Assembly: GCA_051294905.1 (NCBI GenBank)
Contig: CM119383.1
Span: 4,464,001-4,528,000, forward strand
Reading direction: 5' to 3'
DNA: 64,000 bases
DNA from: Botryllus schlosseri
Taxonomy: Eukaryota
The notes beneath the pieces are model-generated. The model was not told the DNA's origin. It saw only the letters and a program-made list of their open reading frames with translations, and made no database searches. How positions within the stretch are numbered: position 1 is the stretch's first letter; every line of letters begins with the position of its first letter. Below, in pieces: positions 1 through 64,000 of the stretch. Made by a program: the position numbers and the translations under genes.

Positions 1-171
1 GCGGGCTGCGGGTTGGCCGGCCCAGTGCTACAGTCATAATGTGGTATCCCTAACTTTTGCTATAAGTCGACCTTGTTTAGCACATTTGCTCGCGGCAGTG
101 AGCACCACTTGGCTATGGAAGAAGCGATGACTATAGTACTGTGAGTGTAGACTGTAGCTGTAGGGAGTCAT

Positions 172-755
172 TACGGCTTGGCAAAATCGAGTATACTTGT
201 GTGATTTCATTCTGAATCGAGTATTAGTCTTCGAGTCAAGCCGAGTATTCGATTATACCAGCACTCGTTATGACGCTATAACAGTTTATGAAATATATGG
301 CACATTCGAACATATACATCTTTCCTATTCTAAATTTTTATGGTGCATGAAAGTGACTTCCTGTTAGTTTACTTCGATGTTTTGTATGTACTTTGACTCA
401 GCCGGCTTCAGACTTACACCGCCATTTCGAAAAATCTCTAATAGCAAACTTCAATGCGCTACCAAGGTGTAATTAAAAAATATCGACGACAGTGGCAAAT
501 GGATGCTCAACCTCGTGCAGGATATATTTCGATCTGGATTTTAACATTTGAGTCGGAAACAGGATCCGGATATGTTCCCTAACCCTAACCCTAACCCTAA
601 CCCTAACCCTAACCCTAACCCTAACAGGATTGGATCCGCATCCCGAAAAACCATACTCCGTACCGTGATCGTACAATGTCAGTACTCGATAAAATCATCT
701 CTCACGACTGTACTCAAATTATGAGATACTCGGTTCGGATTCGAGTACGGCCCTA
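172..755. mobile_element. Diverged hAT-type MITE related to the 2087-2606 element, opposite orientation
   Basis: Left end acggcttggcaaaatcgagtat resembles the reverse complement of the right end of the 2087-2606 element. Right end cggattcgagtacggcccta is a partly deleted match to the reverse complement of its left end. Confidence 0.5.
577..624 (-). repeat. Interstitial telomeric repeat, (CCCTAA)8 = (TTAGGG)8 on the minus strand
   Basis: Eight perfect CCCTAA units read directly. Confidence 0.97.
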
Positions 756-903
756 GCAGTGAAGTCAGTGTGTGACGGGCTTTGCACAACCACCCAATAT
801 ACATAACGTTGTATTGCAATGTTGACCCTCATCAAAGAAAGTAAATGTGCTAACAGTATTCAGTAAATAGATTTCAGAGAGTGCTTGCCGCAGTGTTACC
901 CAC

Positions 904-3718
904 CGTATATACACATAATGAGGAACGCTCCGTGATTCGTTGCTGCCACTAAAAATCGCGCGACCACGAACAATGGGAACCAATGAGAGAAAGCCGTTAG
1001 AATGCCGAAAAAGATAGTGAGCAAATTGCAATAGAACATCGTAATCCGTCGGCCGTATCTAAAAAACGAAGCATGGTAATGCAAATAATAATTGCACCTT
1101 AAATATATTTGATCGCTAGGGTTCGTTCCATCTATAGTACAATAGTGCTTTTGAAATATCGTTTCAGCAAACAGTGCGGTGATTGATAAGTATTATAAAA
1201 TCTAAAATTGCAAGCGGACAAACTTTTCTGGATTATTAGTTTGATCTTTCCAAATAATGGAGTTTTTGAATTCATGGTATGTATTGATAATGATCCTGGG
1301 TCGGTTAATTTCAATAACTAATTCAAGCTTTTTCAAGATCATGAAACTTGGGATTTATAATACCAATCCTACCTACAATGCATATAGCATGACCTGGTGC
1401 AATGTTTTATGAATATTATATCCTCAAACAATGCAGGGAATGTACTATTGCCTGTATATGTATAGGGGTTATGGTTGAATGTACATTGTAAAATGTACGC
1501 ACGTACCTGTCAGACGTGTATCCAAACACAATCGCCCCGGCCCACATACCAAGGAAGTACACCGAGGTAGCGGCTGCGTTGATAACTTCCTTGTCGCATA
1601 TCATCTCCCACTGAAAAATAGACAATGCGTGGGCATCTGTTATTACATCACAGATTTGAACTCTGTGACTGTATCTAAGATATAGGGGAATCTTACGTCG
1701 AAAGTAGTCTGCGCATGCAATTGCATGCGATCAAATTGCATGATGGTATTTACATCGTGCGATGGACAAGATCTAACACACTCCTTGTCATGGTTCCCAA
1801 AATACACCGGTGCAGCACCAACTTTAGATGTTAATGTCAATTGTCTGGTTTGCAGTCTCATCAATCGTATGACATGTATAGCAAGGTAGCATATCTTTAT
1901 CAACTTTCTTTCATGTATACCAACGAACTCTCTGTTTGTCATTCGGTTCCGACTTATCACTCGCAAACATTATGCCATATGAGTGACAGTGAAAAGTGAA
2001 CTTTCCTATACCTAGACTTAAAAAGGAATGTCCAACAGCTAAATCAATCAAACAATTTGCGAAGCTCTTGCGTTTCACATTGTCACTAGGGCTGGGCACA
2101 ATGATTCGAGTACTCGAATCTGAATCGAATATTAATTTTAATGATTTGAGTCGAGTAGTAAAATACGATTTTTTCGAGTCCTGAAATTACACGCTCCTCG
2201 CCACTGCAATTGCAGTTAATTTATCAACGAGAATTATAGTTTCGATACTAATTTTCACTGTTGAAGTCTTGAAACCTTAATTGGCCGTTTCGTAGCATAC
2301 GAATCATATACTACTAAGCTACGAACGTTACGGGAAATAGCACATTGCCGAATGTCATGATCATCCCACAACATTGTCACCAAGTGCAATGAAATTGGTA
2401 TGGTCGAAAAGATGCCAAAGTATCTTTAAAATGTGATGGATAACAGACATTATATTCTTCGTGGTCGCATAAAAGGCATATAATTAAACTTTGACATATT
2501 AAATTTTGTTATGACATCATAATGAGTGATACTCGAATACTCGACTCGAAGCATATTACGTGATCCAGAATCGAATCGCTGTGATACTCGATTTTGCCCA
2601 GCCCTAATTGTCACCTATAGACGAAACAGAATTGTTGTCATAAATATGACACCAGAGCTCTTCACACCTGCGTGTCTATGGTTCTTGTAAACTCTGACGT
2701 GTCAAAGTGATATCCCATGTCGCAATTAATTGTCTGTGCAGTCTTATTCACGCAGGCGAGAGTTTCATCGCATGTTTGTAGGTCATAACCGTATCTATAA
2801 CCAATAAATCAGTTGAACTATCATCTTGCAACCGTCCAACAGACCACAGTATACCGCTGACATCCGTCGTACTGATCTTTATCGCTGTCGTACGGAGTGG
2901 TGAGGTCCAAGATTAGAGATTCGTTGAGATAGGGGTAGGCCGAGCTGTTGTCTATCGGCGGGACATTGCATCTAAATAGTGCGGAGTAAAAATTCTGTCA
3001 CATGTTTTCCGATCTGTATGATGGTTTCGTGAGTCGATTACCGCCCGAAACAAAGTTTGCCGGTCGGAACTGCACTATATCGTGGACTCTGTACAGCAGA
3101 GTTGGACTTTGCTCTTTCTAACACGATATCCACAGCCCCGGCTATTGCGCTTATGCGGTCACAAGTCTGCAGTAGGCTACACTTCTATTATCGTTTGCGC
3201 CCGATCCAGCTCCCCGAAAGTTTTACAAGCCCAATTTGTAATTGATATTGTTGGGAGATGTACCTCCGGCCAGAATTAGCGGCCTGACGTGGATGTGGCC
3301 GACGGGTTTGGCCAGTTATGCTCTGATAGCCGCTCACAATGTGTGCTCGTATGATAGCATTTAGCCCACAAACTATATCGTTCCAACTCTACAAAGATCC
3401 GTTGGTTCATGTTATGGGCACCACTCTTATACGAATAGATTCGCCACGAGAGAGCTTATTATCATGCAATTATTCAATGGATATGTCATTAACCATCGAA
3501 TGGTTATGATTATATCAACAGCAAAAAACATCACCTTCTTTACGTGCCACCACATGAAGAACAATAACTTACCTGTATTCAATAGGGGGCGCGTAGAATA
3601 CTGATGCAAGACTGTGTAATCCGGCAGGTATGCCTAACCAGTATACCAAGGAAACAATGCGAAATTGATATTTTCCAAAGTGACCGATTCGGTCAAGCAC
3701 TATATCAAATTCTATCAT
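904..3718 (-). CDS. SLC22-family organic cation/anion (MFS) transporter, first five coding exons; gene continues beyond the window start
   Basis: Exons 3718-3573, 2971-2855, 2794-2668, 1610-1507 and 1058-904, all GT-AG and phase-consistent. Translation: MIEFDIVLDRIGHFGKYQ...RCNVPP...CDMGYHFDTSEFTRTIDTQWEMICD...YFLGMWAGAIVFGYTSDRYGRR...FVVARFLVA. Contains the SLC22 extracellular Cys loop, W-x-x-x-C-D and the MFS motif A. The 104 and 155 bp exons match typical SLC22 exon sizes (recalled). Confidence 0.93.
2087..2606. mobile_element. hAT MITE (TAGGGCTGGGCA TIR) in an SLC22 intron
   Basis: 12-bp TIR tagggctgggca/tgcccagcccta; perfect 8-bp TSD attgtcac (2079-2086 and 2607-2614). Confidence 0.92.
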
Positions 3719-4493
3719 CACGAATATGCTAGGTTTTCGATACTGTTGCTACAGCGCTGCGAATGACACAGTATGCTTAGTACATAATTAGATAGCAATA
3801 TATACAATTCTTCACCATTCAAATAGTCTGAAATGGGATCAGGGATTTCAGATGATCAATTTCATTCTTATTAGACATAATCTTTCCTCAGCTCTTTGTA
3901 CTCTATACGGATTGAATCTTGTGGGATTTGCAGTCTGGTAAATTGCACAATTCAATAGCTAATGAAGACTATGATGATAAAGCAGCTTTGTTGTGAACCG
4001 CGGTGACTCTCGGACTTTCGTGAGATGCATTGGCCTTTGACAAACTACCAGCATACGAAATATACTACGAGGAAAAGACTGTTAAGTATTAGGTATATTT
4101 TGTCTCCTTCCCCGTCTCACCAATCCTTGACATTCAGCATTGACCTCAGTTCGTAACCCTGGCGTGATTGATTGCATAGTGGAAAGATATCACAATCCTC
4201 ACAAAAGCTGTCGGCGAACTTGACAACGCCTGAGCATCCTTGAGTCAATGTGAGATGTCCACATGTCGCCTCCATTCAACTGAATCCGCGGCACTAAAGA
4301 TGCTAAATGAGACGTCACGGAGCTCTTGAAAGGTCATGGACTTGAATTGCAGTTCGTCGGCCCATCCGGAACTGCCGAAATCAAACGTTACAGCAAAGTG
4401 GTAGATGACTTCCGTTCTTAAGCCATATTGACACTATATGTTTGGTCAGTTTTGTGTTTAGGAAAACGACCATAAATATCAGTAACAACAGAT

Positions 4494-4590
4494 ACCATAT
4501 ATAGCTCAGTGGCTAGACCCTGGTTTCACAGACTAGGGGTCGCGGGCTCGAACCAAGCCCCTGACAAACAAACAACATAGTGCCGCTCCC
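4494..4590 (+). pseudogene. tRNA-derived SINE head or tRNA pseudogene
   Basis: A-box tagctcagtggctaga, anticodon-like hairpin ccctggt-ttcacag-actaggg, degenerate B-box gggctcgaacc. No acceptor-stem pairing. Followed by an aaac tail. Confidence 0.55.
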
Positions 4591-5538
4591 AAGCTCCACA
4601 AATAATAGAAGCCGAGAGACTCTCTCTCTCTCTCCTTTTCCCACCGGAAACAGCATGAGTCGATATGGTTGGATTTGCCGAAAATCTACACATGGCCCCT
4701 TTCAACTCTTGATTGTTGGTATTCTATGGGAAATAGAATACAACCCGTGTTATTCTCAGCTATACTTATATACCTACGTTTTGAACCGTGTATTATCCGA
4801 AATGACGCTCGTTTCGCAACTGGCCGTTAACATATTTATAATGGACTATATAAACTGTAACAGCCAAGCCACGACACAAACAACTCAATATCTGAACCCG
4901 TCAAATTTTCTCTCGTTTTCACTCACACATTCTCTCTCTCTCTCTCTCACATACGCATGAAAATATCGCGGATAGCCAGTGGTTTCTATATATATTTTTT
5001 TTCATATGTTAAAAATTATATATTTATAATCAGTTGTTCATGGGGGCAGTGAAAAACGATGTATACTGTTTGCTTATTCGCTACATTACCCAATTTTTCG
5101 ATTAAGCGTAGGGATTCCTACGTATAGTAATGCCGTTGTCATTTGACATGTGGTTTACAAGATTTAGCATGTGAATAAATATGTATAAGGTTGCTTGTAA
5201 AGATAGGCTTGTTGCCTTACGCCCTTAATCACTCAGCGCGACTCGTTTTCATCCACTGATGCCGCTGTATGTTTACTCAGTAAACTGCACTACAAGGCCG
5301 CGCGCTTTCAGTACATTTCCATGAAGTGAATTCTGTGCTTTTGTAAGACTCTGTATACTTAGGACATCGAGCAATCGTTTTACGACACGTCACCAATAAT
5401 CAAACGTCCACACTTAGCGAATGCGACTATCTATTTAAAACAATATAGTTATATATATTTTATCTATATATTTATAGGACGGTCAATGCGCCAACCACAA
5501 CATTTTAATTTGCGATTGTGATCCGGAAAAGTAATTAT

Positions 5539-6042
5539 TAGGGCAAGTTTATGCAACTTTTTTTACAGCTTCCTAAATACTTAGAAGTATGTAGTATGGT
5601 GTTTTAAGCTGTTTGGAGATATTGCAACTTTTTTCCATTCTTTCATGCAAATTATTGAAACTTTTTCCGATTTTTCATGCAACTTCTTGCTACTGTTTTC
5701 GGATTTCTTCATGCAACTAACTTTTTACTGGAAATATTTGCAATATATCTGAATAGATCGCTTGATTATCTCACTGTCGTTTAAAGTTGAGGTACTTTCT
5801 GATTTGACGTACATTCAGGCTAGACTGCCGAAAATTATATTTTCACTGGGTCAATTTTTTCAGGCTATTGATGTTGTTGAAGTCGCCAACACTGAGTTTT
5901 GCTTCGGGTACGGATCGATTCGAGTATCTCATAACCTAATAATTCCAAGGAACTTGTCCATAAATGCAACTTCTTAGTGCAACTTTTGTAAAAACATAAA
6001 TGAAAGTTTCCACGGGTTTGTCTGCAACAAAAACTTGCCCTA
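5539..6042. mobile_element. hAT MITE (TAGGGCAAGTTT TIR)
   Basis: TIR tagggcaagttt/aaacttgcccta; TSD gtaattat/ataattat (7/8). A related partial copy starts near 58391. Confidence 0.8.
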
Positions 6043-6355
6043 ATAATTATAATCACTCATAAACCACACAGGACGGAACAATTTACTCTTATACCTGGAG
6101 ATAAATACTTTGCAGCAGAGTCGATAGAATTTAACGTATATTCTTAAGATATATCATAATGCACTTGCACATTAACTTGTGTAACAATAGACAAAGAATT
6201 TTACATATGCTCTGTAGATTCAATGGAATGCATGAAACCCATAAGCCAGAAATTGAGATCGCACGGTGCGATCATTTATGTCGATAGTGCATCCATTTAT
6301 TGTTGATCGGCTGTTTCTCTGGAATGCAGGCTCGATTCGTCAGTACATCGTGCAA

Positions 6356-9300
6356 TCACGTCCCGTTGGTGTAAAGATCAAAAGAACGTAAATAAGTCGC
6401 GATGGTGCGATGGCAAAACTCGTATTGACTCTGTAACCAACATAGAAAGTCTTTGAAACGATTAGTTTGATTGCAAATGCACTAAAGTGTTCTATAAAAA
6501 TTCCATTGGCAACATCTACTAATATATTCAACCCTTGAAAGGGGTGGCGAGATAGCGCAGTGGTATAATCCGCGGCTGCAACACCGAGGTCGGCTTCGGA
6601 ATTCCCAATACCGAAGTGTTGGAGGTTTATCTTGGCTCCTCCTCGCCACCTGATCCGCGTAAGCTTGTCTTACAAAAAGCCAGAAGTGGGCCGTGGTATA
6701 AGTCGGCAGTTGTGGAATAAAAAATAACGAATATCGGCCTGGTGTAAATAACCATATTAGTCGACAAACACCATGAATACCTCAAAAACAAACAAACCCT
6801 TGAAAGGAGAAAGAAAGAAATTGCAAGTAGATTTATGCGATACTATCTGAACCACGCTATTCTGATGCTGTTCGCAGGATCACAGGATTTATTAGTTAAG
6901 TGAGATTTGAACTTCCCTTCCCTAAATCTATCTATGGGAGACCTAAACCCACTGCTCAAAAATGGTGACATAACACTAAAATTGGTAAAAGTACATCAGT
7001 TTATGTCAGGGCATTGCCGGTATCGTACTGGTACATACATTTTCCATGCTTTGATAATGTTTTGGTGTCAAAATGAGATATGCATAAATGAGAACTAGCG
7101 CAGGTCCGTGGAATTTTACGGTCGTGGTCTTACCGTAGTTCTGACCATAAGCGGCCGGAGATCTCTCAAATCCTTCACAGTCCGGAACACGTCGATTTTA
7201 TTTTCCGATTTCAGTCGCTGGATGAGGTTGATAACCGCGCAAAACACGCCCGTGATACCGGACCCGTCACTGCGATCGAAAAAAAGTATAAGGGTCTACT
7301 TCGTTGCATTGAAAAGGAAGGGCAGTGTGGCGTTTTTATGTGGTATCTGGACTTATAAGACGGAAACATTTAATCGCCGATCCGACTATGCGTTGGTTAT
7401 CGGCAGGGAATCGGTAAGGTGGTACCGTAAAATATATCGTAGTTCGCACCACGACATTTGTTCACGGGATAAATTGTACCCATATATGTCACGGTTACGA
7501 TTCATATAAGTATGGAAAAGTTAGTAGACTTTTTTGTTTCTTTGCGAAAAATGGACATGGACACACGGTGAATGAACCAGCGGTCCTGCGCCCACCATCA
7601 TTTCATACGCGAGTTGAATTTACGATACAGAAAACTTGATAAAATTTCGAAGGAGGATGCCTTTACCACGGTTGTATGCATATCTCTGTACAATAAGAAC
7701 GAACATCGTTCCACAATAACGACACTTCGAAGAATATTTCGGCATTGACAATGCAGAACATTGGAAGCCACAAAACTGCCTATTTCGCTCCATGACGTCA
7801 ATCGGTATAGTCGGTTTATTAGTGGTATTTCTTTGTATGGCGTCGTCCCTTTCACGATAGACGTGTCGCGATGAAAACTAACTTCTATGTGATGTAAAAT
7901 GACATGATATAATATAGGGTAGCATACGATTAATACTGTTGGAAATGGCACATCAAGCGCTTGTCATCCTATACCTCTTGTGCATCAATACAAGGATTCC
8001 AAGTATATACTCCGATACTTCATTGGCCACCATGCAGTGTTGATGAATCGCATGCGCATAAATCTAACGAAGACTGATTTGTGATTGTTGGGTTGATGTT
8101 ATTGTCATTTTAAAGCACAAAATAAAAACTACGAAAACTTTATTTATGTGTTCACGACGGACTCCAATGACCAAGACCTCGCTATAGTGGGGCAAACCCG
8201 TCTGCTATTCAACATGGGTGTATTTGTGTGGCTGATTCTGATGTTACGCGCCAGGTAGTACATATGTCTACTGCGCAGCCACATGCTATTTCAACCAGTG
8301 TCATTTAAACGCTAATTACAAGCCAAGTCCAAAGTCCAATTGTACACAAAAGGAGTCTTTAATGTCTGTTCTGCTACCTGCAGTGCACGAGGACTCTCGT
8401 TTTCGGCCCGTTGGCCGGGGCTGACTGCCGTTCCTGCTGGACATGCCTGTCCACGTGAGCGATCATCTCCAGTAGGATGGAATCGCAGTTTTCTGGAATG
8501 GGTCCGTCATCGAGCCAGCTGCCGTACTGTATATGCGTCACGGGTTTCGTGACCTGTTCGCAGTACAAATACACTTTACCAAGTTGACCAACAAGTTATG
8601 CAATTGCGGCTTGTATATCTTATTATATACACATGAAAACCTTAATCGGGAAAAGCACTCTGTCGGCTGTTATTCGTAAATTACCCGTAGCATCTTCAAG
8701 ACATGCAAGATATATAGCCCCACAAGGCGCAGTTTAGACACAATTCCGGGGCTGCGATACAACGACTATATCGCACGGTGCTTTCATTAATTTCACTGAT
8801 AGAAACGTGCGAATCGATCAATAAACTAGCTGAAACTTGACAAACAAAAAGAGGGCGCGAGCTGGCTTTACCAGTAAAAGTAGTCTGACACCATTTGTGT
8901 GCATGTCACGTTAAATAAACAACAAGGGCACTCCGAAAACGCATTAGTACTTCGTTACTGACGACTATTTATTCATTATTGCTGCCAACAAAATGAGCAA
9001 TAGATGTTTCAAGTCTAGCGGTTGCCTAATCTTGTTTACTTATTTCTATGTAGTATACTACATCCTATTTACCTTCCCCCTGTCGGTCACTGTGATGCAT
9101 AGCTTCGTTTCGGTGTAGCTCGTGTGGTCCTGAGTTTGTTCGAACTGAATCGTAATGTCCCCGATCTCCTTGCTGTCCTCAATCGGCCAATATTGCGGGC
9201 AGTATTCCTGAAATGTGTCCCCGGGATGTGCATGTTCAAATATTCACGTTTTGTATGACCACAAACAAAATATTGATAGTTCTACATAAAGCTAATTTCG

Positions 9301-12300
9301 TATTTTCTCGCCCATACTACCTATATCGTAGCTACCGACTTCACGAAATTGACATTTCCACTAACCCAACGTGTGTACTGTGTAGCTTTGCACTACATAT
9401 TTCGATCCCGCGATACTACCAATAAAATTCCAAGGCTATCACCTTGAAAAAAAGCATCAAAACTATAATAATTCCCATTGGTCACATAACTATTAGCATA
9501 CCTACCCCATCACCCGAAAAACGCGTGGCTGAATCACGCTGCAATTACATAAATTCTGGCGACCACTACGATGTACAATGTACATGTGTAGTGAAGATAT
9601 TCGAGTGAAATATATGCACTTACCGTTAGCACCAACTTCCATACGCCTGAACTGAGCCGTAACGGAAGTACAGCCCGGTTAGATCAACGTGGCAATATTT
9701 ATGGGGCGCGGGCGCACATAATGAGGTGCTCAATACAGAATGAAATTACGAATTTTTCGATTTCCACACACAAATAGACCAGAATTCCTTCAAAGCACCA
9801 AGTTTGACCACCAATATCAACATTCAACATACTTCACGACCTACCACACTATCTCGACCCCACATATCATGCCTGTCTATTAAAAACTAAGCTATGGCCT
9901 ATCATGTTCATCAAGAGCATACATTTAACATACCATATCATCAACCAGTAAAGGTGTCAGCATCACAATGCACGTGACATTATTGTCGAGAACCATGCGC
10001 CAGAAATCTTCCTCCGAATTCGAGTACGGATTCTGCGTCGCTATCATTTCAAAAGATCCGTCATAGGTCTGAAAAAGTTCCAACACGCTTAAAAGTTGTC
10101 AAAGCAGTCAGCGTTGATACTTAATTAGAAGTAGACGAAACGTCATACATTTCTACTCGTGTTGCAAGTTACTGCAGTAAGAAATTGTTTTGCCTAAACT
10201 GTTGAGTGTCGAAAAGATAGCGTAATGATGGAGCGTCCGGCTTCTTGATCGTGGGTTTAATCCCCGGACAGGTCAGACCAAAGACCTGATCAGTAATGCC
10301 GGTATATATGGCTTGTTTGTTTGGTTGTTATTCATGGTGTTCGTGGATTACAGTGGTTATTTACATCAGCATGATTGTCTTTATTTGGATTCCGTATGTG
10401 CCGACTTGTAGCGCGGCCCAATTCTTAGCTTTTTAAAGACACCGCCTGCGCGGATCAGGTGGCGAGGAGGAGCCTAGATAAACTTCCAACACTTAGGTAG
10501 GAATTCTGGTGTCGACCTCGGACTCCATGGGCGTTGCAGCCGTGGATCATACCACTACGCTATCTCGGCTAATTAGTACTGGTATCTATGGCTTGGTGCC
10601 CAGCATTGCCGGGATAACATAGAGGGGTTGGGCAAGACTTAGAACGCCTTACAAGGCTATTTCCGCACCTTCCTTTGTCCAGCGGCATATGCATATCATG
10701 TGTTAATGGTAGGCATGTGGACACTGGACAGATCGTGTGTATGTTTATCATGAGTTGGTGCATATGCCGAAAAAACATCAAGGGCAAAGATATACAACGT
10801 CCTAGTAAAGTGGACGTAGTCATAAAAGATAAACACGTGAGTATAAGTACGAGTATAGCCAAGACCTATTTGAGTAAACTGAAAAATTATTAGGTTACTC
10901 GCCAACTTTTATCATTGAATAAAGTATATTCATATTGAAATAAACCCGAGTAATGTCGGCCGACACTAGTCATGGGTGATCGTCAGCAGCTATAACAGAG
11001 AGAATTGGAAAGAGCATTGTATTCAAGCGAAAATATTCGGGTTTATTTCAATATGAATATATTATTCAATTGTATATTGTAGTTCTGTGCCTCCAAGAAG
11101 CCCCTCTCATCATTCGTTGCCTAAAATGAAACTACGCGGGAACACGCGGAGATTTCTCACCGATATCGGCGACGCGTTCGCGTACGGCGGACGCATCTCG
11201 GCCGGCCTCATGCGGACGAAGATTTGACTGTGTTCATCTGCCAATCGCAAACGGTTACGGTTGAGTTAAGACGCGCTTCGGCGGCGTGTACACGCTCTTA
11301 CAGGGAATGACTTTAGAATCGCGATTCTTTTCGGCGTTCTGCGGCAGCGAGCCGGATCCGAACCTGGAGTTTTGCGGGGGGACCAGGGAAAGCAGCTCGA
11401 ATTCTTCGGCGAACACTCGTTTGTCAGTATCTCCCTCCCTGATTTGCGAGAAGAGAAATTTTATTAGAGGCGCTAAATTGATGATGTAAAGGTCTCTGCA
11501 GACAGGGCAACAGTGCGAGCAAGTCGAAATTATACATGTAAAATGTAAATACATGCGTGGGAAATAGATGTATTTACCGGACACCCAATGGGTCAAAACG
11601 AATCAAATACAGCCATCATTGATGAAAATACAGAAAAGTTGCGTTTCCACAACTGCCGTACGACATTCGCCTTTTGCATCAAGACAGCACGATGCTTTTT
11701 CTTGAGAAAAGTCAAGCACTTCCTATATGTTACCGAGTCAGCATTGACATTGCGTGCAGGACCTACTTTTCCGATTCCTTCATTCGCTCTTCAAACTCGG
11801 CGACGGTGTAATCGGTGGGCTTGAAATAATGATGCTCGAGAAGGAGTTTGTGAAGAAGTACGTACTGATCCTGCCAATCGAAACAAATCACCAAATAAAG
11901 TACCCAAATATTGCGGCAATCCCGTGGTTTCAATTATGAGACTCAACCTTCGTTGGCTAGGTGACGCATTTCTTTGTATATAGTTTCGAAAAATCGGAAA
12001 GCACGGAATTTGGCGTTCATTATCCCCAAGGTCAGGGGCGGCTGAATCGACAAGGGATAGGAGATATTTTCAACATTTATGAACGCAGCTGGGTGATGAA
12101 ACTCACGTCCGCCAGGAACGTAAACAAATTTTACTCAACAAATATTAAAATAAGTCATATTACACAAGAACTGCGTCGCAAATTCGTGACAGGTTGACTC
12201 TAGCAGCAGACCAGTGTTTCTAAGCTCGAACGAAATATGCGAATAGGAAACAAAACGAAAGTATAAAAAGAATGAAGAAAAACTGAAACACAACAAACGG

Positions 12301-15300
12301 AATAATGAAAACCAAGAATATACTACTCAAGGAATCCGGTTTAGACACTATATGATGCTGTTCTGCTGGAAATCATTCATTTCGATGAGCTACTAACGTG
12401 CTAACAGCTATTAGGAGTAATTCTTACCAGCCCTTGAACCATGTCCGTCCTTTGCTGCCTCATATCAACGACAGTGTCGTAAACGTTCACTTTCTGCTCG
12501 GATTCCAATTGCTCTATCAGAATATCCAGCCCAATGAGCGTCCCGGTCCTTCCCACGCCAGCACTGGGGTACAATTATAGATATGTAGCCTACTTCATTC
12601 CTATAGTATATATTCAATGGAAATGCATTGGGTATAGCTTAAAATAGGCTATAGCACGATAGCAAAATGCTCCAAGATGTCTTGGATTTACCTGCAGTGA
12701 ATGAGAATTGGAGAATCTGAATCTTTCGAACACGAGTCCAACATCTTTTCGTAAAGGCGGTATATAGACGATGTAGTCTTCGGCACTCCGTGATCAGGCC
12801 ATTTTTTACATTGTAAATGCACTATGGTGCGAACCTGTTAAATTTTCCAAACTGATAAGTAACTTATAATGAAACCTGTGTGATCGAATAAGGCACTTAC
12901 GCAAATTCGGTAATGCAACATGACATAGTATCTTCTTCATATGAGTGTGAGATATTGTGTTCTGCAGACTTATTTCTACGGTAGGACCTTCGCTTGACTA
13001 TACAAACTTACGGGACGAGGGAGTTATTTATATAGATAGGCTATGTGCATTACTACACGCATTGTGTGATTGGCTGAAGATCAAACCAGGGGTAAAGCTG
13101 AACATAGCATTCATCAATCTCGGAACATCAACGCCAGCATATTTGTATTGTGAAATAAATCGGACTATGTCCCACTAATGTTATAGTTAATGTAACGCAG
13201 TTACCATGCAAGTTGGGAAAAGTGCCAATAACAAATCATTATGTCAGGTTCACAGCAGTAGATGGAAGGAAATATAAGATCACGTCCCGCACGTCACGCC
13301 GTAAATGCGACAAACGCGAAGCATTTTCGTGAAACCTCATAATATATTTTCTTCATTCGAGAAAATGGTGGAACTATACTCAATATTTTCTTGGAACAGT
13401 CACTGGTATGAGTGACATTTGCAATATGGAATTATTCACTCATGCTTGATCCGGAATTATTGGTACCGTGACACATATTCATTATTCACAGCGGGTAAAT
13501 GATGGAATCACCTCTGCTATGTAATACCCAATACCATTAAATAAATCTCAATATCCGTGCCAGCCGATAGTATACCTCTTTATCATCATCTCCTTCGTCT
13601 GTTTCCTCATTTTCGAAGACCTCTTCCTCCTCGTAACGTATTTCTAGGCTTCGCAGCGTGTAATCGCCGTACGAGGACGCAGTTTTGAATTGAACAAATA
13701 TTTTTCCGTATTGGTCGCCGCCGCTTTCCGGAAAGTACGGCTCGCATTTTACCTTGATGAAGACGGAGGAAAATCAGCCACGCAATTCCACAGACACCAA
13801 CCGTAATACAGCACAACCAGAGATGGTCAAAGTGGCCAGCATAACACGGGAGGAAGTTAACAGAACAATGAAACAGCTTGGATATGAAAAAGAAGCCACC
13901 AACGGGAAAGGAAACTAAAATCTATACAAAGACGTAATCAGGAAAAAACACAGCAGAGAGATAAGCGAAATGGAAGGCCTTAACTGGAACAACATACACC
14001 ACAATGCTCAAAACCAACGACAGACTCCGTGCAGCAGCACACCACTGATAACAGGGAGTGCGAACTATGTGGAAAGCATACAGAAACAAATCTCCACTTA
14101 TTCATACAATGCGAAAAAACGGAAAGAGTGCTGAAAAGAACATTGGACGGATGGAGTAAGACCACCGGCAAAGGTGCATCGATAAAAGACTACCGAACAA
14201 TAATCTAACCCGGCGCAAAACATGGCTGAAAACCAAGAGGCAGCTCTTGTCAAAACGTTCATACCCACAAACAGGCGGTATGGAGGGCCAGAAATAAGGC
14301 AAAATACGAAAGAACGAGAATTGAAGAAAATTGGATAACCAACTCAATAAGACAAAGGCTGAGCATGAGAAGAAAGCTCCAGGAGGAAGACGAGCTGGAA
14401 GATATCTTAGAAAACAGCCTAAAAGAGATATGAAATCATATACCCCTGCGATTCGGAACTAAAAATGAGAAAAGAGGAAAATAAAGAACCCGCGCAAGCC
14501 TAAACTCAACGCCGCGTACATAAAAAGTGGGAAGTAATCACAGAAGTTAAAGTGGTCAAGATAGCTACTTAAGTATACAAGTACAACTAACGCATCAAAT
14601 TTCCAAGTATTTGTTACTTTTCAGAAGGTTTCAAAGGTAAGTGGTTTTTCGGCAATAAACTGTCAGGTAAAAGTGGAAATAGCCTGCATACATAACCTCT
14701 CGAGTAACTATAGTGCAAATGGGCATAGCTTGAGTCACCATAATACAAATGGGCAAAACCTACTTGAGTACTCCAAAAAGGTAGACTACCTTGTTGCTGA
14801 CCACTGCAGAGTACAACGACATGGTATAGTGATAGTCAGTATCGTATATTGAAACACCTACCAGCGGGATCATATGCCAAAACGATATTACCTTTCCGTT
14901 CTCCCTAAAATCCGTAACCATAACAATAACTTCCACGCCATCCTCCCAAACCATCCTCCAAAAGTCATTCACAGTGGCAGGTTTTGGTCCCTGAGTGGCA
15001 ATAAACTTCCGCTTTCTCGAATAACCCTAAGAATGAAAATAGTCATCGTTTTGCTAAACAGCATAGTAATGCAAGATAGCATTGAATCGGAAGCTGCCAT
15101 TACACAGCGCATGCGCATAATGTTATTATATAAGTCGCGCATTGTTGATTGAAGATCGTCCATTTCCTTGTCGCTAGCTAATCAACCAACGTCATTTCAA
15201 TCTACTCACATCAATATATGAAGCGTTGATGTAGTCGGAAAATGGATCGTCGTCAATTCGCTGCAAAACCACCCTTGATTTATCAGCTGGAATTAATACA

Positions 15301-18196
15301 GGACAAATTAATTTTAGTTTTATCAAGGTTATTCATCGGCAGTTACAGTTGCTACTGTTGAGAAATGTGACCCGAAAAATGTACGAGATGAATCTTGAAA
15401 GCGCGTGTGTGTGCCGATTCCTACATTCAACAAGTCCTAAGACATCTCGACGCTTGAAATTTGATATTACAAGGCAAATGAATGGTACAGCTTGCACTTC
15501 CGCTGTAGGCGTGCAGCACCGGCAGCAGACCGAGTATGTGAAGAATTATAGTTGTAACCAATTTCAGTCGCAGGCGCTAAATACTCGATTCGGAGTGTTG
15601 AAAGAATTACAATGAAAAAATATGAGGAATGATCACACGCAGGATATATTTTACAGAGTTAACTGAACGTTAATAGATCGCACTGAACTGTTGCCAATCT
15701 TTTATATTGGAACCTCACGAACTAAAATATCAGAAATTCCCACTCTTATCGTACCAGATTTGCGCTCTACTGGATTGTGATGTACTTCGTTTAATTCAAC
15801 GCGCTGTATAGTGAGGATTAGCGTAAAATGTTCGGTTGTCTTTTCATGGTAACGTCACCACCCCCTCCACCTCTCACCCCCCGTTTTGTCACTATACGTA
15901 GTGCAAAATTCGAACTCATAATAATCGTATCCGCTTTGATACGATGTACAGCACGCAGTCGGTCATATCAATATTGAGTAATTCCAAACGTGACGCATCA
16001 TCAGGACTTTCCGAAATTTGAATTTGTCACACCATCAGATCAGCGCGGGACTGACATTTGATGGATCTCGGCCAAACTTTGTCTGCTGTGTGACATTTGG
16101 TGATGCAGATTTTCTTCGTAGCTATTGCGGTAATATATTCGTTCGAGTGCGCCCAACGGCAGCTCAGGCGCTGTCTAATATTTGTTAGAATTGTTGACAA
16201 GAATTGACAAGAGTGTTTACTGTATAGTTACGAAATATATTTGTAGTCGAAGGATAGGAGAAAATCATGCTCACAATAAAGCTCTAATGTGATATTGCCG
16301 TGGGTTCGGTTAACGAGTTTGCTATTACAATTAAAGTTGGGCAAAAAATCGAATTATTTTCACGGACCCCTGAAAATGGCTCATGGCCCACAGGTTGGGA
16401 ATCCCTGCTCTAACAATCGATTCTCACTACACGACTCGAATCATTACGATTGATTTTCAACTCGGATACGAGTACTCAACACTAACCACAGTGGTGGTGA
16501 CAGTTACGTAAATACAGATCTATCCTCAAGGTAATTCATCGTAATGAAATTCTCACAAGTTACGATGTTTTTATATCTGTTCTTCTCTCGATTTTGCGGT
16601 AATTTTGCATATTCGCTCGACGGCGGGCGCTTGGATACATATGCAGTCAGGTCCTGTAATGTAATAAACCTTGGTAAAGATCTGATCGTACATACACTGG
16701 AACATCGATCTATTCAATGGCCATAACATCCAAAGGTGGTCAGCAAAAAAGTACTTCTTCTTGTTCGGAGTACGCAATAGGTTTTACCCAATTGCACTAC
16801 CTACTCAAATAATTATGTTTTAGACTGCGTTGACTCAGACTTTAACAGTTTTAAGTGGAAATACTTGCTTATTACACTAACAATTTAGAAATTAGTTTTG
16901 GATTGTACTTACATCACCTTGATGTGTGAAATATTCCACAAACTGGACGAAATTACCCTTGCATCAAGGTTAATTGAATAAATTTTCGAATATTGCAGCT
17001 ATTATTTGTAGTGTCATTGTTCCGTGGACATGTGAGCATGCTACACAATAGCATACGATACTTTAGCATTGCACAATTGGGGATGCCAAACGTGAGGATG
17101 TGGGTAAAATTTGGGGTTAGGGCCGGGCATGATTTAGATTGAGGATTGGGTTAGGATTATTTGGGGCTAGGATACAAAGAATTGTTGATTTCGGGGTTGG
17201 GGTAAGCCATGAGGTTGTTAAACCACATGCTAAAGTGTCACATGCTGATATGTCGTTTTCATTGTTACGCATGCTCAATGCTCATATGTCGGGCAAGTGT
17301 GTCATTATTCGTTTTGCGTTGGTCGTTAAAATGCATTTGACAATTTTTGAAGTGAAAACCTTCAATTAACTGTCGAAAGTACGGGACGATTGGAATAAAG
17401 CTCCATTTCAAAGTACTTACTTAAGTATATATCATACCTACATTTTCTACTTGATGTAGTTTTGACATGTCTCGTAAATAGGCTACTTGTACTTGTACGT
17501 TCGGAGAAATTTATGACGTTACTTCTTCTTGAGTACTAGCCCAATCTACATTTTACAATAGTTTACCGAAGTTTTATATGTCAAGTATTTGCATATTAAA
17601 TTTCCCCCTCAGTGCCGAGAATATAGATTCGGAAAACACCCTGAATTGCTGGAATGTGCGTTACCTTCATTTCCTCGCGGAACAATCTGTCTTCGTCCGC
17701 GTGTTTCGTTGTGTAGACCTCTTTGAGATCCTCGATGGGAATCGACAAATCCGGTTTCTCTTCTTCGGGTTCGCACGTTTCTTCTGCATCGCTTTCGTCG
17801 CTGCTGGCTGCCTGCGGAATGTCGCTCACGGTCTCGGAGTCGACCTCGGTCCCTTCGTTGATGCTGTTCTCAAAGCTTTGGCAGGATGCCGAAGGTTGTA
17901 TATCTGTAAAAGTAAACGAAAGCCCGGTGTCTTTACAGCGTTAAGACCAAGAAAGGTGGAATTCGTGATCATTGAGAGCACCTGTTTTACATTCTTATCA
18001 GTCAGACTTATGAAATACGTCCCGCCCACTAAAAGTGCGTGAGCACCAGAGGTATATCACTTTTGTGGTGCCATTAGTGCAGCACAGTAGCTCACCTCCG
18101 TTTGACTCGGCTGCCGCGTCGGATGTCACAACCGCATCTTCAGTCCGAGCATCGTATTTCTCGTCTTTGCTCCTATCCTTCTTTTTGCGGAATCGC
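6356..18196 (-). CDS. Tandem-domain receptor-type protein tyrosine phosphatase: intracellular region (juxtamembrane, D1, D2); 5' exons not located
   Basis: 16 phase-consistent GT-AG exons: 18196-18096, 17903-17665, 16653-16557, 15286-15210, 15026-14892, 13752-13576, 12834-12692, 12563-12428, 11870-11767, 11438-11302, 11237-11161, 10068-9934, 9207-9073, 8553-8378, 7269-7134, 6430-6356 (TGA). D1 motifs: KNRY, DYINAS, IATQGP, DFWRMVW, WPDHGVP, HCSAGVGRTG, QYV. D2 motifs: KNRDSKVIP, YANAS, DFWRMV, YWP, HCSDGSGITG, QYEFC. Confidence 0.95.
6541..6794 (+). mobile_element. tRNA-derived SINE (family A) in the last PTP intron
   Basis: A-box tagcgcagtggta, (AAAC)n tail, direct repeat aacccttgaaa on both sides (6530-6540 and 6795-6805). 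Homologous copies at 10315-10580 and 63951-64000. Confidence 0.85.
10216..10760 (+). mobile_element. tRNA-derived SINE (family B), interrupted by a family A SINE
   Basis: Segments 10216-10314 and 10581-10760 are collinear with the uninterrupted copy at 61464-61700. Confidence 0.75.
10315..10580 (-). mobile_element. SINE family A, nested insertion
   Basis: Reverse-complement match to 6541-6794; flanked by ggtatatatggctt / ggtatctatggctt (13/14). Confidence 0.82.
10915..11105. mobile_element. Two short Penelope-like terminal-repeat fragments in inverted orientation
   Basis: Both halves match the repeat at 46792-46920 and 52228-52355; the hammerhead core is mutated in one half and truncated in the other. 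Confidence 0.7.
13790..14520 (+). mobile_element. 5'-truncated L1/Tx1-clade LINE, ORF2 C-terminal region, antisense in a PTP intron
   Basis: Plus-strand translation with stops: TMLKTNDRL..RECELCGKHTETNLHLFIQC (zf-RVT-type CCHC knuckle) and KQAVWRARNK. A-rich sense strand. Boundaries approximate. Confidence 0.72.
17101..17210 (+). repeat. Degenerate TTAGGG-like G-rich tract
   Basis: ttggggttagggcc...ttgggttagg...ttggggctagg...ttggggtaag; imperfect telomere-like units. Confidence 0.5.
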
Positions 18197-19437
18197 CTAG
18201 TAATGCAAGGTATCGGATTGCAGATATTTTCTGCCTTTTCATGATCCAGTCAAGCCGCTATTGGCGGGGACAACACATTCGGCGGATAAACGAAATCGGT
18301 ACCGATAGGAAAACTGTCGCTAATCGCTTATCAAATCACTAATCCTGCGACATAATTATGTTTTACTCACAGTCTTAAAATACCAAAATTTAGGAACTGT
18401 TCCCCACATTCAACGTCACAGCAAATCCGAAAATGACGCACTCTATTTTATTTAAACTTGATGTTTCCTGAGGTTTATTTCGAAGAGCGTATTCTCGATT
18501 AAGTGTTGTATGGCCCAGTACGGCCAGTAAGCATACCCGTTCTTTATTTCCACTTGCGTTACAAGTTAGAGCTTCCGATGATATATCATTATAGCCTACT
18601 ACGAACGCTTGCAGACGCTATGCCATTTTAACCGGCAGCAGCAAACGCTAATTTCTATGTTTGAACCGGTGTAGTATAGGTTAAACGAGCTCCGGATGCA
18701 ATGATAAGTCAATACCGGGCTTCGCGTTGGCCTAGTTTGTGCTGAACGAACACAGTCGCGTGGGCCTATAACCTTAGCACAGTAGCTGCGTTATACTAAG
18801 CATGCTACAGCATTTCCATGTGGTCACTAGTGCATAATTAAGTTTTATCTAACAGGTCCAATATCCATAGACACATAGAAACAGCTTACAAAGATTCTGT
18901 TATCTGCAACTAAACAGTGTAACAGCTCAAGCAGTTAGAAATGTCTACTTTACCAAAACTTGAACGTACTTTATTTTCGCCAGTTGCTTCAGCATCGCCG
19001 CATTGATATCGGAGATTGATATAATTCCTATATCCTAAATAAGCTATTAAAAATATAGCATTTTGATGACATTGACAGAGTACGGTAGTGCCACTCTAGT
19101 TTCGATTGGTGGCTGAGCTAATGATTGTGATCAGCGCAGCACTATTGTTGTTATCCTTGTGACGAAATTTGAGTACAATGATACCGAGCTAAGGCTATTC
19201 CATCAAGTTTCCTGGTGACAAACTGAAAGAAACTACAAATTATTGAAACCAACAATATAAGACGCTGATATGATGTATAAATTCGCGAGTCGCTAACCAA
19301 AATAGTCGTCGATGCGTGTTGCCACTACGATTTTGGACTGTATTGTATATGCTTCACCGTTCAAGAACAAATTAAGGCGTAATGCGTTTGCAGCAGGATA
19401 TGGGGTAACTGATGATTGCAGACTGTAGAGTGTAGAG

Positions 19438-20871
19438 CAGTGGTTCTCAACCTTTTTGGCTTCGCGGACCCCTTTTGACCGCCACGGACCCTCGCGGACC
19501 CCCTCAAGTTTTAGTACCATTTTAGCTCTATTATGGTGCAACCTTCATCTGTCTTGTGCAAATTTGAACTGTAGGCTTGTGATAAACAGCAAAATATTGA
19601 TTTTTCTTGAAGATAACATCATACTATTTATGTAGAAATTGGTGGACTTTTGTTATTTCAAAGCTAATTTTGCTGCTGTATTTCTTGAAGTACGTGGTCG
19701 TGTCTTGAAAATCCGCGTCTTCGTTTTGATATGAACGAGGAGTGCCGAAAACCATTTCCACAAAGGTAGATGGAAGCTAATGCAATATTAACGCATAACG
19801 CTTCCGATGATACTTTTGGTGTGATCGCAACATATATGGCACCGCAATGAAGAAACACATATTTTATGAACATATCACGTCCAGCATCTAGCGCAGGGAC
19901 GGGCAACATACGGACCGCTGGCCGGATTCGGCCTGCAACGACATTTTGATCGGGCCTCAGAGAGTTTCTACCGTCAAAGTGAAATGCTAATCTAGACGTA
20001 TAGACAAATTTTATGCACCAAAGAATGGATCCATGTTTCCAACCAGAGAAAGACTGCCATGAAACGATTTTTTCTGTTCGGATTTACATATATATTTACG
20101 AGCAAACATTTTCGACCAAGAACAATTGAACATTAGCAAGACAAGGCTGCATACCAATATAACTGGTGATATGAATTTCAGGGTTGGAGCGTAATGCTTT
20201 GATAGCAACGAAACACTCCTTGTTCATCAAAAAATCAGCCTTGTCGATAGGGCATCCGCAATAAGAATGCTCAAAATCTGATAGCCGAGCTTTAAGAGTA
20301 TAGGTATATCATTGTCCGATTTATGACGAGTGTCAGCCGAAAATATTCGGGTTCATTTCAATATGCATATACTATTCAATTGTATATTAAAGTTCTGTAC
20401 CTCCAAGAAGCTTTTCCCTGCATTGGGTCAAATTATGGAAATACTTCGGAAATTTTTATTTCAAACGACTGTTCACTAATTTGATGAGACTGCTAACTTC
20501 AAATCGAAAAGGTTTCGCAGACATTACGAAGTCACCCTGATTGACGTTACTATCTCCATATTTGTATTTTTTCCACAAACCCCAACAAAACATCTCTAAA
20601 CAGCAATTTGTTTGTATCAGCAGGTTATTGGAAAATTGGCAATGAAAATGAGTTTCCACACTACGTCAGTCCATGTCAGACGATTATTATGGTGATATGA
20701 GTCATGAGGTTTTAGCAGTTGTGGTGCGAAACTACCTCATGTTTTCTCAAATTGAAAAATAAAATAAAAATTAGGTTATCAACCATTTTAAAAATTTAGA
20801 GGTCTCGCGGACCCCCTGAAATTGCTTCGCGGACCCCCAGGGGTTCGCGGACCCCCGGTTGAGAACCGCTG
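19438..20871. mobile_element. Non-autonomous hAT (Buster/Charlie-type) element with nested insertions
   Basis: TIR cagtggttctcaacc / ggttgagaaccgctg; perfect TSD gtgtagag; subterminal gcggacccc repeats. Contains a second hAT end near 19893 and a Penelope fragment. Confidence 0.9.
20165..20410 (-). mobile_element. Penelope-like element fragment (RT-proximal ORF piece plus inverted terminal repeat)
   Basis: Minus-strand LKARLSDFEHSYCGCPIDKADFLMNKECFVAIKALRSNPEIHIT resembles the region just before the PLE DKG motif (recalled). It abuts a plus-strand copy (20320-20410) of the terminal repeat seen at 46.8-47.6 kb. Confidence 0.75.
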
Positions 20872-22944
20872 GTGTAGAGCCTTGATCAAAATGATCATTC
20901 TGCAATTCTATCTCGTACAACGGCCAAATGAACCATATCCTCAATGTTATGTATGACTTGCCCGGTCTTTGCATCACTCAATGCACAAAAATGTCATATA
21001 TACATAACCTTCACGTCTTAACCTTCGATACCATGTATATAGATTGCATAAAAAATCTCCGCTGCTGATGTATTGCCTCAAAAAATTATTCATTTCACGT
21101 CACAATATAATTTAATATTTGAGATCTACCATTGTTCTCAGTAAGATCTAACGCAGTTGCGCGCACGGGTATCTGCACGCCACTCATAGACGACACCGTA
21201 TTGATTAGTCTTTGATGTGGTGGCAAGTCAATTTACAGAAATATGTTATTAGCTTTCAGTTGCTTTCAGTATTTCTGTTTATCTGTTGTGGCTGTCGGTG
21301 AATCCACTGATGTGTTACCGACTTCTAACAGCCTGGCAAACTTATACGGCATGTAAACACCAAGAATGCATTCGTCCGGGTGTGCACGACACTGCCAAAC
21401 GTTGGGCGGAAATGATGCACAAGAGTAGCATATCGAACAAGCATTAATGTTATTTCATCAGTAACCGTGCATCGATCAGCTGTATATGAAAGTTGATCTG
21501 AATAAATGACGGTAATCGATATCACAGTTCCTACACTATACCATACTGTAGGTTACACCGTAACAGTGCACCTTTTTGCCTTCTACCAAATGAAGCATTG
21601 AAAATATAAGGTTTACTCTACAGTCTGCACCGGCGTTAAAAATGACTTCATGCCACGAAATCTCAATTGATGATCACAATCCATGCCGTAACATCAGTTT
21701 ACTATCGCATCTATGTAAGTAGAATACAGCACAGTGGTGTATGGCGTTTGCACCAGGAAATTCGTATAACTTCTTCATAAGTGTGGTAGCCGGTAGGTGT
21801 GGTGAGATGCAGTATTGCAAATTTAACAGCAGACAACCAATACAATATGTAGCTAAATCACCAATAAGATATATCGCAGTGATTCGATTGCTGTACGTAA
21901 TTCAGTTATTACTGTGACCGAAAGGATGTTTTGTTGTCCAGCTTTACCATAACTGTCTGTTCTAGTCAAGCAGTAAACATTCGTGACTAAACCTTTGGCT
22001 GCGCGAGCAACATAGAATACTCCTTGCTCACACAGTTCCTACCACACGATATTGGGTATAGCAACCTCTGTCGCCCAACTGTGGCTTGTTGATTAACTGC
22101 CTGTACAAAACTAATCATCGTTTGGAAGTCAATATTCTCGGCTAAAGACAACGGCGTCATTTCGCAAGGTTATTCACAGAAGCAATTTCCAAATCTACAA
22201 AGCGGTACGAAAGAATTTCTCATCGCGCTAACGCAGCGAAAAGAAAAGTGCGCCGGACGTATAGCTGAAGAAAATACACGCGGTGCGCATGGTGTCACAT
22301 GTGCGGGAAATGATGGCTATTGATTTTTTACCTTGCCGCATTATATGTTCAGGAACTTGGAATAAGTTAGCTGAATATCTGTGGCGCTGTCACTCACTTA
22401 TATCGATTTAGATTTGAAGTGTGCTGGGTTTCTTACGAAGGAAAATAGCGTGTTATGAGGAGAATAAATTGGCATTAGGCACCAAGATAATAATTTATTC
22501 TAGTATAAATGATAACCCTGGACGAACGATTATATGCCAATGCACGCAATGAGTTTACATCGAATTTATGAATTGGTAACAATGACAGAATACTCCACTG
22601 TCTTTAACTATAAATTGATTGCTACTCAGCTGGTGCCATCGATTCAATCAATTACAGAGCTATACACCTTTTGCACTGTGCGCTCACGCTTACCGCCAAT
22701 TTCAACACTGCGTCGCGAATGTGCAAGTAGCTCCTCTAATGTTTATTTAGTAGGCCTACACTCATAGTCATATGCAATATCTTTCAGCTGTACTAGGTAA
22801 AGCGAATATCAGAGAATGCAAAATCGTTCGTTTCCATGTTTCTTAAACCGAATTCTAAGGATTTGCGATGGTGGCCAATTGCCGATCCCAAATCGCCTGC
22901 AGTTGTGCGACTGGACGCTTGTTGCACATGGAGTACATTAATAC

Positions 22945-23893
22945 TAGGGATGGTGTGAACGTGAGGTTCACGTTCTCAAACGAACCTTCATAGGTTCTGC
23001 ACTGTGAACCGTTTTCATATATAACAATTTTTACTTCATTAAAGCATCTTTGATTGAAATTTATTGCATTCAACAGCGGGCCTCTCAATGCATGGCGCTG
23101 GCAGCGGAAATAAAAATCAACACCAAACGAGCATGCACCTTGACAATCTCAAATATTTTACTTGATTTCTTGCAAAATCTTGCTCGAAATATCCAGATTT
23201 CCGTTTGTGAATATTTAGTGAATCTCTGCTGTGAGCTTGACCCGCACTCACACAACATGAAGAGCAAAATACACTACATGTATAGGTAGTCAGCGAATGA
23301 TGCTTATTCGACCAAGCAAGGAAATTGATATCGTTGTCTCGGGTAAAAAAATCTAGCAGGGGTCAATTTTGACTTCATATGTTTATTGTATCATAAAAGC
23401 CAAATCCGCGCGATTGGCATGTTGGCTACTGCTGTATAACTTGTTAATGGGGTAATATCGGTAACAAGTATAGAAAGAAACCCGTTTACACTCTGCTCAA
23501 TATCAACATACTCAGACGCCGAATACATTGTCCGGTCTGGCCTAGACCGTTGAGGCGTAAGCTTATATTCCCTTGCAAATCCTCGTCAAAATTGTCGGCA
23601 AAGCGGCGGAATATAGTGATTTTATGGGATTATTATATCGTTTGATGGCCCCAGTTGATACATTTGGCGACGTTTAAAACGTCAATATGTACTTCAGCAT
23701 TGTGGCATTATGTGGCCTGAGTCGTCGCTAAGTATCGTGCACATTAATATACGCTATTACTTCACTGAAATATAGGATTGGAATTAGCGCAATGACGTCA
23801 CGTGACGTCATGAAGTTCGCGTTCACACAGAACTTTTCAAAAAGGTTCGCGTTCGCACGAACCTGAACCTTTCGCAGGTTCACACCATCCCTA
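22945..23893. mobile_element. hAT non-autonomous element, copy 1 (TAGGGATGGTGTGAAC TIR)
   Basis: Perfect 16-bp TIR; perfect TSD attaatac. Confidence 0.92.
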
Positions 23894-23950
23894 ATTAATA
23901 CAACATCGATACGGGTTTGCGACCTTGTGCATTGTAAAACAGGTATATAT

Positions 23951-24943
23951 TAGGGATGGTGTGAACCTCTGAAAGGTTCAGGTTCGTGTGAACGCGAACC
24001 TTTTTGAAAGGTTCTGTGTGAACACGAACGTGAACCTCGTGACGTCAGGTGACGTCATATTGCTAATTCCAACCCTATCCTTCAATGAAGTGATAGCCTA
24101 TGCCCTATATTAATGTACACAATACATCGCGAAGATTCGGTCCACATAATGCCACAATGCTGAAGTACATATCGGCGTTTTAAACGTCGCTAAATGTATC
24201 AACCGCGGCAATCAAAGGATATAATAATTGCATAAAATCAGTACATTCCGTCGCTTTGCCAACAATTTTGACGAGGATTTACCAAGGAATACAAGCTTAC
24301 GCCTTAACGGTCTTAGCCAGCCGGACAATGTGTTCGGAGTCTGAGTATTGCTACATTGATATTGAGCAGAGTGTACAACGGGTTTCTATACTCGCTACCG
24401 ATACCACAAGCAACAACAAGTTATGCAGCATTAGCAAGCACCTTAATCGCACGGATTTAGTTTTAATGATACAGTAAAGATATGAAGGTAAGATTGACCC
24501 CGTACGACCGTTCGATTTTTTACATCATAAGACGATATCAATGTCATTGATTGGTTGAATAAGCATCATTCGCTGACTACGTATATCGCTCGTGATGTTG
24601 TGTTATTGCGGGTCAAGCTCACAGCAGAGAGTCACTAAATATTCACAAACGGAAAGCTGGATATTCCGAGAAAATTTTTGCAACAAAGCAAGTAAAACTT
24701 TTAAGGTTGTCGAGATGCATGGTGTGTTGATTTTTTATGCTGCCAGCACCATGCATGGAGTGGCCCGCAGTTGAAATGCAATAAATTTGAGCCAAAGATC
24801 TTATAATCGAGTGAAAATTACAATTTACCAAAAGGTTCACAGTGCAGAACCTATACCAAGGTTCTGTTGTGAATGCGAACTTCTAAATTCCCGAGGTTCA
24901 CACACAGAACGCGAACGTGAACCTCACGTTCACACCATCCCTA
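23951..24943. mobile_element. hAT non-autonomous element, copy 2, inverted relative to copy 1
   Basis: Same 16-bp TIR; perfect TSD gtatatat; body is a diverged reverse complement of copy 1. Confidence 0.92.
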
Positions 24944-27289
24944 GTATATATAGGTGTACTCGACCTATCTAAATATCATGCTTCGGTGAAGGAACACGGA
25001 GAAAAACATCTGAATAATATCACCAAGAATTTCCGTACCGTGAAAGACACTGCGGATAATTCACTACAAATGTCGTTCTCAAATTCCCCTAGAACGCTTC
25101 ACATATGTGAAACGCTTCGGCACAGCGTGATCAATATTTGTCTGGTCCGTGGAGACTGAAAATTTCATTGGAAATCATGCTCACGCTCTGTATATGCCGA
25201 AAATTTATCGAAGTCAAGCTGATATGCCTCTCTGTTTGTAGAGACTTGTCACTGCTAACAAATCATCATTCCACGAGCACTAAGGCTTGAGGTAAAGCGC
25301 ATCAGTGCGTGGAATCAAAATACAATGGCAGGTGATTTTACAGAATGTGCCGGTCTAACCTTGAGCATTGTACGTATACAATGAAACTATGGTGGATAAT
25401 TCGTTTATGCATTCCTAATCTTTGTAGCGCACTGTTTCGCATATATCATATGCCAGAGGTATCGTCTCAACTCAATCTAATATCGCTTATGCTGTGATAT
25501 AGATGCTTCAAAATCCATTATTTACTTTGTCTATTTATATACCACATACCAACAGTTTCAGGTCATCGTGGTAGATACGTAAGTTACTGTGTGTGGAATA
25601 GTTCCAAACTGCGTTCGGCTACAGAAAACGAAATTTGAAACGGTGGGTCGCGTGCTTTTGTAAATGCCTGACATGAATTGGATTGCATTCCAGTAACGCA
25701 ATATCCCACTTATCTGGGCAAGGATGCGTAAAGATTAGGAATTTCACCCATCTGCAAGACGATATATGAGCCCCACGACGTCAGGTACGCTCAAATTCCC
25801 GGTAAAACATACCAATTCAAAACGGCCAGCCGACGGCAAACGATGGCGATTGAAGCTTGGAAATGTTTGTGAAAACATCCACGCTAAATGAACGTCCTTC
25901 ACCTAGGCAAGCTGTGCAAACAGACCGAGGGAAAAGACCCGGCGTAGAAGCTTCCTTCAACGAGCATATATACAGTGCGTAGTGTATGCTTTACCGCATT
26001 GCGTCAACCAGCTACGGTTTTGAATCAAAATACCACGCTTACAAGGGCCTGATCTCAACTAATGATAATGATCTCGCAGATATACCGACGCCCACGTCTC
26101 AAACTAAAACTGCATCTATACACGTATTTCATAAATAGCTTAACTTCTACAGTAAATGTTTTGCTGCATATACTGAATGCACCAATTGTCCTTGCGGCTT
26201 ATACGATTTCACGAGTCTTGCAAGTCGCAATGCTGCGAGAAATATTGCGCTAAATGATTCGTGATTCATGTTAAACTTTGTCGCAGTTTAACAGATTTAT
26301 TTACTTAACCTTCCGATTAGTTGGGAGTAATCTGGCCTATCGAGTTCGCAAGTAAGCCGTACATATCAGCGCGCAACGGATCCCACGCATAGCGATGCGA
26401 ATACGATCATCATACTAATGTAGGCTAAACGCTGAGTTAACTGTTTTCGATGATGGCTCTCCATCTAGCGGTCAACTCTTTTTTATTTCAGTCGGTGTGA
26501 TACGTATTACTTTTACTGTCGTCTGCTTCACCGACTGTCCAGTGTCCACCGATCAGCGAAACGGTCCAGGGGTCCATATAATTTGTATGGAATGCAGAAA
26601 ATGTCCGTGAATATTGAATAGGCCTAGTCAAGTCGTGTACAAACGGTTATATCATCAAGTTTGTAGCATTTCTTGCCCAGCGGTACATGCAGTATAGTCC
26701 GACCATTGCACGACTAATTCTTTGGCATCTGATATAATCCGATGAACAAGTTTAATTGGTGCAAGTGTGTTTTACTGACTGTTTCGACGTATTACGGTAG
26801 CATATGTCAGCATGTCACTGTCACAGCGGTATTATCGCGTACTTACGTACAGCTAGGTTTGGATAATAGGGTAAGGGGATGTCAGGGTTTTTCGAACTGA
26901 ATTTGACATAGATGTGGTGATTTATTCGACATATTGCAATTAATATCGAATTTAATGAGTGTGTAGGAATTGTGGTGGTGGTGGCACGCCAGGCCATGTA
27001 CAATTTGAGCCGAAACAGTAAACTTATGCTACTCTATTAAACTACCAACTACACCGGATAGTTTTCACGCTGGATTGTGTCGAAATATGTTTGAACGATA
27101 TCTTGCTTGCTAAATTCGTAAATCCTCTGAGTATTATAAGAGCCACTTGGCTGCGTTAACATTTGTGATATGACTCGACTTGACAATTATCCGTTTGCAG
27201 TGGTCATGGTCATTCTTCTTTCAATATCGGTCGTTTGACAATCAACTTGCGATTGCGTAGCCTAATTTGGTAGAACTTCTTGACATCAC

Positions 27290-27524
27290 TAGGGTTACCG
27301 TATTTTGGAAACAGGAAATGAGGAAATCTTGATGTGTGGACTAAAAAAAGTCATCTTTTCGACTCCACTTCCGTATTACCCCCATTTTAACCTGTCCATT
27401 ACCCTTGCCTTCAAAACTATAAATTTTCAAAATGGAAGACATTTAAGCATCAGCGAAGGAGAATATTTCTATTTCCGGAAAAAGGAGGGCAAAGCCTTCT
27501 AAATGAGGACTTATGGTAACCCTA
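27290..27524. mobile_element. Short TIR element (TAGGGTTACC ends)
   Basis: tagggttacc...ggtaacccta; no clear TSD. Confidence 0.5.
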
Positions 27525-28057
27525 TACACGACCAACTAAACCATAGTCATATTCTTGACTAATTTGCAGCAGTAGACTAGTATATATCCAAACCATGATG
27601 TAAATATACTTCTAGCTCAGAATCTGCTCTCTGGTCGGACTCTTGGAACTGCAAGTTTAACATGCATGTTATACGTCGATGGGACCGCAGTGATGTGCGT
27701 GGTATCTCTTATTGTGTCACTTCTGTCGTGTTAATCGGGTATAGCACAGTATCAGCGCTTTCGTTGTAGATACCTGATTAGCATTTCTTTGTCAGATTTC
27801 AATGTGCGTTATGGACGGGAAAATGAATGTTTCGTCACTCGGGACAAGTAGGTTTTGATTCTACATTCTTTTAATCGCAGTACAAATGTCAATGCAACGA
27901 ATGGTATGAATTCGGTCTAATTTATTCCCAATTTGGTATAACCTTTGATCAGGGGGCTCGTTGTAGAAGGATTGTATGGCTTATATGCTCCACACTCCTT
28001 AGTCCTCCGCCTATAGACATTGGCAATATTATATTGGTGTTCTGTTTCGGTTATGAT

Positions 28058-28917
28058 TATGGCAGTTTTTTTACCTAAAAAAGGAAAATTTTGACCTAAA
28101 ATATCAAAATTTTGACTTTTTTGACCTAAACAAACTGAATTTGGACCAAATATTGACCTAACGTATGCAAATCAGGTGTTTTCCAACATAATGTTAAATT
28201 TTACCATTTATCTTCATTTCTGGTTGGAACTGACTGTCCTAACGAAGTAGTATGGCCTGAAAAAGCGTTTTTGGCTTAGAAACAAGCAACTTTTTTACAC
28301 GAAAAACCAATATTTTAACGAAATCTGGCCCTATGAAGAATTCCAGTGGTTACAATATGTATTATGGTAGAAATAATTAAAAATATTTGTAGTACAACGA
28401 AAGATACTGTCCTATATTCTTGGGTAGAAGGTGCATGTCCTTACTAAGAAGCTTGCCAAGGATGTTCAACAGCAGCAGTTGTTGGCTGACAACACTTAAG
28501 TTGTGCGTACACTGCTGGTGACAAACCGTGTTGCTTCATTCTGACAATGTTGTCTACATCACAATTTTTCATCAGGCACTTCTTAATATAAGAATGATGC
28601 AATGCGCAAGAAGTCTCTCTTCAGGTAGGATATTGAGGTACGTTCACCATGTTTACCTACTTGTTTTATTTGACCGTTTATGATTCACAATGAGTAGACA
28701 ATTAGCCGTTTACAACGGTAGGCCTATAAAATAGGCTACAAGCTGTAAAATAACAAATGATAAGTTCACCGACAGTGCAAAATCTACGATACAAACGAAA
28801 TGCAGACGTCAAAAAAAATTTGACTTCAAGAAAAATTTTGACAAATTTTGACCTAACGCTACAATTTTGACAACATTTTGACCAATTTTGACATTTTGTC
28901 AAAAATAAAACGCCCTA
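28058..28917 (-). mobile_element. Deleted hAT-like DNA transposon retaining a transposase C-terminal remnant, copy 1
   Basis: Collinear with 33526-34383 along its length; ends in aaaacgcccta. Left boundary approximate. Confidence 0.65.
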
Positions 28918-29297
28918 GGTATTATGTATAGATGACACACCGGTATAGATATAACGGTACGTCGTGATATGCCTTTCATTTGTCAGAAACGTAATCTTTG
29001 TTTTATGTATACATAGAATTCAAAGAAAGAGACAATCTCTTCCGATGCAAATTGCACATTCCGATAAGTCGTTTTGGTCTGTCGTCACCCAATAAGCTTA
29101 GCGATGAATAAATATCTTTTATCGGTGAATTATATCATGATGTCACACGTAGCTTATGTTAGCATATTCCTAATCTGACCTAACGACCCTATCCCAGGTT
29201 CCCCCAAGGGGCAGTGTTTGGGGCTTTACTTTTTGCACAAACTCTTTAATCCTACCGACATTACAGACAATATATGAAAATTTCTACGTCGTCCACG

Positions 29298-29741
29298 TGG
29301 GGTTGCATTTAAAACAACGGTGTTTTAGAGCACTTTGTTCAAAGCATGTTTTAAACAGTGTTTAAAAAAGCTTTAAAAAAACAAAATTGTGTTCTCTTTA
29401 GTTTTAAAATTATGCCATAATTGTGTAAATATTTCCTAAAAAGCATGTTGTATGAGCCTACGGACAATTACCAACCAATATAGCGTACGTGTATCGACAT
29501 GGGATGGTTGGAAACTTCAAAATAGTCGGTGCAACAATAATAGTAAATATATTTTGTCATAGGAGCTATATTTACCCTATATTTTCAATTTTCGATATCA
29601 ATCCACTCTGAAGTCACAGTTGAATATTCGTGACGTCACGGCTTAAAGAAAACATGAAAAACAATAAAAACATGTTTTAAATTAGGGCCTTGTTTTATAC
29701 ATGTTTGTTTGAAATTGATCTTTGTTTTAAATGCAACCCTA
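29298..29741. mobile_element. hAT MITE (TAGGGTTGCATTT TIR family)
   Basis: TIR tggggttgcattt / aaatgcaacccta; TSD cgtccacg/cgcccacg (7/8). Related copies at 36773-37040 and 59946-60332. Confidence 0.75.
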
Positions 29742-31223
29742 CGCCCACGCGTCTTCATAAGATATTCAAGAACTGCTATTCAGACATTAATGCGGTCCGA
29801 AATGAATCAACATCCTAATTAAGAGAGAATCTAGCTCCTGTCCACCTGCTCAATGTGGACATTAATGGGTCCTTTGCAACCAAGCAAGGTTACAAAATAT
29901 CTTGTGTTACTTGTGCTTTCAAATATCGCGCTATCATATTATTATTATAAATGCAGCTTTTGTGTATTGCTTACCGTATTAATCGTTTCCCATAGTGTCA
30001 ACAATATTAACTGTTGAGGGATATACACGCACCACTAACCGCAATACACATGTCCAATATACAACCGCGGTGGAGTCCATTACGATACGTGTGAAACTCA
30101 ACTCCTTTGAACCAGCGAAACTTCAGCCAGCTATATCGCAAGTAATTGCTCGGCTGCGGTACGCGGGTTAAATAGCCCAACGCTGCGATCGTATCGCGAA
30201 ACGTCAGTTCTGACCAACAGCTGTGCCTGTTGATATTATCCTCGCAATCGCTTACGATTCAAATATCCGTATCAACGGAATTGTGGCTATGTATTACGGT
30301 AACTATATGGTAAATTGCATGCAAATTATTAAGGGATTAGTAAGCTGTACTGCGCATTCGCCGTCATGTCGGTACCATTCCCTTTTACTTAGTGGTATGG
30401 TATTTCCGAATTGAGTTGAGCATGAGCTGAGCACATCTCTACGCGGGTTATGTCATGTCTCCGCATCCACGCTAGAAGGTGTCAACTGTCAAAGTTATCT
30501 CCTTGAGAAATACCATTGCACAGCGTACTGAGGCTTAGCAGTTATCGCAAGGTGATAATTCGTGACTGCAACGAAAAGGAAGTACGGAATAGACTTAGCT
30601 GAGGCGCACTAGAACTATATCTCGTTATCAATCAGGTAATACCGAGGAAGATCGCAAAATGTTAGTTGATTCGATAGCCCCGTGTGATTGATGCAGACCT
30701 TGTACCCAACTTTCCTAAGCTGTCGCACAATTTTAATGTCACCAAGTTACGATAGTAATATGCAGTTCAAGATGAATGTGCGTTCTGTATACTCTGCAGT
30801 GTATGAAGACTAATCAACTCCTATAGTGTATCGCTCACGTATCTCAAGAATGCAATAGCAGATTGGGTCTAAAGCTGTAAGAAGTACTGGATTATCACGC
30901 GATAGCCCAATGTAGGAATTGGTAGCGTAACTGGAATAATCGATGTAGCGGTGATAGCAAATTTTAATAGCTGTTTATCTGTAGTCCGTGTATTTTATTA
31001 ATAATTGAATGATTAATAATGCACTTTCAGTTTGAAAAGATTGTCGACATATAGTCAGCACGTAAAGAGTTAATTGTGCTCTCTAGGGACTTGAGCTATT
31101 TTAAGAAAACTGACATAGGCCAAGCTCCAACGCTGTCGCTTGAGGTCGAGTCTTATTAGCTTATAGTAGCCCGCGAACCGGGAAACTCGTTGAACACAAA
31201 AGCTTGGTACATTTGCAGCGTCG

Positions 31224-31233
31224 CTATAAATAA
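31224..31233 (+). promoter_or_regulatory. Candidate TATA box overlapping a MEF2 consensus site, upstream of the myomesin-like gene
   Basis: CTATAAATAA matches YTA(A/T)4TAR and TATAWAW; it lies 40 nt upstream of the candidate ATG at 31273. Confidence 0.45.
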
Positions 31234-31272
31234 GTTGGATAAAGCTGAGCCGCTAGTCTCGGACGAGGGGAT

Positions 31273-34200
31273 ATGCCAGTCCGATACGCGCCAAGTGGAG
31301 ACCATCATGACCGGGACGACTATTCCTTTTACATTCGAGATCACGGATCTAGGAACTTTGCAAGGTCTCGAAGGTGATAACATTGATATACCTTATATCC
31401 CGGACGGTATCCTTTATATAATATTCATCTAGTTGATAATGGTAGGCTAAATATGTGGTGTTATTCTATAGAATCATGCACTGCATATAATGTTAGAAGA
31501 CAAATATCCTGCGGGGGTAAGTCAGACGTGTATTCGACAGGACTATGGAAACAACTGGTCCAAGTCATAATTCTAGTTCTAGTATTTAGCGGATTCATAC
31601 GTAGACTGCGTTGACGACAGGCGTAATATTCTGTCTTCCGCTGTAGGTTTGTGGAAGAAGATGGTGGCGAAGAAAGCAGAACAATGTCGCTTGTGAGCAA
31701 TCCTCTTCAGGTGCCAATAGTCGGTAGACGGAGCGTTTCCCCCGCCAGGGGACAACCGGTAAAGTATACAGCCATTGGTCATGCTAATACATCAATTGAT
31801 ATGTTTTACCTTAGATAGGCATACCCGAGGCCTCGCTACGTTGCTGATCCCTGTAAACTATCGATGTGTGTGTCTTTTATGCTCGTAAAAGTATGCGATT
31901 CATCAACCGACTCTACTTTTTAAACTATATACTTGAGTACATGTCTGGCCTTCCGTTTCCCATGTACACCGGAAATAGTTTTGGCACAACTTGGAAACTG
32001 TTACATTACTTCTCCTTGAGTACAGGAAAGCTGACTACTTGGACTCACTTTGGGTAATTCATGTCTTGCTTTATAGAGTCCTCACCGACAGTATGAAGTT
32101 GACGACAGAGATCACGATTGGGAAGACCATCAGGTCAGGCGACGTCCCCAAGGACGCCCACGGAGCATGCATACAACAGTGAAGTGAGTATTTTCCGTCA
32201 ATTAAAAGTTAGCAGCCTAACGGAACAAACATTCTAAAACATCCGCTTCTTGGTATGATAATGTATTATGGAAGTAGAAGATAAATTGGTTTTGCATATG
32301 GTCGATTTCAGTGTTTTTTCCTTTGTCAACCAGAGAACGGGGTTACCCGTACGTTTACGACGATTTCCCTCTGCAACCGTTAGTGCCCACTTATCAACCT
32401 CGCAGAAATTACGCGCTCTACGCTGAGAGGCATCACGGTAACCGGTCTCCTGATGGAAGGGGTGCGGATTATTACCAGGAACCGGACACGCATCAGGTAT
32501 ATGGCAACCTCGTCCGATATTGCTTATAACTACCGAGCGTATTTCGGCACCGTAAGAAATATGGAATGGGAATGGAATGAAATGGGATACCGAACCGGCT
32601 CAATACTAGCGTGAAGTAAATATCTGACGGAGTATCCGTATCTTATGTCCCTTTAACCAGCTGTATCCTACACAAGTCTCATATTCGTCCATCACGACGC
32701 CTCACTCACGCTCTAACACCATCGCTTCATTTTTCTTCATTACCAATCTATCATTCAGTCCCAAGTGAGTTGAGAAATATTCAAATTATATAATGATTTC
32801 AGCGTTATCTAGTAGCCATGATGTACCAATGCGTATGTACACGTAATTAAGGATTGTATTTATACATGGATCATCAGAGAAAATATATATGATCGACGAT
32901 CTTTATAGTAACCACACGCAATGGGCCACGCTAAGAGTGTTCTAAGTATTCAGCGTTGCTGTTCAAGTATAAGTTGAGCTCAGAGCGTAAAGTTTTACTC
33001 AATTTCTACAAGTAGAAGTAGCAATTTACAAAACATGCCAAAACCACTTCAAATATAAGTTTTGACAGTTAATAAGAGGTCTCCACTCGAGATTGGAAGA
33101 TGCATCCTCTAGGCCAGTGGTTCTCAAACTGTGGTACGCGTACCACTAGGGATAAGCGGGAGCTTTTCACGTGGTACGCGAGAAGAGTGCCGTGAGTAAT
33201 GTCATACCTCAGATTGGCGAGCTTCTGCATAAGAAACAGTTGCAACTATTTCATTAAATGGTGTTTTCTTGCTTTCAATTGGTGTTGCGGTATAGTGCTA
33301 ACAAGAATGACCATTAAATACCGGTACATTCAAGTCACATAAGTAATTCGGGTGGTACGCCGTGTAGTGAAAAACAAATTAGTGGTACGCGATGGGAAAA
33401 GTTTGAGAAGCACTGTTCCAGTGTCACTAAAATATTTACAGTCGTCCGGAAAATACATTTGGGAGTAACCGCGATGGCTTTTCACGCGATTCCTATGACG
33501 ATTTGTCACATAAAATTGATTATAATAGGCGATTTTTTGACCTAAAACACGGAAGATTTTGACCTAAAAAAATCAAAATCTTGACATTATTTTACCTTGA
33601 AAAACTAAATTTTGACCAAATGGTGACCTAACGTATGCAAATTGGTTTTTTTTCCCCACATAATGTTAAAATTGAACTACTTATCTTCATTTCTGGTTGG
33701 AACAGAAGTAGTTTGCGCTGACAAAAACGTTTTTGACTTGAAGACTGACAAATTTTTACAAGGAAAAACTTTATTTAAACGAAATCTGACTCTATGGATA
33801 ATTCCAGTACGTCACTTATTATGGTAAAAAATTTAAATTTGTTGTAGTAGAACGAATGATATTTTCCTACATTCTCGGGTAGAAAGTGTATGTCCTTGTT
33901 AAGTAACTTGCCAAGAATAGAGAAAGAAGGTTCAACAACAACAGTTGTTGGCAGACAACACTGAAGTGGTGTGTACACTGCTGGTGAAACACCTTTTTGC
34001 TTCATTCTGACAATGTTGTCCACATCACAATTTTTCATCGTGCGCATCTTGAGATAAGAACCAAGCAATGCCCAAGCAGTCTTGCTTCGGTTAAGTCGTT
34101 AAGATATTTCGGTACGTTGACCGTAACACCATGTCGACCGATTTTTTTCATTTGACCGTTTATGATTCACAATGAGCAGACAATGGGCCGTCTACAATGG

Positions 34201-37200
34201 TAGGCCTATAAAGTAGGCCACAATCTGTAAAATATCAAATGATAAGTTCACCGACCGTGCAAAATCTACGATACAAACGAAATGCAGGGGTAAAAACATT
34301 TTTGACTTTGCAAACAATTTTGACAATTTTTTGATCTAATGCTTCAATTTTGGCCTATTTTGACAAGTCAAAAAATCGCCCTGATGATAACGCATCCTTC
34401 AACTATTTTTTACATTGCACAATTCAAAGCGTAAGAAGTATATAGTTTTGCTTGCCACAATAATGATCAAGTAGAAGTGGATGTTGGCTGAAATCATACC
34501 GACTTGAATGAGTAGTTCAAGTAAACAAAGACTACTTTGGCTCCCCGACAAAGTAGGGAGCATTTCGTAACTGACCATCTCTGGCTATACGCATACTTTG
34601 GTTACCAAATTCGGCTGTACAGAAATGTTACCTCAAATTCTATCCTTCAGCGCCGAACGTACGACGACCGACAAGTCGTACGAGACGAGAGACGGCGCAC
34701 GCGCAACGAAGACGAGATGTACTACGATGAGGAGGAATACGACGAAAGATCGCAGCAACCACCACAGCAACACCACCGCCACCGCAGACATCAGCAACAA
34801 GATAACGAACTTCAATCGATTCTCAACTGGCGTAAGCGCCCGCAGGAACCGCTGGTGCATACTGATTTCGGATATGAAGTGCCACCGATTAGAAGGTACA
34901 TGACGTAGGTTTACTTGAACTTTTTATCAGAGGAGATCAACGTAGTCAGCGTTGCTACTTGTGTAGGAATTTTTACTTAATTACAAGTAGAAGTAGTGAT
35001 TTCCGAACATGTCAAAAGTACTATAGATTCAATTATAAGATATAGGCCAGTAGAATTCTCAAGAAGTTTCAAAAGGTCAACATGGTCGAGAGGTCTCCTA
35101 CTTTTTGCAGTAAATCGGACGTGGCGATCTCCGACGATGCGACATCAAACGCTACTAACGCAAAATAAATGGATAACAATACAAAAATGAGCGTTCTTCA
35201 AAAATATATTCAGTTGCCGTGATACAGGGTCTATTTCACTCGGCTCTCATGGAAATTTCAGTCGATAAACTGATGCTCACTTTACTGTTAACTACTTTAT
35301 ACTTATAGTTTTCAAAGTCTAGTAAATAGTCTTGCAAAAAGAAGCGTTTAGTAGAAGAGAAGTCGTCTAAAGACACTTGAGTAAGCAGTACTATAAGGGT
35401 TGCAAACATGTTTAAAACATGGCGTCACGAATCCTTATTTGCGACGTCACAGTGGACTGTCATCGACAATTGAAAATATGGGTAAATGTGGTTCCTTCGG
35501 CGTAAAGGGATTCCGACCACTTTCATAAACAGGCCCAAAATATCTCTAACCAGGACTACATCGTTATGCGGCATTTTTACGGTCGGCAGTCATCAGCATC
35601 AGAACACCGATTTCGTACGAATTACCTTTATATATTTCTTTGAAAAACTGTGTAAAATATGGTTTTAACGAAGTGTTTTAAAACACCATTTGTTTTAAAT
35701 ACAACTATAAGTACTAGTAAGCAAACTTTTTTTGAGTACTGCAAAAACATAGTAGTCTTGACGAAATTGGTGGTTGACCCGTGTTATCGGCGTGAAAAGT
35801 ATATATAGCAAATAGCAACGCATTTTACAACTTTGATATTCATTTGATGCAGGCGTGCCGACCCGTCTCTGCAAGATGTCGACGATAGCTACGGCGCAGT
35901 CACCGGATACGTCGCAAAGAGACGGCAATTCGCTGTGGAGAACGACAATGACATGCAGTACTACCGAAATCCGAATTATCAGTGAGTCTCTGTAAATACA
36001 GTACATGGGTGAAAGATATGTACGTTTACCACAGAGTTCAAAAGTGGTATAGGGTGAAAATGATGTCATCGTAAATTTCTGGTGCCGAATTTGATGGTGC
36101 CAAACTCATTCGTACGGATGAATACGAGTTAAATTCACCAATCCTCATGGAGTTATATCCCATAAGGGTGCATGTACTTAGATCTGTTCACGTGCAACTG
36201 CTTTTTACAATTTCTTCCTCCAACCCTGAGGTATTTGTCATTGTCGTATATTACTTGTTGTCATTATTTTCACCAGTTTGAAGGGGTATGACAGCAGTTG
36301 TCTATGTTGTACTAGAATTTGCAATTCTGCAGTTGCCGGATTTTCACCATGGAAACCAGCTAACACACGATTTTCGTTTACATTGAAGTTGTGCGACAAT
36401 GATGAAAGTTGAGTGTGTAGCGTTGAATCTTTCCGTGAACTCAATTAATGCATGGACTAACGACAATGTGTGCTTAAACTAGAGAATGATCGGTAATCTT
36501 GCAAACTGTCTATCGACACTCATAATCGTAATCATTGATCAATCATCGTGTTGGTATTTTTTAGATTGAATGGAATGATTTGCTGCATTTTCAGATACAG
36601 AATGCATGGTATGGACAGACCTCTAGTAACTGATAAGGATGTGGAGGATAGCATGGAGAGGAGCAAACTGGACAGAGCGCCGATGTTTGAAATGAAAATC
36701 CGGTCTCATGTCGTATGGGAAAAGGTATTCGTATGTGAAACCCGTTTGATACTTACAGGCATGGCTCGGGAATAGGGTTGCATTTATAACAAAAATATAT
36801 TTAAAACAAACATGTTTACAACAAACCCCTTGTTTACAACATATTTTTTATTGTTTTTTCAAGCCATCACGTCACGAATATCCAATTGTGACGTCATAGT
36901 CGATTGACATTGACAATTGAAAATACAATGTAAATATAGCTCCTTTGTCGAATTATCTACGTACTATAGCTGTTGAAACGACTATTTCGAGGATTCTATC
37001 CATTCCATATTGCATACGTCGGCGTCGGTATACAACCCTATAGTCGAGAACCTATGACTCGCGAGCAATAAATGCCACTTTTGATGATGTGATGTGGATC
37101 TCTAATAAATGTTTAATTTGGCACTTACTTCGCATCTTACTTATCAATATTGCTGTTGGGTTTTTGTAAATTTTCACAACATGATTTTTCGAACAATAAC

Positions 37201-40200
37201 ACCAAACTGTAATAAGCGTGTTATTGAAGATAGTAGATTCACATTTTTACTGTTGTCTACAATTGTACGTGTTGTTTTAAGAAGGTCATGTTGATTGCCT
37301 CAAGTTTCAAAAAAATATCAGGTCGCTCTCCCGGAAATACAATAACAAAATAAAACATAGACATGGTTGTATGGCTCTTTTGGGAAACACTATTTAAAAT
37401 GTAGCGCAAATACGTCTCTTTTTACAATATATTCATTCCTATTAATGTTGCTTAGATGAACGTAAAATTCACCTGCACGGTACGCGGAACCCCCACTCCG
37501 ACCGTGACGTGGTACAAGAACATGGTACCTCTGGAACCGTCGCTTCACAATCCAGGGAAATACAAGATTTCGAAGCTATTCGGACTACACACACTGGAAA
37601 TTAACCGGTAATTTGTCGCAGTTATCTCATTAGATAAATTAGAGCGAATTACCGGTAATATAATTCGTGAAATATTTCTATGCTCTAATTTTAATTCTAA
37701 CCTACTTTATGGTTATCCTGAAAATGCTATAGGAGAATTGTATAGAATGAAACGAGCCAAGCTTGCTGTATATAGACAGGTGCCATTCTCGTAATTATGG
37801 GGATGAACTCTGATTCGATATGAACTGAAGTTGAATTATGTTGTTTTCTCAGAGCTTCAATAGAAGACTCCGGGACATACCGAGTATCGTTGCAAAATCG
37901 CAAGGGAGAGATCTCGTGTTACGCTACTCTACTTGTGCGTCGGTATGATGGCGGAAAAATGGGCGTGGTCGATTTGCGATCGGGATATAACATGAGGAAG
38001 CCCACCGATTACCCGGACGTGGAAGGTCTCAGTGTTCCTGGTACGGTCGAAATATCTGTCATGTGTGATGTCATATGTTTGTGCACGTATCATCGCTAAT
38101 GTACAAGTTCATTTGAAAGGTTGCAAGCCGTAACGAGGTCTAACTGCAAACAACATAAACTTTGGTTAAAAGTATTTCCGGCATACGTAGGCACTAATGG
38201 GGAATGGGGATACAATTTTTGCATTGAATTTCCTAATAGAACACTGGCTCATATATTTTAATTTTGGCAAAGGTGATCCTGGTCTGGCGCAATGCAGAAT
38301 TAGTCCGTCAGATATAGGTTTCTCAATGATAGTCGGTGCATGTAAAAGCACGATTATTACGTCAAACATCAACGAAAAAGCATAGTGGTATAAGCATTAA
38401 ACGCTGCATTTAGCAAATTAAACTTTTTTCTCGTTTTGACACATAAACGTTGAAATCGTTGTGGCAGAAAATTGTCACAGTACCAGAAAAATGAAGTTAC
38501 TAGCTTACCCCCATACTGTAATTAATCGTACCCCATTGCCAATTGGCAACGCTGCACTCGCATAATGACTACGATTCATTCTCGCCGCTTCGAACCATGT
38601 ATTGTCGGCGTCACTCGCACGCGTGTAAAGATCACCTACGACACGTTCGCACCAGATTTAGGTTCATCCGCAGTCATAACCAACACGACTTGCCTTGGCT
38701 ATTTGTCGCATCGCGTGAGCGGAAGTCATTCATCTCGCCGCATTCCGTACATTATCGCGTCATAAAACATCGTCGCGACCGTCGTCCGATACAGACGCGC
38801 TGGGATTTTCATCTGCACGCACCATCGCTAGCAATCGAAAAGCGTCGGTACGAACATCATGATTCTACTGAGCCACAGACACCGATGGGAAAGTCCGACT
38901 CGCTTTTCAGATAGAGCCCCTCACACCAGTCGGATTGAAGTAAATCAATACGATGAACTACCGGACACGGACGCGGCCAGGCGCTTCAAGTCTCAACTGG
39001 ATAATCTGGATTTTGACGTATCCAGGCTGATGAAGGCAGCAAAATTCGAGAAGGATTTGAGCAAAATCGGGAGCAAAACCGGTGATTTGAGGTCGCAAAC
39101 CATCGACACCGATTCACCGGATTCCGGAAAGAGTATCGGTACTGCACCTCACCAGCCGTCGCTTAATTACAGCGGTTTGGTGACTTTCGCGGACGGCGAA
39201 AGGCGAGGCTCTGGTATCAGCGACGGAGGAAAGGGTTATCTGAGCGACGTGTCCACCGACAACTCGGACCATTCTGCGCATAAAAACCGCTTCAAGGTGG
39301 CCATCGAAGTCAGCGTCACTAACGAGAATAGACGAGACAGCCTGGAGCCGTTCGAAAAACGCGTATCCTCTGACAAGAAAGCCGTGGCGGAGATAAAGGA
39401 CGGTGATGTGGAATCAAAGGCGCAGCAGGCGACTGGTGCCAATGGTAGCGACAATGTCGCCGAAAAATCTGACTAACGACTCCGAATATGAATGAAATAC
39501 CATAATGTAGCAACGGTTTAATACATAATGATGACTGCATCCAACGATGCACAATCAAGCGTCTTCATGACAAACCAATATAGTATATAAAGTCTGGTCC
39601 GCTTCGTGATTAATATTGTGCATTTCATGTGGACGAATATATCATGCGCTATCCGATAACACATCTGCACCTACCAGTGGGTGGTAATTTGAATTTTGCG
39701 ATGAATATTGCGATACTTCTTACTCGATTATTATTATACGGGAATACAGAGATTATGGGTATGACTTTACAAGACCCGAGCCTGATCGATTTTCGTCGAT
39801 GCGGTAGGAATCGTTGGAATCGTTTGTGCTAACAATTAAAGCCATGTAAAATAACGTAGTTGTTTTGTTACTGCAGTCGTCTAAAATTATACATACGAAG
39901 ATTGGACTGGGACCTAGTAATTTGTTGATTTAGGGCTGTGCTTTGCTGAATCTGCTATCAAATTCCCTTGCACGAGCCAGTTAAATGGTATGATATAAAA
40001 AGCGGTTGAATTGAGACTACCTATATGCGAGAGGCGGTCAGTAACGGAGTATTTCTACTTTTACTTTTTGAAGTACTCGAGTCGGTTTTGCCCGCCTGAG
40101 CTACGTACTCAAATAGATCAAGTAGCCTACCACTCACATCTTGCCATGGTAAAGTAGCCTCATCGAATCTTCTTTGACCTCAAGACCAAACCTACTTTCC

Positions 40201-43200
40201 AAACCTTTCGTTTTCCGCTTCCACTCGAGGCAGTTTTGTCTTATAAATTGCTACTTCGACTTAAATACTACTGAGTGGCAACGCTGACCACTTTGACAAC
40301 CTCTGACCTATGTAAGCTATATAGTTTGATGATTCATGCGAATGAAGAAGTGAAACTTCAAGTAGACTCCAGGATCCACAGAACGATTCGGGAAGCGACG
40401 AATTCAAATCGTTACCGTTCGAAAATTCAGGAGTAAATCTGTAACTGGTCTCTCTTACCTGACTCACACAGTCGCTATCCCGGTAGCCTGTGAGCTCAGC
40501 GATTGGTGCCGAGCTCGCTGTTAATCGCCATCTCACATTGGACGTCAAAGCGATGCGTCTTAGAATCTACGTTGCGACGCTATTTCGTACGTTATTATGC
40601 GTATAGGCGACTACGCGATAAAGTAGTGACAGTATTTGATTGCCACAATGCTGCGTTTGCGGCCTTGTCTATGCTGAAAGTGAAAGAAGTCGGTCCAAGA
40701 TTCAGTACGAAAACAAAATAATAAAATCTGTTGAATCTTATCGGACCACACCAGCTTTCACGGTTCAAGAATCGAGGTTCAGTTCTCGAGTCGTTTTAGG
40801 CTACCCTCGCTTCGTGACACCGCTTTTCGGGAAGACCATCAAAGAAGGCGATGCAGTTATTGTCACTTGTGAAGTCGAAGCAACGCCGGCCCCGGATGTT
40901 TTCTGGACTTTGGGCGGTAAGTATATCGAACCATTGTGTGCTAAGCTTAGCATACTATAATTGAGCTGGATAATGCTTATTGAGGCAAATAATAATCTGA
41001 TTAATATAATTGATGTTATGCGCTACGCCGGCTACAGAATACCAACCTGAATTGAAGGACACGTTGCATAAATTAGCCTACTAATTTAAAATTAGCATTT
41101 CAGCAAGTCTTGCAATATACGCGAATGCATTTTCTCTTACTATATACATGGAATAACAATGACTGGTATAGTTGTAGCCTATGCCTGTCTCGATACTTGA
41201 TACTAGACTCAGAATCGAATCATTGAGGTATACTCAATTTTGACCGGTATTATAGTTGTGTATCGACACCTTATGGACTAAATCCGGTGGGTGACAGTTT
41301 AGGAGACCGCAACAAGTCGTTCGGCATCCTCCTATATCAGTGGTCGAAAACCTATGGCTCGCGAGTCATATATGGCTCTTTTGGGTATAAGATATGGCTC
41401 TTTCACATATTTTTAATTTTAAACCTAATTTTATCGATATTGCAGCAAGTTGTCAGTAACTTTTCTTAACGGCCAGAATAATTATTCTCGTGGCAGCATC
41501 AACATGTTGTTGAGAGATCAAGTCAATGGCGTATCCAGGGTTAAGGGCTTTGACCCATTTTCAAAATCCTAAAATTTAAATTGCTGTAACGCTAGCGACC
41601 AATATCCCTCGCGAATTCGAAGTACCCGGCATCGCGCGCTGCGTGATCTTGGATTGCACCATACTTTGGTTGATCAAGAGAATAGCAGACATGGACAGAC
41701 AGACAGACAGACATACAGAAGTTTATTTTCAAATGCAAGAAAGTATTATGGTGAAATGGTGGCCAGCGATACGACCATCAGGTCATTAAGTCAGCTGGTC
41801 ACCTTATACATTATACAGACAGTCATATATAGGCCTATATGCAACACCAATTACATATATCCCATATATGTAGATCTATAATGATTAATGATTTGGCATA
41901 TCACTGCTGTCAATCTAGCTCAGGGGTGGGCAAACTTTTGAGCTCGCGGGCCGCATTCAACATCTGAATCCATTCGCGGGCCGCACTATATAAAATTGGG
42001 ATCATAAACCAAAACGCAATATTGCTGGTATTTGATTATATAGTGTGGACATGGAGATAATATATATGCTTATTTGAAACAAACCAAACATTGCAGTGAT
42101 GATATCGTACACGCGCCAGAAACAATGGCGAGATTTCATAGGCTGGTCGACCTCAATAACCAATTTGTCAAAACTATAGAGATGAAAGTCTGTTGTCCCG
42201 ATTCTTAGAACAGGATTGAAATTTAAATCTGTGAGCAGTGATCTGTTCATAGATTTACTAATTCCGCTTTGGGTTCAGTTCCAGGACACACAATGCTGAC
42301 AGCATCATAACCATGTTAGCTTCAAACACGCTTCTACCATATGTGTAGATTTCGCGCTCCCTTATCGTCATATCACAAAACGCAACCAGGATGTTATAGC
42401 AAACCTAACGGATAGTTTGGTGGCATGGGAGGTTACGACTGTTGATGAAAGATTTTTAAATATGAAATTCATACTAAATACAGAGCAATAATTATGAATT
42501 GGAAGGAAATCGCGCGAAGCGCGAAAAAAATTTTCAGTCGAGCTCAGCTTCGCGCTCCCCTTCAGAAGCTCTCATGACTCCAAGGGGCACGCGTCCCCCA
42601 GGTTGAGACCCACTGTCTTAGAATTATCATGGTGAAATATACTAAGACAAGGTTTAGTCAAGTCCCTGCATTAATTCGATTTTTAGTACGCATTTTATCA
42701 ATATTTTTAATAAGTTTCTTTAGACTCTCGCGGGCCGCACAGAAAGGTGTTACGGGCCGCATGCGGCCCGCGGGCCGTAGTTTGCCCACCCCTGATCTAG
42801 CTATATGCAAAAACAAGTAAGTAAACAGTTGGTAAAATAACAAATAACAAACGGTACCGAACTACCAATGGTATGAGAATGAAGGAACTAAACAATAGCA
42901 ATTTGGTTATGATTGCAAGAGCTGCTTTTTATAATGATATTTAAATTCGTTGAAAGACATATTTTTGAATTAGCATGGGAAGGCCTATATGACAATCTAG
43001 TTTTCAAATAGACATTGTCTTCCTTATCTACGCCGAGAAATGAACTGCTTGGAAATGACATTCCAATTACAAATACAAATTACAAACAACACTTCGCTAT
43101 CCACGTCCAAATTGATAAGTAGTGATGCGGTTAGATTGTAGGCGAGTAGTGCAACGTTTATGTTACCACCGAATTGAGAAGTCGGTCAATATTTATTTTC

Positions 43201-46200
43201 GGAATAATCGCTATAGTTATATTAGATTTATATCAGTTATTATAAATTCTGAGCTATTTACGATGAATTGCGCTATCAAGGGCTGATTGGTAGCCTATAC
43301 GAGTTTTTACAGGGAAAATATGGCGCCCACGACGAATCCCATGCAGTGACTTCGAATTACTACTACCATGACGTCACGAATTCAATGGTGACGTAACAAT
43401 TGATTGACATGTATGGCTATTTGGGCGTCAAAATGGAAAATATAGGGCTAACATGGCTCTTCAGACGAAAAAGGTTCCCGACCACTGCCTATATGTTCAT
43501 TACATCGCATTGTGTCTTATCGCATAGTACATTGTGTGTGTCTTGATCAGATGAAGATATAATATTACGGTTATTGATTACAATCCTTCAATAAAATCCG
43601 CATTCCTATAGGGCGAGCAATCGACGAAAAATCATCACACATCAAGCAGACTTTCGACGGCAAACAGGCAACGTTGATTCTACTCAAAGTATTCACTGAT
43701 GATGAAGGTAAATTTGACAACTACACTACCAAGAAAACGGACCTCACATCCGCATGCGTGAATTCTTCAGGAGAATACTGCTGCCGGGCATTCAACTCGT
43801 GCGGCGCGGCAACCTCTCGCTGCTATCTGCGAGTTGTAGGGACCGAAAGTCCTCCTTCCGCGCCTTGCTGCGTAGAGGCCGTCGAATCGACGCGCGATTA
43901 CGTCACACTGAGCTGGAAATGTCCCGGATATGTTGGACATTTCGGCGGCGCCGCGGTTGAAGGATACTACATAGAGACGTAAGACTCGTGTGACTTTGTC
44001 GCAATCGAGAGCAATGGTCAGTGCCCACTTGCACTGATTAGTGAAGTGGTTATATTTGTGAAGTAGAAATAATGCAGATTCGGGATTGGTTGGCATCACT
44101 TTTTTGTTCCCGAAATAGCCCGAGCAAACATATTTTCGAAAATTGCTCTATTTGTAGTATCGTCAGTCATTGTGCGTTGCCGCGAAGGTATGTCTAGCAA
44201 TGTCGGCAGTAACCCCCCCCCCAAAAAAAAAAAAAAAATCACTACTAAGATCATATGCGACACCTCCGACCTAAATAAATGACTCAAAAACTATTCACTT
44301 GAAATCTTTTCAAACTAATCATTTTACTGCTGCGTGAAGTATGTCTTTGGCTTGTCTTGGATATATATATACTGATGCTTGCATTTGAGTAGCAAGTCAT
44401 GTCATTACTTCGACTTCTAATTGAGTAGAATTTGTTATTACTTAAACCATCTCGGCGAATCAATACTATATTTGCTTACTCGTCTGCAGCTGCGAAGCCG
44501 GTTCCTGTGTCTGGAGGCCGTGGAACAGACAGCCTGTGAAATTGATGAGGTCTCCGGTCACTGGGTTAGAAAAAGGGAAGGTGTATTTTTTCCGGGTGAA
44601 ATCGCTGAACAAATGGGGCGTCAGTCCCCCATCATTGCCCAGCGCGGCAGTGGCATTGCGCGACGCAGGCACCCCAAGACTGCCCGAAGGTGGGTGTGCT
44701 ATCCATGGTGAAAACGATTCGTTTTAAAGACCTTACGTCGGCATTCTAATTAGTCAATTTAAATTGTACTGTTTTTCGTAGAATTTGCCGATCCTTCTAC
44801 TTTGATTCCGCCTGTCATCGAGGAAGAGCCTGAGGTCGAGGGTCAGGAGGAAACAAAAGAACTCCCGGGTTTGTACGATACGTTGATGGATGTATCTAAC
44901 GACTGATTAACAGGGCTGAATCGAGTATTAAGATTCGAGTACACATAAGGAAGGGTTCTTCAAAAGAGGTTTTTTGTCTTCAGTGGCACCCTCTGCAATC
45001 AACGTCACTCCCAATAAATCCGGGAGTGGAATCGTAATTACATGGAAAGGATCTGACACGGACAGCATAGGTATGTCATGTATATCCAACCTTTGGCGGC
45101 GCGCGTTGTTTTAAATACGTCTACATCGTCCGAACCATGGTTCACAATCGAACGGGGATTTCTGTTGTCGTATTTTGATAATATTCCGAAATTTAGATAT
45201 TTTATTCTTAACCGGTACCTTGGAAGGGCGTTCCAGCATTTATGCATCGGTTTGAAATAGATGTCTCTTCTGTAGCGGATGGGTATCTGATAGAATCGAA
45301 GGAAGAAGGTGCCGTCGATTGGAAAACCGAAACGAGTCTGCCTCTGAAAGTAACGGATCCTTATCCAGTAGCGGGGCTCGAACCGGGAAAGACTTATCGG
45401 TTAGTATAATAAACACATGTTGTTAAGGTGCATGATCAGGCCTGCTACTGACGTAGACTTAGAAGGAACGCCGTCCATTTTTCTAAATATTAATTAGAAG
45501 AAGCGGTTTCCGAGACATGTTAAAGGTACGTCAGATGGATGTAGAAAATAATGGGATAAATATTACTGAAGGAAGTAGTCTTAGAAAGTAGATTTGGTTG
45601 ATGGTTCGCATACTTTTAGCATGGCTACTTTGGAAATTCCATGTTGCATCTTTGCGACTAACACACGACTATAATAACAGTATAATGATATTTTCGAGAA
45701 TACATCCATTCAGTGGCCGTGCTACGCGAGCCCCTTCCCCAGTTGTCACGTCAGTTCCACTCACAAAACTGATATAAAGTCAGACATCTCTCATAACTTC
45801 TTTCTACTTGCACAATCCAAAGAGTATACGGTAAGTGGTTTTGCCAATAATAGCTGAGTAGAAGTGGATACAAAGTAAAGTGAATTCATTGCCACTCGAA
45901 GGAGACGTGCAAAGACCAAACCTGCCTGAGTATATTCTGACAATGTAGAAGTACTTAGCTACTGATCACCTCTGATGATAAGCATACCATGGCAGCGATG
46001 CAATGCATTCAATGCACTCTCAACACGACAGATTCCGGGTATTCGCAGTGAACTCCGCCGGCTGTAGTCCCCCGTTGGAGTGCGCTTATTCTGTGACCAT
46101 GAAGGGGAAGGAATCGAGAATCGACGAGCAAATGAATCGTAAGCGACATTCGATTTGTGCTGCAACTATCAGATTCGTGTCTAATCTTTCTTGTAAACCA

Positions 46201-49200
46201 ATACAGAAGAACAGGACATATCAGATTTGGACGCCGTGCAGCAGATGGCGGTAGATGATGCGGATGGTGACCAAGGTTTAAGATTTGTCAATGGCTATAA
46301 AGCAGTGGTTCTCAACCTGGGGGGGGGGGCGTGAAAGCATCTGAGGGGGGGGCGCGAAGAAGCGGTCAGCTAAAAAAAAATTCGCGCTCTGCGCGATTTA
46401 TGTCCAATTCACGCGTGTTACTCTATATATAGACCGATTTTCATATTTTTGAATTCTCTCATCAACAGTCATAACCTTCCATGCCATCTAACAATCTGTT
46501 GGGGATGCTAGCATCCCGGTTGGATTTTGTGATATGACGATAAGGGGGGTGCAAAATTTTTCACTATCATAAAGGGGGGCGTGTCTGGAAAAAGGTTGAG
46601 AACCACTGCTATAAAGCGATTGCTTCGAGGCCAAGATGACAGGAAAATATATATGTCTTAAAGTCACTGGTTCTTAACCTTTGCTAATCTGGCAAACCCT
46701 TACGCTATAATCTGCAAACTTTCGGCGTAGCCCAAATTTTGGCTTGAGTCGCATCATTACTACAGAATACTGATGCACAAAATGAATTGTAGAGCTTCTT
46801 GGAGGTACAGAACTTCAATATACAATTGAATAGTATATTCATATTGAAATAAACCCGAATATTTTCGGCTGACACTCGTCAGGGGTAATCGTCAGCAACT
46901 AGTAGAGAATTGGAAAGAACATCGTATATCAACAATCGTATCAAAAAATATGACGTCACCAGCATGAAATTTCAAACGAGAGAGCGTTCAATGTACTTTT
47001 TTCAGGTGGTATACGAACTCCTTTTGTTGACAGAGTTTGGGTTGGTGTATTTTGATAAAAGTCGACTCCAAGGCACACAAATGGAAGTGTGAACGACCAC
47101 TCCCAATGACGCGAAATCTGTCATCTCGATAATTATTCACACAAATCGGATTATCTAATAGATGTTTGCCGATGGCAGAATTAATGGTCTTTGATCTGTC
47201 AGCATCAAGCTTAAAGGATGAGTTAAGGGTGAGCTTCTCACCGAGCCTGGTGAGCGTGTTCTGATAAATCTGGGGACATGCTGGCTTATACGTTCCTGCA
47301 GACGCTTTGACGACAGATGCCGCGTCGTTGGGAGGGGCCGTTCACACTTCCATTTGTGTGCCTTGCAGTCGACTTTTATCAAAATACACCAACCCAAACT
47401 CTGTCAACAAAAGGAGTTCGTGTACCACCTGAAAATAGTACATTGGACGCTCTCTCGTTTGTAATTTCATGCTGGTGACGTCATATTTTGTGATACGATT
47501 GTTGATATACGATGTTCTTTACAATTCTCTACTAGTTGCTGACGATTACCCCTGACGAGTGAAAGCCGAAAATATTCGGGTTTATTTCAATATGAATATA
47601 CTATTCAAAATGAATTGTACATCCAGGATAGTGTTATAAGTGCAAAACCGCTAAAACATGATTTCTGCACATAACAAGTTTATAATCTATAGATATATAT
47701 AGACTATATTGAATATTTACTGCAAACCAGGATGAGTTCTGCAGTAGGAGTCGAGTATGTGTCTGGAACTCCGCCGAACCTCACAGACTGACTCAATGAA
47801 CCGCTGGAGTTTGTATAAACCCGGATAAGAATCACTGTCTTAAGCGCAGTTAAATGCAACTGTGACTGATTTTGGGGAGCTATAGGTATAAGTGAATAGG
47901 CTGCAGTGTCACAAACAATACGATCCATCTGAATGCTTATAGACCGATGTGACCATAAGTATCGTCAAGCAGATTGATCACCACCCGTATAAAAAATCAC
48001 AATATCAGTAATAAATAGTGCACGTCGCAATTCACCACAGGAAAATGTTTCTGGAATAAATATCTTCTCAATGAAACGCGGTAGAGACATCGTTTGGTGG
48101 TCTCTGTTCAATTCAGCACGATTGGCATACTTTCGATTATATGGAGTAATCGTTTCAGAACTCGGCGTGAACCAACAAATAGAGAAGAGTTCGGAGGAAG
48201 ATACTGTTGAAAAAGTAATGCGTCTGTGTCACGTTTTCTAATCTCGCATCTTAGGAAAATAATCTTTACGTTTTAGAAAGATGTTGGTGAGGATTGCTTA
48301 CCTGCGAAGATAGAAATAAAGGACGAAAAAGTACAGAAAGGCATATTATCTAAAGTTCCTTCTGCTCCTGTCGATGTCGTCGAAATGAAGGTATATTTAT
48401 AGATATCGCAGACACATCTTGAAACTATTTTCCTATCACATGTCAAACCGTAACGCCTGTGTGTAGGCGACGAGAGAATTCATCATGATCGGATGGACAC
48501 CCCCCTTTAAAACGTTCGGACTCGATCCCGCGTATTACGTGGAAATGAGCGAAATTGGCACCAGTGAATGGATGATATGTAACCAGTCGCCGATTGGGTA
48601 ACTTGCTGTCATAAAGCGGTCGAGAGCCTGTTGTGTTCGAATTCTTTCTTAGATTGACTCATTACCCGGTTGTGGGTCTGAAACTCGGATGTTCGTATCG
48701 TTTCCGCGTGCGGGCCGTGACTGAGCACGGTACCAGTTCGTTTTCTGTGCCCAGCGAACCGATCGTTGCGAGTGACGGCATAAGTAAGTAGACTATTTAA
48801 GTGAAAAGAAGTATGTTTGCTTATGGTTTATCTATTCCAACGGTCACCAACCTTTTTGATGGCAAGAGCTACGTATTGGGTACTGATTAATGCGAAGGGC
48901 TGCATTCCGTCCCCCGCTGTCTTCCTTCCGTCTACTCGAGTCAGTTTGAATTTCTTCACTTTGGCATTCAGAGCGCTGGGCAGGGTTTCCGTACCTTACC
49001 ATGTAAATATAATATAACGCTTCCCGAGACTCAAGACTAGCATCTCCGGGTTCAGTTGCGTTGCCACAGAGGGAGCCAAAGCGCCCATATCCCCCACCCT
49101 TTTTCTCGTCGTCGAAAACGAGAGATATTTCTTTCTCTTTTCGTCGAAAACGAGAGAGCCAAGCCCAAACCGCAATGTAAATGGTCCCATCGACGAATCT

Positions 49201-52200
49201 GCCGACAGCGGTCGTAATTTTTCGTAGTTTGCTGATATTCCTCACTTTCAGAACCTCCTAACTGGTGGGGCGGAGTTCAGGGCATATTCAGAGTGGCAGA
49301 CGAAGACGGGAAGCCGTCGGTCACGAGGGACTCGATCAAGGTTTGCTGGGACCCGCCATCCACCGACGGTGGATCTCCTGTCACCGGATACTATTTGGAA
49401 TGGTAACTATGCTCCATTTATCAGTGGAATGTTGTATTTGGCGATAACAGTTTGTAGCCGAATTTCAAACCGTTTGACAACGAAAAGACAGTCATGCTAG
49501 GTATGTAATTCAATTATCGCTGTCAAATGAATTCAAGTTGAAAGGGATGTAATAAAGTGACTTGGAAGAATTCAAAGATTCGAGAATCATGACCCGTCAC
49601 GAATCGTTTCATCAAATATTCGACTAGGATTCGAACCCGCCCCTTAGCATTCTGCTGCGTACACATGTTCAAATCTGGCGTTAATGATGAAATGGTAATG
49701 ATGTAATATCGCGATTAATAGTGGGGTGCTGCCGAGGTCTCACCTAGTGAGAGCACTCTAATATGTTTTGCCTACTACCACTTCTTACTTACTCAAGTAC
49801 TTAACATTTTAGACTACTTCTAATTAACAATTTCCATATTTTAGGCAAAACAAGGTCTAAATCAGAGGTTCCCAACGTAGGCGATTTGGCGGTCTAGGGG
49901 GGCGAAGATGACCAAGGGGGTGATAGGAGGGCGAAAATGGACAAAGGGGGCGAAAATACCGAAGGGGGCGATAGGAGGGCGATGGCGCGTTAAAACGGCT
50001 TAATTGGAGCCAATTCGGAGAAATGACCATTTTTTAGTCAACCCACGAAAATTTAGCTGCAAAATTGTAAAAGTTCGACATTTTTTTTAGTCAACCAACC
50101 GGTAATTACAGTTTGTATGCTCGTTGCTCGGTTCACAAAATTTCTGGGCGATGATCGGTGTGGAGCTCGGAAAGGGGGCGTTGAGCCGAAAAAGGTTGGG
50201 AACCACTGGTCTAAATGGATACTTGTACTTGTGTTTGAGTAAAAATCTACGACATTACTTTTCCTTCAGCGACAACGGTGGCTACTTTTCCATCTCTCCT
50301 CATAATAACTAGTTCAGTACCAACGATGACTATTTTGACCATGTCTATGTATTTCGACAGTACTTTTGCCAGTATCGCATAAGTCTATGAATCCTTGCAT
50401 TCAACTGTAGTCGCCCGGCCGGCGGGAAGTTCAAGCCGGTGAACAACAAGCCACTTAATCAGCGACACTTTACCGTGGACGGCCTCGAGTCGGAGGTAGA
50501 GTATGAATTCAGGATCCGGGCTTGCAACATCGTCGGCAGCGGGGATTGGAAGGTGCTGCCGAAAAGGGTGATGGCCAAAGATCCGGGTTAGTATTATATA
50601 CTCGTGCTTCTATAGGGCTTAGTTATCATGAAGTGGCGGTAACGAAGTGCATCTGCTTTTTCGGAATGGTCAGGTACGCTTCGCTTACTTACACTTACTC
50701 GAGTGGTTTTGTTACTAGACTGTTTCCACTTTCGCTTAGACAGTTTTTAAATCAAAACTAAAATTTTATAATTTGGATTTTAAACCCAAAGTTGCTTTGT
50801 GATAAGTATGCGTTACATTTATGAGGGAAATTGTCATCAAATCTTGTCATATAGGCAGTGTGTTGCGGTAACCGAATGTATTTTGGAAGGTTGCATAAAT
50901 GCATACCTATTTGTAGTGCTAGTTGGTGCTATTTGCGTAGCCGCTGACTACCCCTTAATCAAGTTTGCTTATCTAAACTGGAATGTGGTTGATATTGATG
51001 CTCGGTTGAAATCTTGAGCCTTTGGAATTTTCACAGAGCCACCCAACCCTCCGACTGACGTGCTGCTGACTGAGCTTCATGACGAGTATGTGTGTTTGAG
51101 ATGGAAATCCCCGAAATTCAAGGGAGACGCAGATATGGTGGGGTATATCGTGGAAAGGTACGAATTCCCATTTCGAATAATATTCGGCGGCATTTGTCTC
51201 GGAATGTTATCCGTACGATGTGATTACATCTCTGCAGATTGTATTGAAATTGCGACCTGCTAAGAACCTGCCGAGGTTTTTCATATTTGCACTGTACTCA
51301 CTTACTTACTTAGACTACCCTCACTTCCACCTGACAGTTAGTTAAGAAGTCTAGAATACTGACCTGCGCCGATGGAAGCGCATCGCCAAACATTTTTGGC
51401 AGCAATATATTCATGATATAATACATCTCACAGATGTAAGGAGGGTAGCGACATCTGGATACCGTGCAACAAATTACCCGAAGACGCGCAACACTGCAAG
51501 TACAAAGTAGACGGTCTGATCACCGGTAACGGGCTATAGTTTATCGCTGGCAAAAATCGCATTGGTTGACCATGGATGTTTTGTTGAAGGACAAACGTAT
51601 TTCTTTCGCGTGAGAGCAGTAAACCGCGTCGGAGAAGGCGAGCCGTCTTCTTCGTCATGTTTCGCGACGCCTGGCGAGGATTGGGGTATGGTTAGAATTT
51701 GCTGGAAATATGATTGTTTAATATTTGGTTATGACTTTATCGCAGCGAGTGTGGAGGAACGCCAGAACGCTATGTTGGATAGCAAGAGGAGAAAATTGGA
51801 TGCGGAGCTAGCCATTAAAAGAGCGTTGGAGGAGCAGGAGAGACGCGAAGGTTCCATATCGCTGGTTTATTTAGTTGTGCCAAGTGTTTATCTTTTCCTC
51901 ATTTGGGCTTAACAGCATTCCTGGATGGCATCGTGGACTGCGCAGTGGATCTGGGTGGTAGGGCTTATTTCGAAGCTGTAGTGAAGGACCCCACTACAGA
52001 TGTGAAATGGTGTCTGGGTAACGATAAAGAGGTGAGAATTATGACAGTAATCGCGCGGCCCGGAGCTTCGGCAGAGGCAGTTTTGAAGTTTAATTTATAG
52101 ACACCCGGTAGCCACACGTTTAGTTCACAACTTTTGTCGGTTGAATGTCGGCAAAATTCTAATTTTACGGTGAACTTTCAAGAATCAACATTAGCCGAGG

Positions 52201-55200
52201 ATGTAATTATAAGACATATATGCAATTTGAAGAGCTTGTTGGAGGTACAGAACTTCAATACACAATTGAATAGTATATTCATATTGAAATAAACCCGAAT
52301 ATTTTCGGATGGCACTCGTCAGGGGTAATCGTTAGTAACTAGTAGAGAATTGGAAATATATGCAATTCGAAAACAAATATTAGAAATTTCAATTAAATCA
52401 GATTGAATGCTCTGCTAAGTCCAAAGTAGACCATATACCACGGCACGGTACGGGAAGACAAGGTTCAAAAGCTCTAAATAATGATGTTTTACTTCTCAAA
52501 TTAATGGAAAAGCGCCCCACTTTTTATATTTTGCAATTGAAGTCGTTACCTGTAAAATACCGACAGGAAAGTTGACATGGTATCGGGCCACTTTAGTAAA
52601 ACTTTAGTTTCACACTAAAATATGCGCGTCATTCATGACTTGAAGTTTCAGCACCCTGATAACATTGTTCTGCGACCCTGACATACTATACTACCTTTAG
52701 ATTGATCTTCAACCGGTTAGCAAATACGACATTGTTCACGTTGGAAATAAGAGATCGCTGATCATAACGAACTGCCAATATGAAGATATTCAACTGGTAC
52801 ACTGCATCGCTCTGTACAACGACTGTACAACGTCGGCATGTTGCATTGTGGACGGAGGTACCTATACATCTGATTGACCCTTGAGAATATGGTTACGCAG
52901 CTGAGTTGTTTATTTTCGTTGAGTGGGCAAAATGCGAGATGGAATTTGCGACTCCACGTTGTACAGAGGTGGTTATTGTGGTCAGGGTTTGGTACTCCAG
53001 TAGTAGACGTAGATTTCTACTCAATTATAGGTAAGAGTCGCGTTTTCTAGTACGTGCTGAAATTACTTCAAGGGGATGTAGAAAATGAAAGGCCCGAAAA
53101 GTTCCCGAATATTTAGTTCAAAGAAGTGGGTCGAGGGGTTGCATATAGTTTCAGCAGTTGAATCTTTGCAAATAGATTCAGTTACCCCGATAGAGGAGTT
53201 AATTCATGCGGTTCTTATGACTATTTCAGTGATGATAGTGATAATATTTCGAAACAGTTTTCTTGTTTTAAAAATCCAAATTGTATAAAGTAATTAGTGT
53301 TTCCTAAAAACAGTCCAAGTAGAAGGGGAAGTAGTGTAGAAACATAAGCCCTTGAGTAAATAGTGCAAGCACACAAAACCTTGAGTATTCCGACAAAGTA
53401 GAAGACTTTCGTTACTGAAAACGCCTGATATTATCTTCGTGTGTAATTGAACCATTTTGACTTTATGTATTTTTATTTCTTCACCTTAGTTGTGCCGGTG
53501 GTGTTCGTGGAGCGAGCAGACGATATTTACGTCGATTCCGGAGCGACTGTCGTTTTTCAGTATACTCTCGAAAAAGAAGACGCCAAGGTTAGCTTGTAGT
53601 TCTTTCCATATGACATGAATTCGCGAAACGGTGGTGAGGTGTATTACCAATAAAGTTACGCCACGAACTCACGTAATGTTGACATAAAATGTATTGTGCA
53701 CCCACACCATGATGACAATATAAACTCTTCGACGTTCATCCGAGTTGTTGCGGTCATGGGAGGAATGAAAAGAGCTGTTGCCAAAAATTTGGGCGCTCAA
53801 ACACTGTCGAATAGGTCCAAACTACTGGCTGGGGGGGGGGGGCATAATGATATCGCCTAAACGTACTAAACTACAAGACGCACACGGTTTGAAATAGGCA
53901 ATTCTTCATTGGGCAAATAATCTCGGTGTCTGCTGACGTTTAGAAGTGTTTTGCGGCGCCAATGCGGCGGTGATAAACCGATGTCTGTATTGTTTGTGAA
54001 AGTCGGCCGTCATCATGGAGCGTGTTCAAACCGACTAAGTATAGTTTCTCGTGTCCGTCTCTCAGTGATTCCTATGCTCCACAGGTGACTTGGTATAAAA
54101 ACGGCGTGGAAATCGACGCGGACGACTCTCGATTCGAAATAGTCGCGGAGGGGGGCAAGCGGTCGCTTGCTGTCAAAGACTCCACTGTCGCAGATTCGGC
54201 GGTGTACACGATCAGCGGTTACGGTGGCAGCGACAAATCCCATTTAGTTGTGGACGGAGGTTTGTAGCCACTAGGTTTGCGCACCAAGATTCGAGTGCTC
54301 TAATCCGAAGCTGGTATATAGCAGTGCTTGGATTACTCGAGTCACGATTTTTAGTGACTCTACTTGACTAGAGTAATTTTTTCAAATGCGTAAAATCACT
54401 CGACTCAACTCGACTCGAGTCAATTTGTGCGTTGACTCAACTTGTACTCGAGTCATTGTGCATGACTCGAACCAAGTCATATGACTGGAGACTGAGGACA
54501 ACCAAGATAGACATTTCGTTGCAACTCCTAAAAATAGTAAAGTCTCCACATCATTGGTATTTCGTCTATCAGGCCTGATACTTGGAAAATAGGGCCTGAA
54601 ACTGTTAAGACTGAGGAAAATTACCATATTATGAATGCAAGCCATTCTATATCACCCGAGTAGAGTTAAAAAAGTGGGTTGAACCGGATGGAACTGAAAA
54701 ACTGAACAGTGACCATGATGACTTGGAATCGGACTTGAGCCAAACCGCTACGACTCGGACTAGACCCTCTACTAGCTGACTTGGACTTGGACTTGACTCG
54801 GTTGTGAATTCAAAATGACTAGACTTGACTCGAGTCTAAACTATAAAAGTGACTCGGAACCTTGTGACCTGGTTACAACCCTGGTATAAACTGCAATTAT
54901 TCCAGTCCAGTATAGGATAGTATAACAGGCCTATATAGTGACATTTTTTCGGGTAATACGTCGCCATCATCAGGTGCTCATTGCCACGAGAATGATATTA
55001 TCAATTAACAACATAGTTTCGGCACTTTTATTTCCCCAGCGGAATCCTTGAAACCTCTGTTGGTCCTATCGCGACATCCCAAAGATATAGTAAACAGCTA
55101 CAACCACAATCTTACGTTATTGGAAATGAAATTTCTGATCTATACCGACAGCATTGACCCTCACAAAGTTTAATGAAATAGGCATGGTTGAAATAATACT

Positions 55201-58200
55201 ATTTATCTTTCCGTAGAGTAGAACTGGCTTTATATTCTTTGTGTTCACATGAAGGTACGTATTTGAACAGTTCACATCATTCATACTCTCGACTCGACTC
55301 TGAGCCTACTACACTGGAATCACTCTGGTACTCGATATTCCGCATTAGTCACAGTAAAGAACTCTTATAAATTACATCATGCATAACTCCTATCAACGGT
55401 TTCAGTTCGTCCCGCCTATTTCTCGAACTCGATACACGGAGGGGAGTACGCCCACGACGAGGGCGTGGCTGAAATTGAATGCTCCGTCGTTCCTTCGGAT
55501 CTGTACGGGGACGGGGAACAGCCCGAATGTATTTGGTAGGATTTGTGGTGTTCTTTCGGAAAAATAATGTCGCGTTCGAATGGAAGTTCTGACTTGGCGG
55601 GTACGTGAATTGAGCCGCGCCAAACCTTTTTAGAATGGTGACTATGAAAGGGCTGCCACGTTCGTGAGACTGTTCAAGTCAATAGGCTATCAGGCCTAAA
55701 GCTCTCTATATAGTGCTGCAAGCCAACGACTGCTCCATTTGAACGCTTTTTCTCAATTGTCGCCAATCTACTTAGACAGTTGTAACCAAAAATTATTGGA
55801 AATTACTAAAATTTTACCTTTTTGTGCAAATGAAAGATTTTTTACAAGTGAAAAATGTAAATTTTCAATTTTCTGGTCAAACTTATTCATTTTTATTCAA
55901 GGAACACTCGGTCTACTGACAATCCATCGTTGGGTATAAGCATTTTACTTTAATACACTATACTATTGCTTATATCTGTTCTATTTGCCGCGGATTGAAA
56001 TCAAAACAATTAGCTTTTAACTTGTTATTAAATATAGTAAACCCGATGATAAGCCTTGGCTTAAGCTTGTGTCATAGTATCGAGCGGCGATTTATTTGTT
56101 CAAGACTACCGTGCATTACAAGCGTCATCACTACAAATCTTGTAGGTTTAATCTAAGAAATAGTAAGTTGCGTTATTTTCTATTAGGTCGTTCGTACCTG
56201 TATAAGTGTACTATGTATATGTTCGTTCTCGTTGTGAGCAATTTGTCCGCATGTCGTGACGCGCACAAGCGTTGTATAAACGATTTTCAGGTATCACAAC
56301 GGAGACCGACTGGAAGCGGGAGACGAGAAATACGAGATAATTATCGAAGGAAACCGAAGAGTTCTGAAGGTGATGAAATGATATTAAGGTTTGCAGGGTA
56401 CGGTAAAATGACAGATTATCACCAGCAGAAACTATTGTTATAGCGCTCGGTTTGTTGCACTTCCGATAAGGGTACCGCACGCTTTTTGTCAGGCTGTAAC
56501 GTTAGTCTTTTTTTGAAGATCTTGAATTTGAATCACGAAGACAGCGGCGAAATCGTATGCAGATGTGGCGGGGACGAGAAGAGATGCGAGATCGAAGTTG
56601 AAAGTAAGTGGCGCCTGAAATTAGCGACCTCTGTTATCGTCATTGCGCAACATAGGATCTCAAAAGTGAATTATTAGTTCCTCGTATACCACGATTTACG
56701 TTACTGCAATATTGACTGTATTACTCGACTCGAATCAGGTTTAAGTACTCAAAACATTCCGCCCAGATCATACTATAATTATCACCATTCATCACTAATT
56801 GATATCTAAGATACGCGTGAACCCAAATCACATGTCGTAATTCAAGCCATCTGCAGCGCGCCTTATCTCTTGCAGGACCTCCGCCACCTCCCCCGAAGCT
56901 ACCGGAGTTGCACCAGGAAGATGCCGGTGAGGATCTTTACCGGTTGTTACATATATTCTCTCAACTTTATCAACTATTTGTAACTTAATGACATTACAGG
57001 AATATATTCCTGTGTTAAGTACGAGTTTGGTAAATTGTTCTGGCACAGAGATGAAGTTTATTAAACTTACTATGCGACAAAGTATAACTGAAATTCAAGT
57101 AGCAGTAGCGTAAATTTATTCTCAAGTGCAAGTATAGAAGTTCCGATTTTACAGTAATTAAGATATATGTATTTTAGGTTTAGAACTCAGAGCTGAAGTA
57201 GAATTAGTCTAAAATCATACTCAGACGAAGTAGCCCAAGCAGAGGCAAAACCTATTTCAGTACTGCGGCAAAGTTGATGTAGGCCCTACACTTCGTCACT
57301 GACGAGACGACCTCTGTGAAATACACGGTAAGTAGTTGAACACGAGAACGCAACACCCAACATCTTAAATAGACAGAGTACGTACCGACTGCTCTGTATA
57401 AGGCGAGCGAGTATAATCAACCGAAAACAACAAAGTAACGATGGAAACTAAAAATAACGACGCAGTACACTTACTGACAATATATTGGCAGCGATCAACT
57501 TCGTGCAAGGTCTGCGGTCGGAAGCGCTCACCGGCAGCATGCGCTTGTACTGCGTGTTGGAGAAGTTACGCGAGGACGTGAAGATCATTTGGTACAAGGA
57601 CGACGTCGAGCTTGACGTGAACGGGAAAGAGTGGAAGGTAAGACGACGCGTTGTTTGCCGCCTTTTGGGTAAAAGTCAAGTTGTACCCGCGGATTTTCAA
57701 TGTTGCAATTATCCGTTTGCGGACGAATATATTAATAACAAAGCTGGTCAACGCAGTCAGCGTTGGTACTCGGGTAGAAACAGAAGTCACGCCGTGAATT
57801 TATACTTTATTCCAAGTGTAGAAGTAGCAATTCAAAGATGTGTCCAAGGAACTCCAAGTGGAGGTTGGAAATAAAATCTGTACTCAATTATGTTTGGTCG
57901 ACGGGTCGCATCTTTAGCAGTTAATCGGAGGTGGCCAATTACGAAATTGCAGGGTGCGCCTTCTCGGCGACCTGAAGATGACAAATCACAGTAATACAAA
58001 TAGGTGCGATTTCCGAAATAAAGTCAGTTACCGTGATACACCGGCTATTTGGCCAGTTGTCATGTCAATTACACTGATATAAGTGGTGTTAGCATTACGG
58101 CTGTTAAAAAATGACATTTTTATTCAAATTGTCCTGGCTACTTGATGAAATTGTTAGGTGTTGGTGCAATTCTAACCGATAGAGGCATTGCTGCATTGTG

Positions 58201-61200
58201 TCTATTTATTTAAAATAGATATCAAAATTTCACTGGCTTCCCCATGAAATTGTTATCTTATCCGAAAATAAGGTTGAAAATCATATTTGGCTCAAGTCCA
58301 ACCCGTACAAGCAAAGTTATTGGAGTACAAAATTTTGTATTTGGAAAAAATAGTATTTACTGTGGCAAATTCTTTAATTATTTATTATAAGTAGGGCAAG
58401 TTTTTGTTGCACTAAAATCGCGAGAAAGTTGCACTAATAATTTTTGTTGAATTAGTAGGGTATGAGACGATCTAAAGGTTCTGTTATATAACCCAGTTCC
58501 TGCAGAGCTGTCATATTTGTTACTTTGCCATTTCACGAACATCCTGGCCAGACCGCCAAAATGATATTTTCCCCGGTTCGCAGCAAGAAAATTACGAAAT
58601 GTTGGAATAATTTCCGCCAAAAAATCCAAACAGCATAGCGATAACCCTCTCCCCCTGAAACAAGTCAAATAACTCACGCCAAACCCCTAAGGTCTGCAAA
58701 CTTAACCCAAGGCGTTGCGGGAAAATTCATTCTTGACGACATTAACAAAATCAATAACCTGAATAAGGTGACCCAGTGAAAATGTAATTTTCGGTAGTCT
58801 CGCCTGGGCCTTCGTGAAATCGGAAACTATCTCAAATTCAAATGGGAAACTATCTCAAATTCAAACGACAGAATTAACAAAGTAATATATTTACGTAATG
58901 TTCGGACACGGTCGTACTTGGAACGGGTAGTTGAAGTTCTTGCTTGCTAGGCATTTGGTCACAGATAACAGATGCACCTAATCCATCATATAGCTCTTTG
59001 TTATGCAAATCAAAGAGAATAGAACCATTATAGAAATAGTTCATAGCATGTTTTTAAATCACTTCTTTACGTTTTGACGCAATATTTGATAAAAGTTGCA
59101 GTAAAAATTGGTATGAAAAATGGAGAAAAGTTGATCATCAATAACTTTGTTTCTACTGGTTCGAATCGAATCAAATTTGTTGTGCATCATTTTTTCACAC
59201 AATCCAACATTTTAATGGGGTAGCCAGTAAAATTTGAAAACATTTCATGTTTATTTTTATTAAATAAATCCAAAACTTTTTCTCGTATACCATTGCCACT
59301 GTAAGTTGGAATTGATCCAAGACTCGTGTGCAGCGTTTTTTTAGGTTACCTAACAATCTTATCAAGTAGCCGGTAATATTTATAAAAGAAAGGTATTTTT
59401 GAACAGCCCCAGTAAACATATCAGGAAACTAAGTTTCTACTTTACAAAATCACATTAGTAAGTATTCGGTATTCGGTAGAGGTGAAAGTAATCTAAAACG
59501 TAACCACTACTTTGGTAAGCGGTACAAGTAAGCGAAACCTAATTGAGTACTCGGAAAAAGTACTTCGTTACTGACCACATCTGCGTAGCAACATCCGTGT
59601 GCTTTTTGTGTTGCAGTGTCTGATAGATCGCGAGAGTGGTCTCGTGTCTCTACTCTTTCGGGAACCTACTGCGGAGATGGCGGCCGCGACCTACACTTGC
59701 GAGTTCATCACGAGTCATTCCATCTTTGACACGAAAGTCAACTTCACTTTTGCCGCCGGCGGTAAGTTGAGCTATCAAGTGTTAGTGCTGATTGGCGCGC
59801 AGTTCCGGTCTTTCGTACTCTGCATATAATACTGATTACTAGTCTGCTCACGAGATAACTGTATAACCTTATCTGACATCTACTTCTACGCCAGTTCATT
59901 TTCATCGCATGCCCTTTTCATCTTATCTTCTAATACTCTTCCTTCTAGGGTTGCATTTTAAACAAAAATCAATTTCAAACAAACATGTTTAAAACAAGGC
60001 CCTCGTTTGAAACATGTTTTTTTAAACCATGACGTCAGGAATGTTCAATTGTGACGTCATAAAGGATTGACATTGACAATTGAAAATATGGGGTAAATAT
60101 AGCTCCTTTGACGAAATATCTGTACTGTTGCTATAGAACCGAGTATTTTGAGGGTTCCAACCATCCCATATCGATAAACTTCGGCTATATCGGGTGGTAA
60201 TTGTCCGTAGGCTCATACAACATGTTTTTGGAAAGTATTTACATAATTATGTCATTATTTTACAACTTGAAAAAAAACACAATTTTTGAAGGTATTTGTT
60301 TAAAAAGGCCGTTTGTTATAAATACAACCCTACTTCTTTCAGAGTTCAGACTATACATGCCTCTTATTTATAAATATGAATACATGATCTAACTAAGCCA
60401 ACGTGAGAGATTGATTGAGAGACTGCTCCAAGTCGTTTGGTCTCCTTCCAACATTTTCGTTATATCATAATCTAGTGGTGTTTTGAAATGATAAAATTAA
60501 TAATGAACTGAACTAATCGGTATCATCGCGAGATACGTAAAATTTCTCTCGGCCTTCGTTCGGATTCGATCGATTAAAACTTCGTGACCATCCGGTAGAT
60601 GTCACTGATGAGTAACAATGCAACACTGCTCAAAAGCGAATTCAATCCCGACTAATCAAGGTTTTGATGGAGTATTTCGTTGATGACTTTGCGCTTTCAA
60701 TCGATTTTAGGAACTCATTATCTACAACTTCCATCTTCCAATATTTCCCATAATGCATGTTCTTTTTGTACGCGGGGTGCTGTCGGGTTTATTCGCTCCA
60801 ATCCGTGTCGATTATCAGTTACAATTATTCGAGTCGACTTTTTCAGGTAACGAAAATAGATGCTTTCACTCCAAGCGTAATAGTTTTATTTTGCCCTGCC
60901 ATCATTGAAATATCGCGATTGTCGGGTCAAACTTACTCAGTAATATACTGGTGATTCGATGAGCACGCAGACGTAACTATTTCCATACTTTTCCGACGGC
61001 AGAATTCGAGAAAGTTTCCAAGGAGGCGGAGAAGCTGCAAGAACAGGAGGACAAGGAAAGGCGAGAGCGTCTGGAGGACAGAAGGCGGAAGAGGGCGGAG
61101 TTGAGAAAAAAGAGGGAAGAAGAAGAGAAGAGGAAACGCAAAACGACACCGGTATATAAATATGATTTTCAAAATCGGCTTTACGCGTACATCTCACTTT

Positions 61201-62415
61201 TTGTAAACCGAGCGTGAGACTTCGCAACGCGAGAATAGTCGAAATGGTCGGGAACGAAGTCCAGCGATTTGTAAAATAACCTTATAGTTTGAGATCTGTT
61301 TTTTTCGATCTATACTTCATGTCATGCTTGCTTCACTTGAACTGTAACCTACGCTTGTCCTTCGGATATTATATATATACCTTTATATATATACCTTTAA
61401 CTTAATTTTTGGCGATGTTCATAATTATAGTTTTCACTGAAAGCAAAAACCCTGTATCCTTATGGGGATGTAGCGTAATGGTGGAGTGTCCGGCTTCGTG
61501 ATCTGTAGGTCATGGGCTAGATCCCCCGCCCGGCCAGACCAAAGACCTGAACAGTAACACTGGTATTCATGGCTTCCCAGCTTGGCGCTCAGCATTACCG
61601 GGATAGCACGGAGGGGTGCTGCCAGACTTAAAAAGCCTTAAAAGACTGTCTCTGCACCTTTCTTGCCACAGATCGTGTGTATGTATATCATACTGAGCAC
61701 ATCACATCATGGGATATATCTCCATAAGGGTTTGTGTGTTTAAATGGTTTTTAGCAGTTGGAATGGGTGTGGAAAGGTGTATGTTTTCACTATGACACGA
61801 TGCAACCGCTATGTATAATGCTAATGGAGTATCCTCAGTGACGTTTATGCCATTTTTTGTGGTGGCGGACTGATTATATTGGGTACAGTGTGACACTGCT
61901 GTGAAGCAATGGTTCAGTTGTTTCCAAATGAAGAAAAGAAAACATGACGGCACGCAGTCATATTGAAAACTCGGAAAATTAGCATACCTCATCAATCATG
62001 ACGATAAATGTGAGGTGAAAATTTATCAGGACAAAATCAGCTAGTGTATTCGAGCTCTATATTCGATTGAGTTGGCTTCCGCTGGTCGGATCATGATTTT
62101 GGAAAGCACTGGCAATATCACGTCTGTTCCATATTGAAATTGACAGCCGTAGACTATATACTAAGCAAAACACGTAGACAAAAACGTCTGGTCGTCATTA
62201 TAGATTATTGCCAAACCAATCGAAACGTGACCCAAAGTTATTTTTCTCAGACTGCTGTTAACGAGGCGCGTAAACAGGACGAATGTAAGTATAGAGTTAG
62301 TCTAAAATTCTTCGAAAACCTTCCAGTATACACGTTGCCGCACCTTGTTGCAGTGACGTGCGACGGCATCGCGCACGGCGTCGACAGGACCGGCCAAATC
62401 GTGCTTACGTCACAG
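31273..62415 (+). CDS. MYOM: Myomesin-like M-band protein: unique head, 2 Ig, 5 Fn3, then extra Ig domains and helices; 3' end beyond the window
   Basis: 41 phase-consistent GT-AG exons (5022 nt, 1674 codons): 31273-31373, 31647-31758, 32077-32183, 32334-32496, 34651-34895, 35853-35981, 36595-36724, 37456-37607, 37853-38040, 40800-40916, 43612-43707, 43771-43978, 44490-44689, 44782-44868, 44984-45070, 45276-45399, 46032-46138, 46207-46275, 48159-48214, 48277-48390, 48467-48597, 48653-48783, 49252-49402, 50411-50586, 51037-51157, 51434-51525, 51590-51685, 51746-51850, 51916-52031, 52701-52857, 53490-53587, 54085-54259, 55406-55535, 56291-56369, 56519-56603, 56876-56926, 57492-57637, 59617-59761, 61003-61151, 62251-62284, 62354-62415. 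RAPMFEMKIRSHVVWEKMNVKFTCTVRGTPTPTVTWYK...PGKYKI...GLHTLEINR matches myomesin My2 (human MYOM2 RAPEILVRLRSHTVWERM...PGKYRI...GVHTLEINR, recalled). The first exon is the least certain; an alternative start MSLV lies at 31684. Confidence 0.88.
33115..33415. mobile_element. Older hAT (Buster-type) MITE
   Basis: TIR cagtggttctcaaac / gtttgagaagcactg; TSD not preserved. Confidence 0.7.
33526..34383 (-). mobile_element. Deleted hAT-like DNA transposon retaining a transposase C-terminal remnant, copy 2
   Basis: ORF 33775-34068 contains CCLPTTVVVEPSFSILGKLLNKDIHFLPENVGKY, resembling the hAT dimerisation motif P-T-S-x-x-x-E-R-S-F-S. Ends aggcgattttttga / tcaaaaaatcgccct. Confidence 0.7.
36773..37040. 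mobile_element. hAT MITE (TAGGGTTGCATTT family), diverged
   Basis: tagggttgcattt ... tatacaacccta; body similar to 29298-29741. Confidence 0.6.
38911..39476 (+). CDS. Candidate alternative (probably terminal) exon of the myomesin-like gene
   Basis: Strong acceptor cgcttttcag at 38910, in the phase 1 needed after exon 37853-38040. Open for 188 codons to TAA, with exon-like GC content. The main isoform splices cleanly from 38040 to 40800 without it. Confidence 0.6.
41921..42794. mobile_element. hAT (Buster/Charlie-type) non-autonomous element
   Basis: Perfect 15-bp TIR caggggtgggcaaac; perfect TSD atctagct. Confidence 0.93.
46303..46608. mobile_element. hAT (Buster/Charlie-type) MITE
   Basis: Perfect 15-bp TIR cagtggttctcaacc; perfect TSD ctataaag. 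Confidence 0.93.
46853..46886 (-). ncRNA. Minimal type I hammerhead ribozyme motif
   Basis: ACCC-CUGACGA-GUGUCAGCC-GAAA-AUAU-UC/GGGU: intact core, 4-bp helix I, palindromic AAUAUU helix III. Confidence 0.72.
47548..47581 (+). ncRNA. Minimal type I hammerhead ribozyme motif
   Basis: ACCC-CUGACGA-GUGAAAGCC-GAAA-AUAU-UC/GGGU. Confidence 0.72.
49863..50208. mobile_element. hAT (Buster/Charlie-type) MITE with G-rich internal repeats
   Basis: TIR cagaggttcccaac / gttgggaaccactg; perfect TSD gtctaaat. Confidence 0.9.
52228..52355 (-). mobile_element. Solo 128-bp Penelope terminal-repeat insertion
   Basis: Matches 46792-46920; perfect 12-bp TSD atatatgcaatt (52216-52227 and 52356-52367). Confidence 0.85.
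52293..52326 (-). ncRNA. Minimal type I hammerhead ribozyme motif
   Basis: ACCC-CUGACGA-GUGCCAUCC-GAAA-AUAU-UC/GGGU. Confidence 0.7.
54322..54883. mobile_element. hAT MITE with GACTC subterminal repeats, copy 1
   Basis: Collinear with 62944-63488; TSD gtatatag/gtataaac (6/8). Confidence 0.75.
59946..60332. mobile_element. hAT MITE (TAGGGTTGCATTT family)
   Basis: tagggttgcattt / aaatacaacccta; TSD cttccttc/cttctttc (7/8). Confidence 0.78.
61464..61700 (+). mobile_element. tRNA-derived SINE (family B) with a MetaSINE-like central domain
   Basis: A-box tagcgtaatggtggag, degenerate B-box gggctagatccc, then ccagaccaaagacc...tggtattcatggcttcccagcttggcgctcagcatt. 3' boundary approximate. Confidence 0.72.
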
Positions 62416-62943
62416 GTGAGATAAGGATCTGTTGGACGCCGGCATCGTTGGGAATTTTTAGATGGACTTCGTCCAGACCGTTGCTCGATAGGTCACGACG
62501 CGTCACGCGTACGTTTTTCGGAACTGATATTTGGGAAGCGTATCCGGACTGCGTGACGAGAATGCGAGAATGCTATCACGTCTGTTGCAGACTTGGACAG
62601 CTAGATAATTCTAATTGTCTCATTACACCTATTAGAGCGAAATATCGGTAATCTAATTATAACCTTATTCCTGGTCCTGAAAATGCTGCTGTAGAACTGG
62701 ACAGTGCGAAACGAGCCAAGCTTGTCGTATACATCCGTTGTTATTCTTTTTCGTATAAGAATGAACTATGGTTTGATATCAACTGAACTTTTTGTAATTC
62801 ATTGCAATTCGGAATAGCTCAATTTCCAAGTTATTACGAATTCAGTAATTCTAATTCTAATATAATTCGAAAAAGCTGAGCTTTCTCTAGTGGTCTAGCT
62901 CTGGTCCATCAGCCTTGTGCTATATGTTTCGAATGCTATGATC

Positions 62944-63488
62944 CAGGATTGTAACGGCTCGAGTCACGATTATTTTGGTGACTCGGGTGATTGTTTCAAA
63001 TGCGTCAAATGACTCGACTCGACTAGAGTCAATTTGTGTATTGATTCGACTGGTACTCCAGTCAGTGTGCATGACTCGAACCAAGTCGTATGACTCGAGA
63101 CTATAGGTCGGCCACGACAGATGTTTTATTGTAACTTTCAAGAATTTTATTTCGTCTATCAGTCCTGATACTTGGAAAATAAGGCCAGAAACTGCGTCAG
63201 GACTGAGAAAAATTACGATTATATGAATGTAAGCCATTCTATATCAATCGAGCAGAGTTGAAAAAGGTGGGTTGAACCGGATTGAACTCAAAACTGAACA
63301 GTGAACACAATGACTTGGACTTGTACTCGAATCACAAGACTATGACTCGGACTCGACCCTCTACTCACTGACTTGGACTTGGACTTGATTCGGTGGTGAA
63401 TTGAAAATGACTCGACTTGGCTTGAGTCAAAACTATAAAAGTTAGATTGACTTGTGACTCGGAACCTTGTGATTTGGTTACAACTCTG
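62944..63488. mobile_element. hAT MITE with GACTC subterminal repeats, copy 2
   Basis: TIR caggattgtaac / gttacaactctg; perfect TSD ctatgatc. Confidence 0.85.
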
Positions 63489-63950
63489 CTATGATCAAGG
63501 CACTACGGGGTGAGGAGAAAATATCGAAACGGCGATTCTTCTCGTTGATAAAATATTTCTCTCTGGTAAATATTGCGTATAATTTCGTTATTCGAAAAGA
63601 TTGCCTCTTACTACTTCATTCTGTTTCGAGTACCTGAATCTTTCCCAGCCCTAGTGCTTACCAGTGCTCCGCGAAAAATGAATTTCCTAAGCATAACAAC
63701 AGAGGCTTAACCAGGCCTGATATATACCTGGTTCGGGAGCTGATGATTTTGACCGGACTTGATCGTGTAAAGCTGTTTCTGGGACCGGCTTTGTGACGAA
63801 TCCTATATCATAAATTGGGATTCGATTTGGCCGACTCTGGTACACAAAACATGTAAATGCTTCAATTGCTCTAATGTTATACACATTTATGACATTTTAA
63901 GCGCTATATAAACAGAAAAAGACAAATCAATACGTTTGTTCAGGTGTCTG

Positions 63951-64000
63951 GTTGTTGTTGTTTGTGGTATTCATGGTGTTTGTCGACTACAATGGTCATT
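63951..64000 (-). mobile_element. SINE family A 3' end, cut by the window edge
   Basis: ggtattcatggtgtttgtcgacta is the reverse complement of the 3' end of 6541-6794. Confidence 0.7.

What the first reader, a model, noticed from the sequence alone, without database searches (positions are those of the whole stretch)
51746..62415. Myomesin with a non-vertebrate C-terminal architecture: four extra Ig domains and two charged helices before the My9-like domain
Seen: after the fifth Fn3, the frame continues into a charged helix (EERQNAMLDSKRRKLDAELAIKRALEEQERRE). Three Ig domains of MyBP-C/obscurin style follow (e.g. VTWYKNGVEI...RFEIVAEGGKRSLAVKDSTVADSAVY), then a myomesin-type Ig ending FTFAAGEFEKVSKEAE and a long ER/K helix. 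Only after these comes GIAHGVDRTGQIVL. Known (recalled): in human MYOM2, My8 is followed directly by My9 (EISAGVDEQGNIYL), and LIGDAFKTVLEEAE is a later inter-domain helix. Inference: a longer M-band linker of likely more than 2000 aa. It may be a lineage-specific expansion or an ancestral hybrid linking the myomesin and MyBP-C families.
Basis: partly seen in the sequence, partly recalled or inferred. Interest (0 to 1): 0.72.

Follow-up and report, generated by a model that had tools for sequence, protein, structure and literature searches.

The report
Lancelet-type myomesin gene, C-terminal half
This is the tail half of a single-copy myomesin-like muscle gene that most likely has the usual five Ig domains after its five Fn3 domains, not nine, but joins them in a different way from vertebrates, including one long charged spring-like helix.

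Summary
They lie in exons bounded by AG/GT sites and join in phase. My model from the helix exon at 51746 to a stop codon reads without stops for 660 aa.

Assembled contigs from two public runs, probably RNA, confirm three points. The ER/K helix exon runs 61003-61151. It joins 61151|62251, and the next join is 62415|64107. One 2,681-nt contig continues through two more exons of the same Ig domain and a helix exon.

Only one Ig domain follows the ER/K helix. After it come a 33-residue helix and an acidic tail. I found no further Ig-like exon in the next 48 kb.

The layout is therefore head, 2 Ig, 5 Fn3, 5 Ig. That is the canonical myomesin count (PMC8900313), so "four extra Ig domains" is not supported. 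The protein is about 1,940 aa by an unconfirmed N-terminal model.

The linkers do differ from vertebrates:
- A helix precedes the first C-terminal Ig.
- Ig-a to Ig-d have no linkers between them.
- A 46-residue ER/K helix separates Ig-d from Ig-e.

By sequence, Ig-a and Ig-b resemble MyBP-C and obscurin Ig domains. The first half of Ig-d matches human My11.

A lancelet myomesin gene is already reported (PMC7023976).

The parts
32093..51685 (+). N-terminal part of the same gene: head, Ig, a roughly 175-aa Ser/Asp-rich insert exon, Ig, and five Fn3 domains. The Fn3-5 exons are 51037-51157, 51434-51525 and 51590-51685.
   Evidence: Partial I-set and fn3 matches on the exons. Codon-usage and splice-site chain model of 25 exons, about 1,284 aa. 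The start codon and several junctions are not confirmed.
51746..51850 (+). Helix-1 exon, 105 nt, phase 1 at both ends. It encodes 35 aa, half of them charged, with no Pro or Gly. It links Fn3-5 to Ig-a.
   Evidence: AG/GT bounded and flanked by introns of 60 and 65 nt. Composition. No RNA confirmation.
51916..52857 (+). Ig-a, two exons: 51916-52031 and 52701-52857.
   Evidence: Splice sites. Weak PDB matches of both halves to slow-type MyBP-C 2yuv (E 0.24 and 0.041) and to obscurin 2e7b (E 0.16). No myomesin match at E <= 10.
53490..54259 (+). Ig-b, two exons: 53490-53587 and 54085-54259. It follows Ig-a with no linker.
   Evidence: Pfam I-set E 1.1e-7. Best PDB match is cardiac MyBP-C residues 395-437, also matched as the separately solved C2 domain 1pd6 (8g4l_bo E 7.8e-17), then titin and slow MyBP-C. 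No myomesin match at E <= 0.1. Only a self match in the genome.
55406..56603 (+). Ig-c, three exons: 55406-55535, 56291-56369 and 56519-56603. No linker on either side.
   Evidence: Splice sites and frame. Matches the profile built from the gene's own Ig domains, which is circular. No PDB match for its first exon.
57492..59761 (+). Ig-d, two exons: 57492-57637 and 59617-59761. It ends FTFAAG and runs directly into a helix.
   Evidence: The first exon matches My11 of human myomesin-1 in 3rbs_A, 2y25_A and 2y23_A, and also matches 4v10_A (E 0.002-0.008, about 35% identity). The second exon has no PDB match. Only a self match in the genome. The acceptor at 57492 is weak and unconfirmed.
61003..61151 (+). 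Hel2 exon: a 50-aa ER/K-rich linker, 70% E+K+R, with 20 opposite-charge pairs at i/i+4.
   Evidence: Contig piece on 61002-61150 and a GT..AG joint to 62251 in two runs. AlphaFold2 gives one helix over residues 2-47, pLDDT 94. Composition.
62251..62415 (+). First exon of Ig-e: 23 aa of linker, then the start of the domain with GIAHGVDRTGQIVL. The gene continues beyond the window. In window-equivalent coordinates the remaining exons are Ig-e 64107-64220 and 65782-65872, helix Hel3 66002-66138, and a candidate last exon 68808-68897 with the stop. On the genome these are G000:C13:4528107-4528220, 4529782-4529872, 4530002-4530138 and 4532808-4532897.
   Evidence: Joints 61151|62251 and 62415|64107. 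A 2,681-nt contig holds Ig-e exons 2-3 and Hel3 and then leaves the genome at the GTGAGG donor at 66139. I-set match on exon 2, E 0.008. Hel3 folds as a helix over residues 2-34, pLDDT about 84. The tail exon is inferred.

Best explanation
This is the C-terminal half of the single myomesin orthologue of an invertebrate chordate. The 19 large sequence pieces and the 495-Mb genome fit a lancelet.

The protein is about 1,940 aa and has the canonical myomesin module count: a unique head, 2 Ig, 5 Fn3 and 5 Ig.

The linkers differ from vertebrates. A 35-aa charged helix joins Fn3-5 to Ig-a. Ig-a, b, c and d abut with no linker. Ig-d is followed by a 46-residue ER/K helix within a linker of about 73 aa. 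Ig-e is followed by a 33-residue helix and an acidic, Ser-rich tail.

By analogy with vertebrate myomesin, the protein would cross-link thick filaments at the M-band. Extensibility would come mainly from one long ER/K helix at the position of the My12-My13 linker, rather than from four short Ig-helix modules. M-band location, dimerisation through the last Ig domain and spring behaviour are inferred, not shown.
For: - Domain order and count: partial I-set and fn3 matches exon by exon, and a stop-free 660-aa joined C-terminal model.
- Myomesin kinship: the first exon of Ig-d matches My11 of human myomesin-1 in three of its four matching chains. The first half of Fn3-1 matches myomesin-1 chains 5fm5_M, 5fm4_A and 6zva_B, although titin scores higher.
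- Published background: all myomesins have a head, 2 Ig, 5 Fn and 5 Ig (PMC8900313). The lancelet genome has one myomesin gene (PMC7023976).
- Single copy: two exons tested against the genome found only themselves.
- Transcript evidence: exon 61003-61151 and the joints 61151|62251 and 62415|64107. One contig runs from Ig-e through Hel3. Raw RNA reads from run X12 lie on the bins holding Ig-e exon 3 and Hel3, with none in the next 400 nt of intron. Run X1 holds 10% of the sampled words of 51500-61499, against a predicted exon share of about 15%.
- No further Ig exon in 48 kb downstream: own-domain profile, motif and visual scans, codon-usage scan and Pfam on the ten largest frames.
- Helices: AlphaFold2 on Hel2 and Hel3.
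- Spring analogy: single alpha-helix domains behave as constant-force springs and have been likened to the My12-My13 linker (PMC4183817).
Against: - The contig that carries Hel3 continues for 2,273 nt that I could not place. A divergent Ig domain split into small exons could hide there. My half-domain searches are weak: they missed the second halves of both N-terminal Ig domains of this gene.
- The candidate last exon rests on three indirect points: a 3-nt overhang (GTG) in the contig alignment, its codon score and its acidic composition.
- Ig-e is followed by a helix. In vertebrates that is true of My9-My12 but not of the last domain, My13.
- The best myomesin match of the fourth Ig domain is My11, the third in humans, so a one-to-one positional correspondence is not shown.
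- No RNA evidence links Fn3-5 to helix-1 or Ig-a through Ig-d.
- The organism was not identified by any tool.
Confidence: 0.68

Rival explanations
1. Ig-a to Ig-d are extra domains, the GIAHGVD domain is My9, and My10-My13 follow downstream. That gives nine C-terminal Ig domains and more than 2,000 aa.
For: The transcript does continue past Hel3 for 2,273 nt that I could not place. Ig-e is followed by a helix, as My9-My12 are (PMC3279516).
Against: Four more Ig-helix modules need about 1.4 kb of coding sequence in eight or more exons. None appears in 48 kb downstream by profile, motif, codon-usage or Pfam scans, and introns in the modelled C-terminal part are at most 2.7 kb. Every AG|GTG acceptor in the next 24 kb opens a frame of 29 codons or fewer. 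None of the domain's exons matched a human myomesin chain; two gave no PDB match at all and the third only generic Ig matches.
Confidence: 0.07
2. Six C-terminal Ig domains. One more divergent, My13-like Ig domain lies in small undetected exons after Hel3. Then Ig-d would correspond to My11, Ig-e to My12, and one of Ig-a to Ig-c would be additional.
For: The first exon of Ig-d matches My11 specifically. Ig-e plus Hel3 looks like an Ig-helix module. The remaining 2,273 nt of contig leaves room for about 300 nt of coding sequence. My exon-level searches have low sensitivity.
Against: Between 66.2 and 81 kb the only + strand frame with exon-like codon usage is the acidic tail exon, which ends in a stop. 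Its composition continues that of the end of Hel3. An extension after the last Ig domain is known from chicken heart myomesin, about 90 aa (PMC8900313).
Confidence: 0.17
3. Two adjacent genes: a head-Ig-Fn3 gene that ends near 51.7 kb, and a separate Ig-helix gene.
For: No RNA junction was obtained between 51.7 and 60.9 kb.
Against: The strand is the same throughout. All domain-boundary junctions are phase 1 and compatible. Introns of 60 and 65 nt flank helix-1. There is no stop in the joined frame, and Ig-a begins at a phase-1 acceptor rather than at a start codon. The contig that carries the helix exon at 61003-61151 (1,065 nt) extends at least 336 nt on each side of it.
Confidence: 0.04

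Closest known systems
Vertebrate myomesin family (MYOM1, MYOM2/M-protein, MYOM3)
   Same: Unique head, then 2 Ig, 5 Fn3 and 5 Ig in that order (PMC8900313). Ig domains that run directly into an exposed alpha-helix. Sequence match of Ig-d to My11. A long helix before the last Ig domain, at the position of the six-turn My12-My13 linker.
   Different: Only Ig-d and Ig-e are followed by helices, whereas My9-My12 all are (PMC3279516). Ig-a to Ig-d abut directly. The Ig-d to Ig-e helix has 46 residues and ER/K composition, against about 20 residues in vertebrates. There is an extra helix between Fn3-5 and Ig-a, and a helix plus acidic tail after the last Ig domain. A roughly 175-aa insert lies between the two N-terminal Ig domains, whereas the vertebrate EH segment is recalled to lie between My6 and My7.
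Myosin-binding protein C (Ig domain C2) and obscurin or titin I-set Ig domains
   Same: The exons of Ig-a and Ig-b find these as their best solved relatives. They are tandem Ig domains without linkers.
   Different: The overall order is not that of MyBP-C, which as recalled runs C0-C5 Ig, two Fn3, Ig, Fn3, Ig. There is no MyBP-C motif. The similarity is at the level of generic sarcomeric I-set domains, and for Ig-a the E-values are only 0.04-0.24.
ER/K single alpha-helix (SAH) domains, for example in myosin 10
   Same: Hel2 is 70% E+K+R, with dense i/i+4 opposite charges and few hydrophobic residues. It is confidently predicted as one helix. [quoted passage not shown]
   Different: Hel2 is shorter than the SAH domains that have been studied. 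Its stability as a monomeric helix was not measured, and it sits between two Ig domains.

Membership tests
Myomesin family | Domain order: unique N-terminal head, 2 Ig, 5 Fn3, 5 Ig (PMC8900313) | tested here: met
   Exon-wise I-set and fn3 matches and joined models. The count of five C-terminal Ig domains depends on the inferred 3' end.
Myomesin family | Sequence similarity to known myomesin domains above that to other sarcomeric Ig/Fn3 proteins | tested here: inconclusive
   The first exon of Ig-d matches My11 (E 0.002-0.008), ahead of all but one titin chain. The first half of Fn3-1 matches myomesin-1 but titin scores higher. Ig-a and Ig-b match MyBP-C, obscurin or titin instead. Ig-c and Ig-e find no specific match: no hit for three of the four exons searched and only generic Ig matches for the fourth. 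Whole domains could not be searched because no reference exists for spliced sequence.
Myomesin family | Ig-helix (IgH) modules: each of the first four C-terminal Ig domains is followed by an exposed alpha-helix (PMC3279516) | tested here: not met
   Only Ig-d and Ig-e are followed by predicted helices. Ig-a, Ig-b and Ig-c are each followed directly by the next Ig domain. This feature was defined on human myomesin-1 and may not be ancestral.
Myomesin family | Antiparallel dimerisation through the last Ig domain, and M-band location | not testable with these tools
   No spliced reference sequence was available for a complex prediction. There are no localisation data.
Myomesin family | Single orthologue in the lancelet genome (PMC7023976) | tested here: inconclusive
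   Two exons have only self matches in the genome, which fits a single copy. The 19 large pieces and 495 Mb fit Branchiostoma (my own knowledge).
MyBP-C family | Domain order C0-C10 with Fn3 at C6, C7 and C9, and the M-motif (recalled) | tested here: not met
   Here five consecutive Fn3 domains are flanked by 2 and 5 Ig domains.
ER/K single alpha-helix | Long E/K/R-rich helix with i/i+4 salt-bridge pattern and no hydrophobic seam | tested here: met
   Hel2: 70% E+K+R, 10% hydrophobic, 20 i/i+4 opposite-charge pairs in 50 aa. AlphaFold2 gives a helix over residues 2-47, pLDDT 94. Monomeric stability was not measured.

The most novel reading that the evidence does not exclude
The lancelet protein keeps an older state of the myomesin tail. 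Three MyBP-C/obscurin-like Ig domains are joined rigidly, and a single long ER/K spring sits before the terminal Ig domain. On this reading the vertebrate array of four short Ig-helix springs arose later, by helices spreading between all the domains. That would date the origin of the M-band 'IgH spring' to after the split from cephalochordates and would tie the myomesin tail to the MyBP-C/obscurin Ig lineage.
Probability: 0.25. Interest if true: 0.55.

Novelty: new variant of a known kind. Interest (0 to 1): 0.33.

Why it matters
Myomesin's elastic C-terminal Ig-helix array is the textbook example of a helix-unfolding spring in muscle. It was described as unique to this protein (PMC3279516).

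An early-branching chordate orthologue with the same domain count but a different linker plan offers a natural comparison. It could show which helices matter for M-band elasticity and how the array evolved. It also offers a compact ER/K helix between two Ig domains for single-molecule pulling experiments.

The main result, though, is a correction. The gene is an ordinary member of the family in domain count, not a nine-Ig hybrid.

Tried and rejected
- Full-length orthologue search. A search of 1.84 billion representative proteins with the 214-aa exon 38832-39473 gave only three exon-sized fragments.
- Word-indexed protein searches. The Ig-b exon and the Ig-e/Hel3 frame found nothing. The My3/Fn3-1 exon found one 94-aa unnamed fragment. 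So no vertebrate myomesin, MyBP-C or obscurin sequences entered the session, and a per-domain phylogeny was not possible.
- Whole-domain searches and folds. Pfam, PDB and fold searches on whole spliced domains were left out, because spliced sequences have no reference and I did not type long sequences.
- Exon-level PDB searches. Four found nothing at E <= 10: Ig-d exon 2, Ig-e exons 1 and 2, and Ig-c exon 1. Ig-e exon 3 plus Hel3 gave only generic Ig matches.
- First 3' end reading. I first read the stop at 66148 as the C-terminus. I rejected this because the contig leaves the genome at the GTGAGG donor at 66139.
- First Ig-e acceptor. I first placed the acceptor of Ig-e exon 1 at 62354. I rejected this because the RNA joint is at 62251.
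- Low-penalty chain model. A splice and codon chain model with a low exon penalty produced many spurious small exons. I used the stricter run.
- Earlier notes of the scan. They gave nothing beyond this finding's own entry and a note on Penelope repeats.


Full report
WHAT IS THERE

The window is G000:C13:4464001-4528000, + strand, of a 495.5-Mb assembly. From about 32 kb onward the + strand carries a long series of short open frames with Ig and Fn3 character.

GENE MODEL OF THE C-TERMINAL PART

I enumerated donor and acceptor pairs that keep the frame and read the DNA at each junction. The resulting exons are:
- Fn3-5: 51037-51157, 51434-51525, 51590-51685
- helix-1: 51746-51850
- Ig-a: 51916-52031, 52701-52857
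- Ig-b: 53490-53587, 54085-54259
- Ig-c: 55406-55535, 56291-56369, 56519-56603
- Ig-d: 57492-57637, 59617-59761
- Hel2: 61003-61151
- Ig-e: 62251-62415, 64107-64220, 65782-65872
- Hel3: 66002-66138
- candidate last exon: 68808-68897

Coordinates above 64000 continue the window numbering. The DNA came from the same contig.

All domain-boundary introns are phase 1. The joined sequence from helix-1 to the stop reads without stops for 660 aa. Pfam matches on single exons are partial but fall in the right order.

A chain model based on codon usage and splice sites gives about 1,284 aa for the upstream part: head, Ig, a roughly 175-aa insert, Ig and five Fn3. The total is then about 1,940 aa. The start codon is uncertain.

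RNA EVIDENCE

I had one reads call of 6 kb and used it on 60951-66950 (L008). Assembled contigs of two 2015 runs are probably RNA, but that is the tool's guess. They show the following:
- A piece lies on 61002-61150, which is the Hel2 exon.
- GT..AG joints lie at 61151|62251 and 62415|64107.
- One 2,681-nt contig carries 60 nt of Ig-e exon 1, then exon 2, then 90 nt that fit exon 3, then Hel3 up to 66141. It then continues for 2,273 nt that do not lie on this stretch.

A 2026 raw-read RNA run (X12) has a few reads in the bins that hold Ig-e exon 3 and Hel3. It has none in the 400 nt of intron that follow.

These data gave two corrections:
- Ig-e exon 1 starts at 62251, so the Hel2 to Ig-e junction is phase 0.
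- The in-frame stop at 66148 is not used. The transcript is spliced at the GTGAGG donor at 66139.

WHERE THE GENE ENDS

The Hel3 piece overruns the donor by three bases, GTG. The next exon should therefore begin GTG and not GTGA.

Twelve AG|GTG sites occur in the next 24 kb, eleven of them not followed by A. All open frames of 29 codons or fewer. The longest, at 68808, encodes an acidic, Ser-rich peptide that continues the composition of the end of Hel3 and ends in a stop.

I trained a codon-usage score on this gene's exons. Between 66.2 and 81 kb that exon is the only + strand frame scoring in the range of the known small exons.

Several other scans found nothing Ig-like up to 114 kb:
- a profile built from the five Ig domains
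- motif scans
- visual reading of all frames of 24 aa or more between 66.1 and 78 kb
- Pfam on the ten largest downstream frames

These scans are weak for half domains. The profile missed the second halves of both N-terminal Ig domains of this gene. I therefore put the probability that Ig-e is the last Ig domain at about three in four.

With Ig-e last, the layout is head, 2 Ig, 5 Fn3 and 5 Ig. That is the layout shared by all myomesins (PMC8900313). The 'four extra' domains plus the 'My9-like' one are the five C-terminal Ig domains.

The My9 label has no support. None of the exons of Ig-e matched a human myomesin chain, including My9: two gave no PDB match at E <= 10 and the third gave only generic Ig matches. 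The V-D-x-x-G pattern it rests on also occurs in Ig-a and Ig-b.

The five domains are 16-30% identical to each other, so no recent tandem duplication is involved. The two exons I tested against the whole genome are single copy.

WHAT REALLY DIFFERS FROM VERTEBRATES

In human myomesin-1 each of My9 to My12 is followed by a helix of four to six turns, the 'IgH' module (PMC3279516). The arrangement here is different:
- Ig-a, Ig-b, Ig-c and Ig-d follow one another with no linker.
- A 35-aa charged helix exon sits between Fn3-5 and Ig-a.
- Ig-d runs into a 50-aa ER/K segment that is 70% E+K+R and has 20 opposite-charge pairs at i/i+4. AlphaFold2 without an alignment predicts one helix over residues 2-47 at pLDDT 94. 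With the 23 residues that follow, the Ig-d to Ig-e linker is about 73 aa.
- Ig-e is followed by a predicted 33-residue helix and a disordered acidic end.

An extension after the last Ig domain is not without precedent. The chicken heart isoform has about 90 aa after My13 (PMC8900313).

DOMAIN KINSHIP

Only exon-sized queries could be sent.
- The first exon of Ig-d matches My11 of human myomesin-1 in three independent constructs, and also chain 4v10_A, whose domain range I did not establish. E is 0.002-0.008 and identity is about 35%, with a B-C loop of the same length and charge pattern.
- The second exon of Ig-b matches cardiac MyBP-C residues 395-437, a region also matched as the separately solved C2 domain (1pd6). 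Slow MyBP-C and titin follow, with no myomesin match at E <= 0.1.
- Both exons of Ig-a weakly match slow MyBP-C 2yuv, and the first also matches obscurin.

The correspondence of Ig-a to Ig-e with My9 to My13 is not settled. The fourth domain resembles the human third, which leaves room for one gain and one loss, or for a sixth domain I did not detect.

HOW IT PROBABLY WORKS

This section is inference from the vertebrate family. The head and the Fn3 part would bind myosin and partner proteins. The C-terminal Ig domains would span toward the M-line. The last Ig domain would pair with that of a second molecule.

Single alpha-helix domains unfold at low, nearly constant force and refold quickly. 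They have been likened to the My12-My13 linker (PMC4183817). Hel2 sits at exactly that position, so it is the likely main elastic element. Ig-a to Ig-d would form a stiffer rod.

None of this was tested here.

NOVELTY

A review already states that the lancelet genome has one myomesin gene (PMC7023976). I found no paper in the library describing its domain or linker layout.

The gene is therefore a known kind with canonical domain count. The linker plan is an undescribed variant of moderate interest.

Noticed in passing
window 38911-39435: A large exon of about 175 aa, rich in Ser, Asp and Lys, lies between the two N-terminal Ig domains. It has no Pfam match and the highest coding score in the locus. 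Fragments 51-56% identical exist in other public assemblies (P0001, P0002). No full-length protein containing it was found. It may be an alternative exon, as the vertebrate EH segment is, though at a different position.
   Followed up: partly
window 51686-51745 and 51851-51915: The introns flanking the helix-1 exon are very short, 60 and 65 nt. The first is a multiple of three and has no in-frame stop, so retaining it would insert 20 hydrophobic residues. The helix-1 exon is phase 1 at both ends and could be skipped without a frameshift.
   Followed up: no
window 46889-47089, and again at window-equivalent 69634-69747 (L003:5634-5747): Two copies of a repeat share an open frame beginning SSATSRE. 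The first lies inside the stretch that another first-stage note (s1-236847) calls Penelope terminal repeats with hammerhead ribozymes. The second would lie in the putative 3' UTR of this gene.
   Followed up: no
window 63401-63490: A repeat of about 90 nt has at least 40 copies at 88-97% identity spread over many contigs of the genome. It looks like a short interspersed element.
   Followed up: no
window 61400-61750, 62550-63550, 63950-64150, 64750-65150, 65550-65750, 66550-66950 (L008 bins): Intronic stretches show very high summed contig depth in the two probable RNA runs, up to about 52,000, and also some raw RNA reads. Many reads have loose ends. These look like transcribed repeats, not exons of this gene.
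   Followed up: no
window-equivalent 107-113 kb (L007): Long open frames, up to 409 aa, have reverse-transcriptase and integrase-like sequence features. This is probably a retrotransposon about 40 kb downstream of the gene. A frame resembling a membrane protein lies at about 104.9-105.1 kb.
   Followed up: no
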